Part shown: positions 1 through 64,000 of the stretch, piece after piece
Numbering within the stretch: position 1 is the stretch's first letter
Layout of the letters: each line of letters starts with the position of its first letter
Assembly (NCBI RefSeq): GCF_011386835.1
Contig: NC_088810.1
Coordinates: 24,180,001-24,244,000 of the forward strand
DNA from: Chrysemys picta bellii
Taxonomy: Eukaryota
Reading direction: 5' to 3'
DNA length: 64,000 nucleotides
Program-made: the position numbers and the translations under genes
Notes under the pieces: generated by a model
Databases searched by the model: none
What the model was told of the DNA's origin: nothing
What the model saw: the letters and a program-made list of their open reading frames with translations, nothing else

Positions 1-885
1 CGGGCAGAGGCGCTGGCAGAGGCACTGGCAGAGGTGTTGGCGTGAGCCAGGCGCTGGTGGGACGGGCGGGCAGAGGCACTGGCAGAGGTGTTGGCGTGAG
101 CCAGGCGCTGGTGGGACGGGCGGGCAGAGGCACTGGCAGAGGCGTCGGCGTGAGCCAGGCGCTGGTGGGACGGGCGGGCAGAGGCGTTGGCAGAGGCGTC
201 GGCGTGAGCCAGGCGCTGGTGGGACGGGCGGGCAGAGGCGTTGGCGTGAGCCAGGCACAGGTGGGACGGGCGGGCAGAGGCGCTGGCAGAGGAGTCGGCG
301 TGAGCCAGGCGCTGGTGGGACGGGCGGGCAGAGGCGCTGGCAGAGGCGTCGGCGTGAGCCAGGCGCTGGTGGGACGGGCGGGCAGAGGCGCTGGCAGAGG
401 CGTCGGCGTGAGCCAGGCGCTGGTGGGACGGGCGGGCAGAGGCACTGGCAGAGGCACTGGCAGAGGTGTTGGCGTGAGCCAGGCGCTGGTGGGACGGGCG
501 GGCAGAGGCGCTGGCAGAGGAGTCGGCGTGAGCCAGGCGCTGGTGGGACGGGCGGGCAGAGGCGCCGGCGTGAGCCAGGCGCTGGTGGGACGGGCGGGCA
601 GAGGCGCCGGCGTGAGCCAGGCGCTGGTGGGACGGGCGGGCAGAGGCGCCGGCAGAGGAGTCGGCGTGAGCCAGGCGCTGGTGGGACGGGCGGGCAGAGG
701 CGCTGGCAGAGGCGTCGGCGTGAGCCAGGCGCTGGTGGGACGGGCGGGCAGAGGCGCTGGCAGAGGCGTCGGCGTGAGCCAGGCGCTGGTGGGACGGGCG
801 GGCAGAGGCGCCGGCAGAGGCATCAGCGTGAACCAGGCACAGGTGGGACGGGCGGGCAGAGGCGCGGGCAGAGGCGTCAGCGTAG
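1..885. repeat. GC-rich minisatellite (~42-66 bp units, core GGCGTGAGCCAGGCGCTGGTGGGACGGGCGGGCAGA) in CRTC2 intron 1; runs off the left edge
   Basis: Tandem units directly visible; explains the repetitive 444-aa ORF 42..1376. Confidence 0.95.
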
Positions 886-3800
886 CCTGGAGAGGAAACC
901 TCTGGCTCCAGCCGCACACGAAGCAGCCGGACTGGCCCACGTCTCCGCTGTCGGCCCTTAGGCTGCGAATGCACCGAGGCGTCCTGGCTCCAGCCGGGGC
1001 GGGGCTGTCGTGGGGACGGGAGACAAGCAGCTCCTTGGGAGCACACGGGCACATTTTAACATCATCTCTAAAGACACCTGGCCCCCAAGCGCCACGGCTC
1101 AGCCACCGCCATGGCACTGCCAGGCTGGGTTCCCACGACGGGCCAGCCACTGGCATTGGCATCCCAGTCACAGGCCCAGCACCGAGCAGCCCCCTTCCCT
1201 GCCTAGGGGGTCAGACACGGGGCTCGGGGCACTGCCCTCCCTCCGGGGGAGGGGACCAGGGCGGGGCTCGGCCGGACCAGGACAGAGTAGGGAGGGGCAG
1301 GGAGCCCCCTACATGGGACCTGGAAGCGTCTCTTCCGGCCCAGGCCTGGCACGGTGCCCACCCCGCTGCCCTCTGAGCCCTTCCTGCTGGGGGCCAGGGC
1401 ACACCTGGCAGGAGAGAGCCAGACTTCCGCCTCCTCCCCGTGACACCACGGGGGGCAGGAAACTCAGCACTGCCACCCGTACGCTGGGCAATGGCCCGGC
1501 TGCCACTTCCACACCAGCTCCAGTGAGTCAGAATCCTGCTGCCAAGCCACAGGCCGACTCCCCGCCCCGCAGGCCCCACGGTTAAAGGTCGGCGCGGCAT
1601 GCAGCTGCTGGGAGAGCTCCGCGGGGGGGTGGGGGGGGCGCTGCCCTGGGAGAGCTCTGCGGGGTGGGGGGGAGCTCCGCGGGGGGGGCGGGGGGAAGCT
1701 CGGGGTGCCCCGGGGAAGGAAGCAGAGCGCAGGCTCCGGGGACGAGGGGAGACAAAGGATCGCTAGGGACTCATCTGCCCTGAGCAGGGTCCCAGATTCC
1801 CAGCCAGGCGGGCACCCAGGGCACCTGTCGAGCTCTGACCAGTGAATCTGGCTCGCCGGCACCCAGGGGCAACGGGGCTCTGGCCACAGGCTGCAGCCAT
1901 GGAGGGGGTCTTAAAGCTGTGACCCACCGGGGGGAGGGAGGGGGGGGCTTCAAGCCGTGCAGCTTCAAGCTGCAGAGCAGGTCTCTGCTCAAGACAGGAC
2001 AAAGCGATGCTCCCATTGGCAATCCCGCTCCCCAGCGACTGGCCCTGCTCCCGAAGGAGAGAGGGGGCAGTAAAGGACAGGCAGGCGAGTTAGCGCTGGC
2101 AGCCTGGTGCCCACAGAGCAGGCACCACAAGGACACAGCCTCTCCTGGCCAGACAGTCCCATAGTCAGGGCAGAAAGGCTGAGACTGCCAAAGCGAAGGG
2201 GGTGTCGATGAAATTCCATCTCAGCCCCACAGAACCAGGAGGCAGAGATTCAACCCTGGCACCACTAAGTGCCCAGCGCCACCAACAAGCGCCACCGTCC
2301 GGGCAGTTTGGTTCCACTGCAGAACCGACCGTCAGCCGCCCAGCCCCTCGCCTGTCTCGCGTCACCCCGCAAAGGCCAATTCTCACCCACGACTCCAATA
2401 GCGAGCGCCTTGGCCATCAGATCTGCCGGGAACAAGGCCGCCCACAGGAGCAGCAGAGACACCGACACCAATCCGATCCCCCTCGAGCCCTGGCTGAAGA
2501 GCTGCGGTGCAGAGCAGCTCAGAAGCCCCCAATCGTAAATTCCTCAGCTTAAAACCAGCAAAATCCTGACCCCAGAAAAAAGGGAGATTTAGTCACCAGC
2601 TGTCTCCGCAGCGCTCCGGGATTAGGGCTCCGAGCCTGCCTGGGTTCAGGGCTCGGGATTTCAGCTCCACGTCCCAACGCCAGGGCCCCTGGCGGGAGAA
2701 AGCCGAGTCAGCCCCGGGGGCCGGGGGAAGCTGCCGTCTGGCTCAGAGCAGGAGTGAAGAATTCCTTCCTGATCCCTCCAGCTGGTCCACTCCCCCCCAA
2801 CACCGGAGCTCCGACTCCCCCGTCTTAGCACAGGGCCACAGCATTAGTCCTGGGTAAGGGACATTTGCTTTGGTAAAGTGCTCTGGCAGAGTCCGTGCCA
2901 TTGACGCAGACACGCCCCCGGGGGACCCTCCGAACTCCAGCGGCAGACCCCGACCAGGCGCTCGGGGGAGGACAGCACCAGCTAGTTTGGAATAAACCAG
3001 CAGCGAAGACAAAGGCCCCGCACAGGGCACTAGCTGACAGCGCCAACAGCACAGCCCCTGAACACGGCCCCAGAGGTGTCTGACGGCTCGTGAGAGGAGC
3101 CAGCTTCCAGCAGCTTGGTCAAGGCCCTGGAGACGGAACTCCCCTCTGCCCCCGCGGGTGGGGGCTCAGGGCGAAGCTGGGGTACGGGAAACTGCCACTC
3201 CACAGAGCACACCTGACCGGGGACCCTGCAGGGGGCGGGACGGGGCTCCCAGGGATCAGGCTCCTACCGTGCAGAGACAGGCAGGACTGGTCCCTACAGC
3301 ACGTGCTCCAGGATAGCATCTCACGCTACGCGGCCAGCCAAGAGCCCCGGCTCCTGCCACGCTCCTTGCCAGTCCTCCGCTAGCGGCTCTCTCCTTGTGC
3401 TGCCCACACGGCCCCTTGGCCTCAGTGGGCGCAGGGCAGCCCTAGGAACGTCGGCACTGCCTGAGCCGCTAGCTCGCCCTGGATCTCTCACACGTTTCCT
3501 GAGCAGCCAGTCCTGGGGCTCACCGGGCAGCACTGCAGGGCATGGGTCGCAGGGAGGGCAGTTCTGCCAGGCCCCCCAGCTCTGCTGTACATTAACCAGC
3601 TGTTTACTGTGCAAACAGGGCCCTGCAGCCTCTCAGCCAGGACCAGGCTCAGCTGGCCCGGCTCTTCGAGACCACGGGGCTGGGAACCCCAGCCAGGCTC
3701 ACATCCCACTCGGTCATTTCTTATCTGTGTGTCTGGGGCAGGGCTCACTTGGCCTGTCAGGGAGCGCTGGGCTCAGCACGCAGAGGGACAAATCGCTACC

Positions 3801-4868
3801 TGGACCCAAGGAGCTGGCTCGGGAACCGCCTTACGCCCCGGGCTCGGAGCAGTGACCCCGGTGACGGACGCCTCCCGAGGCATCTCCTGGCCTGCACTAC
3901 GGCTGCCTCCGGCCCCGGAGGGCTGCAACCCCCTGCGCCAGACCTCCCGAATCCCTGGAGTGCACTCCCAACGCTGCTCCCAGGTGTGATCCCCTCCCTG
4001 CAGCCTCGCTCAAGCCCACGCGCTCCCCATTCACACCAGTTCAACCCCCCCCCCTCCTTTTCAGATCCCACCCACCTCCTAGAGCTGGCTTCCCCACTGC
4101 CTAATGCCAGCCTCTCCCTGTCCCTTCACTGCCACGAATGAGACCCTCTGCAGCTCCCGCCACCTGGAAGGGCCCCCCCGGATCTCTCAGCTCCTGTCTG
4201 TCAAACTGCAGCTGCAAACAGCTGTCCCCATGTGCCTGCCCCCCCCCACACCTCCCCCAGCAGCTCTTCTGGGAAGGAGTCTGGCTGGAGCATGGAGTGG
4301 ATGGTATTCACCAAGGATGCAGCCTGGGACAGTAGAATCGGCGGCTCAGGCAACTGGCTGCTGGGCAAATCCCAGGTTTGGCGATGTTCACCCATCCCCA
4401 TCGCGCGCAAAGAAAAACGGGACCTGTCCCCCTCGCTGCTGGGGGGCTTCTCCTGCCCCCGAGCCAGGTCAGTGGAGACCCAGCGCTGCCCCAAGCATCG
4501 CCCAGCCCCGGGCCTGGGTTTTCTCTTCCCCACTTCCCTGCTCTAGACAAAGCACTGAGTGGGAGGGTCGGTCCCGAGCCTACGGGGAGAGCTGCTCTGG
4601 GGTGGGGGGAGCTCCCCGGTCCCACTTCCCGGATCACCCCCAGGCCGGCCCCTCGTGCTTTACCCAGCCTAGGGATGCCCCGGGTGGGGGACCAGGGCAG
4701 GGCTGCCCGGGGCTCGGCTCGAGCCAGGAGCCGGCGGCGGGGAAACCCTCCGGGCACGAAGCGGCGGCGGGATGGCTCAGTCCGGCGTGTCCCCTGAGCC
4801 CCACGGGCCGCCGCTTGGAGACCCCGGCCCGGCTCGTGGCGCTCCCGGGGGCCGAGCGGCTCGGGCTG

Positions 4869-4963
4869 CAGGCCACGTTCCCGGCCCCACGCGCAGGGAC
4901 AGGCCACGTTCCCGGCCCCACGCGCAGGGACAGGCCACGTTCCCGGCCCCACGCGCAGGGACA
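4869..4963. repeat. 31-bp tandem repeat x3 (CAGGCCACGTTCCCGGCCCCACGCGCAGGGA) in CRTC2 intron 1
   Basis: Copies start at 4869, 4900 and 4931. Confidence 0.9.
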
Positions 4964-5169
4964 GCCCGCGCCGGGCCCCAGCCGCCTCCCCCGGCCCCAC
5001 TCGCCGCCCCCCGACCTGCGGAGCGACCCCGGGGCTCTGCCCGCCGGGCTCGGGCCAGAGCCGAGCCCCGCTCCCGCCCCCCATCCGACCCGCCGCCCGG
5101 TCCGGTCCGCTCCGGTCCCCTGCGCCGGTCCGGTCCCCCGCCCGGTCCGCTCCGGTCCGGCCTGCTCAC

Positions 5170-5334
5170 CCGCGTGGAGCCGATCTCCATCATCACCTCC
5201 TCGAAGGCCGCCGTCTCCTCCGCCTGCCGCTGCTTCTGCAGCGCGATCTTCTCGCTGAACTTGCGGGGGTTGGAGGCGCCGGCGCCGGCCGAGGAGCCCG
5301 GCCCGGGCCCGGCCCCGGAGCCAGACGCCGCCAT
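5170..5334 (-). CDS. CRTC2: CREB-regulated transcription coactivator 2, coding exon 1 (55 aa); the remaining exons lie left of the window
   Basis: [55 protein letters not shown] matches the TORC N-terminal CREB-binding domain, with the CRTC2-type [16 protein letters not shown]. Donor GTGAGC at 5169. Synteny with SLC39A1/CREB3L4. Confidence 0.96.
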
Positions 5335-5620
5335 CTTCCCTGCTCAGGCAGCTCCTGCCGCCGCCTCGCAGGCCGCAGGCCTCCGCCGCACAACACGGAG
5401 GCGCGGGGCATCACGGGAGGCGTAGTTTATTTACCACCTCGCCCGCCGTTCTCCCCCTAGGGGGCCGCCGGCGGAAACGGACTACGGCTCCCAGAGCGCC
5501 TAGCGCGCCGCAGACGGGGACGCCGCCTAGGGCTGCTGGGAGTTGTAGTCCTGCGCAGGGAGGAAGCGCGCACTCTTCAGCGGCTGACGAGGGGCTCGGA
5601 GACTACAGGTCCCGCCCTGC
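5335..5620 (-). promoter_or_regulatory. CRTC2 CpG-island promoter with three ZNF143/THAP11-type (ACTACAnnTCCCA) motifs
   Basis: ACTACGGCTCCCAGA 5481-5495 (+), ACTACAACTCCCAGC 5535-5549 (-), ACTACAGGTCCCGCC 5602-5616 (+); CpG-dense. Confidence 0.7.
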
Positions 5621-8302
5621 ACCGCGCGCCCTATAACTCACGCCCCAAGAATCCATCCCAGGCGGCCTGCACCGCACGGGCCCGCTACGGCCTGGCAGGA
5701 GTGGGGCTGGGAGGGAGGTGGGGGCCGGGGGCTCCTGCTTTTGTTGCGAATAACTGGCTGATACAACAGCAGCGGGGCCAGAGCCCCCTACAGCTGGTGG
5801 AAGCTTGCAGCTGGAATTGCACGGGGCACTAGTGAACCTGGCCTGACTGCCCTTTGCACCACTGCCTAGTGCAAGGAAAGGGAACACTGCACACAGCACT
5901 CGTGAACCGGGCAACTGACTACCCCTTGCCCCATTGCTGAGGCCAGGGGGAACAAACGCTCCCAGGATCCCCGCGCTGCTACTGATTCCCCCCCGCTGCC
6001 GTTCCAAGCACAAAGTGCAGTTCTTTGATCTGCTTCCACTCCTGAAAACACCTCGCACGGCCGACACCTCAGCCAGCATTTTTAAAAATTGCCAAAAGAA
6101 GTTTCAGGAATCAGTTCCCTGCACAATTCTCAGCCCGAGAGGAAAAGGAAGAGAAAAGGCACCACATGAAAGAGTCCAGTCAAGTGACTTCCACAGCCCT
6201 CAGGCAGACTGAACGGCAAAGGCAAGGCGCACACACGCAGAGATTCCCCCGCTCCTCTGTAGCTCTGCTTTGCTCCGTAGGGCCAGGCGTGCGTTATCCG
6301 GCACCAAGCAGGGCCTTGGCCCTAAACCCATTTCAAAGCACTCTACAAACATGCACTGAGAAAACCTCGTCAAACCTGGCTGAGATGGTGAAGAACGGCA
6401 TCCCCTCCTCTCTGTTCTGGCTGGGGCAACAGGCCCAGAGCAGCGAAGGGACTTGCCCCAGGTCTCTTAAGGGGTCTGTGTCAGGACCAGGAGTCCTGGA
6501 GCCGCTGGGCACGTTACAGTAGATAGCGGTTTACAATCCGACCTTGCGGGAAGCAGAGTGAAATTAGCAACTGGGCTTCTTTCCAACTCATTCTGTGATA
6601 CACTTCAACCTAAAAACGGCCCCACAATCAACCTCCCCATCAAACCAAGCTCCGCTTTCCCGCGAGAGACCAGAGCTTTCCCAATGGAAAACAAACTCCA
6701 GAAGCAGCGGGGCTAGCATGCTGCCTCCCTGGCCACCTAGATCCAAGCCGGCAGCCAAGCCGGGTTTGCAGCTGAAAGGCCTGTACAAGTGCTAAGCATG
6801 ACTTGAGAGGGCAGTAAGCCCCGGAGATTTGTTCTAGCCCGGAGGGCTGTGAGCAGGGCTCGTTCAGTACCAGCCAAAAGCATGAAGCACTTCTTGCTCC
6901 ATCCTACTGCAGACAGGCAGGCTGTGGCACGGGGGGCTAGTGGAGGTGGTTGGTAAGTCCCTGCCCTCTGCTAGAATGCGTCACGGGCCTGCTTGGCACT
7001 TCTGTGAATTTCTTCTGCACAGCCAAGGGGCAGAGCCTGCTGCTCTCGCCCAGATAGCTGGGTAAAGCGAGATGCCCCATAGGTTTGGAATTTGGCCCCT
7101 CTCCCCCGTTACAGCTGCACAGCAGGTCAGCTGAGCTGGGAGCGTCTGTGCGAACAGTGCCTAGCTCAGCATGTCTGGGAGCATGGCCCCAGGGTTCTCC
7201 TCCGCACTCCCCTCAGCCAGGTGCGGCCCGAAGCTGGCAGCAGGGAGAGGCAAAGGCCCGAAATCGGGACAGGCACAAAGCATTCCTGCAGACAATGTAA
7301 AAAGCTGGGGGATCCCTTCCCTCAGCGTCAGAGAGTTTCCTGGGTCATTTCTGATGCAAACGTTTTTTAACTGCAGCTGTGAGGGGCCGGAGCCAAAGGC
7401 ACAGAGATCGTAGGTGACGTCGGCACTAACACGAGCGACATTCGGGCCCCTCTGTTACTCCAGAGTCTGGCTTTGTCCTGCTTCGTGAAACTGACCAAGC
7501 GCTGGCCCAGGCTCCCTATGGGCCGGGTACGCCGGGGGAACTGGGTAAACCGATGTGAGGCGACAAGGCAAGGATGGTGCTTTTAAGTCCCGGCACTGGG
7601 CTGAGTGGCTAGCTGTAGACGTAGGTGTGAACGGGGGGGACAGAAGCGGCAGGATTCAAACCCCGTTAGCAGCAGAGGGGCTCACGGCTGGCCCAGAGGG
7701 CTCTGCTCTCACGGACCTGCTCCGGCACTGCCCAGGCAGGAGTTAAAGACGAACACGCTTACGCCAAGGTACTGCCGAGTGCATTAAGGGATTACCGGGG
7801 GATTGCCGAGATTTGTGCAGGAGGATAACAGCAGTGCGAACATGCAGGGACCATGCAGAGCAGCGGCTCCCTCTAGAGGCGACGTGGATGCTCCTGCACG
7901 GATGAGGGCTCTGCTGTGCCCCACCACCACCTCGCTCAGTGGGGCTGACAGAAAGCGGCCTGCCGTCCAGGAGGCCCCCTTGGCTGTGTCAGAGCAAACA
8001 GCGCGCACCAAGCTGGGATGGAGATCGACCTCGCTCAAGCCCGCTGCCCTTGCACCCCGAGGGTCCCGTAATGCGCTCCGAGCTCCAGCTTTGGGCCGAG
8101 CGCACCAGGGCCTTTTCAGGACCCACACGGACATGGCGTGGGCAGCTGGCTAGAGCCACGTAGCTAAGCCCGTCTGTGCACCCCGGACGGACACAGGCCC
8201 AGGCTCTTTAAAAAACAGGAGCCGTCACTGCCCTGGAGATCTGACCTGGGGGGGGGAGGGTTAAAAACACAGCACTCAAGAAGCTACAGAGATTAAAGTC
8301 AT

Positions 8303-8308
8303 TTTATT
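8303..8308 (-). terminator. Probable polyadenylation signal of SLC39A1 (AATAAA)
   Basis: TTTATT on the + strand, ~1.6 kb downstream of the SLC39A1 stop, in an AT-richer patch. Confidence 0.55.
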
Positions 8309-8974
8309 TTTCAAATTCTCAAAGTTTCTCTGTCAGTATTTTAACCAAACAGCTGCGTTTCCACCAGCAAGGCGGGAAGGAGAAACGGGCAGTTAGTAAA
8401 ATAGACTCTCTGTACGTAAAGCGGCTGGGCGTGGCTTTCCTACCACCTCCCAGGCAGCTGGAAAGAGGCTGTTTATAAAAATAGTGTTGTGGGGTTAAGG
8501 CCGTTGGATGGTGTAGCCCAGGAAGCCAGGTCTGCACTGTAGACGCTGGAAGCTCTTCGAGGCAGGCCCATCTTTTTGTTCGGTATCCGCGCAGCTCCTG
8601 GCACCTCGGGGTCTTGGCCCGGCCCAGGGCGACACCAGTGGCTCCATTGGAAGACTCCATGCGGGACGGGGACCACGCTGGATGGCTCTAAGGCACTTTT
8701 ATACCGGTACGAGCAGGGGACTGCCCCGGCACTGCTCCGGTAGGGACATCCCCCCCCAACCACAGGTACAGGAACTGGTACCCTCCAGCGGGTGTGAACC
8801 GGCGCCACGTCACTGATCTCACTGGCTGAGCTAGGCCGCCGGCCCGGTGTGTATAACTAGGCCACAGATTCAGTCTTTACTCTGTATTCCTTAAAAAAAA
8901 AAAAAATTCATCATTCCCAGCTCCTCTTCTCAGCCGTCGCACTGCACCAAGGTTGGGATCACGGTCCCCCAGTT

Positions 8975-9103
8975 ACAGATGGGGAAACTGAGGCACAGAG
9001 GGTGAAGTGATTTGCCCAAGATTGCCCAGGGCACCGCCAGGAACAGACCCCAGGGCTCCTGAGTCCCAGTCCAGTGCTCTAGCCACTAGGACACACTGCC
9101 CTC
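8975..9103 (+). mobile_element. MIR/CORE-SINE-like fragment in the SLC39A1 3'UTR
   Basis: ACAGATGGGGAAACTGAGGCACAGAGGGTGAAGTGATTTGCCCAAG matches the recalled MIR core consensus. Confidence 0.75.
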
Positions 9104-9903
9104 CAATTGGCTGAAAACGGCAGTGGGAGGGGAGCGGAAGGAGGCATTGGCACTGCAGGGCACAGGGCGATAGCCCAGGCCCAACCCGCTACCCAGCCCA
9201 GCAGCATGGAAGACTGCCGGGCAGCCAGCCCCATGCCGCCCTGCACTCTCCTGGTCTGAGGGCTCGGCTAGGAACACGCCGTCCCGGCCTTCCCGGGGAT
9301 GGGGAGGGAAATGCTACCAGCTGGGCAACCGGCCCCTGCCGAGGAGCTGGGGGCAGCGAAGCTACCACAGCCCCCGGTGCCCCCGCAGGCCCCAGCTCAG
9401 CCAAGCATGCGCCCGAGGGCTTTGCGGCTGGGTTACGGGGCAGTGCTCCTATTGAAGCATCCTCTGACTCTCCCCTGGCATGGCCAGGCTGGGGCCCTAG
9501 AGGAGCCATGCCAGGGTGGAGGAAGCTGCCCTGAGCCCCAGGCAGGTTTAGATTCAGGGGGCGCTGGGTCCTGGCAGCAGGCAGGGTGCAGAGGGACCGA
9601 CCAGCACTCTACCAGAGCAGGACCCCCAGCATTTCCTCCAGTGCAGGGCCAGACCCCGCCAGTCCTGAGATCCATCCCACGCTGCTGGCAGCAGGGGCAC
9701 AAGTGCCAGAACTCCTGCCGACAGGGCGGACGTGCTGCTCCTTGGCCGAGGCTGGGGAATCGCTTCTCCGCGGGGCTGCAGCGGGAGGGTTCCCAAGCAC
9801 CAGACCCGGGTCAGAAGGCAGCTGGATCCGCCAGGAACCGCCGCAGGGCTGCATCTGCCCCCACAGTCCTGGTCTGTCCCTGGCAGTGGGGGCCGTGGGC
9901 AGC

Positions 9904-12785
9904 TCAGATCTTGATGAAGAGGATGCTGGTGACCAGGGCGAAGCCGGCGAGGAGCAGGATGACCTTGAGGATCCGCTGCTCGGAGGAGCTGAGCTCGTGC
10001 GGCAGGATCTCCATGAAGGTGATGTAGATGAAGGTGCCGGTGGCCAGTCCCTCCAGCACACTGCGGGAGAGCTGGTGCAGGGCGCCCGAGGTCTCCGTCA
10101 GGGCCACCCCCAGGCCGATCCCCAGCGGGGACATGAGGGCGAAGAGCAGCAGGCAGCCGACCACGGCCCGGGGGCGCAGCCGGCCCTGCAGCAGCTTGAG
10201 CGAGAGGCTGAAGGCGATGACGCACTTGTGGATGAGCAGGGCCAGGCAGATCTCCAGCACCTTGGCGCTGGCCTGCTGCAGCCCCACGGCCAGCCCCTCG
10301 AAGACGGAGTGCAGCGAGAGCGAGAAGACCAGGATGAAGGAGCGGATGGCCGAGTGCGCATTGAAGTCAACGTGCACGTGGGGGCGCTCCTGGGCAGAGC
10401 CCCAGGCGGGACGCAGGGGCCCCTCCTGCCAGTGCTGGGACTGCACGGTGCTGTCCTGGGCCGAGGCCCCCAGCAGAGCCCGCGTCTCCTCTAGGGAGCC
10501 AGACTGGTCCTTGTAGGCCAGCACAATCTGCTCCATCACCAGCACCAGGAAGAAGCCCATGGCCAGGATGAACTCCTGCAGGGGGAACTGGAGCTGCAGA
10601 GGGAAAAGGCAGGTCAATGAGGAGCTCGGCACCTCCCGCTCCTCCCCGGGCCCACAGGGCTGGTGCCAAAGGTCCCCAGGTGCCCCGTCCCCTCGCCCCA
10701 GGGCCTCACCTCCTGCCCGCCTGGGGCGAGAGACGCCCCCGCCGCAGCCATCTTGCTGCTACGCATGCGACGCCCCTCGGGAGGTGGGGGGCAGAGCAGG
10801 GGGCCCCCCATTTCCAGCTCCAGAGGGTTCAGCGCCACCGGTCGCAGGGGACACAATGCGCTGCCCCCACCTGCATGCTGCAGCTCCCCCCGCCACAGCG
10901 AGGGGCCCGGCTGGAGCATGGGGGCCTGCCCCCAGCAGCGAGCGGGGAGTCGGCTTTTCCCTTTGCAGGTTCCTGGGGCCAGAGGGGCATTGCTAGGATT
11001 TTAATCAGACCTCGGCCCAGCCTAGCCCCCGGCTTCCCCCAGACCCCCCCGAGCCAGGCGCCCCAGAACGCCCCCCCAGTGATGCTGAAGCAGAAGGCAT
11101 CACTGCCGAGAAGCTGGGGCCGCGGCTGCCAGGAAGCTGCGTGGGAAGGCCAGGCGGGGGCGGGGGGGGTGCGGGGGGGGGAAGGATCTTCAATGAGGCA
11201 AACGGCTCCAGTGAGTCACCACAAGCCCCTGCCGTGCGATAGGCCAGACTCTGCCCGGCCCAGCACCACCGCCCCCCCAGCCATTGCAGGGACACCGGGT
11301 TTGCAAACAGCAACAGGCCCTGGCCACGGGCAGCCCTGCCCAGCCCCAGAGCCCCCTCCCCACCCCACCCCAGCCAGGAGCTCTGCCTCTCAGCACACAG
11401 AGCATCCCCACTGCCCCCCAGCCATCCCCCATTCCATAGCCCTGAAAATCCCACTTCAGTCAGAGCCTCGGTGCTTCCCGCCAGGGCTCCCCACAAACCA
11501 CCCGCCCCAGGCCTGTGTCCAGAGCCCCACGGCTTCCCCTCAGCCCCCGACCAGACCTGAGCGTGCAGCAGCAGGGGGTCTCCCACAGAGCCCACCAGGG
11601 ATCAGGGCAGCGCCCGGCCCGACGGGGACCCCAGCTCCGGGTGCTTCCTGTTACACAGAGCAGAAGGAGCATTGTGCCCGTCTCATCTGGCCTCCGGCAT
11701 CGCACACACTTACCGTGACTCTCAGGGACGCCAGCGCTTCGTTGATGCTCGCCAGGTAGTCGGGGACCAGATCGAGGAGGCAGGTCGCTAGGAACACGCC
11801 ACCCGCAAAGCAGCTCACCAGGCTCAGGACCTTTCTGCGCGTGTCTGGCAGGGAGGGAGGGAGGGAGACACGAATGACGAGCCCAGGCAGGGAGACGCAC
11901 GGCTCTGCTGCTCTGCCAGGGTGCCAACGTGTCTTGCCAGCCAACTGGGCAGCGAGCTGGGCTCCAAGATGGGACCCCTTCAGGGTCCGATGGAGCCTGC
12001 GGGCGACGAGCAAAGCCACGTGCCGCTCGGCGAGTTACGAATAGACAGTCTGCCCCAAGCACTGCCCGGCCAGTGACGTTTCGGGGGGAGGGGCACAGAC
12101 GCAGCCGGGCGCCTGGAGCCCATCAAACCGAGCCCCCGTCCTGGAACGCCAGTGCATTTCCCCAGCCCCATCTCTCTGCCCTCCGGCCCCAGGTGCCACT
12201 AGCCAGGAGGACACCCAGGCTCCGGCTCAGCGGCAGTGAAATGCTGCAGGGTTCTCAATGCTTCCGGCTGCCAGCGGCGTCCCCCCAAACCTCCCCCCGG
12301 GCAGCGGAGCCGAGGAAGGGGCTAGCAGAGCCCCCGGCGGCAGAACAGCCAGCAGGAGCCTGGCTTTGATCCTGCCTCCACCACTGACCCTGGGTGAATC
12401 GCTCTGGTCTCAGCCGTCCCCCCCACCCCACCCCACCGCGTGCCCTGGGGGTGATTATGCTGCCCCAGACCCTGGGTCTGGCCGCTTAGTCACCAGACAC
12501 TTGGAGCCCGGGGCCAGGGCCGCCTCTTCGCCGTGCTGAGCGGCAGCTGCCCCGGAGCCTGGCGCTCCCCGCAGGCCGGGCCTTACCCAACGAACCGGCC
12601 CCGCTCCCGTGTGGCCGGAAGACGCAGAGTGGAGCTAGGCCGCACAAGATGGTCAGCAGCAGCAGCGTCACCAGGGAGCCCAGCTTCACCTCCAAGCCCG
12701 TGGGGGACCGGAGTGCAGCCATGCTGGAGCCAGGGCTCCAGATCATCTGCTCGGGGTCGGCCCTGGGCCCCGGCCACTCAGCCAT
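9904..12785 (-). CDS. SLC39A1: Zinc transporter ZIP1, 339 aa; complement(join(9904..10593,11714..11844,12587..12785))
   Basis: GLEVKLGSLV..., KVLSLVSCFAGGVFLATCLLDL, LQFPLQEFILAMGFFLVLVMEQ, SLHSVFEGLAVG, HKCVIAFSL and TFIYITFMEILPHEL are ZIP-family motifs. All junctions GT-AG with consistent phases (1, 0). Confidence 0.97.
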
Positions 12786-14924
12786 GGCCCCGGAGCGGCT
12801 GGAAAGGCCTCTCCTGCTCCCTGTGTTCCCCTCGGGGGGGCGCACGGCCCGGCAGGAGTCTCGGCCTGCCTCCGAAAGCGAGGGGAGGGAGTGTCCTCCG
12901 CGAGCAGCGTCTGCCCTGCAAATGCAAAACAGACATCAGCAGACCCAACCGTGGCTGGCCAGCCGCCCCCTCCCCCCCCGCCCACTGATGCCACAGGGGG
13001 ACCAACGCACCCCGTGCTCCAGAGGCTCTCATTCTCGCTGGCACCGTGGGCCGGGCTGAGCCATCCTCCAGTTCAGCTACGGGTTTAACCCTAGCCCCAG
13101 AACAGCTGCTCCAGGATGGCCCCGCCGGTGCCACGGGGCTCAGGGGAGCCGCGCAGGGCGGCTGGGACGGGGTTCCTAGCTGCGGGGGTTTCCCCAACAC
13201 AAGACAGGGCACCAGCCCCTTTTGTCAGGTGCTGCCCCAGAAGAGGCCATCTAGGAAGGATGCCCCCCCAGAGCAGGAACAATTAACGACCCAGCCCGAG
13301 TTCCCCCCCCGCCAGGCCAGGAATGGATGAGCTTAATACACTTCCCCCCACCCCCCCAATCTCCTAGCAAATCTCACACAAGTACTCTTGTTCTTCTTTT
13401 TTAGCAAATCTCAGCTCCCAGGCACTTCCGACCTCTGGTTACAGCATGTGACTCATCCCGTTCCCAGCACATTCCTCCTGGGTGAGGCTGCCCTGCAGGA
13501 GACCAAGGGGCCTTAACCCCCTGCCCCCAAGGTAGGGCTGGCACCAGCTGGGGCAAACAGACCCTGCTAACTCCTGTGGGGCGCACCAGGGGGAACTTGG
13601 CCCCTTGTCTGGGAAAAACCCAGAACAAGGAGATTTCAGGATGCGCGCCCTGACCCAAGCCAGCAGGCATTTAGCAGGAGGGCTGGGATCCCAGCCTGTC
13701 CTCAAGCTAGCTGGGAATTTCAGGACTCCAGTGACCCAGGAAAGGAAGCCCACATGCCCGCCCGGATTTGCCCGAAGTGTCCTGAGCAAGTTCGGGCAAG
13801 TTCTCCAGGGTGCAAAGCCAGCGCCGGCTCTGAGCTCTCCCAAGTCATCCAGCCAACAACGCTGGGAATTTTGAACCCTCTCCCACCCCCAGACAACCAA
13901 TGGACTTAAGATCAAAGTTCCCTTGGGAGTATTTATAAGCGGGTTTGCAGGGCACAGGCTGGTGTACTTCCTAACGAGCGGGGTACGGCTACCCCGAGAG
14001 AGGGGCAGCAATTCCAAAACATCCGGACAGGATGGGAAAGGCACGGACCTGTCTCCACTCAGTGAAACCTTCACTCTTCCTCACCGCATGCTCCGGCAAG
14101 GGCTGCCACCCGGGACAGGCCACGTACAGCACTTCGTGGCTCTCCATAGCTTCGCCCGCATCACCTCCTGGCAAGAGCTCCGCCGTGCCCATCCCCACAG
14201 GAGCGGGACCCACTCCTTGGTTGGCCTTAACTACTACGTCACATGTGCCTTGGGAGGGCACCGCACTTAAGCGGTGTTAGCCTGTTTCATGGAGAAACTG
14301 AGGCACAGAAAGGCAGCGGCCCAAACGCACAGGGCATCAGGCCTTCCCGGCTCCCAGTGTTCACCCCACCCCTGACCCCACAGCAGCGCCACCTTCTCCC
14401 AGCCCTCCTCAGTACCAACAACATCTAGTTATCATGACTGATGTGATGTGACGTGATGGGGGAGCCATCACCCCCTACAGCTGGGGGGGCTTTCCCGAGG
14501 GTGACCCTAGGTGCCAACAGAGAAGTCCAGGAGTCCCCCGTCCCGCTCGGAGCCCCTGAAAGCTGTTCATGCCCCCCCGGGGCGCACAGCCCAGGGGAGA
14601 ACTCCTGGCCTGACCCAGCTCGAGTCCGACCTGGCACCACTGCCCGGAACTTCGCCTCTTCCGGAGATCACACGCTGCGCTTCTAAAAATACCCGTCCCC
14701 GGAGAGCGAGCGACCGGCTGGTCCCGTGGGCGAACCCGGAGCGCAGCCATGCTGGACAGGCTGGGTCAGCCGCTACCAAGAGCCCCGGGCTGTCAGGGGG
14801 CCCCCGCAAGGCCAGGAGGGGCAGGTTTTTAGCAGCCCTGGGCCGGCAGCACAAACACAGACTGGGCGGGGGGGCGTACCCTCCCCCCCACCCGTAGAAA
14901 ACCAACCCAGACCCAGCTGGAGAG

Positions 14925-15480
14925 CAAGCGGGGGTGGGGGCATGCGGGCCTGGGGGGTCCTACAGGGTCTGGCCCTGGGGTGCAACCAGGGCGCAGGGGG
15001 AGGCTGGAAGGGGGGGGCGACTGAACGCAGGGGGAGGCTGGAAGGGGGGGGCGACTGTGGAGAGGCTGGAAAGGGGGGTCCGGCTGGGGGGGGCTGGGAG
15101 GGGGGGCGGCTGGAAGGGGGAGGGGGCGGCTGTAGAGAGACTGGAAGGGGGGGCCTGGCGGGGGGGGGCTGGGAGGGGGGGCTGTGGAGAGGCTGGAAAG
15201 GGGGGTCCGGCTGGGGGGGGCTGGGAGGGGCGGCTGTAGAGAGGCTGGAAGGGGGGGTCCGGCTGGGGGGGGCTGGGAGGGGCGGCTGTAGAGAGGCTGG
15301 AAGGGGGGGCCCGGCTGCGGGGGGGCTGGAAGGGGGGGCGGCTGGAAGGGGGAGGGGGCGGCTGGGGGGGGCGGCTGTAGAGAGGCTGGAAGGGGGGGCC
15401 CGGCTGGGGGGGGCTGGGAGGGGGGGCTTGGCGGGGGGGGCAGGAAGAGGGGGGGCCCGGCTGGAGAGGGGGGGCCGGCC
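14925..15480. repeat. G-rich degenerate minisatellite (GGCTGGAAGGGGGGG / GGCGGCTGTAGAGA) in SLC39A1 intron 1
   Basis: Many G4-G8 runs in tandem; source of the low-complexity ORFs 14726..16015 and 14829..15695. Confidence 0.85.
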
Positions 15481-15563
15481 CTGCCCTGCCGCCCCAGGCC
15501 CGGGAACGGGGCTCCTCGCCGGGGGCGGGACTCAGGCCCGGCCCGGGGGCTCCCCCCGCCCGG

Positions 15564-15700
15564 ACTCACCTTCGCTACTTTGTCTCCGGGCCCAGTGCGG
15601 GCTGTGGCTGAGCGTTCGGAAGGGGCGTGGCCGGAGAAGCGCTTTCCGCCAATGGGGAGGCGGAGGACCGGCGAGTGGCATCGCACAGGGGCCAATGAAA
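15564..15700 (-). promoter_or_regulatory. Putative non-coding first exon and promoter of SLC39A1, probably shared head-to-head with CREB3L4
   Basis: Strong minus-strand donor AAG|GTGAGT at 15570/15569, GC box GGGGCGTGGC 15622-15631, CCAAT at 15649 and 15692, CpG-rich. Candidate matching acceptor TTTTGCATTTGCAG at 12916. The head-to-head layout is known in human. Confidence 0.6.
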
Positions 15701-15771
15701 AGCAAGGCGATCCAGAGCCCGCCCCCCCCTCACTGCCCCCCAGTCCAGGGGCAGCGTCCCCGTGCCAGGCC

Positions 15772-16049
15772 AGGCTCCATGTCTACACTAGGGGTAGTGA
15801 CCCTGCACACTCCTCATGGCACATGTGGGGTCCGCTCCCCGCACGCCCCAACAAAGAGCAGCGTGGGGGCGAGGGAGGTGGGTCTGTGCCCCACGCGGCT
15901 CTTGGTGCGCCCGAGCCAGGCACAGGGTCCCGCTCCTTCGCCCTGCCAGAGCCTTTCACCTCCGGGTGCAGAGACCCACTGCAGGGCGGGCAGCCGGCTT
16001 TGCACCGGAGCCTGACCCCTCCACGCCACCGCCAGTGTGGACGAGGCCT
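15772..16049. mobile_element. Degenerate MITE with GTCTACACT...AGTGTGGAC terminal inverted repeats (Harbinger-like, by recall)
   Basis: AGGCTCCATGTCTACACT at the left end and AGTGTGGACGAGGCCT at the right end; no clear TSD. Confidence 0.45.
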
Positions 16050-16260
16050 AGGCAGAAGGTGCACTGCTAACACGTTTACATCCCAGTGCGGACACGGCTG
16101 TTGGAGCGCCCAGCCCCTGCCAGCTAACCCGTGTTACGAGCGACAGCTGACAACGCCAAGTCCGTGCAAGCATGGCCCACCCCCACACCCTGGTCACCCT
16201 GTCCCGGGATAACTTCTCAAAGCTGCAGCCGGCCTGTTCCAAAATGTCAGGGAAGGCTCT

Positions 16261-16727
16261 AAAGGAACAGGAGGACTTGTGGCACCTTAGAGACTAACAC
16301 ATTTCTTTGAGCATAAGCTGTCGTGGGCTACAGCCCACTTCATGGGATGCATAGAATGGAACATATAGGGAGGAGACATATATACATACAGAGCGCATGA
16401 AAAGGTGGGAGTTGTCCTACCAATTCTAAGAGGCTAATGAATTAAGAGAAAAACAATTTGTAGTGATAATCAAGATAGCCCATTACAGACAGTTTGACAA
16501 GAGGTGTGAGGATACTTAACATGGGGAGATAGATTCAATATGTGTAATGACTCAGCCATTCCAGTCTCTATTCAAGCCTAAATTGATCGTGTCTAATTTG
16601 CATATTAATTAAAGTTCAGCCGTTTCTCGTTGGAGTCTGTTTTTGAAGCTTTTCTGTTGCAAAATTGCCACCTTTAGGTCTGTTACTGAGTGGTCAGAGA
16701 GGTTGAGGTGTTCTCCTACTGGTTTTG
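16261..16727 (-). mobile_element. Penelope-like retroelement 3' fragment (GIY-YIG endonuclease C-terminus plus 3' end)
   Basis: The minus strand translates to PKPVGEHLNLSDHSVTDLKVAILQQKSFKNRLQRETAEL*LICKLDTINLGLNRDW. The GGCACCTTAGAGACTAAC...GAGCATAAGC end is typical of reptile Penelope-like repeats; AT-rich island in GC-rich DNA. Confidence 0.85.
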
Positions 16728-17879
16728 GGTTTTTTAGGGAAGATTCTAGTCTTCATTGGACAAACCCCGGGTGATTCTGGAGAAAATCAGTGGGGAAATG
16801 GAGGATGCAGGGCCAGGGCCACCCAGGGGGGAACAGGACAGTTTTCCCCAGGCCCCGAAACCGAGCGGCATTGCGATCTGGCACGGGGGGTCCTGTGACT
16901 GGGCCAATCCTGAGCCGTGCTGCGACCCTGCGCACCAGGTCACGATGCCTGGAGCAGGAGCTGCTGCTGCAGGGGGTGTGTGGGGCTCCCCTAATCACAC
17001 CCCAACACTGGGGCCTTTCCCCTCAGGGGTCACTTTCTTGGCACGGTAGCGGGGGGCTTCAGTTGCAGATTTTGCCCCTGGGCCCTAAAAACCTCTGTAC
17101 GGCTTTGAGAGCCCCAGACAGCTAGTTAGCAAACCCAGCAGCTGATGGCCCCATAACACCTTCCAGCAACACCCTGCCCCTCAGCTCTGTCCTGACCCCC
17201 CCCCCCTGCTCGAGGGCAGCGCACTGACCCCTGAAGGACAGTTCCCAGCCAAAGGAAAAGAAGCAGTGATGGTGGGGGAAAGAGTGAGAGTGGGGGTAGG
17301 GGAAGCCTGTTCTTTGCTCTGCCTTGTTCCCCATCAGTAACCCCTGGGATCCGGGGCTTGTCCAGCCGTGAGGGGTCATAGGCAGAGCGTCATTTGGAAT
17401 GAAAGAGGCGCTGGGGCTATGAATTGCCAGCCCCAGAGGTGCCGGAGCTCAGCCCTGGAAGCCTCGATACACATTAAGCCCTGGTTTTAGGTGGCTGACC
17501 CAGTACCACTGCCCAGGTCTGATCCAGCCCCTCCGCCTGCCCCCCATTGGCTCCTGAATTACACCAGCCCAGTGGAGTGAGAGGAGGATCCGGCCCTGGG
17601 CAGGATCCTGCCAAGCCCGTCTGCATCCTGGGACAAAGCACTTTTCTTCGCACTGGCTGCACAGAGCTGCCTGCAGCCCCACCTCAGGTGGGTCAAGGTC
17701 CAACCTCCTCCACCTGCCAGCGAGCTGCTTAAAAGGGCAATGCCAGCCTTTCCCTGGCCCAGCCCGGGGCTGGCAGCTCAGTGCTGGCTAATGGGCCCAT
17801 CCGTGTGCCTGGGCTCTGCCAGATAGCGACCCCCCAGCAACTTCCCAGCACTGGTGTTGGTGCCCTCCCCTCATCCTCA

Positions 17880-18165
17880 TCTACTGTGATCTCATTTACC
17901 CCCCCCCCACGCCTGTCTATCCCTCCATCCCCTACACACCCATCACCTAGCTAGCTAGCTATCCATCCCCGCAAACTCCCCTCTGGCTATCCCTCCAGCT
18001 ACACACCCAGCATCTGTCTAAACTAACCTATCTAGCCCCCCACGCCCCCCATCTAACTACCCATCCCCATACACCCCCCAGCTATCTAGCTATCCATCCA
18101 ATCTAGCTAGCTAGACCCATACACCCCCCAGCTATCTAGCTACACTCCCCCCCCACACACACACT
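17880..18165. repeat. Low-complexity repeat (CTAGCTATCCATCCCC-like)
   Basis: Repeated CTAGCTA/TCCATCC/ACACCCCC motifs. Confidence 0.7.
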
Positions 18166-18544
18166 CACTGCTATTGTGTAACGATCATCCCCCCAGCTCT
18201 CTTCACCCCCACTAGAGCCAATGCACTTTGTAAATGGAGACTCAAAGCCCCAGCAGCCCTGGGGGAGCCAGACGGGGCTGGGGCCAGATTTTAGCAGGAG
18301 TGCGAATCAGATCTTGGTGAGATCTCCTGAGCCCTTCAGCGCGTCCCCTTCCTTCGCTAATGAGACGAAACTCCGCCGGGGCTGCCCCCCCCTCCCCCCC
18401 CCGCTGGTGCCACTTCATAGACTCCACTGACAGCCGGAATGTACCGGGGCGAGGTCAGCCCGAGTGAGCAGTTTGCACAAGCTACAAAGGACCCAGGGTT
18501 TGCTGCAGTAAAGTTACACTGATGGGACCAGCAATTTCAGCAGG

Positions 18545-19275
18545 GTGGGTCTGTGCGTGTGACACCAGAGGTGTGTGTGTGCCTGCGCATAAGACCCTGT
18601 GTGTGTGTGTGTGCGCGAGAGAGAGACCCTGTGTGTGCGAGATCATGTGACTCCACATGTGACCCTAAGTGTGTGAGAGAGAGAGAGACCCTGTGTGTGT
18701 GTGAGATCATGTGACTCCACATGTGACCCTGAGTGTGTGAGAGAGATCATGTGACTCCACGTGTGACCCTGTGTGTGTGAGAGACCCTGTGTGTGTGAGA
18801 GAGAGACACTGTGTGTGTGAGATCATGACACTCCACGTGTGACCCTGTGTGTGTGAGAGACCCTGTGTGTGTGAGAGAGAGACCCTGTGTGTGTGAGAGA
18901 GATCATGACACTCCACGTGTGACCCTGTGTCTGTGTGTGTGAGAGAGAGACCCTGTGTGTGCAAGATCATGTGACTCCACGTGTGACCCTGAGTGTGTGA
19001 GAGAGAGAGAGACCCTGTGTGTGTGAGATCATGTGACTCCACATGTGACCCTGAGTGTGTGAGAGAGATCATGTGACTCCACGTGTGACCCTGTGTGTGT
19101 GAGAGACCCTGTGTGTGTGAGAGAGAGACCCTGTGTGTGTGAGATCATGACACTCCACGTGTGACCCTGTGTGTGTGAGAGACCCTGTGTGTGTGAGAGA
19201 GAGACCCTGTGTGTGTGAGAGAGATCATGTGACTCCACGTGTGACCCTGTGTGTGTGAGCGATCACGTGACCCAG
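18545..19275. repeat. (GT)n/(GA)n-based minisatellite with GATCATGTGACTCCACGTGTGACCCT cores, upstream of the CREB3L4 coding exons
   Basis: About 11 core copies visible directly. Confidence 0.93.
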
Positions 19276-20638
19276 TGTGTGATTGGGCGGGTGCCTGCCA
19301 TGGACTAGTGCATGCCGGCAGGGTGGGTGGTGCTGCCGCCCGATGGGCTGGCCATGCCAGGAAGGATGCGGTCCCGGGTTAAGCGTGGGAGGAGGGACAC
19401 CATGAGGCTCCCGCAGGTCACTGGGCCAGGCTTGAGCTGCCCGAGCGCTGTAGCTGTCACACACACAGGACACCACAACCTGGCCTGTTTGCTTGTTCCC
19501 TCCCCGACCTGCCACCCCAGCCCGAGGGGCTGGGGAGAAATACGGGGGCTGAGCAGCACCAGGGGACAATGCGTAAGAAGGGGCACCTCGCACCGACGCA
19601 CCTCCCTTTGCCAGGGGGGCGCTGGAGAGCAACACCCACGGCCCTCTCCCCACAGCTCCTGCCCCCCTCTTTGCAGGGCTCCCCACACCCCAGGCATAGT
19701 CCTGGGGCTGCAGTCCTGTGTCTCTGGGCCCGGGGCCCTTGCAGGGAAATCCAGTCCATTGGCTGCCAACAGCCAGGCCCGAAGCCTCCACCCGCCACAC
19801 ACGCTGGCAGCTAAAGCCCCTGCCTCGGCCGGGTGCACTGGGTGCCAAGGAGCCCTTTGCCCTTTTAAGGCCCCGGGGTGGGCGTTGGCTGGGGCTGTCC
19901 AGGATGCCGGAGATCCTGGTCTGAAGCAAAAGGCTTCAGTGTTAGGTGCAACCCGTCTGTCTGGGTAACAACCTGCTCCCTGCAACACGGCGAAGGTAGG
20001 TTGTGCCGCATAGTCGCCCCAGGCCCAGCCCTGGGGGCCCCGCACCGGGCATGGAGCCCCCCGGCCACTCCCAGCCGGCGCCTGGCGCTCAGGAACCAGG
20101 GGATTATAGAAACGCAGCGATCAGCGGGACCAGGGACTGACTTCCCCAGGCACCTCCTGGGAGACACGCAGCTTCGCAGCCAGGGCTTTGTGAACCAGCA
20201 GAAAGTGTTTCCCGTGTGTGTGTGTACACGCGTGTGGCTCTGCACGCATGTTCACTGTGTGCGTGTGCACATGTGCCGTGGGAGTTTGCATGTACACTGC
20301 GTGTCTGGCTGTGTGGCGAGCGTGTGACCCACAGGTGCTCAGAGGGGTGCTTGGGGGGAGCAGCGCCGGGCCCTGCACTGCACATGACGGGCCCCGCTCA
20401 CAGACCACAGGTGAGACTTGTGCAGGTGAAATTCAAGGCCTTAGGGATGGGCCTGGGCGGCTCTGCCCTTCCCCCTGCACAGCTGGGCTGAATCGCTGGG
20501 TCCCCAGGGCGCAGCCTCCTGTGAGGGGATGCCCAGCCAGCCCTGCGGTGCGTGGGGTGCCTGGTGCTCTTGGGGCGGGGGGAGAGGGGCAGTGACACTG
20601 CCTGACCTGCTCTCTGTCTGTCTGTCTGTCCGTCCCAG

Positions 20639-23600
20639 ATGGGGGAGCCCGGCAGCCCCGCACTCCAGGCTGTTCTCTTCGAGCCGTTCCCCACCAGCAC
20701 CGTACCGAGCCCAGATCCCCCGTTCGCCCTCTCAGAGCAGGCTCCCGCCCTGGAGAAGGGCTTTGAGGAGTGGGCAGTCAGCGGGGGCAGCGTGAGTCGG
20801 AGGCCAAATGCAGGGGGGGGAGGGGAAGGGCAAGCCGGGGGCTCAGACACTCCCCAGGTCACCTGCTCTGCAGCCCGGGGGCAGGAGCAACATAGCCCAG
20901 GTCGTGGGGTCCGCGCTTCCCAGGGCCCTGCCCCAGGGCCTTAGCCCCATGGGGCCCTGCCTGCCTCCCTGGGGGGGTAAGGCTGGCCTGGCCCCTCCCT
21001 GCCTGGGGGATCCCTCTCTGCCAGCCTTCTAAGGCAGCCACCTCTGGGGAGGGAGCCAGCAGCGGTCCCACCACATGCAGCCAGGGGCCAGAGAAGGGTC
21101 CCATTGGGCTTTGGCCCGGGCAAGGGAGGTCAGGCCCCATTCGCGGCAGACGGGCCCTGGCATTGCCGAAAGCGCCAGCAGGCAGGGCCTGGGCGCCCCA
21201 GCCCCATTCCGAGGCCTAGCACCGCCCACCACCCCGAGGTGCCCCCTTCGGCTCCTGGGTGTCTCCCAGCCACATACCAGCCCAGCCTGGGCTGCCTCCC
21301 GTGCCGGGCAGGCCAGGGCTGCCGGCCCCAGCCAACGTCCCCGGTGCCCGTTGCAGGGGCTGAACGACAGTGAGCCCGAGGACTTCCTCAACGTGCTCAT
21401 CGACCCCAACGAGGTGTACAGCCCGGGCAGCGACAGTGGCATCTCGGACGAGCCCAGCTCAGCCAGCCCCCAGCCCAGCGAGGGGGCCCCCGCCGCCTTC
21501 TGTGACCAGAGCGCCCCCCTCAACAGCGACGTGGTCTCCATCCAGCTGGGTGAGCGCGGCGCGGGGCAGCCGGCCCTCTGCTGTCCAGGGCGGCTGACTC
21601 TGGGGCACGGATCACAGCAGCGGAGACGCCGGCGCTGGGCTCCCTGCCCCTCCCAGGCTGGTGTTTAGTGGGGGGGGGGAACTGCAGCCTTAGGGCGAGG
21701 GGAGTCAGTCGTCCCCCCGAATGCTCCACGCTGCCCCTTGTCCTGCCGATGGGGCGGGCCGGCGGAGATGAGCGCTCCCAGCGTGCAAGGGGGCAGCTTG
21801 AGACAGCCACGTTGCATGCTGGGAGCTCCCATACATGCCCCCCTGTCCATCCCTTCCACTGCCCCCCCCATCTCTCTGTCTGTCTGCTGCACTTTGTACC
21901 CCGGAGCCCCGACGTCACCCCAGGCCTTTGCCCCTCACCCCAGGAACAAGAATCAGCATTTGAGCCCCCGCCGGCCCCGAGCCCCAGCAGCTCCTCCCCC
22001 CTCCCAGCTGGGAACCAGAGAGGTGTGGGGGGGGGGCTGAGGGCAGCGTCTCAGGCCCCCACGCCCAGGGACGCTCGCCCAGGTGGAGGTGGGCCGTGGG
22101 GATGGGCCAGAGGAGCAGAATCCCCACTCAGTCCCGGCCTTAGCGCTCCCGCCCCGCCTTTCCCAGGCTGGGCACACGGGACGGGGCTCTGCCCCAGGGA
22201 AGCAGCCATCCCTGCCTCATCCCTGACCCCCGTGCTCTGTCTCTGGCCCCAGGTGACTGGTCGTCCCCCCTGCTGATCCCTGACGCCTGCATCGTGAATG
22301 AGCTGCCGTCTGCACCCCCGTCCGCCCTGGCCAGGCCTGGCACGGTGCCCATGGTGGTGAGCGCTGGGGACATGCAGGCAGCTGTGACCCTGGTGAGTCG
22401 GGTCAGGATCCCCTCCTCATGCTGGACTGTCCAGCGGGGGCTCGGCTCCCCCCTGCCCCCAGCAGCAAGGAAAACACTTGGTTTTCCCCTGGTCCCAGCC
22501 CCACGCCCCACGCCCCACGCCCCACGCCCCCCACCTGTAGCTGAGCAGCTGCCCACAGTGCCCGAGGTGCCGCCCGTTCCCCAAGCCCTCTCTAGGATCA
22601 GAGAGAGTCGTGCCCCTCCCCGGCCCAGAGGGATGGGGGGGGGGATGGGGGAAGGGGAGGGAGGACCCCGCCCCGGGCTCTGCAGAACGTGATTCTCTCC
22701 AGCAGCTGCAGTTCCCGGATCTGTTCCTGACGGACGAGGAGAAGCGGTTGCTCTCGCAAGAGGGGGTGTCCCTGCCCCGTAACCTGCCCCTCACCAAGGT
22801 ACAGGAGCCAGCGGGCGTGAGTGTGCGGGTGGGAGCCAGTACCGTCCGGAGCGTGCAAGGAGCGTGCAAGGAGCGTGCAAGCCTGCACGAGGGCACGGGA
22901 GCGTACCCATGTGCGCAGGCCCAAGAGGAGAGGGTGACTGCTGGTGCACGTTTGCAGGGCAGAGCCTGTCCACAGGGGAGCCCATCCTGCCTCAGGCATG
23001 CGGCCAGCAGGTTTTATGACTCACCAGCTCCACCAAGCCGGTGCAGCCGGCCCCAGGGCAGGGAGTGGCCAGTCCAGCGCCACCCACCTGGCCCTACCCG
23101 CCCCTGCAGGGCCTGAGGGCTGGGAGCCCTCCTCATGCCCAGGGCAGGCAGGGCTGCAGCCACAGAGAGGCTGTTAACCCCCAGGGCAGGGGAGCCCTGG
23201 GGAGGCTCAGACCAGAGACAAGAACAGGGACTTGCCCCCCCAAACCAGCTCCCTGCAGCTGGGACCCCTGAAGCCTGGGGGGACATGAGCTGCGCTGCTG
23301 GAGGGCAGGGGGAGACGCCCCGGTGAGATTTCAGGCGGCGTCTGCCCCCCAGGCCGAGGAGCGACTCCTGAAGAAGGTGCGGAGGAAGATCCGGAACAAG
23401 CAGTCGGCCCAGGACAGCCGGCGGCGGAAGAAGGAATATATCGACGGGCTGGAGAACCGGTGAGAGCGGGCCCCACCCGTGCACAGACCCCACCCGTGAG
23501 GGCACTGCCGGCCCTGCTCAGAGCCAGACACCGGAGCATCCCCCACTGCCGAGCTGACCCTTCTCCGGCAGAGCCTGTGCCACGGGCACCAGGTGTCTGG

Positions 23601-25844
23601 GCGTGCGGGGGCAGGGAGGGCTCTGGGAGGCCAGCCGGCAGGGACCCGAACCCCCCTTGCTCTCTTCTCCTGGCAGGGTGGCAGCATGTTCAGCCCAGAA
23701 CCAGCAGCTGCAGAAGAAGGTGCAGGAGCTGGAGAAACACAATTTGTGAGTGCAATGCATCCACCAGCCCCCACGCCCCGCCCAGGGCTGGGAGAGAACC
23801 CAGGAGTCCTGGCTCCCAGCCCCCTCTCGCTCTAACTGCTAGACCCCACTCCCCTCCCAGAGCCAGGAGAGAACCCAGGAGTCCTGGCTCCCAGGCCCCC
23901 CCCCCACTCTAACTGCTAGACCCCACTCCCCTCCCAAAGAGAGGCGAGAACCCAGGAGTCCTGGCTCCCAGCCCCCCCTGCTCTAACCGCTAGACCCCAC
24001 TCCCCTCCCAGAGCCAGGAGAGAACCCAGGAGTCCTGGCTCCCAGCGCGCCCCCGGTCCCAGCCCCTGAGGATCAGGGTGCATTAGCAGAGCTGTGGGGA
24101 AGCCATTGGAAGGTGCGGGGGTGTTGGAGGGTGGCTGGTGATGCAGGGGGTCCCTGACACGATGGTGGCACAAAGGCCAGTGGGTGAGCACCCGCCTGGC
24201 TTCGCTGCTGGGTTCTGTGCCCCTCCCTCCTCAGGAGCCCCCCTCAGACGCTGTCTCCTCCCCACAGGTCCCTGCTGGGCCAGCTGCGAAAGCTGCAAGC
24301 GCTGATCAAACCCACGTCCAGCAAGGCAGCGCAGACCAGCACCTGCGTCCTGGTATGGGCCGAGCTCCCGCGCCCGCGGCCCCACAACGGCCTGCTCCGG
24401 GGCGGGCACAGAGCGCACGGCCCCGCGCACGGCACAGAGCGCACGGCCCCACGCATGGCACAGAGCACGTGGCGCCTCGCACGGCACAGAGCGCACGGCC
24501 CCGCGCACGGCACAGAGCGCACGGCCCCGCGCACGGCACAGAGCGCACGGCCCCACGCATGGCACAGAGCACGTGGCGCCTCGCACGGCACAGAGCGCAC
24601 GGCCCTGCGCACGGCACAGAGCACACGGCCCCACGCATGGCAGAGCACGTGGCGCCTCGCACGTCACAGAACGCACGGCCCTGTGTACGGCCCTACGCAT
24701 GGCACAGAGCACGTGGCGCCTCACACGGCACAGAGCGCACAGCACAGAGTGCATGGCACAGAGTGCACGACCCCACGCACAGCACAGTGCACGTGGCGCC
24801 TCGCACGGCACAGAGCGCACGGCCCCACGCATGGCACAGAGCCCATGGCGCCTCGCACGGCACAAAGCGCACGGCGACACCCACACAGCACTGCGCACAA
24901 TCCACGTCTACGCACAGCCTTGCACAGCCAGACAGTCCCGCTCCTGTGCACACCCACACAGCCCGGGCCCCGCTGTGCACCCACTGACCCCCCCCCAAGC
25001 AACCCCCACCCCCTCACTCCTGCACAGGGGCTGGGCTTTGACTGTCTCCCTCCTCCTGCAGATCCTGATCTTCTCCCTGGGACTCATCATCTTCCCCAGC
25101 TACAGCCCCCTGCGCAGGGGGGCGCGGGGCAGCCAGGACGGCTACCAGCCCACCGGAGGTAACAGCCGGGACGCTGGGGGGTGGGGCTGAGCTGGGGGGC
25201 GGGCGGAGCTTCCCCATGGACCCAGGGAGGGGTCAGAACCGAACACCCTGCCCCAGGGCTGACCCTCTCCAATGAGCTCCCCGGAGCTGTTCCCCTCCAG
25301 GGCGGATTCCTGGCGCTGCCTGGCCTGGCGCTGCCCAAAGGGATCTGTCCAGAGACCCGGCCACAGACAGCATCTGTCTCCCCCCCGAACCCCCACCCCA
25401 CTGGCACAGGGCCCCCCGGCACTCCCACCCTGCTGACACAGGGCCCCCTGCCCCACCAGCCCCCAGCACAGGGCACCCCCCATTCCCCCACCCCCTGGCA
25501 CAGGGCACGCCCTGGCAGCCAGCCCCTAACGCTGCCCTTCCCCCCACACCCCAGTGATCTCCAGGAACATCCTGAACCAGGGGGAGTTCTCAGAACTGGC
25601 CGAAGCCCCCGGCACCCAGGAGCCACTGGCCCCAGAGCCTGAACCACCCGTGGGGGAGCAGCTGGGGCCTGAGGCCGCGGCGGAGGATGGAGTGGAAGGG
25701 GCAGACGGGAGCCAGAAGAAGGGCACAAACACGTCCGCTCAGACCCAGCTGGAGCAGCCGGCGGCTCCCATGGGGCTGCCCCAGGGGAACGGACCCGGAG
25801 CCAGCAGGGACGCAGCTAAGTCAGTCCATGCCGACGAGATGTGA
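20639..25844 (+). CDS. CREB3L4: CREB3-like 4 (AIbZIP), ER-membrane bZIP transcription factor, 408 aa; join(20639..20791,21357..21549,22253..22392,22706..22798,23353..23459,23677..23745,24268..24352,25062..25158,25555..25844)
   Basis: [38 protein letters not shown], b[47 protein letters not shown]1P site RNIL and C-terminal HADEM as in mammalian CREB3L4. All junctions GT-AG and in phase. Confidence 0.96.
23781..24055. repeat. ~75-bp tandem repeat x4 (GAGAACCCAGGAGTCCTGGCTCCCAG...CTAACTGCTAGACCCCACTCCCC), SINE-3'-like, in CREB3L4 intron 6
   Basis: Copies near 23781, 23856, 23935 and 24007; similar to the tail of the MIR-like copy at 9040-9103. Confidence 0.85.
24400..24900. repeat. CpG-rich minisatellite (GCACGGCACAGAGCGCACGGCCCC, ~26-34 bp units) in CREB3L4 intron 7
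   Basis: Tandem units directly visible. Confidence 0.92.
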
Positions 25845-26123
25845 GGGGCAGCAGGGACCAGACTGGCCGGAGAGCTGCTTTCCCAGGGCTGGCTGGGGGA
25901 CGGGGGGCACAGCATCTCCAGGGGCCCCCTGGGGCACTTGCCGAACCCCCTCTCCCCACACTGGTGTCAGTGCTGGCATGAGGGGCCGGGCGAGGGAGCC
26001 AGCCCCAGCTCTCATGCCCTGGCCAGCCTGGCTCACTCCCCGGTCTCTGTGCAGCTGGGACGTCCCCCTCTGGTGCCTCCTGCCGAGTCAGCTCCAGGGC
26101 CTTGCTGGGGCACCTGGCATGGC

Positions 26124-26129
26124 AATAAA
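26124..26129 (+). terminator. CREB3L4 polyadenylation signal AATAAA
   Basis: 280 nt after the stop codon. Confidence 0.7.
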
Positions 26130-26651
26130 TCCCTTCCCCCCCTGTGGGGCACTGCCAGGCCAGGAACAAGGGGGGCCACATGCAGCTCCCCAGCTGTGCT
26201 CTGAATGGCCCAGAGCTCCCTCCCCGACCCCCAGCCCCTGGGTCACACCAGGCTCCCCACGCAGGGCAGAGCAGCCTGGCCCACTGCTTCCCTGGGACGG
26301 GCAAAGTGCTCTCAGGAGCCACGCTGCACCTGTGCCTGCCCCACGCCGCCCTTAAAACACGGGGGACTCTGAGGCCAGGTAGCCCCGGGCAAGCGGGCCA
26401 GCTCATCGGATCACCTACAGGGCTTGGATCAAGCCACCCACGCCCTTTCCTGGGCTACCTGAGAGAGTCCCCAGCCAGTGTTGGGCTGCGGGATCCCAGC
26501 CGCTCCTGCCCTCGGCGCTGCTGGGTTGTCCCCGGCCCTGGAGGCCCTGCTCCGCACGGCCCCTTTGGAATCAGCCCCGGCTGCCTTACTGGGGGCATCT
26601 CCCCCTGCCATGAGGTTTGTAGCAAGCCCGGGAAGACAGGAGGCTTCTGAC

Positions 26652-27749
26652 ACCTTCAGCCCTTGTCTAGATTGTACTGAGCACAACACGTCTTCCGTTC
26701 GTCTCGTATCCTGGCCTTCCTCCTCCACGTGCGGCCAGGTCTTTTCACGCTAACATCTTCCCAGCTCTTTGGAGGTCGTCCGTGGTCATTTCAGTTCCCG
26801 CGGGGACCGCTGGGTGACAGCTGCAATCCATCGATTGTCAGTGAGACTCACTAGATGCTGGGCCCATCGCCTCACTGTACCTGCTCTCAACGACGACGTC
26901 CCGCACTCCACTCTGCTTCCCTGGGGACTCGGGCGCGGGTTGAAGTTCCCAGAATTGTTCTTTCCCTCGCCCGCTCCGTGACAGACAGTTGCTGCTCCTC
27001 TGTCTTCGTCAGCGCTCACGTTTCGCTGCCGTACAACCTTGCTGGCCGTACCGTTGAGTGGAAGAGGCTGGCGCGTGTTGCCTTGTTGATTTTTCCTTGA
27101 CGGGCAATCGTGAAGATCTAAAGAACTATCGTCCAATAGGCCTGCTCTCGCATGTCTACACATTCCCTTCCTGTAGTGCCTTCGTCAACGATGAAAACGC
27201 GTTCGACGGCGTAGAGACCAGTGCGGGGCTGAAAGCTCTCACAGAGCAGGGCATCGACACAAACTATATCAAACTACACAGGAAGCAAATTCTGATGGCA
27301 CTACCGCTATAACTTTGTTTGATACCCCCCTTCGCACCCCAGGTAAGAAAGGTGTGAAACAAGGAGAGACGGTTTCCCCGAAACTCTTCACAGCCTGCCT
27401 CAAAATGTTAATGCGGCGGATGAATTGGGAGGGTGGAATCAACATCAACGGAGAGCAGTGAAACCATCTCAGATTCGTGGACGATATTGTGTTGATCGCT
27501 GAAAATACTACCAGCCTAGAGAAAATGCTACGAGAACTCAAGACAAAAAGCAGCCAAGTTGGAATGAAAATTCACCGCTCCAAAACGAAATGTACGCGGT
27601 TTGGTACCTGGCCGAAAGCCCGAGTAACAATCAGTGGAGAACCAATCGAAGACGTTGAGCAATACGTCCATTTGGGCCAAGGAATGAGCATCAGGAAGGT
27701 GAGCGCTCGCGAAGAACGAAAGCAGGTTGGGGCACATTCAATTCTCTCA
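26652..27749 (-). mobile_element. 5'-truncated, 5'-inverted RTE-clade LINE copy, decayed, with a 14-bp TSD
   Basis: + strand 27101-27749: GNREDLKNYRPIGLLSHVY, AFVNDENAFDGVET, KGVKQGETVSPKLF, HLRFVDDIVLIA (RT motifs). - strand 27100-26652: QGKINKATRASLFHSTVRPARLYGSET*ALTK...RWAQHLVSLTDNRW...GRPPKSWED (RTE C-terminus). Flanks AGGAGGCTTCTGAC (26638-26651) and AGGAGGCTTTTGAC (27750-27763). Confidence 0.92.
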
Positions 27750-29659
27750 AGGAGGCTTTTGACTGGAAGGAAATAAGTAGCCGCAGTCAAGCTCCGCCCA
27801 CAACCCCCAAACTCCTCCCACAATTCCACATTGCCCAGCTGTTTCTACTAAAATGCTCAGCCAGGCAATTGTCCACCATTAGGTTCCAGAGTCAGCACTG
27901 TACCCCAGGCTGCTGGCGCCTCTCTCTGTGCTCTCTGCTGACCCGTGGGGGGGGGGTGTTTCGTGGGAACCAAAAGGGCTAGAAATGTGCCGTTTTAGAC
28001 TAAAGCGTTAATGCTGCCGGCTGCACGAGGTGCAGGAAAAGGCTGGTCTGGGCGGAGCCTGCCCCCGGCCCGTTGCAGGGAGCTGGGTCGTATCGCAGGG
28101 CGTGCTAGTGGCACGGCTGTTTTCTGTTATGAGCCCCCACCTACCCCGTGCCAGTGGTGGGTGGTGTCTCTGGTTAATAAACTATCCTGTTTAGTTTTCA
28201 CCCGGCTCTGGGCTGGTCTGGGACGGGCGGCTCCGGGCGCAGAGAATGAGAACACATTGCTGTGAGGATCTCAAAGCACCTAACCAGCTCCGCAGAAACA
28301 TGGGGTTTGCTTCACCTAGCACTGAAATGCAGCTACCTCTGGGGGGGGCCTCAGCAGCTGTGCGACAGCAACGTACACAACAGATTGGGCCCGGAAGTGA
28401 AGAAAAGGATCAGATCCAACCGGAACAACAAGGGGAAGCCTGAGCTGGAGGCAGGGCTAAGACACCACAACCTGCCAGGGGTGAATGTCATATCTAATCG
28501 CAGCCCCCCCTCGCACAGAGCGCACCCCTCCCCCACACCCTGCAGCACAGGGCATGGGGGTCAGCACGGCTGCCAGGGGAGCCCCTCAGCCCCAGTGCTG
28601 CTGGGCCGGGCTCTGTGTCCTGCTGCCGCTGGAGGGAACAGGGCACGGGAGCTGCCTGAGCCGACGCCGGCCCCACCTGGGACCGACACGGGGGGCTCCG
28701 GCCCTCGCAGGGCTCTGCTGATGGGCTGAGCAGGGCGAGGGCCCAGCCCTGGATTTTTGGCTCTACACAGAGATGGCAAAAAGCCAGTAGTGCCAGCGTT
28801 AGCGCTGCCTCCCGCCGCCCTCCTCCTCCGGTGCCCAGGGAGCCGGCTGCCTCCCGAGCGCCCCGGCCCCGCAGCAGCCCCGGGCCTGCCCGCACTGGGT
28901 GTTCAGGGGGGCTCCTGGGCATGGAGCAGCCGGAGTCAGGGACTCTGGGCGCCCATCAGGCCGGCTCCTGTCCGGTGCCACTCAGCCCCTGGCTAGAGAC
29001 CTTAGGCTGCCGGGGGCTCATTGTCCCTGCCCTGGGCCCTGCTGCAGATGCTCGTGCCCCCCAGTGGGGCGTTGGGATCTGGGGCGGTTGGCACCCCCCA
29101 TCCCCCGTTGGGGCCGACACACAGGGAGGGGCCAGGCCGCAGCGCCAGGCTCATTCCCACATGGCTGAGCTGTTAGAAGCTGCAGCCCGGGCCCCCCCCG
29201 TCCCCCCGCCCGCTCGCCTGCCCTGAGCCCCCGGGCATTTGCGTCACTCAGGGAAGGAGATTTCCGGCCACGTGGGCGAGATGAGCTGTTCAGGGAGCCC
29301 CTGAACCCCAGCGCTGCACTAATGAGGCAGCTCGGGGGCCCAAGGGGCTGCTTGGCTGGGGCTGGCGGGGGCCACTGTGTGGCTGGGGGTGAAGGGGGGG
29401 CACCGGATTTTCCCACGCGCCATCGTGATGGGTCTGCTCCAGCCAAGCCCCCGCGTTCTAGCCCCATGGGGGGGTTCTAGCCCAGCCCCCACTCTGATGG
29501 GGCCCCTCACTCTCGTCCCACAGCCCCCTGCTAGCTCAGCCCTGGAGCCCCTCCCTGGCTGCGTGAGGCAGATTAATATGAATGGCTTTTAGCTGAGGCT
29601 TCCCCACGGACTCATCCCTCAGCGAGGAGCGGCAGCAGGGCTGGCTCCAGAAAACCAGG

Positions 29660-29765
29660 CAGGGGGGAGAGCCGGGACTCCTGGGTCTATGCCAGCCTCT
29701 GCCACTTGCTCAGCGTGTGGCCTTAGGCAAGTTGCTGCCCTTTTTGTGCCTCGGTTTCCCCAGGA
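29660..29765 (-). mobile_element. MIR/CORE-SINE-like fragment
   Basis: TGTGGCCTTAGGCAAGTTGCTGCCCTTTTTGTGCCTCGGTTTCCCC resembles the reverse MIR core. Confidence 0.65.
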
Positions 29766-32072
29766 ACAACACGAGTCGCCAGCCCCCTTGGGTGTCTGTG
29801 ACGCTCCGTTAGTGACCAGACGGACCCGGGGACGGGCCATGACCTCTGCCGTGGCTGCAGCCAGACTCCTGGGCCAGCCTCACTGACCCCTGACATAAGG
29901 GCCCAGGGGGCCAGGAGAGACCAAGAGGCTGATGGGATGGAGCTGATCCCCATCTCCGCTCGTGCCCCCCGGCTCTCCCCCCACCGGGGGCCACCAAGCC
30001 CCTTTTCTCCTCAAACCCAACTGCTCATCCGCAACCCCCCCTTCCAACCTCCACTGGTGCCGCTCCCCCATCAGCCACCCCGGGGCGCTGCTGGTCACCC
30101 CCTGGCCAGGCACCCGACGCGCCGCAGGATGTGGTTAATCCCAGTGCAGACTGGCGGGATTACGGGGGGGGGGGGGGGCGGATTAGCAGGGCTTGTCCAT
30201 CCCTTACATAACCCGCCACATGGCGCGCAGGGCCGGGGGGCGGGGACTCTGCTGATTTGGATTCATGGAGGGGACTGGCGCTGGGCCAGTGGGGGGTGGG
30301 GGGGTCCCTCGGGCCGGCGCCTCGTACTCGGGGGAGTGACTCGTTCTAGCAGCTTGGGGGCAGGAAGGCGCCTGTTAGCGCCCGCGCAGCGATGCCGGGC
30401 TGGTGGGGCAGGGCTGGGGCCGGCTTTCTCCCTCCCCCCAGATCCACCCGTTGTGCCAGGCGCTGCCCAGAGACCTCCCAACCCCCCATGACACCTCAGA
30501 TCCATCTGCTGCATGTGGGGGGAGCTCGCAGGCCCCTGCCTCCCCACAGCACTGGCTCTGCCCAGCGTCCCCAGGCCCTGCACTGGGCACAAATCCAGGG
30601 TGAGCTCACGGGGATGGGCGAGTGCCAGGCGGGAGCCAGGCGCTGTCCCACAGGGGGCGGCATCCCTGGGGGCTGGCACCGAGGGGCCAAGCGGCTCTGC
30701 GACAGCAGCTGCAACCAAAACCCCCGTCCATACAAGGGCCCATCTGCTCCTGGTCCAGCCGGGCACACTGCCCCATGGAGTCGAGGATAGCCCCATCACG
30801 ACTGAGCTCGAGGCCGTTGTGCCAGGCGTGGGCCAGGCCCTGCCCCGAAGCGCTCGCAGCCAGGGCAGGCAGAGGGGCAGGGACTGGGCTGTCACCCAGC
30901 AGGGCAGCGGGTAGAGCCCGGGTGCCCTGACCCCCAGCGGGCGGGAACGTGCAGAGCTCCTGGCTCGGGGCAGAGCCTCCTCCAGTGGCTTAGAGGGGAA
31001 AGCCTGAAGCTCGGGAGTGCCCAGCGCAGTCAGCGTCTCTGCCCGGGGCCTGGCACGGGCTGGCGGCTGGGAACGCCAAGGTGCCCAGATGCCAGCAGCC
31101 CTGCTCACGGCCCGGGAGGGCAGCAGCTGCCAGAGGCATGAGGGCTCGCGCGTAACCTTGGCGACAGGGTGCATTCGGGGACCCCCCCCCCCCGTCTGCA
31201 GCAGGAACTTGTAACCTGGTTCCATTGGACAGCTGCAAATGGGGCCCGGGCCCTGTGCCCACAGCCCAGTTCTGACACGGGCCAGGGGAAAGCTGCCCAG
31301 CACCCACCTGGCAAAGTCAAGCAGAGCTGGGGCGGGATTTGATCTGTCCTGGGGCAGAACCGAGCAGGGACGGGTCCATTGTCCCTACACTGGCTCCAAC
31401 CCCACAGCAAACAGGGGAAAGCGCTGCTCCCGGGAGAGCCCCGGCAGCCAGACGCCTCCTCTCGGCTCACGTGCCGAACAATCGCCGAGCTCCTTGGGAT
31501 TTGGTCCAAGCTCAAGTTGTCAGCAGGATGGAGAGGTGGACACGGGCGAGCGCGGGAGCCGGCGCCTCGGGGACGGACAGACAGATGCTGTGATTAGCTA
31601 GATGGTGCACATGGGCCCAGCCAGAGCGCTCTGCCGAGAGACAGATGAGCGCTGAGGGGATAGATACCCAGACACCGAGATTAGCTGGATGGACGGGCGT
31701 GGGGGGGGACAGACACACACCGACAGAGAGATTTCGCTGCCCGTTGCTCAGCTCCCGAGGGATTTGTTACATTTAATTCCCCTCTTCTTCGCCAAACACA
31801 TTTTAACCCTCTCATAAATATTAACGCCCCCTCGGGCGCCTGGCTCCAGCCCCCCCATGACTCCTCCATTCATCCTACTCCCCGCAGCCTCCTGTGGCAG
31901 CAGCCCCCCGCCCCCTCAATGGGGGAGGAGGTCCCTGTGCCAGCCCCTGGCGTGCTGCCCCCAGCCTATCAAACCTCAGCCCCCTCCCGGCGCGTGGGCT
32001 GGGCGCGCGGCTTGCCAGGCCAGTCTCTCCCTGCGCTCGGAGAGGCACATTGGCACCAGGCACCAGTCCTGC

Positions 32073-32093
32073 CCCAGCACCGAGGACAGCTCC
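32073..32093 (+). promoter_or_regulatory. RE1/NRSE (REST-binding)-like element immediately upstream of the CART-like ATG
   Basis: CCCAGCACCGAGGACAGCTCC versus consensus NTCAGCACCNNGGACAGCGCC: both half-sites intact and canonical 2-nt spacer. Confidence 0.75.
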
Positions 32094-32098
32094 CCGCC

Positions 32099-33827
32099 AT
32101 GCAGCGATCCACCATGGTCCTGCTTTGCCTGGCTCTCCTGGCACACCAGGAGGCAGATGTGGATGCCCGGCTACCCCAGGACTTTCCCCTGAAACACTCG
32201 TACCAGCCGCATGAGAAACAACTGGTGAGTTCCTATGTCCAGCCTGGCGCGGGCGCGCCCTGCCGTGCCACCCCCCAGCGCCTCCCACGGGCCAGGGCAT
32301 TCACCCCAGCCTGGCTGCCTGTGACTGTGCATGCACACGCGCCTCCTGGTGACCCCCGGGGTCCCTCACGGCCCCGAAGGCTGAGGTAGTCTGGAGAAGG
32401 GCAGGGCAGCCCCGCTGCAAACCCCGGAGGAAAAGACTCTTAGAGGCCAGGTGGAGACCCAATGGGGGCAGCGTCGCCCCATCACTGCGGGGTTCTTGCT
32501 CTTTCCTCTGAAGCGGCTGGTGCTGGCCAGCGTCACAGCCCAGTCCCTGTGCTCCATGTGAGGACAGCTGGTTGGGACTGTCTGCTGCAAAGGGGAGCAT
32601 GGGGGGAGAGGGGCTGGGCAGGCAGTTTTCAGCCCCCCAACTGGCTGTGTCAGTTTCACGAGAGGGTGAAGCCAGGAGCCCTGGATCAGGCGGGGCAGGG
32701 GGGGGGGGGCAGGGTAACTCCCTGTCACACCCGCTCCTTTAACAGAGCAGCAATTTCCCGCAGACCAGCGCCTCCAGCCTGCCCGGGGCAGCAGTTTGCA
32801 CTCACCCTCCTCCTTCTCCTTGTCTCACCCCACCCAGCTGGAGGAGCTGCAGGACGTGCTGGAGAAACTGCAGAGCAAGAGGATTTCCACCTGGGAGAAG
32901 AAACATAACCAAGTCCCCAAGGTACCGGCCGGGGCCGACCTGGCCCCTTCTGGTTCCGTGGCTAGAGGATCCCTGTGGGTAACAGGCCCCAGCTTCCATT
33001 TCTCCGCCCGCCCGCCCAGCGGAGTTTGTGAGAGTCCCTCTTCCAGGGGCAGCTCCCTGGCTGGTGGGGCCCTGCCGTGCTCCCTGGGGATCGGTCGGTG
33101 ACCAGCCACGCTCCAGGCCGAGGGTTTGCTTTAGCAGGCTAGGTGCAGGGTGGGGGCCTGACCCGGGCCCAGCAGAGCCAGACAGGAGCATTTTGGAGCC
33201 ATTAGAGCAGGGGTCCTCAACCTTTTTCGTCTGGCGGGCGACGGACGACAGGCCACCGCGGACCATGGCCGGTGGACAAGCATCCACTAAAATGCCGCCG
33301 AGAAGCGGCAACGTCAATAGGCTTCGAAAATCAGCAGCATTTCGGTGGTGACGCCTCTGGAGGACGCTGCTTCTTGGTGGCATTTCAGCGGATGCTCATC
33401 CGCCAGACAGTACGCGGGCACAGATAGATGCCCCGGTGGGTGGCATGGCGCCCGCAGGCACCGCATTGGGGACCACTGCATTCGAGTGATGGGGAAAGGG
33501 CAATTAACCAGAGGTGCCAACGCTGGGATAGGGCCCAGCCCCCACTTGGGAAGCCAGTGCCCACCCAGCGAACTGCAGGCCAGAATACAGCCCCTGCCCC
33601 ACAGGGGAATCGTACTGACCCCCGAGACCCTGCTGCTGAGGGGTTTCAGGGGCCCAGCGGTAAGCCAAAAGGCCCCTGTCGGGGGGAGCCCTACAGCTCT
33701 GCCTCCCTTGTCCCCGCAGTGCTCCATCGGCCAGGCCTGTGCCGTGAAGAAGGGCGCCCGCATCGGCAGGTTGTGCGACTGCCCCCGCGGAGCCACCTGC
33801 AACACCTTCCTCCTCAAATGCCTGTAG
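32099..33827 (+). CDS. CART (cocaine- and amphetamine-regulated transcript) prepropeptide paralogue, 105 aa; join(32099..32224,32838..32921,33720..33827)
   Basis: MQRSTMVLLCLALLAHQEADVDARLPQDFPLKHSYQPHEKQL|LEELQDVLEKLQSKRISTWEKKHNQVPK|CSIGQACAVKKGARIGRLCDCPRGATCNTFLLKCL*. Six-Cys CART core, KR and KK cleavage sites, phase-0 introns with 84- and 108-nt exons as in CARTPT. Alternative start at 32114 (ACCATGG). Symbol left blank because the paralogue number is uncertain. Confidence 0.95.
33208..33478. mobile_element. hAT-superfamily MITE (271 bp) in intron 2 of the CART-like gene
   Basis: TIRs CAGGGGTCCTCAAC / ATTGGGGACCACTG; 8-bp TSD CATTAGAG (33200-33207) / CATTCGAG (33479-33486). Confidence 0.88.
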
Positions 33828-34679
33828 CCGCTGCCTGCGAGGGACCCCCAGCCGCAGATCATCTTCTCATGCCGCTTTGTGTTGTGCTGCACGTGCCTCC
33901 ACTTCCCCCGGGCAGGGTGCCAGGGTGGCTGGCAGTGGCCACGCTGCTCAGCAGAGCCCAGAGGAAGGGGGTGGTGATAGACGGTGGCAGGGCCAGCGTC
34001 TGCTCCAGGAGTCTGCCGCAGGGCTGGGGTCTCCTGCTGTCTCCAGGGCAGCCCCAGGTGCTGGGCACACCCCCTCCCCGGCAGCAGCACGGCCCTTTAG
34101 ACTACGGCAAGGGGGCCACAGCCTCCCCTGGCACCAGTTGGCCCTGCTGAGCCCCCACCACTCCCGGCCTTTAAGTCCCCCTAGCACTTGAGAGAGGGAC
34201 ACTTTGGAACATGGGGCCCTGCCAACAGGCTCCTACATCCAGCTGCGTGCAGCCTGAGCTGCCCTCCCCCCGCTGGCTCTATGCCCAGGGCCCCAGCCCT
34301 GCCAAGACCTAGGGCCATGTTTACCCCTGTCCTGCTGCTCCAGGGGTCACGACTTGCCCTGGTCCCTACAGCACTTTGCAGGCCTCAAGCTCCACGAGGG
34401 ATTCGGGTGCCTGAGCCCAGCCTCCCGCTCCTCCGACCACCCTGTTCCCAGAGGCCCTGCTCAGCCGAGACGGTGAAACCAGGGCTGCAGGTTTGTCTTG
34501 CTTTCAGTTGCTGCCTGCAGCCCCCTAGCTCCCCCAGCACACCTCGCCACCCAGCCCCACCTGGCCCCCTTGCCACCCAGCCAGACGCTTTGACCTCACA
34601 GCCAAACCAAACCACTGCTTTGAAAGGATTTTTAATGACATTCCTGGTTCCATTTGGTTTTGTAAAAGCCTTTTAAAAA

Positions 34680-34685
34680 AATAAA
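34680..34685 (+). terminator. Probable polyadenylation signal of the CART-like gene
   Basis: First AATAAA after the stop (~850 nt), in an AT-rich patch. Confidence 0.6.
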
Positions 34686-37318
34686 CCCCAACCGGTCGAG
34701 CTGAGCCAAGCGTGGCCACCTGCAGCCTCTGTCTAGCGGGCAGGTGACACCCCCCAGCGACCCGAGACCGCAGCGGGACTAGACTGGAGGGAGAGCAGAG
34801 GGGAGGATTCGAGCCAGCCTGTTCTTGGGAACCGCCAGGCCTGGGTGAGGGTCTGCCCCAGAGACCCCTGGCAGCACTGGGTCCCAGGTCACCAGCTCTG
34901 CAGCCTGGCACCAAGGGTCAGTCGCCTCAGCCCCACGGAGCAACTGAGCCCAGGGCTCGGCCCCGGCAGCACTAAGGAGACCGGAACAGGAGGGCTGCAG
35001 GTACCAGGGCGGGGGAGGGAGCCGTGAGCTGTAACTCTCCCCTTTGGGGAGCAGCAGGAGCTCTGCGGGGCTGGTCGGGCGCCTTCCTGGGCCAGTCCCA
35101 CAGGGAGCGACGCTAGCTGCACCGGGGGGACGGTTGTGGGGCGCTCTGCTGGGGGAGGTTGGAGGGTGCTGTACAGCAGTGCACGGGGCTGCTCTCCAGC
35201 GAGAGGGGGGAGCAGCTGGGCGCGTGGGAGGACATGCCCCCCCGGAGCAATGACATGGAACCTCCCTCAGCACAAGGGCAGCCCCAGGAGACAAGCCTGA
35301 ATCTCAGCTCCAGCGGCGCTCACGCTCCCCTCCCTGCCGATGTTTGGGGCGCCTGAGGGAGGGCTTGGCCCACTGCCCCTTCCATGCACCGGCCGGTAAC
35401 ACCCGGAGACAGGCCAGCTCATGGGGGGAGGGATGTTTAAATGGCGCTCCAGACCCCAGCCCAGCTCGCTCCGGCTGGGGCAGGAACAAGCAGGCTGCTG
35501 GGAAGTTCCTAAACACCCACGTCAGTCTCTTCTGTCCCCCTGCAGGGCTGCCCCGACCCTGCTGTGAGCCCGGGCAGCCCAGAGAACATGGCTGGGAGCT
35601 TCCACCCCCCTCACCGTTCCCGAGGTGCAGCCGGGACCGGCGACACTCAGCGCTTTAATCAACGTTACCCTAGGGAGTTTAGGAGGTGCTGGTCCCAGCC
35701 AGCGCTGGAGGGAACCCACCTGCAGGGGGCATGGCTCCCTGGTCTTTGAAGGGGGTAATTAGTGACAGCTGTGACATGGGCTCCCTGGCATGCTCAGATC
35801 ATTGCCCGCAGGATGGGACAGGAACACGGACCACTGAACTCAGACTGATGCCCATTACCAGCACCAGAGACCTCTCCTCCATCCCCTCCCATCACCCAGC
35901 CGGCCCCTGCACAGCAGGGCGCAGTGTGACAAGACACGTGGTTCCCGGGAGACTGGGCCGGCGGAGCGGGACTCAGCGCTGGGACTTACCCCGGGAGCTG
36001 GACACTGATCAAAGCCCTAAGCCCAGGGGACACCGCCAGGCCCCCGGGGCAAATCTTTGCCCTGCCTGTTGCTCCAGGCCCCCAGCTGGGAGAGACGCTG
36101 GTTTGGCCGGGACTTGCTGCCCTAGAACCGGGGTGACGGGGACATGAGGGAAGCGGCTAAGCTGGGCGTTCCTAGGAGGAAGGGCACATTGGTGCCCAGA
36201 GGCCTGGCTGAGCTCCCTCCACACCTGCAGGAGGCGCTGTGCTGGCAGGGGTAATAGCATCAGCCCAACACGGCTCCCGGGGAGGGGCAGCACCACTCCA
36301 GGACAGTGGCCAGCCCAGCAGTTTCCTACCACAGGGATCCCGGCAACCCCACAGGCAGCCGGGGGGAGCAGCTCCCCCATCCCCTGCAGGCGGCTGCATC
36401 ACGGGCAGGCAGTGCTGGTCACCGTGCCCACATCTCCCCTGATCCTGGCACTCGTTAAAGCAGAGCCATGGGGCTGGTCTAAGCTCAATGCAAACAGGCT
36501 GGACAAGCTTCGAGCCCCTCGTGCCCCCGGCACCAGCACGGAGCAGCAGGGAAGCGTGTGCCAGGACCTGGCCTGCTGCTCTGGGGTCATGGGACGGGTG
36601 CACCCAGGGCAGGGAGAGGGCTGGCCGGACTCCCTGAGCAGACAAGCCAGGTGCCCGGGACTACACGTCACCCTGAGGGAACGGAGGAGCCGCTCAGCCA
36701 GGCAGGGTCACGCTCCGCTCCGGCAGGAACTAGACAGCAAGTCCCCCCCAGCCTTCAGCCTGTATTAACCAACAGCCTCCCTCACTGCACCGGGCTGGAC
36801 AGCCAGCACAGCAGGGCACTGGCTGCCCAGAGGCAGCTCCTGCATCCAGGCTCAGGGTTTACTGTCTCAGAACCTGCGGAAGGAGGGGGGCTGCGTTAAT
36901 GCTGAGGGATGCAAGGTGGCAGCCCCCACTGGGCACACGCCCCATATCCCACCAGGAGCTGCCAGTCACAAAGGGACTCCTCGTGCGCACTGACGGCAGG
37001 AGAGAAGGGGCTAAGAAGGGATGGGACCCCAGCCCTCCTCATGGCAGGTGAGATGGACCGAGGGGAACCCCCAGCCGGCTGCTGAGTCTCCAAGGAGCAA
37101 GCCGAGTGGCGTTCGGCGTGGCTCTGAGTTGGCTGAACCACGCTCCCAAGCGGTCAGAGAGCTGCTCTCTGCCAGGACACAGCAGATCTCGGTCTCTGAC
37201 GCCAGTCTCCTCCTCCTGCAGCTCCCTGGAGCGGGAAAGGGGATTAGCATCCGTGCCCCAGTTCCCCACACAGGAGAGGAGGTGGGCAGCACCGGGGCTG
37301 CTGGGAGGTCGACAGATA

Positions 37319-39709
37319 CTAAATGGACTCGATCTGCTTGCGAACTTTCTCCAGGGCCTTCCTGTCCAGCACCCTCTGACGGCACATGACCAACAGGGCA
37401 AAGACCACAGCCACACAGATCATGGCCCCCTCGAACTTCCAGAAGCTGTGTGCTTCCGTCACCACGGAGCGGCAGCTGCAGAGAGAGGAGAGAGTCGACA
37501 GGGCTGGGATCGGAGCGCCGCACGGCTTGGCCAGCGGATTACAGGGGAGTCTGGCTGCAGTGGGCCCCATTATAGCCATGCTAGGTGCAGTCTCCTCCCC
37601 CCGCCCCCCGCCAAGCTGAGGTGCTCCGGATACAGCATGAAGCAGCCACGCCCAGGAGCCCAATGTGCCTCCCCGGGCTCTGTTCCAGTGAGCCCGGGCC
37701 GCCCCACACTGCGCCTGAGCCAAACCGAACTGCAGGGTCCCGGCCTTGGCTTACCTCCTGTACTCCTCCTTCTTGGACACGGCGCAGTTAATTTGCTCGA
37801 TGAAGCCAGTCGTGCTGCACTCGGGCATCGTCTTCTGCAATCAAACCAAACCCACTTTCACACACTCTGTGGGGCAGGCTGTCTCATTCCCCCTGCCAGC
37901 CCTGAGGGGTCTCTGCTCTGCGGGGCACAACAGCTGGTGTCCCCCCACCCACCCTGAGGGATCTTCAGGCTGACCCAGGCAGGGTGCATCCCATGCAGCA
38001 CTCCCCAAGCAAGGGGCCAGGGCAGGGTGTAACCACCAGCACTAGACAGCGAGCCCCCCACCCCCAGCCCTGCTACCCAGCTGCAGGGCAGTTCGTCTCC
38101 ACTTACTGCTTGGAAGATTGTGCATGGGGCACAATCCAGAACAACGACAAAGTCTTCTGCTTGCCAGCATGGAGTGGCCACCAGCGGGCTCACTGAGAAG
38201 AGAGGGGAGAGGGGTTCAGAGTCTGGGCCTGCAATCGGAGTGGCCAGGCTGCAGAGAGGAGGTGCCACTTTGGATAGAAGGGCAGACGACACCCAGGCAG
38301 AAGAAAGATTTGACTGTCAGCACTCGTCAGGTTTCCACTGAGTCTAACAAGCTTGTGAGTGACACTGACTGAGCCCCAGCAGAGCACATGCCAGGGCGGG
38401 GGGGGCCCCCCCAAGAAAAGTGTCTTTGATACTTTCTGGCCAACAGCCTCCCCCCATCCCTACGATGTCACCAAGGGAGTCTGGGTCAAACCCAAACTCA
38501 GTGTGGGGAGCCAGGAGCTCCAGGCTCTGCCCCCCGTGAGTCACCCACCCCCAGGCCCTGCCCCTAGGACTGCCCCTCACAGGAGAATTAGCGCATCTGG
38601 AGCATGTGCATCCTCATTGCAATGGGACTCTCTGCTGGGACTCTCAGTCCCACACAGAGGCCCCAGGGATAAACCCCACTGTGTGTGTGTGTGTGTGTGG
38701 GTGTGGCTGAGGACTTGCATTATGGCACCGCAGCTCGCCCCGGGGGGCTCAAGTGCGGGGGCTTTATCTCCAGGAAGAGCCGTGCTCCTGCCCTGACCCC
38801 GCAGCCAGTAAGAGCTCGGCAGGCCAGACGGGTGCCAGCTCTCCAGAAACCAGCCCCGCAACCATGGGCACATTAGCAGCGCCAGCTCCACTGCCCTGGC
38901 ACCCACCTGAGCGCTTGGCCTCACTCGACGCCGTCGCCTCTGCCAGCCTGCAAGGAATCAGAAAGGGGCCAGTGTAGTAAACCAGGGGGGCTCTCGGGAC
39001 CGAGCAAGGGGGCGGCTCCACCCCAGGGCCCTGCCCAGCCAGGGGGCCAGGGCCGCTCACAGGCTGCCAAAGCCACGGGGGCTTCGCCCGGCTAAACCCT
39101 CAGCCCCTGCCCCGCACCTGCGGGGCCTCCAGCGCCAGGCCCCGGCTCCCCACGGCCAGAGGGTGGCTCCGTGGGGGGGTCAGGCGGGGGGCCCAGCTGG
39201 GTGGCACAGGCCAGGGGGGGTCCAGGCGGGGGGGCGAGGGGGGGCAGGGCAGGCAGAGCTCCCAGCGGGAAGGGGTCGGGGCAGGGCGGCAGCGGGGGGT
39301 CCAGGCGGGAGAGGTCGGGGGGGCTCCCATTGGGGGGGCCCGGGCAGGGCAGCAGCAGGGGGGGCCCGGGGCAGGCGGGGCTCCCAGAGCAGGGCCGGGC
39401 GGGGGCTCCAGGGGGGGTCGGGGGGGCTCCCAGCGGGGGGGCTCCCATCGGGGGGGCTCCAGGGGGGGTCGGGGCAGGGCGGCAGCGGGGGGGTCGGGGC
39501 AGGCGGGGCTCCCAGCGGGGGGGGTTCAGGGGGGGTCGGGGCAGGGCGGCAGCGGGGGGGCTCCCAGCGGGGCCGGGCGGGGGGGCCCCAGGGGGGGGGT
39601 CGGGGCAGGCCGGCAGCGGGGGGGTCTCCCCGGGCCCCGCTCACCTGAGGCTCCAGGCCAGGGCGCCGAGCGCGAGCAGGACGCAGCGCCCCAGCGCGCG
39701 CGGCTCCAT
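37319..39709 (-). CDS. JTB: Jumping translocation breakpoint protein, 142 aa; complement(join(37319..37475,37755..37834,38107..38192,38907..38947,39645..39709))
   Basis: Signal peptide MEPRALGRCVLLALGALAWSL; PCWQAEDFVV..CAPC, ECSTTGFIEQINC, FWKFEGAMICVAVVFALLV TM and RQRVLDRKALEKVRKQIESI C-terminus match JTB. Phases 2, 1, 0, 2 are consistent. Confidence 0.95.
39160..39625. repeat. G-run-rich degenerate repeat (GGGGGGCTCCCAGCGGGGG / GGGGCAGGGCGGCAGC) in JTB intron 1
   Basis: Repeated G5-G9 tracts. Confidence 0.75.
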
Positions 39710-41518
39710 GGCGACGGGGGGGTCCCGACCTCGCTCTCACCCGCCTCGCCCTGCTCGCGGCGCCACCATCTTGGCCTGCGCGGGGCCTTCTGGGAGCTGC
39801 CAGCGAGAGGCGGGGCCAGAGTGGCGATGGCGGCGCGGGGCATGACGGGAAGGGCGCAGGCTGCGGGAGGATTCCAGGGGCTGGCGGGGGCGGGGCCTGG
39901 CTGGGGGCGTGGTCTATGGGGCAGCCCCCTGGAGCTGGGGAATCCGCTCCCCCCATAGCTGGGGGTCTCGGCCCCTCAGGGTTGGGTGCAGCACCCTCCC
40001 CCCCCGGGCAGGATCGGGGCCGGCCCAGCCCCCAGGACGGGCGAGCGGTTGGGGGGGGGGGGCAGCCCCCTGACCCCCGGCTCAGCCCCAGACCTGAGCC
40101 AGCCACGGACCCGGGACCCCCAGGCCTGGCGCTGCCCACGGGGTCCCCGTTCCTTCCCCGCACTGGACCCCGCTGGCCGGGGCAAGGCCGGGACGAGCTG
40201 CCCCCGTGTGCCCCATGCCCCGGGGGAGACGCTGCTCCGAGGGCCTGGGGGCAAGATGGGCAGGAGCCCCCCCGGCAGAGCACTCGCCTCATTCTTGTCC
40301 TGCCCTGGTCCCTGCAGGCAGCTCTGGGCCAGGGCCCGTCCCACCCCGTCAGCCCACGGAGTCTCCTTGGCCCAAGCAAGCCTGCGCTGGGGTGGGGGCG
40401 AGAGCCGCTGCCGTGGGCCTGGCCAGGGGGGCTCCTGTCTTAGGGTGCTGGGAGCCAGAGGCCAGGGGCTGCCCCGCAGAGGGCACTGCAGGCAGCCGGC
40501 CTCACGGCGCAGGTCACATGGCAAACACGACGCTGTGCAGCTCGAAGGCTTTTCTCTTCCCCCAGCAGAAGCTGGTTCAATAAACGGTCTGAGCTCGCCC
40601 AGCCTGGCTCTGGGGACTGCAGCTGCCTTGGTGGGGGTTGGACAGGCCGGCCAGGAGCACAAGACCCAGGACAGGAAACCAAAGGGACACAGGTGCTCGT
40701 TTTCATGGGCTCAGCTGAGAGAGGCCCAGGAGAACAGCAGAGCCCGTGTGGAGCAGGGGCTGAAATTTGCCCTTTAAGGCTCTTTGCGTCGATGGTCTCG
40801 GGCACATGCAGCAGGGCAGCCCCACCCCAGCCCCGGCGCTGCCCACAGTCGGTGCTGGCAAAGAAACACCCTGGAGCCGAGAGCAAAGGCACAAGCTGGG
40901 GCTTTATATTGTTAATTACATGGCGCCGGGCGCCCGAGGCACGCAGGGGGCTCTGCCGGCCCCTGGCAGCGGAGACGCTGGGCCCCACGTTGGGCTTGGG
41001 GGCCCTGGGTTTTCAGACAGTCATTCCTATGTGTGATGGAGCAGCCAGTCCTATATACAGGGTTTGCCTGGACCCCGGGGGACCCGCCGGCTGGTTTGGG
41101 AGAAGGGATCCCGGCTTCCCAGGGCTTCGACTCAACGCGCCCCTGGGAGCAACAAGCGGCTGCAGCATGGCCAGTCTCCCCCGCATCACTGCCCTCTCCC
41201 TTGCCCTTCCTCTCTGCAGCCCCCCTCTTCTCCAGCTCCTCCCTCCCCGCTCTGCTCCCCTCCCCAAATCAGCCTGCAGGTCACCTCCCGTTCCTCCTCT
41301 CTCGGAGCACACGAGCAGCCGGAAGATTGACTGGCCCCTTCGGAGACCCCAGCTCCGGAGCTCAGCTCTGCCCAGCCGCAGGGAGCTGCCCGGCCCATGC
41401 TGTCACAGAGGAACAGGAGAGTGGCAGAAGGGAGAGGAGTGACACAGTGGCACTACATGCTCCGGCGTGGCGCCCGGGAGGGGTGGCACCCTGGGGTGCT
41501 CCTGCGGCGTGGCTGCTG

Positions 41519-44500
41519 CTAGACCACGGCGCATTTACTGCTGCTTTTCTTTGGAGAACTTTTCAAGTCCAGGTTCCCTTTGGGGATTTTACCCTGAAAG
41601 AGAGAGTGAGCCAGTCACTGTCGGGTGCCCTTGCAGCCCGGGGTCACTCAGTGGGGGCACTCTCCTCTGAGCCAGGGCGGGCCCCATGCCCCAGGATGGG
41701 CTCCCTATGAGTAGTGTGACTGTGCCAATGCCCCGACAGGGCACTAGGGGGCGCTGTGCTGCTGGGAGTGCGGTCTGGGGTCTGGCTTCGCCACCAGGGG
41801 TCATTAAAGATCCCAAATTACTGCCCTGGCCATGTTCCAATGCAGGGTGTTCCCATCAGCCTTAGATACCGTAGCCTCACCAGCGTCCTGGCCTGGCCTG
41901 CTGTATAGCACGGCAGTGTGATGGTTAAACAGCTTTTGCGCCCCACTCCAGAGGCAGCTGCATCTCAGCACCAGACGAGGGATCCCTGTAGAACCAGTCC
42001 CCATGCCCCACCCCAGAGGTGGCTGCATCTCAGCACCAGACGAGGGATCCCTGTAGAACCAGTCCCCACGCCCCACCCCAGAGGTGGCTGCATCTCAGCA
42101 CCAGACGAGGGATCCCTGTAGAACCAGTCCCCACGCCCCACCCCAGAGGTGGCTGCATCTCAGCCCCAGGGGAGGGAAGTGCTGGAGAAAAGCAAGATCA
42201 TTCACAGGGAAAGGCAGATTCATGCTGCTTTTCTGTCCCCATCTCAACGCCTCCTGCTGGAAGGAGGCCGAGCTGCGCAGGTCACCTCTAACTCAGGGGG
42301 CTCCCTAGCCCGCCTGGACCCCGCATGCTCACCAGTTTCTTGGTGGATTTCAGCAGGATGTCCTGGGCCAGGGTGTTGAAGGCCTGAGGGGAGAGAGGAG
42401 CAGGTTACGGAAGGCCAGCCAGGGACACTGGGGTGGGGGCTGTGAGCTGGCTGGGGGAGGGGACGCTTAGCAGTGGGAAACAAAAGCCTCTGGGTGAATC
42501 TTAGCGTCCCCCTCTCCCCGCTTCCATGGGAGCATATGGGGAGGACCTGCCTGTGGGCCAGAGGTCCCGAGGGTGGGTCTCACAGCTTCACTGGAGCCCC
42601 CCACTCAGTCCATTCCAGGGATGGGCAAGAGATCTGCCTGGGGTCCTCCTACAGCCCAGATACTGAGAGAGACCTCTCTTCCCTCCCCAGGGGCACTGCA
42701 CCACCCACCACCCAGCCCCTGGCAGCAGCCCTCCTGGGCCGGCCTGGGGGCTGCTTCTCCCAGGCTGCCCCTAGGCAGTGAGCGCCCAGTGCAGGGGGCT
42801 GGAGGCACAACGGGGCAGGGCCCAGGGACCTCGGGGAGTCGTCCCCTGGGAGGGAGCCAGGTCCCACTCCGCTTACCTCCTCCACATTCACACTGGACTT
42901 GGCACTGGTCTCAAAGAACCGGATCCCATGTTCCTTTGCGAGCTGCCAGGAGAGAAAGGGACCTTTGAGCCAGGCACCCACAGCCCCCCCGACCTCCTTC
43001 CCTCTCGCTAATGGCCGAGACCCAGCACAGCTGCCCCTCCATCCCGGGGAGACACAATCACGGCCTCAGAGACACCCCAGGACGGGGGTGAGATGGGAGG
43101 AGCAAGGCCTGGCCCTTGGGACTCTGCTGCATTCAGCACCGCTGGGGGCTGCCACCCTGTGCCCAGCTGTCCCCACCCCCCGATCCAGCCATGAATGACA
43201 GTGGCACTCGTGCCACCGACCTGAGGTCCCCTCCCGCCCCCCCGTACCTTCTCTGCACTCTCCCGCTGCACCTTGCGCTTGGTCTCCATGTCACACTTGT
43301 TCCCCAGGAGGAGGCGCTCCACCCCCGCAGAAGCGTTCTGGAGGAGAGAGCAGATCTGGGGGAGATCAACCCCTGGGCCCCGAGCCCACCATCCATCCCC
43401 CCTCTGAGTCCCCCTTCAGCCATCCTCCAGGTACCCCCACCCCTCCCTCACATCCCCAACCGGCCCCCAGTCCTGCATTCGCCACGGTCACAACTCTGCC
43501 GGCGCCCCTTGCTCCTGACCCGCAGCCCCCATCCGCCAGCGCCCCTCACTCCCGACCCGCAGCCCCCATCCGCCAGCGCCCCTCACTCCCGACCCGCAGC
43601 CCCCTGCCCCCATCCGCCTCCGCCGGCGCCCCTCACTCCCGACCCGCAGCCCCCTGCCCCCATCCGCCTCCGCCAGCGCCCCTCACTCCCGACCCGCAGC
43701 CCCCTGCCGCCATCCGCCTCCGCCGGCGCCCCTCACTCCCGACCCGCAGCCCCCATCCGCCTCCGCCAGCGCCCCTCACTCCCGACCCGCAGCCCCCTGC
43801 CCCCATCCGCCTCCGCCGGCGCCCCTCACTCCCGACCCGCAGCCCCCTGCCCCCATCCGCCTCCGCCTCCGCCCCTCACTCCCGACCCGCAGCCCCCTGC
43901 CCCCATCCGCCTCCGCCCCTCACTCCCGACCCGCAGCCCCCTACCCCCATCCGCCTCCGCCGGCGCCCCTCACTCCCGACCCGCAGCCCCCTACCCCCAT
44001 CCGCCTCCGCCGGCGCCCCTCACTCCCGACCCGCAGCCCCCTGCCCCCATCCGCCTCCGCCCCTCACTCCCGACCCGCAGCCCCCTACCCCCATCCGCCT
44101 CCGCCGGCGCCCCTCACTCCCGACCCGCAGCCCCCTACCCCCATCCGCCTCCGCCGGCGCCCCTCACTCCCGACCCGCAGCCCCCTGCCCCCATCCGCCT
44201 CCGCCCCTCACTCCCGACCCGCAGCCCCCTGCCCCCATCCGCCTCCGCCGGCGCCCCTCACTCCCGACCCGCAGCCCCCTGCCCCCATCCGCCTCCACCG
44301 GCGCCCCTCACTCCCGACCCGCAGCCCCCTGCCCCCATCCACCTCCGCCGGCGCCCCTCACTCCCGACCCGCAGCCCCCTGCCCCCATCCGCCTCCGCCC
44401 CTCACTCCCGACCCGCAGCCCCCATCCGCCTCCGCCCCTCACTCCCGACCCGCAGCCCCCTGCCCCCATCCACCTCCGCCCCTCACTCCCGACCCGCAGC

Positions 44501-47500
44501 CCCCTGCCCCCATCCGCCTCCGCCGGCGCCCCTCACTCCCGACCCGCAGCCCCCTACCCCCATCCGCCTCCGCCGGCGCCCCTCACTCCCGACCCGCAGC
44601 CCCCTGCCCCCATCCGCCTCCGCCCCTCACTCCCGACCCGCAGCCCCCATCCGCCTCCGCCCCTCACTCCCGACCCGCAGCCCACTGCCCCCATCCACCT
44701 CCGCCCCTCACTCCCGACCCGCAGCCCCCTGCTAGCCCAGCCTTGAACAACTTGTAACCCCACATAACACCTCATGTGGGTGGTGACCAGACCATGGCCC
44801 TGGCACAGCCCCCCCCCCCCCCCCCCCCCGCACCTCCTTGATGCTCTTCATCCAGTTCTGGATGTTCTCGAAGGATTTCTCATCCGTGATGTCGTAGACG
44901 AGGATGATTCCCTGGAAGAGACGCTCGCTCAGTGGGGCTGGACCCGGGCTCTAGGCCCCTGCTAGCCTGGCCCTCAGCAGTGCCCAGAAGCCCCCCAATG
45001 GTTAATGGAGCAGCTTGGACCGAGCACCTCCCACCCCCGTCGCCTGGCAGGGGCCCGGGCCCCAGATCCTCCGGATGGCCCACCAGAGTCCCAGGCTAGC
45101 CCCACTCCCTCCAGTGGGGCCCACTGAGATAGAGGCACTGCCCTACTCCCAGCTGCACTGTCGGGGGGGGGACATGGGCTTCTCTGAGCCCCCACATTCC
45201 CCTCCCTGCTTGGCAGGTGCCTGCTGCCAGGAGCACTGCGCCAGACTCCCCTTCCTGGGGCTTCTGGGCCCTATTCCCAGCTCGGCCACGGGGGTGCCCT
45301 GGCAAGGCTGGGCCCAGCGCCGTACCATGGCTCCTCGGTAATACGCCGTCGTGATGGTTTTAAACCTCTCCTGTCCTGCCGTGTCCCTGCGAGAGAGGAG
45401 GGGAAAGGGGGTCACTGGGGTCAGCAGCGTCTCCAACCCCAAGGGCTGCCCTGGGATCCATGGGGGGAGTGGGGGGATTCCTGGGGCAACCACCCTGCCC
45501 TGGGGGACCCTGGTTCTGCCTCCACGGCTGACCCAGCCTCGGCCCCCCTGCCCAGGAGGACGACAGGCGCTGGTTGCTGCTCCGTGGGGTGGGGGCGGAC
45601 TGGCGACCCGCAGCAGGGCACAGCCGCCATCCATGGGGCTGCCAGGCCCTGAACCGGCAGCCCAGTGCGGGCAGGCTCCGGATCCCCCCTTCCCAGCCCC
45701 GGGGCCATGGCAGTACCCCCCAGCCCGCCCCTGGCCCTGCAGGTGCTAGGCAGGGCTCTAGCTGTGGTGCGGCTGGAGACGGGGGCTGGGGGTAGCTTTG
45801 CTGGGGACGGGGTCCCACTTACCAGACCTGGAGTTTGATCTTTTTCCCCTCAATTTCCACTGTCCGGATTTTGAAGTCGATCCCTGGAACACAAGACGGT
45901 TGACGCCATCAGAGCCGCAAGGGGAGGGTCCAGGGGCCCCGGCACGACCCCCACCCCGGGGCCAGGCCAACAGCAGCGCTGGCCTGGGGTGACTGGACTC
46001 ACACCTGCCCCCAGCACAGGCTGTGTTGGGGTGGGGTGGGGGGCGGGGATGGGCCAGCCTGGGGCTGTATTCCCACTCTCCTGTCCTGCAATATTCACCC
46101 TTCCCCCAAACCCAATCCAGCCCCCAGCCCCCCCCCCCGCACATCTCCGGTCTCCCAGCAACAACCTGACGCCCCAGGGAGCAAAGTCCAAGGCGGGTGC
46201 CCCCCCGCAGTGAATAAACAGGCTGCAAGCGGGTGGGAGCGCAGAGCCCTTGGTCTCCCGCAGCAGCCGCTCAGGCGGACGGGCCGAGGATTCCTGAGCC
46301 TGGCATCACGCCCACACCCCCCACTGTCCCGCTATTGTCTGGCTGGCTGCACATGGCGGCGGGGTGGGGGGAGCCAGACAGACGGAGCCCCCCCAGCCTG
46401 TCCCTGCCCAGACCCTCCCTGCCAGGGACGCTGCATGTTGGGTAGGGGGGCCGCCCTCGCGGGGGGCAGGTTCCTGCCCCGTTTCCCAGGGCGGGCAGAG
46501 GAATGACGCAGCCCCGACCCCACTCTCAGCCTGGCACCAGGGACCCCACATGCAGCATCCCTGGTGCCCCCCCCCCCGCCCCAGCACCATGGAGCAGGCT
46601 GCAGCCCCTCGCAGGCTCAGGACGGGGGCAGCTCCAAGCAGCCCCCCAGGGGAGGAGATTTGTGGTCAGTGGGGTTCGGAGTTTCCAATGGAGATTAAAG
46701 ATTGCAGCCCCCGCCCCCCAATGACTTCCAGCCCCACTGCCCCGCCCCTCTCCAGCCCTGCTCCCAGGCATCACCCCCGGACCCCCGGCACACGAGGTGC
46801 ATTTGGAGCTGTCTCCCAGGGCACGGAGCTGGGCTGGAGCCAGTCGGGGGCAGTCCTGCCTGAGCAGCTCTGTGGGGCTGGCAGCAAGAGGGCCCCCTTG
46901 CAGATGGAGACGCCCCAGAACCACAGCGGGCAGAGATCCGGGTAGTCCTACATGGAGTGAGGCTGATCTACACGACCTGGCCCTCAGACCCTAGTGACGG
47001 GGGGCCCGGGGAGGGGTCTGTGGAGCCAGGGCTGCCCTGGCAGCCAGAAACAGACCAACCGGGGGCTCTTGAAGCCCTCGGGAGATGGGGCCAAGGGTTT
47101 GGCTCTGTCCCTGCAACTCCCATGGGAAGCCCCGGCAGCCCAGGCCGGCTGCACCCTCCCGCCTGCCCCCGGAAGCTCTTGCCATGCGGGGGTTTGCAGA
47201 CCTCGCCGCTCACGGCCAGGAGGCAGAATGTGACCGGCCCAGAGGCCTGGCTATAGTTCGGGGTCCCCACCCGCCGGCCCGGCCTGCACAGGCAGGACAA
47301 GTGGCTGCGAAGCGGAGCTGGGAACAGAGGCCTCGGGGGTGGGAGGGGACTTCCTGCCAGCAGCTGGGGCACATCCCCACCGACCCACTGGGACTGGGGC
47401 GAGCTGGAGCAGTGGAATTCCCCGCCGGGCGCCCCGAGCGCAGGAGCCTGTGTGTGAGGCACACGGATGCGTCAGGCTGTTTACGGCTCTATAAGCACCG

Positions 47501-50500
47501 CGGGGCTGGCGCCCTCACTTGCCTGAGGCCCAGGAAATTGTTTCACCATCTCAGGGGCAACTCCCCGGCTTGGGACGGGAGCTGCCAGCTCCGCAGGGGG
47601 GGACCTGCAGCCCCAGCGACGCTGCCCCCAGCCCGCACAGCCCCTTGGCTGGGGCCAAAGCCTCTGCCCGAGGATCACTAACGCTCTCGCCCTCAGGGGC
47701 CAGAGCTGGCCCCAGGTCTGATGGAGATGCCGGGTACGGTGCCCCCCCAGGCTCTGGGCTCTGCACACACTCACCCAGCCCTGGGGGGCAGGGGAGCACT
47801 CACAGGGACTTGCCCAAGGCAGCCCAGCAGGTCACGTGACAGAGGCACAGCAAGAACCCAGGCGTCCTGGACACCACTGGGTGACCTGCCCCCACCCGCA
47901 TCCCCAGCCAGCCCTCCCGCCCCCTCCCCATCTGACCCATGGGGGAGGAACGAGCCTTCCATGCCTGGTGACAAAGCAACCAGACTGACTCCCTGAGTGG
48001 AGTCGCCTGCATCATGGGGCGCAGGGTCTGGGGCAGTGCCCTCCACGGGGGCAGGGCACACGCATGTACACGCACACACACAAGCCTGTGCCTTGGGACG
48101 CAGGGTCCGGGACAGTGCCCTCCACGGGGGCAGGGCACACGCACGAACACACACACACACGCCTGTGCCTTGGGGCTCAGGGTCCAGGGCACTGCTCTCC
48201 ACGGGGGCAGGGCACACGCATGTACACACACACACGCCTGTGCCAAGTGCTCAGAGGTGCAGGGGGCAGGGCACTAGTGAACAGGATGCCTGCGAGCAGT
48301 GCGGGGGGGAGGCAAAGCTCACTAGTGAGTGTGCCTCAGTCCCCATTAACCACTGAACCAGGCCTGGGCCATCCCAGGGGCTCTGAGCGCCGACCGAGCA
48401 CCCTGTCAAGTGAATACCCAGGAGGAGGCGCCGCCGCCCCCCCCCCCGGCCTCGCCTGCCCACCCCTTGCTGCTCTGTACGCAGAGCTGCCTGGGGCTGG
48501 GCAGAGACCAGACCGATGGACAGACGGGGGGTTCTCCAGCAGGATCAGGGGGTCCAGGTTGGCATTCGATCCGAGGACCAACTGCTCTCCGGGCGTCCAC
48601 AGGAACCAGGCGCCTCACGATCATCAGTGGCTTTGCGGGGCATGACTCTGCCAGCGCAGGAGAACAGGGCCGTATGGAACAAGACATCGTCCTGTTGGCC
48701 GTGGGTGGTGCCTGCCCATAATACACCCCAAACCGCTGCCATGGGGGACCCAGCTGCTCGGTTCAGACTGTGGCTGGCCCAGGCAGGGCCCAGCTCGCAC
48801 TCTGTCTCTGCAGCACCTGGCCCCACAGTCAAAATACCCCAAGCACCACAACCAGCGTTTCCCGGGACGCCTGGCAGAGGGGCAGCACCGCACGACCCCT
48901 GACCTGGCCCGTGGGCACTGGGGATTTGTAGGGGGCAATTCTTTAACTCCAGGGGAAAACATGAATTTAAAGCAAGAAGAAATGGAGTTTGCTGCTACAC
49001 AAACGAGCCAGAAACTACCTAGAAATAGCGACCCCGAACAGAAAACAGGAAGAGTGCCGGCCGTGCACGCTCCCCGTGTCCGCGTGTCTGTCTGTACCTG
49101 GGCCGTGCGGGACTGGCCCACGTCCGCATGTCTGTCTGTACCTGGGCCGTGCGGGACTGGCCCGCGTCCGCGTGTCTGTCTGTACCTGGGCCGTGCGGGG
49201 CTGGCCCGCGTCCGCGTGTCTGTCTGTACCTGGGCCGTGCGGGGCTGGCCCGCGTCCGCGTGTCTGTCTGTCCCTGGGCCGTGCGGGGCTGGCCCGCGTC
49301 CGCGTGTCTGTCTGTCCCTGGGCCGTGCGGGGCTGGCCCGCGTCCGCGTGTCTGTCTGTCCCTGGGCCGTGCGGGGCTGGCCCGCGTCCGCGTGTCTGTC
49401 TGTCCCTGGGCCGTGCGGGGCTGGCCCGCGTCCGCGTGTCTGTCTGTCCCTGGGCCGTGCGGGGCTGGCCCGCGTCCGCGTGTCTGTCTGTCCCTGGGCC
49501 GTGCGGGACTGGCCCGCGTCCGCGTGTCTGTCTGTACCTGGGCCGTGCGGGACTGGCCCGCGTGTCTGTCTGTACCTGGGCCGTGCGGGACTGGCCCGCG
49601 TCCGCGTGTCTGTCTGTACCTGGGCCGTGCGGGGCTGGCCCGCGTCCGCGTGTCTGTCTGTACCTGGGCCGTGCGGGGCTGGCCCGTGTCCGCGTGTCTG
49701 TCTGGGTTTCGTGGGGGACCGGGGGGGCACTCACCCATGGTGGAGATGTAGGTGCTGGTGAAGTTGGGGGTTCCCGGGGGGGTTCCCCAGGCAGAGGGGC
49801 CGGGGAGGTTTCGGGGGGAGTCCGGGGGGGCACTCACCGATGGTGGAGATGTAGGTGCTGGTGAAGTTGGGGGTTCCCGGGGGGTTCTCCAGGCAGAGGG
49901 GCCGGGGAGGTTCGGGGGACCCGGGGGGGCACTCACCGATGGTGGAGATGTAGGTGCTGGTGAAGTTGGGGGTTCCCGGGGGGTTCCCCAGGCAGAGGGG
50001 CCGGGGAGGGGCCGGGGGGGCACTCACCGATGGTGGAGATGTAGGTGCTGGTGAAGTTGGGGGTTCCCGGAGGGGTTCCCCAGGCAGAGGGGCTGGGGGG
50101 GCACTCACCGATGGTGGAGATGTAGGTGCTGGTGAAGTTGGGGGTTCCCGGGGGGTTCTCCAGGCAGAGGGGCCGGGGGGTTTCGGGGGACCCGGGGGGG
50201 CACTCACCGATGGTGGAGATGTAGGTGCTGGTGAAGTTGGGGGTTCCCGGGGGGTTCCCCAGGCAGAGGGGCCGGGGAGGGTCCGGGGGGGCACTCACCG
50301 ATGGTGGAGATGTAGGTGCTGGTGAAGTTGGGGGTTCCCGGAGGGGTTCCCCAGGCAGAGGGGCTGGGGGGGCACTCACCGATGGTGGAGATGTAGGTGC
50401 TGGTGAAGTTGGGGGTTCCCGGGGGGTTCTCCAGGCAGAGGGGCCGGGGGGTTTCGGGGGACCCGGGGGGGCACTCACCGATGGTGGAGATGTAGGTGCT

Positions 50501-51340
50501 GGTGAAGTTGGGGGTTCCCGGAGGGGTTCCCCAGGCAGAGGGGCTGGGGGGGCACTCACCGATGGTGGAGATGTAGGTGCTGGTGAAGTTGGGGGTTCCC
50601 GGGGGGGTTGCCCAGGCAGAGGGGCTGGGGGGTTTCGGGGGGGGCCGGGGGGGCACTCACCGATGGTGGAGATGTAGGTGCTGGTGAAGTTGGGGGTTCC
50701 CGGGGGGGTTCCCCAGGCAGAGGGGCCGGGGGGGGTCCGGGGGGGGCACTCACCGATGGTGGAGATGTAGGTGCTGGTGAAGTTGGGGGTTCCCGGAGGG
50801 GTTCCCCAGGCAGAGGGGCTGGGGGGGCACTCACCGATGGTGGAGATGTAGGTGCTGGTGAAGTTGGGGGTTCCCGGGGGGTTCCCCAGGCAGAGGGACC
50901 GGGGGAGGTTTCGGGGGGCCCGGGGGGGCACTCACCGATGGTGGAGATGTAGGTGCTGGTGAAGTTGGGGGTTCCCGGGGGGTTCCCCAGGCAGAGGGGC
51001 CGGGGAGGTTTCGGGGGGGCACTCACCGAAGGTGGAGATGTAGGTGCTGGTGAAGTTAGGGGTTCCCAGGGATTCCCCAGGCAGAGGGGCCGGGGAGGTT
51101 TCGGGGGGCCCGGGGGGGCACTCACCGATGGTGGAGATGTAGGTGCTGGTGAAGTTGGGGGTTCCCGGGGGGTTCCCCAGGCAGAGGGGCCGGGGGGGTT
51201 CCGGGGGGGCACTCACCGATGGTGGAGATGTAGGTGCTGGTGAAGTTGTCCTCGGCGAAGCGGATGATCAGGCAGGTCTTGCCCACCCCGCTGTCCCCGA
51301 TCAGCAGCAGTTTGAAGAGGTGATCGTAGGACTTGGCCAT
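41519..51340 (-). CDS. RAB13: Ras-related protein Rab-13, 201 aa; complement(join(41519..41593,42333..42383,42877..42942,43248..43337,44834..44911,45326..45386,45823..45883,51217..51340))
   Basis: [81 protein letters not shown] and CaaX CAVV. Exon sizes 124/61/61/78/90/66/51/75; synteny between JTB and RPS27. Confidence 0.96.
41739..41757 (+). promoter_or_regulatory. CTCF-like motif in RAB13 intron 7
   Basis: GGGCACTAGGGGGCGCTGT closely matches the CTCF core CCACTAGGGGGCGCT. Confidence 0.5.
41945..42165. repeat. 68-bp tandem repeat x~3.3 (CCCCAGAGGTGGCTGCATCTCAGCACCAGACGAGGGATCCCTGTAGAACCAGT) in RAB13 intron 7
   Basis: Near-identical copies; the core is the reverse complement of the dispersed motif CACTGAAATGCAGCTACCTCTGGGG at ~28320. 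Confidence 0.9.
43495..44735. repeat. C-rich minisatellite (CCCCTCACTCCCGACCCGCAGCCCCCTGCCCCCATCCGCCTCCG, ~37-50 bp units) filling RAB13 intron 4
   Basis: Tandem array directly visible; source of the 539-aa repetitive ORF. Confidence 0.96.
48020..48270. repeat. ~78-bp tandem repeat x3 (CAGTGCCCTCCACGGGGGCAGGGCACACGCA...) in RAB13 intron 1
   Basis: Copies near 48034, 48113 and 48188. Confidence 0.85.
49076..49704. repeat. 44-bp CpG-rich minisatellite (~14 copies, CTGGGCCGTGCGGGGCTGGCCCGCGTCCGCGTGTCTGTCTGTAC) in RAB13 intron 1
   Basis: 44-nt period (e.g. 49141 and 49185). Confidence 0.96.
49705..51248 (-). repeat. Exon/intron-junction tandem array: 16 extra copies of the RAB13 exon-1 3' end plus 5' splice site
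   Basis: Each 81-103 bp unit reads (- strand) ...CAACTTCACCAGCACCTACATCTCCACCATCG|GTGAGTGCCCCCC. Exon-end G at 51217 (native), 51126, 51027, 50936, 50835, 50754, 50661, 50560, 50479, 50380, 50299, 50208, 50109, 50028, 49937, 49838 and 49735. Confidence 0.97.
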
Positions 51341-51589
51341 GGCCCGGGCCGGGCCGCTCGGCTCCTGGGCAAAACTTTCCTGCAGCCGGGAAGCGCCAAG
51401 GGGCGGTGCCGGCTCCGCCCCCGCCTGCGCCCGGTGGGTGGGGGAAGCCCCGACCCCTCCTCCTGCCGGGCCGGGGAGAACCGGCTCTTGGGCAGGGGGG
51501 GCGGGGAGCCCGGCAGGGAGGGGTTAACCCCGGGGGCTGGCTCCGCTCCAGCACAGGGGTCAATGGTCTCCAATTTGTCTGCAGAAGCC

Positions 51590-52420
51590 CCCAGCTGGGC
51601 TGGCAGGGGTTGCAGGTCGGGAGTGAGGGGCACCGGCTGAACTGGGGTGGGGGGAGCCCAGGGCTGGGGATTGAGGGGCACCGGCAGAGCTGGGGTGGGG
51701 GGAGCCCAGGGTTGGGGATTGAGGGGCACCGGTAGAGCTGGGGAGTGGGGAGCCCAGGGCTGGGGATTGAAGGGCACCGGCAGAGCTGGGGTCGGGGGAG
51801 CCCAGTGTTGGGGATTGAGGGGCACCGGTAGAGCTGGGGAGTGGGGAGCCCAGGGCTGGGGATTGAGGGGCACTGGCAGAGTTGGGGGTGGGGAGCCCAG
51901 GGCTGGGCTAGCAGGGGGCTGGGGATTGAGGGTCACCAGCTGAACTGGGGTGGAGGGAGCCCAGGGCTGGGGATTGAGGGGCACCGGCAGAGCTGGGGTG
52001 GAGGGAGCCCAGGGCTGGGGATTGAGGGGCACCGGCAGAGCTGGGGTGGGAGGAGCCCAGGGCTGGGGATTGAGGGGCACCGGCAGAGCTGGGGTGGGGG
52101 GAGCCCAGGGCTGGGGAGTGAGGGGCACCGGCAGAGCTGGGGTGGGGGGAGCCCAGGGCTGGGGAGTGAGGGGCACCGGCAGAGCTGGGGAGGGGGGAGC
52201 CCAGGGCTGGGGAGTGAGGGGCACCGGCAGAGCTGGGGAGGGGGGAGCCCAGGGCTGGGGAGTGAGGGGCACCGGCAGAGCTGGGGGTGGGGGGAGCCCA
52301 GGGCTGGGGAGTGAGGGGCACTGGCAGAGCTGGGGAGTGGGGAGCCCAGGGCTGGGCTAGCAGGGGGCTGGGGATTGAGGGGCGCCAGCAGAGCTGGAGG
52401 GGAGACCCCAGGGCTGGGCT
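51590..52420. repeat. 48-bp G-rich minisatellite (GGGAGCCCAGGGCTGGGGATTGAGGGGCACCGGCAGAGCTGGGGTG) just upstream of RAB13
   Basis: 48-nt period (51961, 52009, 52057); related to the intron-4 array. Confidence 0.93.
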
Positions 52421-54029
52421 ATGTTTGAGCTGAGCTCGGTTTTCTTTGGAATTCCTGCTGAACAAAGTGAGGTGTGGGGCAGGTTTACTGAAGCTGTTTT
52501 GTCTAACTCTTAGCAGGGCGGGTCCCATACCAGGGGAGGGTCAGTCCTACCCTCTCCCTCTTCACACACCAGATGCTTTTCTCCTTCACTTTCTCTTGCC
52601 CTAGGTCTGGGAGCCCCTCAGGCAGAACAATACTGATGATGGGATCCAGTTCCTCTCCCCACGCTGCTCTGCAGTGGGCAAGCAGGAGCCCTTCAGTCAC
52701 TGCGGGTCAGGACTCAGGATTGCGATGTGTGGAGCCCGGGACTGGATGAGCAGCAGGGACGGGCTATGGGTGGAGACTGAGGGGCCTCTCAGGGCTGTGT
52801 TAACTTGCAGGGAGCCCAAGCCTGAAGTAGCAGAGGGGCTGTGGGACTGAGGGACACTGGCAGAGCTGAGCGGGGACTCAGGGCTAGGATCGCAGCAGGG
52901 GGCTGCAGGTCAGGAGTGAGGGGCACCAGCTGAGCTGGCAGTGGCAGGGGTAGTAGAAACTGCGTATCAGGACTGAGGGGCATTGGCAGAGCTGTGGGGG
53001 GCCCATTGTGCTGCAGACATGCTCCAAAAACTTCCTGATATGAATTCATGGTGTGACCAGCGTCCCTGGGTCACCATCGTGGTTTGCTGACACCACATAA
53101 ATCCTAATCCTGCAGCTCATCCCTTTATCTGTGTCATCAGAAAGATCCTGGGCAAAACTTTCCTGCAGCCGGGAAGCGCCACGGGGTGAATTTTTCTCCC
53201 AGGATGTGCAGGAAGGAAGTGGCAGAAAGGCCTCTGTGCATTCCAGCTGGGCAACAAGCGCCACTCTGCCCTCCAGTGACCAAACCACAGGACACCTCGC
53301 TCTTGGCCCGCTGCTGTTCCCTCTCTGCCCTGTTGTTTGCTAACCTCTTTGAGGCGGAAGTCCAGGTTCCAAGGGGAGCAAGAAATCCAGATGTGCGGGG
53401 CCCACACCTCGTGCCCGTGGCCCCGCAGGCTTCCAGCCGCAGAGGAGCCCCTCACTGGACCTGCCCCGTGCTGCTGGAGATTAGAGAACGGGGCCTTCGA
53501 GGCCTTTTCTAGAGTTCTCGCAGACTCACCCAACTGCCCTGCCCGGTCTCGGACTCACCCCGCTGACGGGGGCACTGGTAAGCTCCTCCCACATCCACAC
53601 TTGCATCGATGACGGTCACTTCCGCGTGGGAAGACCCCAAAGCCGCGTGCGGCCTGGCTGCACGGGGGCGACGTGGCAGCCAGCGCCTAGGACGGGACGC
53701 GACGGAGGAGCCGGTCTCCGGTCAAGGCCACAGCAGGAGTTTGGGGGGGTGACAGCAATTAACGCATTTCGGGCCCATCAGTCTTTGCGGGGCATGTTCC
53801 CAGCAGCCCGGCACGCTATGATGTCATCATCCCTCCAATGACATCACCCAGTGCTGAGACGCATCAGCGTCTCGTTGTGTCACCTCCTCCCATCACCATG
53901 GCACCCACGGTGATGTCATGTGGGTCTGTGGGGTGGGCGGGACTGCGGAGCGCGACCAATCCGGGGGCACCTCAGCAGCATGGGGCTTGTAGGGAGGGAT
54001 CTCAGGGCTCATCCCATGGGCCTGGGTCC

Positions 54030-54388
54030 CCAGGGACCTTCCCAAGATGGCGTCATTTCCCGCTTCCCCAGCCCCTGGGCGAAAGACTGACCCTCTTAAC
54101 ATGGCCGCTACTTCCGCCTACATTATTTCTTCTGGCTGAAGGCAAAGACCTTTTCAATATGGCGGCGCTTCCGGTAGTCGGAGCGCTTTGTTGGCCTGAA
54201 CGACCTTCTCAAAATGGCGACACCGCCCAACTCTCTTTGCGCATTGGGTGGCAGATTCGACCTTTCCAATATGGCAGCGGAGCCGTGCCAAGCGCTCACT
54301 TCCGCCCGTGTGGGGAACCCCGGAGCGGATATAGCGGCCCCGGTTTCCGGTCTAACTCCTTTTCGGCCGCGGCTGTCTCCACGCGAAC
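54030..54388 (+). promoter_or_regulatory. RPS27 promoter and 5'TOP: five YY1-like composite motifs, ETS/GABP CTTCCG sites, TATA-like GATATAG (54328), polypyrimidine start CTCCTTTTC (54357)
   Basis: Motifs seen directly; TCT/TOP start, YY1 and GABP sites are established features of ribosomal-protein promoters. Confidence 0.85.
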
Positions 54389-56397
<2,009 letters not shown>

Positions 56398-56592
56398 ACG
56401 AAAGTGTCTGAGATGGGTGGGACTACCTGCGCAGTTGGCAGCACAAATACAGATGGTTCAAGAGCATGGGATTCAGCCACGGAGCAACATTAAGTGTCAA
56501 GATGTGAACAGAAGGCTTTAAAGACGTCTCTAGAATGTGAGGGGAGAACATGACTTTCATACTGTCCCTGTAGCCTCACCCATCTGACTGTC

Positions 56593-56598
56593 AATAAA
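56593..56598 (+). terminator. RPS27 polyadenylation signal AATAAA
   Basis: First AATAAA after the stop codon. Confidence 0.7.
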
Positions 56599-57305
56599 TT
56601 TTGGATAAAATACAGCTTAGTCTGTTGCTTAACTTGATACTCGCATAGTGCTCTTTTGGGTGTTATGAACAAAACTGTTCAACAGGAGTGAACACACACA
56701 TAGCAACAGGTGCTATGACGAGACTCAGCAGGGAAAGAATATGGATATGCAGTGAGCCCCTGTTCACCCTGGAGGGAAACTAGTTATTCTCTCATCCCTC
56801 CCTCTCCTGAGACGTCAGCATAATCTGACCACTCTTAAAATGGAAGGTTCAACCACTGGGAATCCTGACTTTGCCCTGCTGACAGCACAGGCTTTTGCAA
56901 ATGACTCCCAAATATTCCTCAAACCACAGTAAAGTACCTTGTTACCCTCTGTGCTCTGACCTGATACTCTGCCTCTGCAGGCCGGCACAAGAAGCCTGCA
57001 GTATCATACATTACTGGCCTGAAAAAGGTTTAAAAGTCAAACTGCTGGGTGGCTTCTGGACTTTATTCTGGCCCAAATCATGAGGGAGTTTTCTTGTTGC
57101 AGGATCTACCACACTGATCATTTAAAGTAGAATGGCACAAACTCTATTGTGTCTTTAGCAACATGATAGTGGGGCACCTGTCTGGTACCCATCAGTGTGG
57201 CCTGAAGAGTCTAGAGTCAGTCTGTTCTCCTAGAGAACCAGGAAGGTGCTGTGACTTCCAGTTACAGGAGTTGGAACTACACCTAACATCACGCTTCACT
57301 AGACA

Positions 57306-57311
57306 TTTATT
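57306..57311 (-). terminator. NUP210L polyadenylation signal AATAAA
   Basis: TTTATT on the + strand, 23 nt after the stop codon. Confidence 0.6.
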
Positions 57312-57333
57312 GTTGTACAAATAGGTACTTCTT

Positions 57334-60300
57334 TCAAACATGCCTTCTCCGTACGCTCCAAAGCCATAGCTGTGTTCTGTTTCTTCCATTGTGTTGTTGA
57401 GTACCAACAGGAGGATATGAATACCCTAAGTGTGGGGGGAGAAAAGTTAGTCAGAAATACCAGACTGCTTGGATATCCCTAGGACACAGGAACAAAAAGG
57501 ACAGGGTTTTACTTAGACAGCTGCTGCCATCTAACCTTGCAATTTATAGAAAACAGTTCCTAAAACTTCAAGCCCTTTCCTGTACCTGAGACAAGGTGGG
57601 GGAGATATCTTTTATTGGATCAACTTCTGTTCTTGTCACCAACAAAAGATTACCTCCCCCATCTTCTCTCCATATCCTAGGACTAACACAGCTACAACAA
57701 CAGTACCTGATCTCTGCTAGGGGAATTCAAATTCGCTTTTCCAGGTTGGCTATTCTGCCTCCAGTGAAGTGAGTTTGGGAAAGAGCAAACAGGGTGAGAG
57801 GATGTCGTATCTTAAGCAAGTGATGTTTGCTACTGACCTTTGTATACAGCTGTTCCAACAAATTATATACAGTTCATTACACAAGTTTCAAAAAGAATCC
57901 CAGCTTACCTGTCTGAGGTGTAGCTGAGGTAGGAACATATACAATAGGTACAGTCTGTACTCTGGTCAGAAAGGCATTGTATGCTGCAAAAATAACAGCA
58001 GTGGAACAGGTATGAAGGTATAGTCTCATTGTGCTAAAGGTTTGTGTACACAGTTAACAGCAGTTTAAGGTGTGATTTAAACCAACACAAAGCTGCATGG
58101 CCATTTTGAAGTCATAAGGATTATACAAGGAACTAAAGCCACTATTCCTGAATGAGATTCTAATTTCTGTGTTGACATTACACTTATTGATTTGCTTTAA
58201 CTCTGAGTGTTCTACAGAGAGATGTGCTGTTTAGCTTGTCAATTAGTATGGGTTTAAGACAGTGCATTAAGCCATGCAAACATAAGCATGAGTTTTTCCA
58301 CAAGTTTAATTAAACCAATGCAACTTTGTCTAAAGGCCAAACTGGCAAATAAGATATTCCCACAGCTTGTGTGGGTCAAAACCCTATTACGAGTCTTCTC
58401 CCTACCATTTATGCAGGTGTGTGAAGGGGGAAGAGAATGTGCATTTTGGCACTGTTGGGAAAATCTGATAAATCAGAATTGTGAGGCACAGAGTACCAAA
58501 ATCAACAGGTGAAACTGACAAATGTTACTATTTAGATACCATCGTAAGTGTAAATAAACATCTATTAAAGGTTAAATCAGTAGTGCTTAAAAGGTACCCC
58601 TGTTGGAGCCAATAATCTTCTCTATCCAATAGTGACAGGGCAAGTTTCCACCACACTGCCCTTTGCCAATATACCTCGGCCCTGCTCCAGAATGAACATG
58701 TCTAGAGAAGAGAGGAATTTGGCTCCTCCATGGAGGGAAGCAAATTCTTTAGGAACTGGACTCATTTCATGTAGGCCACCGCACCTGCTCCTAACTTGGT
58801 TTATTTCAGGTTTAGAGTAGAAGCATCAAGCTTTAGCAGTGAAAGGCTCCATGTATATCCCAGTGCAAAGAACCCACATTGCTTTTTTTCCCTTAAAGTT
58901 TACCTAAGGTGATTTTTCATACCAGGATGACAGTTTAATATGACCAATAGGGGCCTGGCACTGCCAATGTGTACAACATGTCCCAGTCAGCCTGTTATCC
59001 TTCAGAGGCAGATTCACTAAGTTACACCACATTTATTATGGGTGGTGGGTTTTTCCCTCCTCCTGAGATTTTATAAACTGAGGGCCTGTCTGCTTTATAT
59101 GGTCATTAAAGATGGTAGGGTACTTACCTATATATCTATCTTTCTTACTGGCCCAAATGCCCTTTCCTCATTGGTGGATACTAGTTGGTGTCTACATGAA
59201 AGGTGGCTGCATCCCTGTCCAGTAGTATGTATACAGGTTCTTGAAAGGCATTACAGAAATAGGACAGACACCAGGATGATCTTTTGGGGGTTAAACCTTT
59301 GTGTGCTAGATGTATTCTATTTCAGGACATGGTCTGAAATGTGGTTGGTTGTGGTGGGTACAGGTTTGTTTTGTTTTTTTTAATCCAGGGGCTTGTAATT
59401 TTCAAACACACTCAAAAGAGTATTGCACTCTTCAAAATATACACAAAGTGTAACATCCACATGCTTGTATCCAACAACTGAATGAACACACAGGGAAAGC
59501 TGCCTGTTTACCTGCAACCCTCTCTGTTTTCACTTACTGAGAAAGATTACAGCTGTCGCTGCTAGAACAGCAAAGAGGGTGAAGAGAAGGATCTGGTAAG
59601 AGCCCATAAGCTGTTGGACAATTCCTGCTTCACTGCACGGACCTAACATTTTCCAGAAAAAGGAGGTAAGATTTAGTCTTGCGTGTAGGCAGACTCCTCA
59701 TTTCTGTAATAAATGACACTGTGGAGACATGCATCAAACCACTCTGCAGCTTTGTTGCAAGAACTAACTGAAAAGAAATATGACCTAAGCAGTTTCAAAA
59801 TCATTAACCCTTTCCATGGGAATTTGGTGCTGGAGCCTTAAGGAATGAAGTTCTCTCCCTAGACCAGCTGCAGCACAAACAGGTGCAGTGAAAGTTTCCT
59901 GGCTCAGGCCCCGTCAAAGTGCCTCACTAGAACTTGGAGGGACCCACCCCATGGACTAAGGGCAATTCAGTCTCCCGATTCTATCGGAGACTCCCCTCTG
60001 TTCACTAGGACATAGACCCAGACCACCAACTCATGTCATGTAGACTACTAACTACAATCAGATGGAAACCGCTTTGCATCATTCTTAACCTGCAGCTCCC
60101 TACAATGCCTCTTTCCACCCGCATCAAGTTCAGCTGTTCACACCTAGGGAGTAAGCCTCTTCCTTGTGATCCCAGAGTCTTCACTGTGAAATGAACAAAC
60201 GAGGGCCCCCTCGTTATGGAGTTAGCATTCAGAAGGACCAATGCTGGGTGGTGTTGGGTACTTAACTTCCACTAAGGTCAATGAGAGTTAAGATACCACA

Positions 60301-63300
60301 CAGGTTCAGCCCTAGACACAGTAAGGTAGACGCTTGTTTCACTTTCTTGTAACAGGAAAGCAGACTGGAATGGTAAAGAATGAGGATCCAGTAACTAGCA
60401 CACCGCTTTGATGGCACTATTGCATCTTCTCATGCAAACAAGACCAGCTGATACTTACTAAACAGAGGCTGCCCTGCCAGAACTCTCACAGTTATGGTAA
60501 CTCTTTGGCCTGTGAGAATACAAGAGACATTGATAAAGATGGGGGCTGCCATCTGGTGGAGAGATGTGAGATTGACCACACTAACTGGGTAGGAGACAAG
60601 TCCAGGCATGTTGGGTGAATGTTCAGGCTGCCTCACTATTATCACAGGAGAGTTGGGGTGGACCTTTGAAAACAGACAAAAAGCAGTTATTGAAAAGGTA
60701 AACAAAACCAGTACAAGCCAGTTCTGTATAGTACTAGGGTTCTACCAAATTCATGGTCCATTTTGGTCAATTTCATGGTCATAGGATTTTTTAAATCATA
60801 ATTTTCATGATTTCAGCTATTTAAAGCTGAAATGTCACTGTGTTGTAATTGTAGGGGTCCTGACCCAAAAAGAAGTTGTGGGGGGTCACAAGATTATTGT
60901 AGGGGGGGGTTGTGGTACTGCTACCCTTACTTCTGTGCTGCTGGCGGCGGCAACTGCCGTCAGAGCTGGGCAGCTGGAGAGCGGCAACTGCTGGCCGGGA
61001 TCCCGGCTCTGAAGGCAGAGTCACCGCCTGCAGCAGCACAGAAGTAAGGATGGCACAGTATGGTATTGCCACCCTTACTTCTGCACCGCTGCTGGTGGGG
61101 CGCTGCCTTCAGAGCTGAGTGCCCAGCCAACAACCACTGCTCTCCGGCCACCCAGATCTGAAGGCAGCACAGTAGTAAGGATGGCAATACCGCGACCCCC
61201 TTAAAATAATCTTGTGACCCTTTTGCAACTCCCTTTTGGGCCAGGACCCCCAATTTGAGAAATGGTCTCCCTTGTGAAATCTGTATAGTATAGGGTAAAA
61301 GCACACAAGAGACCAGATTTTTTCATGGCCATGAATTTGGTAAGGCCCTAAATATTACACACTTAATAGCGAGGTTATTTACAACAATGCAGTAGTGATG
61401 ATAAGTATTCTCGTAATTACCATCATTTGCAGTGGGTAGCAGAATACTGGATGTGCTGATACTTCCAGAAACGTCCTGGGCCTGCTGGCATGACCTTGCA
61501 GACACAGTGCACACAAAGTTATGCGGCATGGGAGGTGGCATTGTGAAGACTGCACCACCCTGCCCTGGCGGGTCTGACCTCGCACAGAGAGAGAGAGAGT
61601 GTGTGCGCGTGTGGTCACTCCAGTGGGGGCAGAGTGGCGAGCTCTTCATCCAGTTTTCTTTCAGTATCAGACAGGCGACAAACCACCCCAAAAGAGGATT
61701 GTCCAGTTGGAAACTGGACAAATGGCCTGCCTAGCAGTGGGGTTACTGTAACTTAGGTTCTCCTTTGTCTGCCTGCCCACCATTTTCCCCCCTCCTGACA
61801 TAAAAGAGGGGAAGTGCTCAATTACTGTAAAAAACCACCACTGTTTCCAAACACAGAAGTAACTCAATCATTTCTTGAAAAATCTCCCACAAGGGACTGC
61901 TCAGACCGCACCTACTGTACCGGGATCAGATTTTCCCTACAGATACATCCTAAACAGAAGGAAGAAAGGTATGTGTATGCCCCAGGAATGGAGGGGCAGA
62001 GAGCTTTTTATGTACCTCCAGCTTTTCTAACACTTTCTCAGCTCCCAGCACTCTGATCTTGCCATTTAGTTGTTTGCTGCTAAAAACCAATTCAGACTGG
62101 TTGAGGTAAAATGCGGGGAGGAAGGGAACCAGGATTCTTTGCATTCCATCCTTGCTTTGTTCACTGAAGAGACAGACCATCACATCTACAGAGACCTCAG
62201 CAAAACTCAAAGCCAGCAGGACTTCATCAGACTGGGGTTTAGCAGTGATTATGCAGGCATAGAGACCTAAATTCAAGATGGGGAAAACCAAAGAATAAAC
62301 ATTCAGAGGTCTTGTGTTTGATTGTTTTTAATACATAAGCCATCTATCACCGGAAAACTACAAACAGTGAGGGGAAAGGAGAATTCACTATGCATATTCT
62401 TACCCAATGCTAACAAGTCAGCAGAAACAATGTTTGTGAAACAACACCATGTTCTCAATCCGGTGGAGAAATGGGAATTTTGTGGGAAGAAAAAAAAATC
62501 AAAAATGAAAAATCCCCCCAAATCCCTGGCCCTTTCCCTTGAAAGGGGCTGGCGTGCCTACCTTTTTCAATACTGAAGTGTGACCGGACATGAAAGACTT
62601 TACTTGCTGGAATATCCAGCACAGTGCTGCTGAACTCAACTTGACATAGCAGGTGAGACTCTGGGCGAAGCAGATTAGTGATTGCATAAACCTGACTAGG
62701 GCTGCATGGGCCTAGAAGAAAGAGAACGGGAAGAATGAATGAGCTAGTATTATCACAACGGATCTTTCTATCAAGCCCAGGTGGTGAAGCTTTCTCTGGT
62801 GGCTAGACCAGCTGAGAGGCCAGTCTATCATTTCCATCCAACCTACACTTCCCAGACAGAAGATTCTTTCCCAGTAGGTCACTGACACCTACAATCATTT
62901 CAACGGCAAAGTACAAAGCTGAGTTTGAAACAGACAACATGTTTTTCTTACTTAAAACCTAGGGCTTGGAAACTGAAGTTTTTATTGACAGCATAAGAAT
63001 AGGCCTTGTCTAGACAAGGCATACATTAAAAGAATTTCCTATTTTACATGAGAAAATATCCCTAATTTTGATATTCTTGGAAGGACACATAGGCTGTACC
63101 AATAATCTGTAGTCTAGCAGTTACAAAGGTTGAACTGTAATTTCATCACATTTTAGGGTTATAAAGCCTGCATAGTTTATACTGACTTTGAATAAAGTGC
63201 TAGAGGTAGGGTGACCAGATGTCCCGATTTTATAGGGACAGTCCCGATTTTGGGGTCTTTTTCTTATATAGGCTCCTATTACCCCCCACCCCCTGTCCCG

Positions 63301-63652
63301 ATTTTTCACACTTGCTGTCTGGTCACCCTAGCTAGAGGACCAGTTTATAAATTGCTTTTTACCTGCAACTCAGTTTCTCTCAAATATGAGGGCACCTACA
63401 GAAGACACACATTTGCTCTCCCATGGAACAAACACTAGAACCGAACCACCCCATTACCTGCAGCAGTTCAGTAGTTTAGGCCAAGCTGGAGGAATTTAGA
63501 AGAAGCCAGCAGTAATAGGTCTTACCTCTGAGGCTTGTTCCTGCCCTGCCTGTGGCAACGAAAACCCAGACTGCAGAAGAGTTAGGAGTATTGGTTAGGT
63601 AGCTTTTGGGACCAAGGTGGAGGCTTAATCTTGATGACCCATTGACAACTAC
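57334..63652 (-). CDS. NUP210L: Nucleoporin 210-like, last seven coding exons (5' part lies right of the window); complement(join(57334..57425,57909..57983,59538..59642,60459..60663,62016..62266,62562..62711,63526..63652))
   Basis: VVVNGSSRLSLHLGPKSYLTNT, LCQVEFSSTVLDIPASKVFHV, MQRILVPFLPAFYLNQSELV, VSVVNLTSLHQMAAPIFINVSC, TM GSYQILLFTLFAVLAATAVIFL, YNAFLTRVQTVPIVYVPT and LWLWSVRRRHV* match recalled NUP210L. Phases chain correctly; tail-to-tail with RPS27 as in human. Confidence 0.93.
57588..57701. mobile_element. Short internally deleted palindromic interspersed repeat (AGACAAGGTGGG..ATCTTTTATTGG / CCAACAAAAGATTACCTCCCCCATCTT), reptile-type
   Basis: Imperfect inverted arms visible; family assignment from recall only. 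Confidence 0.55.
60735..61350. mobile_element. Non-autonomous hAT element (616 bp) in a NUP210L intron
   Basis: 24-bp TIRs TAGGGTTCTACCAAATTCATGGTC / GGCCATGAATTTGGTAAGGCCCTA; decayed 8-bp TSD TATAGTAC / AATATTAC. Confidence 0.85.
63207..63330. mobile_element. hAT (Blackjack/MER81-like) MITE, 124 bp, in a NUP210L intron
   Basis: TIRs TAGGGTGACCAGA / TCTGGTCACCCTA; perfect 8-bp TSD GCTAGAGG (63199-63206 and 63331-63338). Confidence 0.92.
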
Positions 63653-64000
63653 CTAAAACATAAATCTGGGTATAAATCTGTGTTCGAAAGACTGGTGTGT
63701 TCATATGGACAGTGGGGAGTTTTATTGCTGTAACTATTTTTCTGCTACTGAACATTCTCCAGAACCAAGCCATGTTATTACCTTGGGGACCAGACTGTCA
63801 TTCACACTCAGTCCCCCTTACACTGTCAGAGTGGTGTAAAAGAATCAAGCTCTTAGTGTCTTCTTTTTAAAGACCCTATTCACTTACTTACAGGACTGTT
63901 TTTCCTACCGAGCAACTGAATCCAGGTTTGCAAATTATCCCATGTCAAGTTACAGGAAAAACCCTGGTTTTGCAGCACCATAACAGAGTCTTCAGCCAAT

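Follow-up and report, generated by a model that had tools for sequence, protein, structure and literature searches.

A spliced CART-family gene between the CREB3L4-like and JTB genes of the painted turtle, very probably an orthologue of CART6

In a 64,000-nucleotide stretch of contig NC_088810.1 from Chrysemys picta bellii, the whole of which was analyzed and is hereafter called the window, a three-exon CART-family gene was found that is very probably the turtle orthologue of CART6, situated at its ancestral place with CREB3L4 on one side and JTB on the other. In mammals, CART peptides have regulatory roles in feeding, stress, and reward; their receptor is still debated. Non-mammalian vertebrates possess up to seven CART genes, of which CART6 is the least studied. 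In the explanation that best accounts for our observations, early bony vertebrates had six CART-family neuropeptide genes, and CART6 was among them. The gene has been described before, having been named CART6 in 2015 and annotated in related species; new here relative to the 2015 paper are the spliced-RNA evidence, the explicit assignment of the neighboring genes, and the detection of CART6-like genes also among amphibians, bichirs, and teleosts. That paper (Cai et al., 2015; PMC4436185) was the sole one found in the literature to use the name CART6, and neither it nor the other literature searched offered expression or functional data for this gene.

An earlier note made from the letters of the window had claimed a complete three-exon prepro-CART gene with KR and KK sites, six Cys residues, and a poly(A) signal, and every one of these elements was indeed found. 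As summarized in Table 1, the coding exons comprise 42 codons, 28 codons, and 35 codons plus the stop codon, respectively; both introns have GT...AG ends, all junctions are in phase 0, and the joined exons (318 nt) encode a precursor of 105 amino acids. The N-terminus of this precursor carries a hydrophobic stretch, MVLLCLALLA, as a putative signal peptide, followed by the dibasic sites KR (residues 56-57) and KK (residues 63-64) and by Cys residues at 71, 77, 89, 91, 97, and 104, with the spacing C-x5-C-x11-C-x-C-x5-C-x6-C-x at the C-terminus. The Pfam CART profile (PF06373, curated cut-off of 27 bits) matched exon 3 with 63.5 bits, spanning positions 36-70 of the 70 in the profile, and exon 2 with 31 bits, spanning positions 8-34, both above the cut-off. 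Exon 3 could moreover be aligned over its full length with the human CART peptide structure 1HY9, 26 of the 35 residues being identical and the six Cys all kept. The coding part of CART genes is divided over three exons, of which the second holds the dibasic sites and the third opens at the first Cys (PMC13364575; Cai et al., 2015; PMC4436185), and the window gene was found to have the same plan. The AATAAA, situated 853 nt past the stop codon, was the sole canonical hexamer downstream.

Table 1. Features of the CART6 gene and its neighbors, with positions in the window
Feature	Position	Strand	Evidence
bZIP basic-region exon of the CREB3L4-like gene	open frame 23272..23460	+	Pfam bZIP_1, E=1.2e-8; 28-letter protein motif
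CART6, minimum 5' UTR	32044..32098	+	start of the X1 spliced contig
CART6, exon 1 (coding part): start codon, hydrophobic signal-like MVLLCLALLA, propeptide to HEKQL	32099..32224	+	translation; GT donor; same exon in 105-aa turtle proteins; covered by RNA contig
CART6, intron 1 (613 nt, GT..AG)	32225..32837	+	skipped exactly in X1 contig
CART6, exon 2: LEELQDVLEKLQSKR/ISTWEKK/HNQVPK, with KR and KK sites	32838..32921	+	AG acceptor, GT donor; Pfam CART, E=2.9e-7
CART6, intron 2 (798 nt, GT..AG), containing an apparent dispersed repeat at ~33200-33480	32922..33719	+	skipped exactly in X1 contig
CART6, exon 3: first Cys onward, six-Cys CART knot, TAG stop	33720..33827	+	translation; Pfam CART, E=2.2e-17; 1HY9 match, E=2.4e-15
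CART6, 3' UTR and AATAAA	33828..34685	+	RNA contig to 34612; AATAAA at 34680-34685; 3' end approximate
JTB, last coding exon, ending ...RKALEKVRKQIESI	open frame 37322..37750 (exon end at 37322)	-	Pfam JTB, E=1e-13, over positions 59-110 of the 110 in the profile; convergent with CART6
JTB, second exon	within 37861-38316	-	Pfam JTB, E=3.6e-5
Ras/Rab-family gene (Rab13-like) past JTB	42652..45745	-	four open frames matching Pfam Ras positions 54-152 in order

An in-frame ATG was also present at 31919, 60 codons before the CART6 start, with the frame open throughout (31919-32098), and it serves as the start of the 165-aa NCBI model for Trachemys and of a UniProt model for Terrapene. Because the spliced contig X1 described below begins at 32044, downstream of this codon, initiation at ATG 32099 (or at Met6, 32114) is likelier than at 31919, and the upstream extension is probably an annotation artefact.

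With regard to identity, the name CART6 was given by Cai et al. (2015; PMC4436185) to sequences from the green sea turtle (EMP28211, 105 aa), the painted turtle (partial), the Burmese python (XM_007429116), and the coelacanth (partial), the last of which was reported to have six CART genes. The protein P0121 of Chelonia mydas matched the sequence that S2 Fig of that paper gives for green sea turtle CART6, and the window protein was identical to P0121 at 97 of 105 residues (92%, eight differences). The proteins nearest to the window CART6 were all from turtles, and orthologues of 102-110 aa were found in over 10 species each of turtles and of squamates, which carry the NCBI label "cocaine- and amphetamine-regulated transcript protein-like". 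NCBI annotations were present for the turtle genera Gopherus, Chelonia, Caretta, Lepidochelys, Mauremys, Terrapene, Trachemys, Chelonoidis, Emydura, Macrochelys, and Pelodiscus and for the squamate genera Hemicordylus, Sphaerodactylus, Rhineura, Podarcis, Eublepharis, Elgaria, Pogona, Python, Heteronotia, and Crotalus. The suspicion of the earlier note that the gene might be poorly annotated was partly borne out. Among the UniProt models, those of Chrysemys, Chelonoidis, and Terrapene take in stretches of intron or incorrect exons, and at NCBI the Trachemys model begins at the upstream ATG; the gene has, however, been annotated automatically in many reptiles.

For evidence of transcription, four public runs were compared over positions 31900-34750 of the window. 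In run X1, derived from a relative that shares ~97.5% identity with the window (tissue, species, and RNA nature being guesses of the index), one contig of 1153 nt covered 32044-32223, 32837-32919, and 33718-34612. This contig skips 613 and 798 nt with GT..AG ends, that is, exactly both predicted introns, and therefore CART6 is transcribed and correctly spliced. Loss of both introns is as expected of mRNA and would be hard to explain by an origin from genomic DNA. All four runs also contain contigs whose depth (118-239) far exceeds the 11.5 of CART6; they begin at 34629-34643, where adapter letters precede them, and run rightwards towards JTB to ~35.6 kb; in run X12, a high-depth contig begins at 34004. 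On the simplest reading, the contigs from ~34629 represent a long 3' UTR of JTB, putatively on the minus strand, that abuts or overlaps the 3' end of CART6 near the AATAAA. Within intron 2, an element of ~280 nt (~33200-33480) that can fold into a long imperfect hairpin (-139.6 kcal/mol) was matched in several runs by numerous unrelated contigs of high depth whose ends were loose, and it looks like a dispersed MITE-like repeat. No second copy of it was found in the window, and an inverted-repeat search in intron 2 gave no exact-seed pair.

The window was ~95% identical to chromosome CM023071.1 of Trachemys scripta elegans over the shared 16 kb. Of the 315 coding sites of CART6, six differed between the two turtles, one of them non-synonymously (dN/dS of 0.06), and in the introns ~4-5% of sites differed (intron 1 being 96% identical, against 98% for the coding sequence). 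Between turtles and squamates, dN/dS of CART6 was 0.20-0.32, and the six Cys residues and the KK site were invariant in the sequences compared. The first dibasic site was KR in most turtles and KK in squamates; in Trachemys scripta elegans (P0127) it was KG, at the place of K56-R57 of the window protein.

From these signs of purifying selection together with the spliced transcript, we concluded that CART6 is a working gene in reptiles. It could be argued that the gene is transcribed but decaying, on its way to loss and devoid of peptide function, given the loss of CART6 in mammals and, it appears, in birds, the loss of the KR site in Trachemys, the missing last Cys in the JTB-adjacent copy of the trout, and the weaker conservation of CART6 relative to CART1, 3, and 5 (Cai et al., 2015; PMC4436185). 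We regard this as very unlikely, however, because no turtle or squamate sequence compared has a broken frame or is missing any of the six Cys, dN/dS has remained far under 1 through more than 200 million years, and splicing is correct.

The gene order in the window, a CREB3L4-like bZIP gene (+), CART (+), JTB (-), and a Rab13-like gene (-), agreed with the earlier note, which had placed the gene at the CREB3L4-JTB locus; a CREB3-type bZIP gene upstream on the plus strand and JTB downstream on the minus strand were both recovered by Pfam matches. The CREB3L4-like gene has further exons at ~21.3-25.84 kb, its last coding frame ending at 25841. A search of an atlas with this neighbor led to a CREB3L4 cluster (score 0.80, a lead only), and a second query with the N-terminal CREB3L4-like exon gave no usable match; the position of the gene and this weak lead point to CREB3L4, and we refer to the gene as CREB3L4-like. 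In human and mouse, JTB is flanked by CREB3L4 and RAB13 (PMC12562924), and by this order the window corresponds to that block with a CART gene between CREB3L4 and JTB.

As for the rest of the window, a LINE reverse transcriptase fragment (Pfam RVT_1, E=1e-7; 27462-27773) was found within 27058-27773, between the CREB3L4-like gene and CART6, where Trachemys carries ~1.1 kb of additional sequence. GC-rich minisatellites were located in an intron of the CREB3L4-like gene (24405-24841, about 11 copies of a 26-nt unit), in an intron of the Rab13-like gene (43569-44732, about 25 copies of a 50-nt unit), and upstream (18602-19261, two copies of a 322-nt unit). A tblastn search of the 64 kb with CART1, 3, 4, 5, and 6 queries detected no second CART exon, and with the CART4 and CART5 queries neither the window nor the loci of Trachemys and the lizard yielded another CART exon; CART5, the tandem partner of CART6, is gone from the window. 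The segment 31056-31181, which several CART queries matched by tblastn with E=0.02-0.2, was considered as a CART5 relic and rejected as a chance match, its translation being without the cysteine pattern. An Rfam scan of the whole window returned no matches, and a scan for bacterial promoters and terminators upstream of CART6, which is not applicable to vertebrate DNA, gave nothing useful.

The same arrangement was observed beyond the painted turtle, the order being bZIP(+) - CART(+) - JTB(-) in Trachemys and in the cordylid lizard Hemicordylus and bZIP(+) - CART(+) - JTB(-) - Ras/Arf-family(-) in Python, with a bZIP protein of 409-456 aa at the same place as in the window in all three. The order was CART - CART - JTB in the frog Pelobates fuscus, CART5-type - diverged CART - JTB in the trout Salmo trutta, and kinase - CART6-like - bZIP in the cyprinid Cirrhinus. 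A profile search of 1.8 billion representative proteins further detected CART6-like proteins in Pleurodeles, Pelobates, Leptobrachium, bichirs, and several teleosts, and in the tree of 99 sequences described below these amphibian, bichir, and teleost proteins grouped with the reptile genes. A single locus tag covers both the CART5-type and the CART6-type products of Pleurodeles, and the bichir gene spans 23 kb with nothing else called within 10 kb.

Several of these loci showed peculiarities of their own. The trout gene between CART5 and JTB (L004, 16505-17410) is a highly diverged, si:ch211-191i18.4-like CART that ends in ...FFLRSL and is thus without the sixth Cys, and exon 3 of P0311, another CART6-like protein of Salmo trutta, is only 55% identical to that of the JTB-adjacent copy. 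At the Python bivittatus locus (L005), CART6 exon 3 occurs twice (11493-11600 and 11743-11850), 250 nt apart, as either a local duplication or an assembly artefact.

No CART6 was reported in amphibians, bichirs, or teleosts by Cai et al. (2015; PMC4436185). Since a CART gene adjoins JTB in the frog and the trout and CART6-like proteins occur in amphibians, bichirs, and teleosts, CART6 is thus ancient and has been kept more widely than that paper stated, the fast-evolving teleost copies being candidate orthologues. These findings argue against a recent, reptile-specific origin of the gene as a tandem copy or retrocopy of another CART gene. Such an origin might be suspected from the fact that the closest relatives found by sequence search came only from turtles and squamates, the scores falling from ~127-136 bits to ~126 bits and below for fish CART3-type proteins; it is nevertheless very improbable, because both introns are kept, which speaks against a retrocopy, the CART6-like proteins of Pleurodeles, Pelobates, Leptobrachium, bichirs, and teleosts group with the window gene, a CART gene adjoins JTB in an amphibian (Pelobates) and in a ray-finned fish (Salmo), and CART6 has been reported in the coelacanth (Cai et al., 2015; PMC4436185).

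A bolder extension of the orthology reading, which we advance tentatively and hold to be rather less probable than its opposite, is that CART6 was retained much more widely, next to JTB in anurans and also in salamanders, bichirs, several teleosts, turtles, and squamates, as part of a block creb3l4 - CART5 - CART6 - jtb surviving in most bony-vertebrate lineages, and that it encodes a distinct peptide hormone lost independently in mammals and archosaurs. If such wide retention were true, CART6 would be a distinct, uncharacterized peptide hormone, possibly with a receptor of its own.

A maximum-likelihood tree was built from 99 CART cores (67 columns). The window gene fell into a CART6 clade with support of 92/96 (not starred), within which the turtle subclade had 99/97, and CART1 sequences, those of turtles included, fell outside this clade. 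CART4 and CART5 formed a clade of their own (99/98), and one salamander sequence nested oddly among the turtles. This pattern fits the published model in which an ancestral tandem pair was multiplied by the two vertebrate genome duplications.

A CART1-type query, in turn, revealed that separate CART1 and CART6 proteins coexist in the same turtles and squamates, with CART1 located on other, much larger contigs. The respective pairs of CART1 and CART6 were P0185 and P0004 in Gopherus flavomarginatus, P0204 and P0009 in Emydura, P0189 and P0136 in Python, P0186 and P0135 in Pogona, P0191 and P0011 in Hemicordylus, P0197 and P0129 in Sphaerodactylus, and P0206 and P0130 in Rhineura. The window gene is accordingly no CART1 orthologue, its relatives having a separate CART1 and its own neighbors being the CREB3L4-like, JTB, and Rab13-like genes. 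That it is nonetheless the 1:1 orthologue of mammalian CARTPT, relocated in reptiles, for which one could cite the 74% identity of exon 3 to human CART and the three-exon plan common to all CART genes, is refuted by the coexistence of CART1 and CART6 within species and is scarcely conceivable, as seven species have a separate CART1 much closer to mammalian CARTPT in addition to the CART6-type gene, the two lie apart in the tree, a CART gene occupies the same locus in a frog and a trout, and turtle CART1 was placed on another scaffold (Cai et al., 2015; PMC4436185).

Taken together, the separate CART1, the tree, and the synteny sustained the proposal of the earlier note that this CART paralogue, a gene other than CARTPT, was retained at the CREB3L4-JTB locus and disappeared from it in the human lineage. 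It is also in good agreement with the synteny-based conclusion of Cai et al. (2015; PMC4436185) that CART5 and CART6 were lost in humans and the neighboring genes remain.

By homology to CARTPT, the 105-aa product of the orthologue identified here would enter the secretory pathway by way of its N-terminal hydrophobic segment, and prohormone convertases would be expected to cut it after K56-R57 and K63-K64, yielding predicted C-terminal peptides of 48 and 41 residues. These would be held together by three disulfides in the arrangement I-III, II-V, and IV-VI (C71-C89, C77-C97, and C91-C104) and may act as secreted neuro-endocrine signals. Judging from its sequence, the 48-aa form may not be made in Trachemys and hence may not be universal. 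Mammals, for their part, would have lost CART6 and kept only CARTPT (CART1). The spliced transcript and the constraint established for CART6 should be useful for annotation and for comparative neuroendocrinology, and they leave unchanged the published view that, of six ancestral CART genes, mammals lost five.

Compared with the CART6 described by Cai et al. (2015; PMC4436185), the window gene has the same length of 105 aa, the same KR and KK sites, three exons, and the signature ...WEKK-x-NQVPKCS-x-G..CAVKKGARIGRLCDCPRG..CN-x-FLLKCL, and it differs in nothing essential, being the orthologue in another species. CART5 (the zebrafish cart3 type, ending in RCY), which is the tandem neighbor of CART6 in the coelacanth (Cai et al., 2015; PMC4436185), belongs in contrast to another deep clade together with CART4 (99/98), and the window holds no CART5 exon. 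With human CARTPT/CART1 (1HY9), the window gene shares the Pfam family, the six-Cys spacing, equivalent dibasic sites, an exon 3 opening at the first Cys, and the conserved propeptide helix EKxL...LQxVLEKLQ, whereas identity over the precursor is ~53-56%, the N-terminus of the peptide reads NQVPKCSIGQA in CART6 and GQVPMCDAGEQ in CARTPT, and the KKG of CART6 stands against RKG in CARTPT. The two also differ in locus, CART6 residing between CREB3L4 and JTB and being absent from mammals, and CARTPT occupying a locus of its own.

What the first reader, a model, noticed from the sequence alone, without database searches (positions are those of the whole stretch)
49705..51248. RAB13 exon-1 splice donor amplified 16 times: a tandem array of competing 5' splice sites
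Seen: right after the native exon-1 donor (51217) come 16 units of 81-103 bp. Each rebuilds the last 32 nt of exon 1 (coding [10 protein letters not shown], the switch-I/effector segment) followed by the same G|GTGAGT donor; two units have point variants in the exon-like part. In this allele the first unit is 91 nt. Splicing at donor 51126 therefore shifts frame to a stop in exon 2 (45850). Every more distal donor includes the in-frame TGA at 51122-51124. All 16 extra donors thus predict premature-stop (NMD) transcripts. Inference: the array may act as a copy-number-dependent control on RAB13 output through donor competition plus NMD, or as a promoter-proximal U1 snRNP landing pad. The 81-, 93- and 99-nt units keep frame without stops (e.g. 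[27 protein letters not shown]). An allele starting with such a unit could encode a Rab with duplicated switch-I motifs. Established precedent: the human CBS 31-bp exon/intron-boundary VNTR also duplicates a donor.
Basis: partly seen in the sequence, partly recalled or inferred. Interest (0 to 1): 0.9.

Follow-up and report, generated by a model that had tools for sequence, protein, structure and literature searches.

The report
Splice-donor minisatellite in turtle RAB13
Intron 1 of the painted turtle's RAB13 gene starts with a real tandem repeat that copies the end of exon 1 and its splice donor 16 times. This kind of repeat is already known from human genes and is probably tolerated rather than regulatory, but here it is old and occurs, with 6 to 90 copies, in every hard-shelled turtle genome examined.

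Summary
RAB13 lies on the minus strand of this Chrysemys picta bellii window. Its native exon-1 donor (51217) is followed by 16 units of 81-103 bp. Each unit rebuilds the last 32 nt of exon 1 plus G|GTGAGT, and every extra donor in this allele predicts a premature stop.

The regulatory reading (donor competition plus NMD, or a U1 landing pad) is not supported.
- The structure is a known kind: a minisatellite whose first monomer spans an exon-intron boundary. Human examples are F7, CBS, IFI6, LMNB2 and PDGF. In those genes the most upstream donor is used and the copies are silent or nearly so.
- RefSeq models, a spliced RNA contig from Mauremys reevesii and a protein search all show only the native junction.

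New here:
- Ten hard-shelled turtle assemblies from four families carry the array, with 6-90 copies.
- Carettochelys keeps only decayed relics, and a gharial has none.
- The 35-nt core around the donor has not changed anywhere, while the spacers evolve in concert within each species.
- One sea-turtle array tolerates 13 dead donors out of 38.
- Ordinary neighbouring minisatellites persist just as long.

My explanation is neutral unequal exchange, with the selected native junction acting as a template that cannot be lost. Interest is moderate.

The parts
51217..51378 (-). RAB13 exon 1. ATG at 51340; the last exon base, G, at 51217. The 5' end near 51378 is inferred from where the Mauremys reevesii RNA contig begins.
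   Evidence: The translation MAKSYD...STIG is 100% identical to turtle RAB13.
51209..51219 (-). Native 5' splice site, TCG|GTGAGTGC. This is the donor used in the annotated mRNA.
   Evidence: An exon model using this donor reproduces P0296 exactly.
49705..51216 (-). The 16 extra units (81-103 nt). Each is a C/G-rich spacer followed by the 32-nt exon-1 tail and a G|GTGAGT donor. The last nine units form three blocks of 99+81+91 nt (271 bp).
51217..51248 (-). The 32-nt exon-1 tail (codes [10 protein letters not shown] plus the first base of the Gly codon). It is the left part of the first monomer and the template that the units copy.
49073..49704 (-). An adjoining, unrelated 44-bp minisatellite (14.5 copies) that directly abuts the last donor unit.
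   Evidence: It has 55 copies in Malaclemys.
45823..45883 (-). RAB13 exon 2, the acceptor that all 17 donors would join. It holds the TGA reached after the +1 frameshift.
41519..45386 (-). RAB13 coding exons 3-8: 45386-45326, 44911-44834, 43337-43248, 42942-42877, 42383-42333, 41593-41519.

Best explanation
This is a minisatellite whose first monomer spans the exon 1 / intron 1 boundary of RAB13, so the exon tail and its 5' splice site are repeated inside intron 1.

Origin and upkeep. It arose once, before the hard-shelled turtle families diverged, and probably before Trionychia split off. Since then unequal exchange has expanded, contracted and homogenised it, as with the ordinary minisatellites around it. 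The native junction cannot be lost or changed because it is under selection: it codes for protein and it is the working donor. Exchange between that junction and the copies therefore keeps refreshing the 3' part of each copy's core. That explains why the 35 nt from -27 to +8 stay identical everywhere while the spacers and the 5' edge drift.

Splicing. The machinery uses the most upstream, cap-proximal donor, and the extra donors are silent or nearly so. The array is therefore tolerated rather than regulatory.

Shown: the structure, its age, concerted evolution, and use of the native junction in the dominant mRNA. Inferred: the neutrality, the template mechanism, and the rule that selects the upstream donor (taken from the human F7 experiments).
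For: Structure and frames.

Same array in ten durocryptodiran assemblies, counted with the anchor: Chrysemys 16, Malaclemys 9, Mauremys mutica 36, M. reevesii 20, Gopherus flavomarginatus 90, and five sea-turtle assemblies with 33, 17, 6, 38 and 10. The left breakpoint is the same in all.

Age: decayed units at the far end of the array are orthologous between Malaclemys and sea turtles. Carettochelys keeps 81-88% identical relics with dead donors. The gharial has no array.

Concerted evolution: spacer identity is 0.66-0.95 within an array and 0.44-0.69 between families.

Core conservation: the consensus from -27 to +8 is identical in all arrays. Flanking sequence differs by 10-13% between families, so roughly ten neutral changes would be expected over the tree. 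That figure is my own rough estimate.

Where the conservation ends: it stops where constraint on the native junction stops (+8). Variants specific to the copies accumulate at the 5' edge: AACCTC in sea turtles, GACTTC in M. mutica, a lost A in M. reevesii. Refreshing by crossover inside the core predicts exactly this.

Dead donors spread: 13 of 38 in L012, and the far units of Malaclemys have lost the G at -1.

Neighbouring minisatellites persist across the same families. Tandem arrays cover 11.6% of the window.

Native donor in mRNA. No array-coded protein is on record.

Experimental precedent for exclusive use of the most upstream identical donor: PMC1557585.
Against: No read-level RNA evidence exists for this species. 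The one read-laying run returned only short contigs and reported no exon 1-exon 2 joint.

In the likely RNA run X2, the bin that holds unit 1 has some depth I could not account for. Minor use of the first extra donor therefore stays open.

These donors (seven contiguous pairs to U1) are stronger than the F7 sites, and classical in-vitro work favours the donor nearest the acceptor. Silence of 16-90 such sites is therefore not guaranteed.

Complete conservation of the core is also what selection on the copies would produce. The template model has not been tested in a species whose native exon tail differs from its copies.
Confidence: 0.72

Rival explanations
1. Unproductive-splicing throttle. 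Some transcripts use the first extra donors. In this allele they acquire a premature stop and are degraded by NMD, so RAB13 output falls as copy number rises.
For: All 16 extra donors in this allele predict premature stops. In IFI6 and CBS the first two pseudo-donors are in fact used. The donors are strong and identical to the native one, and predicted RNA structure does not set the native one apart. NMD would hide such transcripts from contig-level data.
Against: The premature-stop outcome is not conserved. Five extra donors are in frame with no stop in L010 and one in Gopherus. Dead donors spread freely in L012. Copy number runs from 6 to 90 with the same protein and the same annotated mRNA. 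No array-coded product is on record. The F7 experiments show no competition.
Confidence: 0.15
2. Selected promoter-proximal U1 snRNP platform. The repeated 5' splice sites in the first 1.5-7 kb of the transcript recruit U1. This would raise transcription or suppress premature cleavage and polyadenylation, and the array would be retained for that reason.
For: The array begins about 160 nt from the transcript start and carries 16-90 consensus donors. The core including the donor is invariant over a tree where about ten neutral changes are expected. From general knowledge, not tested here: promoter-proximal 5' splice sites can stimulate transcription, and U1 suppresses premature polyadenylation.
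Against: Conservation extends 27 nt into the exon-like part, which U1 does not need, and it stops where constraint on the native junction stops. A third of the L012 units lack GT. Carettochelys let the array decay and the gharial has none. Ordinary neighbouring arrays persist equally long.
Confidence: 0.08
3. Assembly artefact. The array, or its copy number, is a stutter introduced by the long-read assembler.
For: Short-read contigs cannot span the array, so the number 16 is unverified. An older RefSeq model for this species lacks exon 1 altogether.
Against: Nine other independent assemblies carry the array with their own species-specific units. The 271-bp higher-order structure and the unit variants are internally consistent. 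Short-read DNA contigs match 50251-50330 and 50983-51102 without a difference.
Confidence: 0.02

Closest known systems
Human F7 intron 7 37-bp minisatellite (Borensztajn et al. 2006, PMC1557585)
   Same: The first monomer spans the exon-intron boundary. The authentic donor is followed by identical pseudo-donors. Only the most upstream one is used in normal mRNA, and the pseudo-sites are functional when the upstream one is removed.
   Different: F7 has 5-9 units of 37 bp that copy only 4 exon bases, in an internal intron, with a weak site (TGG|GTGGGT). RAB13 has 16 units here (up to 90 in other turtles) of 53-118 bp that copy 32 exon bases. They sit in the first intron next to the promoter and have a strong GTGAGT site. 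The RAB13 array is conserved across turtle families.
Human CBS intron 13 31-bp VNTR and IFI6 (6-16) intron 2 minisatellite
   Same: Boundary-spanning minisatellites with 15-25 repeated donors. They show that the first one or two pseudo-donors can be used alongside the authentic one.
   Different: In those genes use of the pseudo-donors has been shown. For RAB13 no such transcript has been seen. Units are shorter in CBS and IFI6.
Human LMNB2 (100-bp unit, 10-15 copies) and PDGF intron 4 (81-bp unit, 16-18 copies) minisatellites
   Same: Unit length and copy number are very close to the painted-turtle array. Only the authentic donor is reported to be used.
   Different: These lie in internal introns of human genes. 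The source read here gives no information on deep evolutionary conservation.
Poison exons / regulated unproductive splicing coupled to NMD
   Same: Use of an alternative splice site would introduce a premature stop.
   Different: Such elements are defined by demonstrated, regulated use and by conservation of the stop-introducing event. Here use is not shown, the stop outcome varies between species, and dead donors are tolerated.

Membership tests
Exon-intron boundary-spanning minisatellite (F7 / CBS / IFI6 / LMNB2 / PDGF type) | Head-to-tail tandem array of units tens of bp long inside an intron | tested here: met
   Tandem Repeats Finder and direct reading: 16 units of 81-103 bp at 49705-51216.
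Exon-intron boundary-spanning minisatellite (F7 / CBS / IFI6 / LMNB2 / PDGF type) | The first monomer contains the authentic exon end and 5' splice site, so the donor sequence is repeated | tested here: met
   The 32-nt exon tail plus GTGAGTGC is identical in 14 of the 16 units.
Exon-intron boundary-spanning minisatellite (F7 / CBS / IFI6 / LMNB2 / PDGF type) | Mature mRNA is made from the authentic, most upstream donor | tested here: met
   The exon model using donor 51217 reproduces RefSeq RAB13 exactly. The M. reevesii RNA contig L008 joins native exon 1 to exon 2. Read-level data for C. picta itself were inconclusive.
Exon-intron boundary-spanning minisatellite (F7 / CBS / IFI6 / LMNB2 / PDGF type) | Variable copy number | tested here: met
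   6 to 90 extra units among ten turtle assemblies. Variation within a species was not tested: assemblies that share a protein differ by about 3% in their flanks and are probably different species.
NMD-coupled unproductive splicing (poison splice site) | The alternative site introduces a premature stop | tested here: met
   All 16 extra donors do so in this allele. This does not hold in all turtles.
NMD-coupled unproductive splicing (poison splice site) | The alternative junction is detectably used and rises when NMD is blocked | not testable with these tools
   Only short contigs were available and no joint was reported. No array-coded protein is on record.
NMD-coupled unproductive splicing (poison splice site) | The stop-introducing event is conserved by selection | tested here: not met
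   The frame outcome differs between species. 13 of 38 donors are dead in L012. The array has decayed in Carettochelys.
Promoter-proximal U1 / 5' splice-site enhancer element | A consensus 5' splice-site motif close to the transcription start | tested here: met
   The first extra donor lies about 250 nt from the inferred 5' end.
Promoter-proximal U1 / 5' splice-site enhancer element | U1 binding, and an effect on transcription or premature polyadenylation | not testable with these tools
   This needs CLIP and reporter assays.

The most novel reading that the evidence does not exclude
The array is kept by selection rather than by neutral turnover. It could be a promoter-proximal bank of U1-binding sites that tunes RAB13 transcription or processing. 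It could be an NMD throttle. Or it could be a reservoir of gene-conversion templates that protects the native switch-I codons and donor. Together with the other splice-site-multiplying minisatellites noted in this genome, this would point to a turtle-wide use of repeated splice sites as regulatory modules.
Probability: 0.1. Interest if true: 0.8.

Novelty: new member of a known kind. Interest (0 to 1): 0.45.

Why it matters
Boundary-spanning minisatellites are natural experiments in how the spliceosome chooses among identical 5' splice sites. The turtle RAB13 array is an extreme case. It has up to 90 strong GTGAGT donors, in a first intron, and has been kept since before the turtle families diverged, yet the gene is annotated with a normal product. 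Comparing species with 6, 16, 36 and 90 copies could test the rule that the most upstream site wins against the rule that the site nearest the acceptor wins, without building constructs.

It also shows how a selected junction can hold a neighbouring repeat constant, through concerted evolution with a unit that cannot be lost.

On the practical side, such arrays mislead gene predictors and were missing from an older assembly. Unchecked notes from this scan suggest that many more exist in this genome.

Tried and rejected
RNA evidence. The only read-laying run returned Logan contigs. It gave no exon 1-exon 2 joint, and array depth of 2-4 against 251 for exon 1 in one likely RNA run. A small excess in the bin that holds unit 1 could not be interpreted. 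I draw no conclusion on minor isoforms from it.

Protein searches for read-through or wrongly spliced products found none. This is weak negative evidence only.

RNA folding. Local unpaired probabilities are equally low for the native donor and all 16 copies. Predicted structure therefore does not explain donor choice.

Longer original duplication. Exon 1 and the spacer share CTGCCTG at the same distance upstream of the tail. The 21 bases between match only at chance level (read directly), so I rejected this idea.

Within-species copy-number polymorphism. Assemblies that share one protein (L009/L010 and L012/L013) differ by 3.1-3.5% in their flanks. They are probably different species, so I dropped the claim.

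Failed look-ups. Three protein look-ups for other tortoises and for L. kempii found nothing on record. A fuzzy-regex scan timed out and was replaced by BLAST.

Literature. No paper linking RAB13, turtles and tandem repeats was found.
Full report
**1. The observation**

On the minus strand the window carries a Rab gene. Its ATG is at 51340 and exon 1 ends ...ACC ATC G|GTGAGT, with the last exon base at 51217. Sixteen further identical G|GTGAGT donors follow, at 51126, 51027, 50936, 50835, 50754, 50661, 50560, 50479, 50380, 50299, 50208, 50109, 50028, 49937, 49838 and 49735.

The units measure 91, 99, 91, 101, 81, 93, 101, 81, 99, 81, 91, 99, 81, 91, 99 and 103 nt. Each unit is a C/G-rich spacer followed by the last 32 nt of exon 1 and GTGAGTGCCCCCCC. 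Only unit 2 (two substitutions) and unit 16 (ATCG to ATGG) differ in the exon-like part.

Tandem Repeats Finder also finds a 271-bp higher-order period. It corresponds to the thrice-repeated block 99+81+91 at the far end of the array. This is the signature of block duplication by unequal exchange, not of assembler stutter.

The frame statements are all correct:
- Donor 51126 adds 91 nt and runs into a TGA in exon 2.
- Every later donor includes the TGA at 51124-51122.
- The 81-nt unit reads [27 protein letters not shown].

**2. Gene and genome**

The window is identical over 15.8 kb to Chrysemys picta bellii assembly GCA_011386835.2, record CM062337.1. The gene is RAB13:
- Exons 1-3 are 100% identical in protein to turtle RAB13.
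- JTB lies downstream, and RPS27 lies upstream in the sea-turtle loci.
- An eight-exon model using donor 51217 reproduces the 201-aa RefSeq protein P0296 exactly.

The coding exons are 51340-51217, 45883-45823, 45386-45326, 44911-44834, 43337-43248, 42942-42877, 42383-42333 and 41593-41519. The region has 65-72% G+C. Sixteen tandem arrays with periods of 12 bp or more cover 11.6% of the window, and six of them lie in or next to RAB13.

**3. The array in other turtles**

I fetched RAB13 loci through exact protein look-ups. The extra copies were counted with one anchor, TACATCTCCACCATCGGTGAG with up to three substitutions.

| Locus | Genome | Extra copies | Typical unit |
|---|---|---|---|
| window / L001 | Chrysemys picta | 16 | 81-103 bp |
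| L005 | Malaclemys terrapin | 9 | about 90 bp |
| L002 | Mauremys mutica | 36 | 78-80 bp |
| L007 | Mauremys reevesii | 20 | 53-72 bp |
| L006 | Gopherus flavomarginatus | 90 | 78 bp (a 7-kb array) |
| L004 | Lepidochelys kempii | 33 | 94/84 bp |
| L009 | sea turtle | 17 | 67-77 bp |
| L010 | sea turtle | 6 | 78 bp |
| L012 | sea turtle | 38 | 95 bp |
| L013 (= L014) | sea turtle | 10 | 94 bp |

The four last sea-turtle assemblies encode the Chelonia mydas protein (L009, L010) or the Caretta caretta protein (L012, L013). They differ by 2-6% in flanking sequence, so they are probably different species. I therefore claim no within-species polymorphism.

These genomes span Emydidae, Geoemydidae, Testudinidae and Cheloniidae, which are both branches of Durocryptodira. 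In all of them the exon-like part begins at the same point: a C run followed by AACTTCACC.

Three further observations date the array.
- At its far end, Malaclemys and the sea turtles share orthologous decayed units. One is AACGTTACC...CCCCCATTGGTGAAT, identical over 37 of 37 bases, inside an alignable flank of about 230 nt. At least a few units therefore existed in their common ancestor.
- Carettochelys insculpta (Trionychia) has no active array. It keeps relics 88% and 81% identical to the core, with dead donors (ACTGAGT, AGGAGTG). The relics retain the ancestral AACTTCAC, although that species' own exon now reads AGCTTCGCC. The origin therefore probably predates the split between Trionychia and Durocryptodira.
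- A gharial has a 1.2-kb intron 1 with no copies.

**4. How the array evolves**

Spacers are homogenised within each genome: mean pairwise identity is 0.66-0.95. Between families they fall to 0.44-0.69. Close relatives are intermediate, with Chrysemys-Malaclemys at 0.78 and Lepidochelys versus the Caretta-type assemblies at 0.88-0.89. This is concerted evolution.

The consensus of positions -27 to +8 around the donor, in contrast, is identical in all ten arrays, which hold 275 copies in total. Non-repeat intron and flank sequence differs by 10-13% between families. My rough estimate of about 0.3 substitutions per site over the whole tree predicts about ten changes in 35 nt. None is seen.

Two features argue that this reflects constraint on the native junction and not on the copies.
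- The conserved block ends exactly where constraint on the native junction ends (+6 to +8).
- Variants specific to the copies reach high frequency only at the 5' edge of the exon-like part: AACCTC in sea turtles, GACTTC and CACTAGC in M. mutica, and loss of the first A in M. reevesii.

Unequal crossover inside the core between the native junction and a copy carries the native 3' part of the core, plus the first spacer, into the array. The 5' part is not replaced. The native unit cannot be lost, so over time it re-seeds the array. This template mechanism is my inference.

Three further results fit neutrality.
- A donor-killing change (G|GT to G|GG) has spread to 13 of 38 units in L012.
- The far units of Malaclemys have lost the G at -1.
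- The ordinary minisatellites at this locus are shared across the same families with equally variable copy numbers, and the intron-4 array is even present in Carettochelys. They are the 50-bp array in intron 4, the 48-bp array upstream, the 77-bp array in intron 1 and the 65-bp array in intron 7.

Long persistence is thus a property of this locus and not of the donor array.

**5. Which donor is used**

RefSeq models for C. picta, M. mutica and L. kempii join STIG directly to IDFK. A Logan contig, L008 from run SRR27880525, is spliced across all eight exons and must therefore derive from RNA. It is 100% identical to M. reevesii exon 1, including 130 nt upstream of the repeated tail, and continues straight into exon 2. 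That species has 20 extra donors.

No protein on record contains array-coded peptide. I searched with the painted-turtle read-through frame and with a 207-residue open frame through a sea-turtle array.

The single read-laying run gave only short contigs. In one likely RNA run, exon 1 has depth 251, while the array bins have 2-4, like the rest of intron 1. No joint was listed, and a small excess in the bin holding unit 1 cannot be interpreted. The dominant mRNA therefore uses the native donor. Minor use of the first copies remains untested.

Predicted local RNA structure does not distinguish the native donor from the copies.

**6. What is already known**

Borensztajn et al. 2006 (PMC1557585) describe this class: minisatellites whose first monomer spans an exon-intron boundary. 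Their list:
- F7 intron 7: 37 bp, 5-9 units.
- IFI6: 25 pseudo-sites, of which the first two are used.
- CBS intron 13: 15-20 units, with two pseudo-sites used.
- LMNB2: 100 bp, 10-15 units, only the authentic site used.
- PDGF intron 4: 81 bp, 16-18 units, only the authentic site used.

[quoted passage not shown] The turtle RAB13 array is a new member of this class.

It differs in several ways. It lies in the first intron next to the promoter. Its donor is strong, with seven contiguous pairs to U1 (from general knowledge). It reaches 90 copies in other turtles. It has demonstrable deep ancestry. I found no paper on it.

**7.

The premature-stop prediction holds for this allele but is not a conserved property. 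In L010 five extra donors stay in frame with no stop, and in Gopherus the first one does. Taken with the dead donors, the decay in Carettochelys and the F7 precedent, a selected throttle or U1 platform is possible but unsupported. I give these about 0.15 and 0.08.

Unchecked first-stage notes from this scan list similar donor- or acceptor-multiplying minisatellites in other genes of this genome: RBM14, CFB, RNF214, AQP14, RNF40 and PPP6R1. If real, they point to a general mutational tendency of this repeat-rich genome rather than a RAB13-specific device.

**8. Verdict**

- It is a new member of a known kind.
- Interest is moderate, as a conserved natural test system for 5' splice-site choice and for concerted evolution anchored on a selected unit.

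Noticed in passing
window 49073-49704: A 44-bp minisatellite (14.5 copies, 96% matches) directly abuts the last donor unit. Malaclemys has 55 copies at the same place. Sea turtles have a single copy, and Mauremys and Gopherus have none.
   Followed up: partly
window 43569-44732 (RAB13 intron 4): A 50-bp minisatellite (about 25 copies) begins about 100 nt after exon 4. It is present with 4-25 copies in nine of the ten hard-shelled turtle loci (none detected in Lepidochelys kempii) and with 2 copies in Carettochelys. Its gene-sense unit contains GGGAGTGAGGGG, which resembles the exon-4 donor region GAG|GTGAGGGG.
   Followed up: partly
window 51619-52356: A 48-bp G-rich minisatellite sits just upstream of the RAB13 promoter and is shared across turtle families with 1-21 copies. 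Its unit also contains GGAGTGAGGGGC, so it may belong to the same dispersed family as the intron-4 array, in the opposite orientation.
   Followed up: partly
window 43338-43355: An alternative acceptor 18 nt upstream of exon 5 adds ICSLLQ. This gives the 207-aa RefSeq isoform X1 in both Chrysemys and Mauremys mutica.
   Followed up: partly
protein P0234 (XP_023964305.1): An older painted-turtle RAB13 model lacks exon 1 and starts with an unrelated 64-residue N-terminus. This suggests the GC-rich exon 1 and array region was missing or unresolved in the earlier assembly.
   Followed up: no
L003:3125-3380 (Carettochelys intron 1): The spacer motif alone (CCTGGGGACCCC... GGCAACCCCCC) has become a short-period repeat with no exon-like core. 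The native exon tail has changed to code RSFAGTY, while the relic copies keep the ancestral AACTTCAC.
   Followed up: partly
window 49705-51248, + strand: The strand used as template for RAB13 carries four to six runs of G4-G7 per unit, and GC skew is +0.39 over 50001-52000. This suggests strong G-quadruplex potential, which may contribute to the array's instability.
   Followed up: no
same genome, other windows (first-stage notes): Unchecked notes report further minisatellites that multiply a splice donor (RBM14 intron 1, about 25 copies; CFB exon 8, 14 copies; RNF214; an exon-16 VNTR; five cases in four neighbouring genes). Others multiply a splice acceptor (AQP14, RNF40, PPP6R1).
   Followed up: no
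L008:1-22: The Logan RNA contig begins with 22 nt of sequencing adaptor before the RAB13 5' UTR.
   Followed up: no
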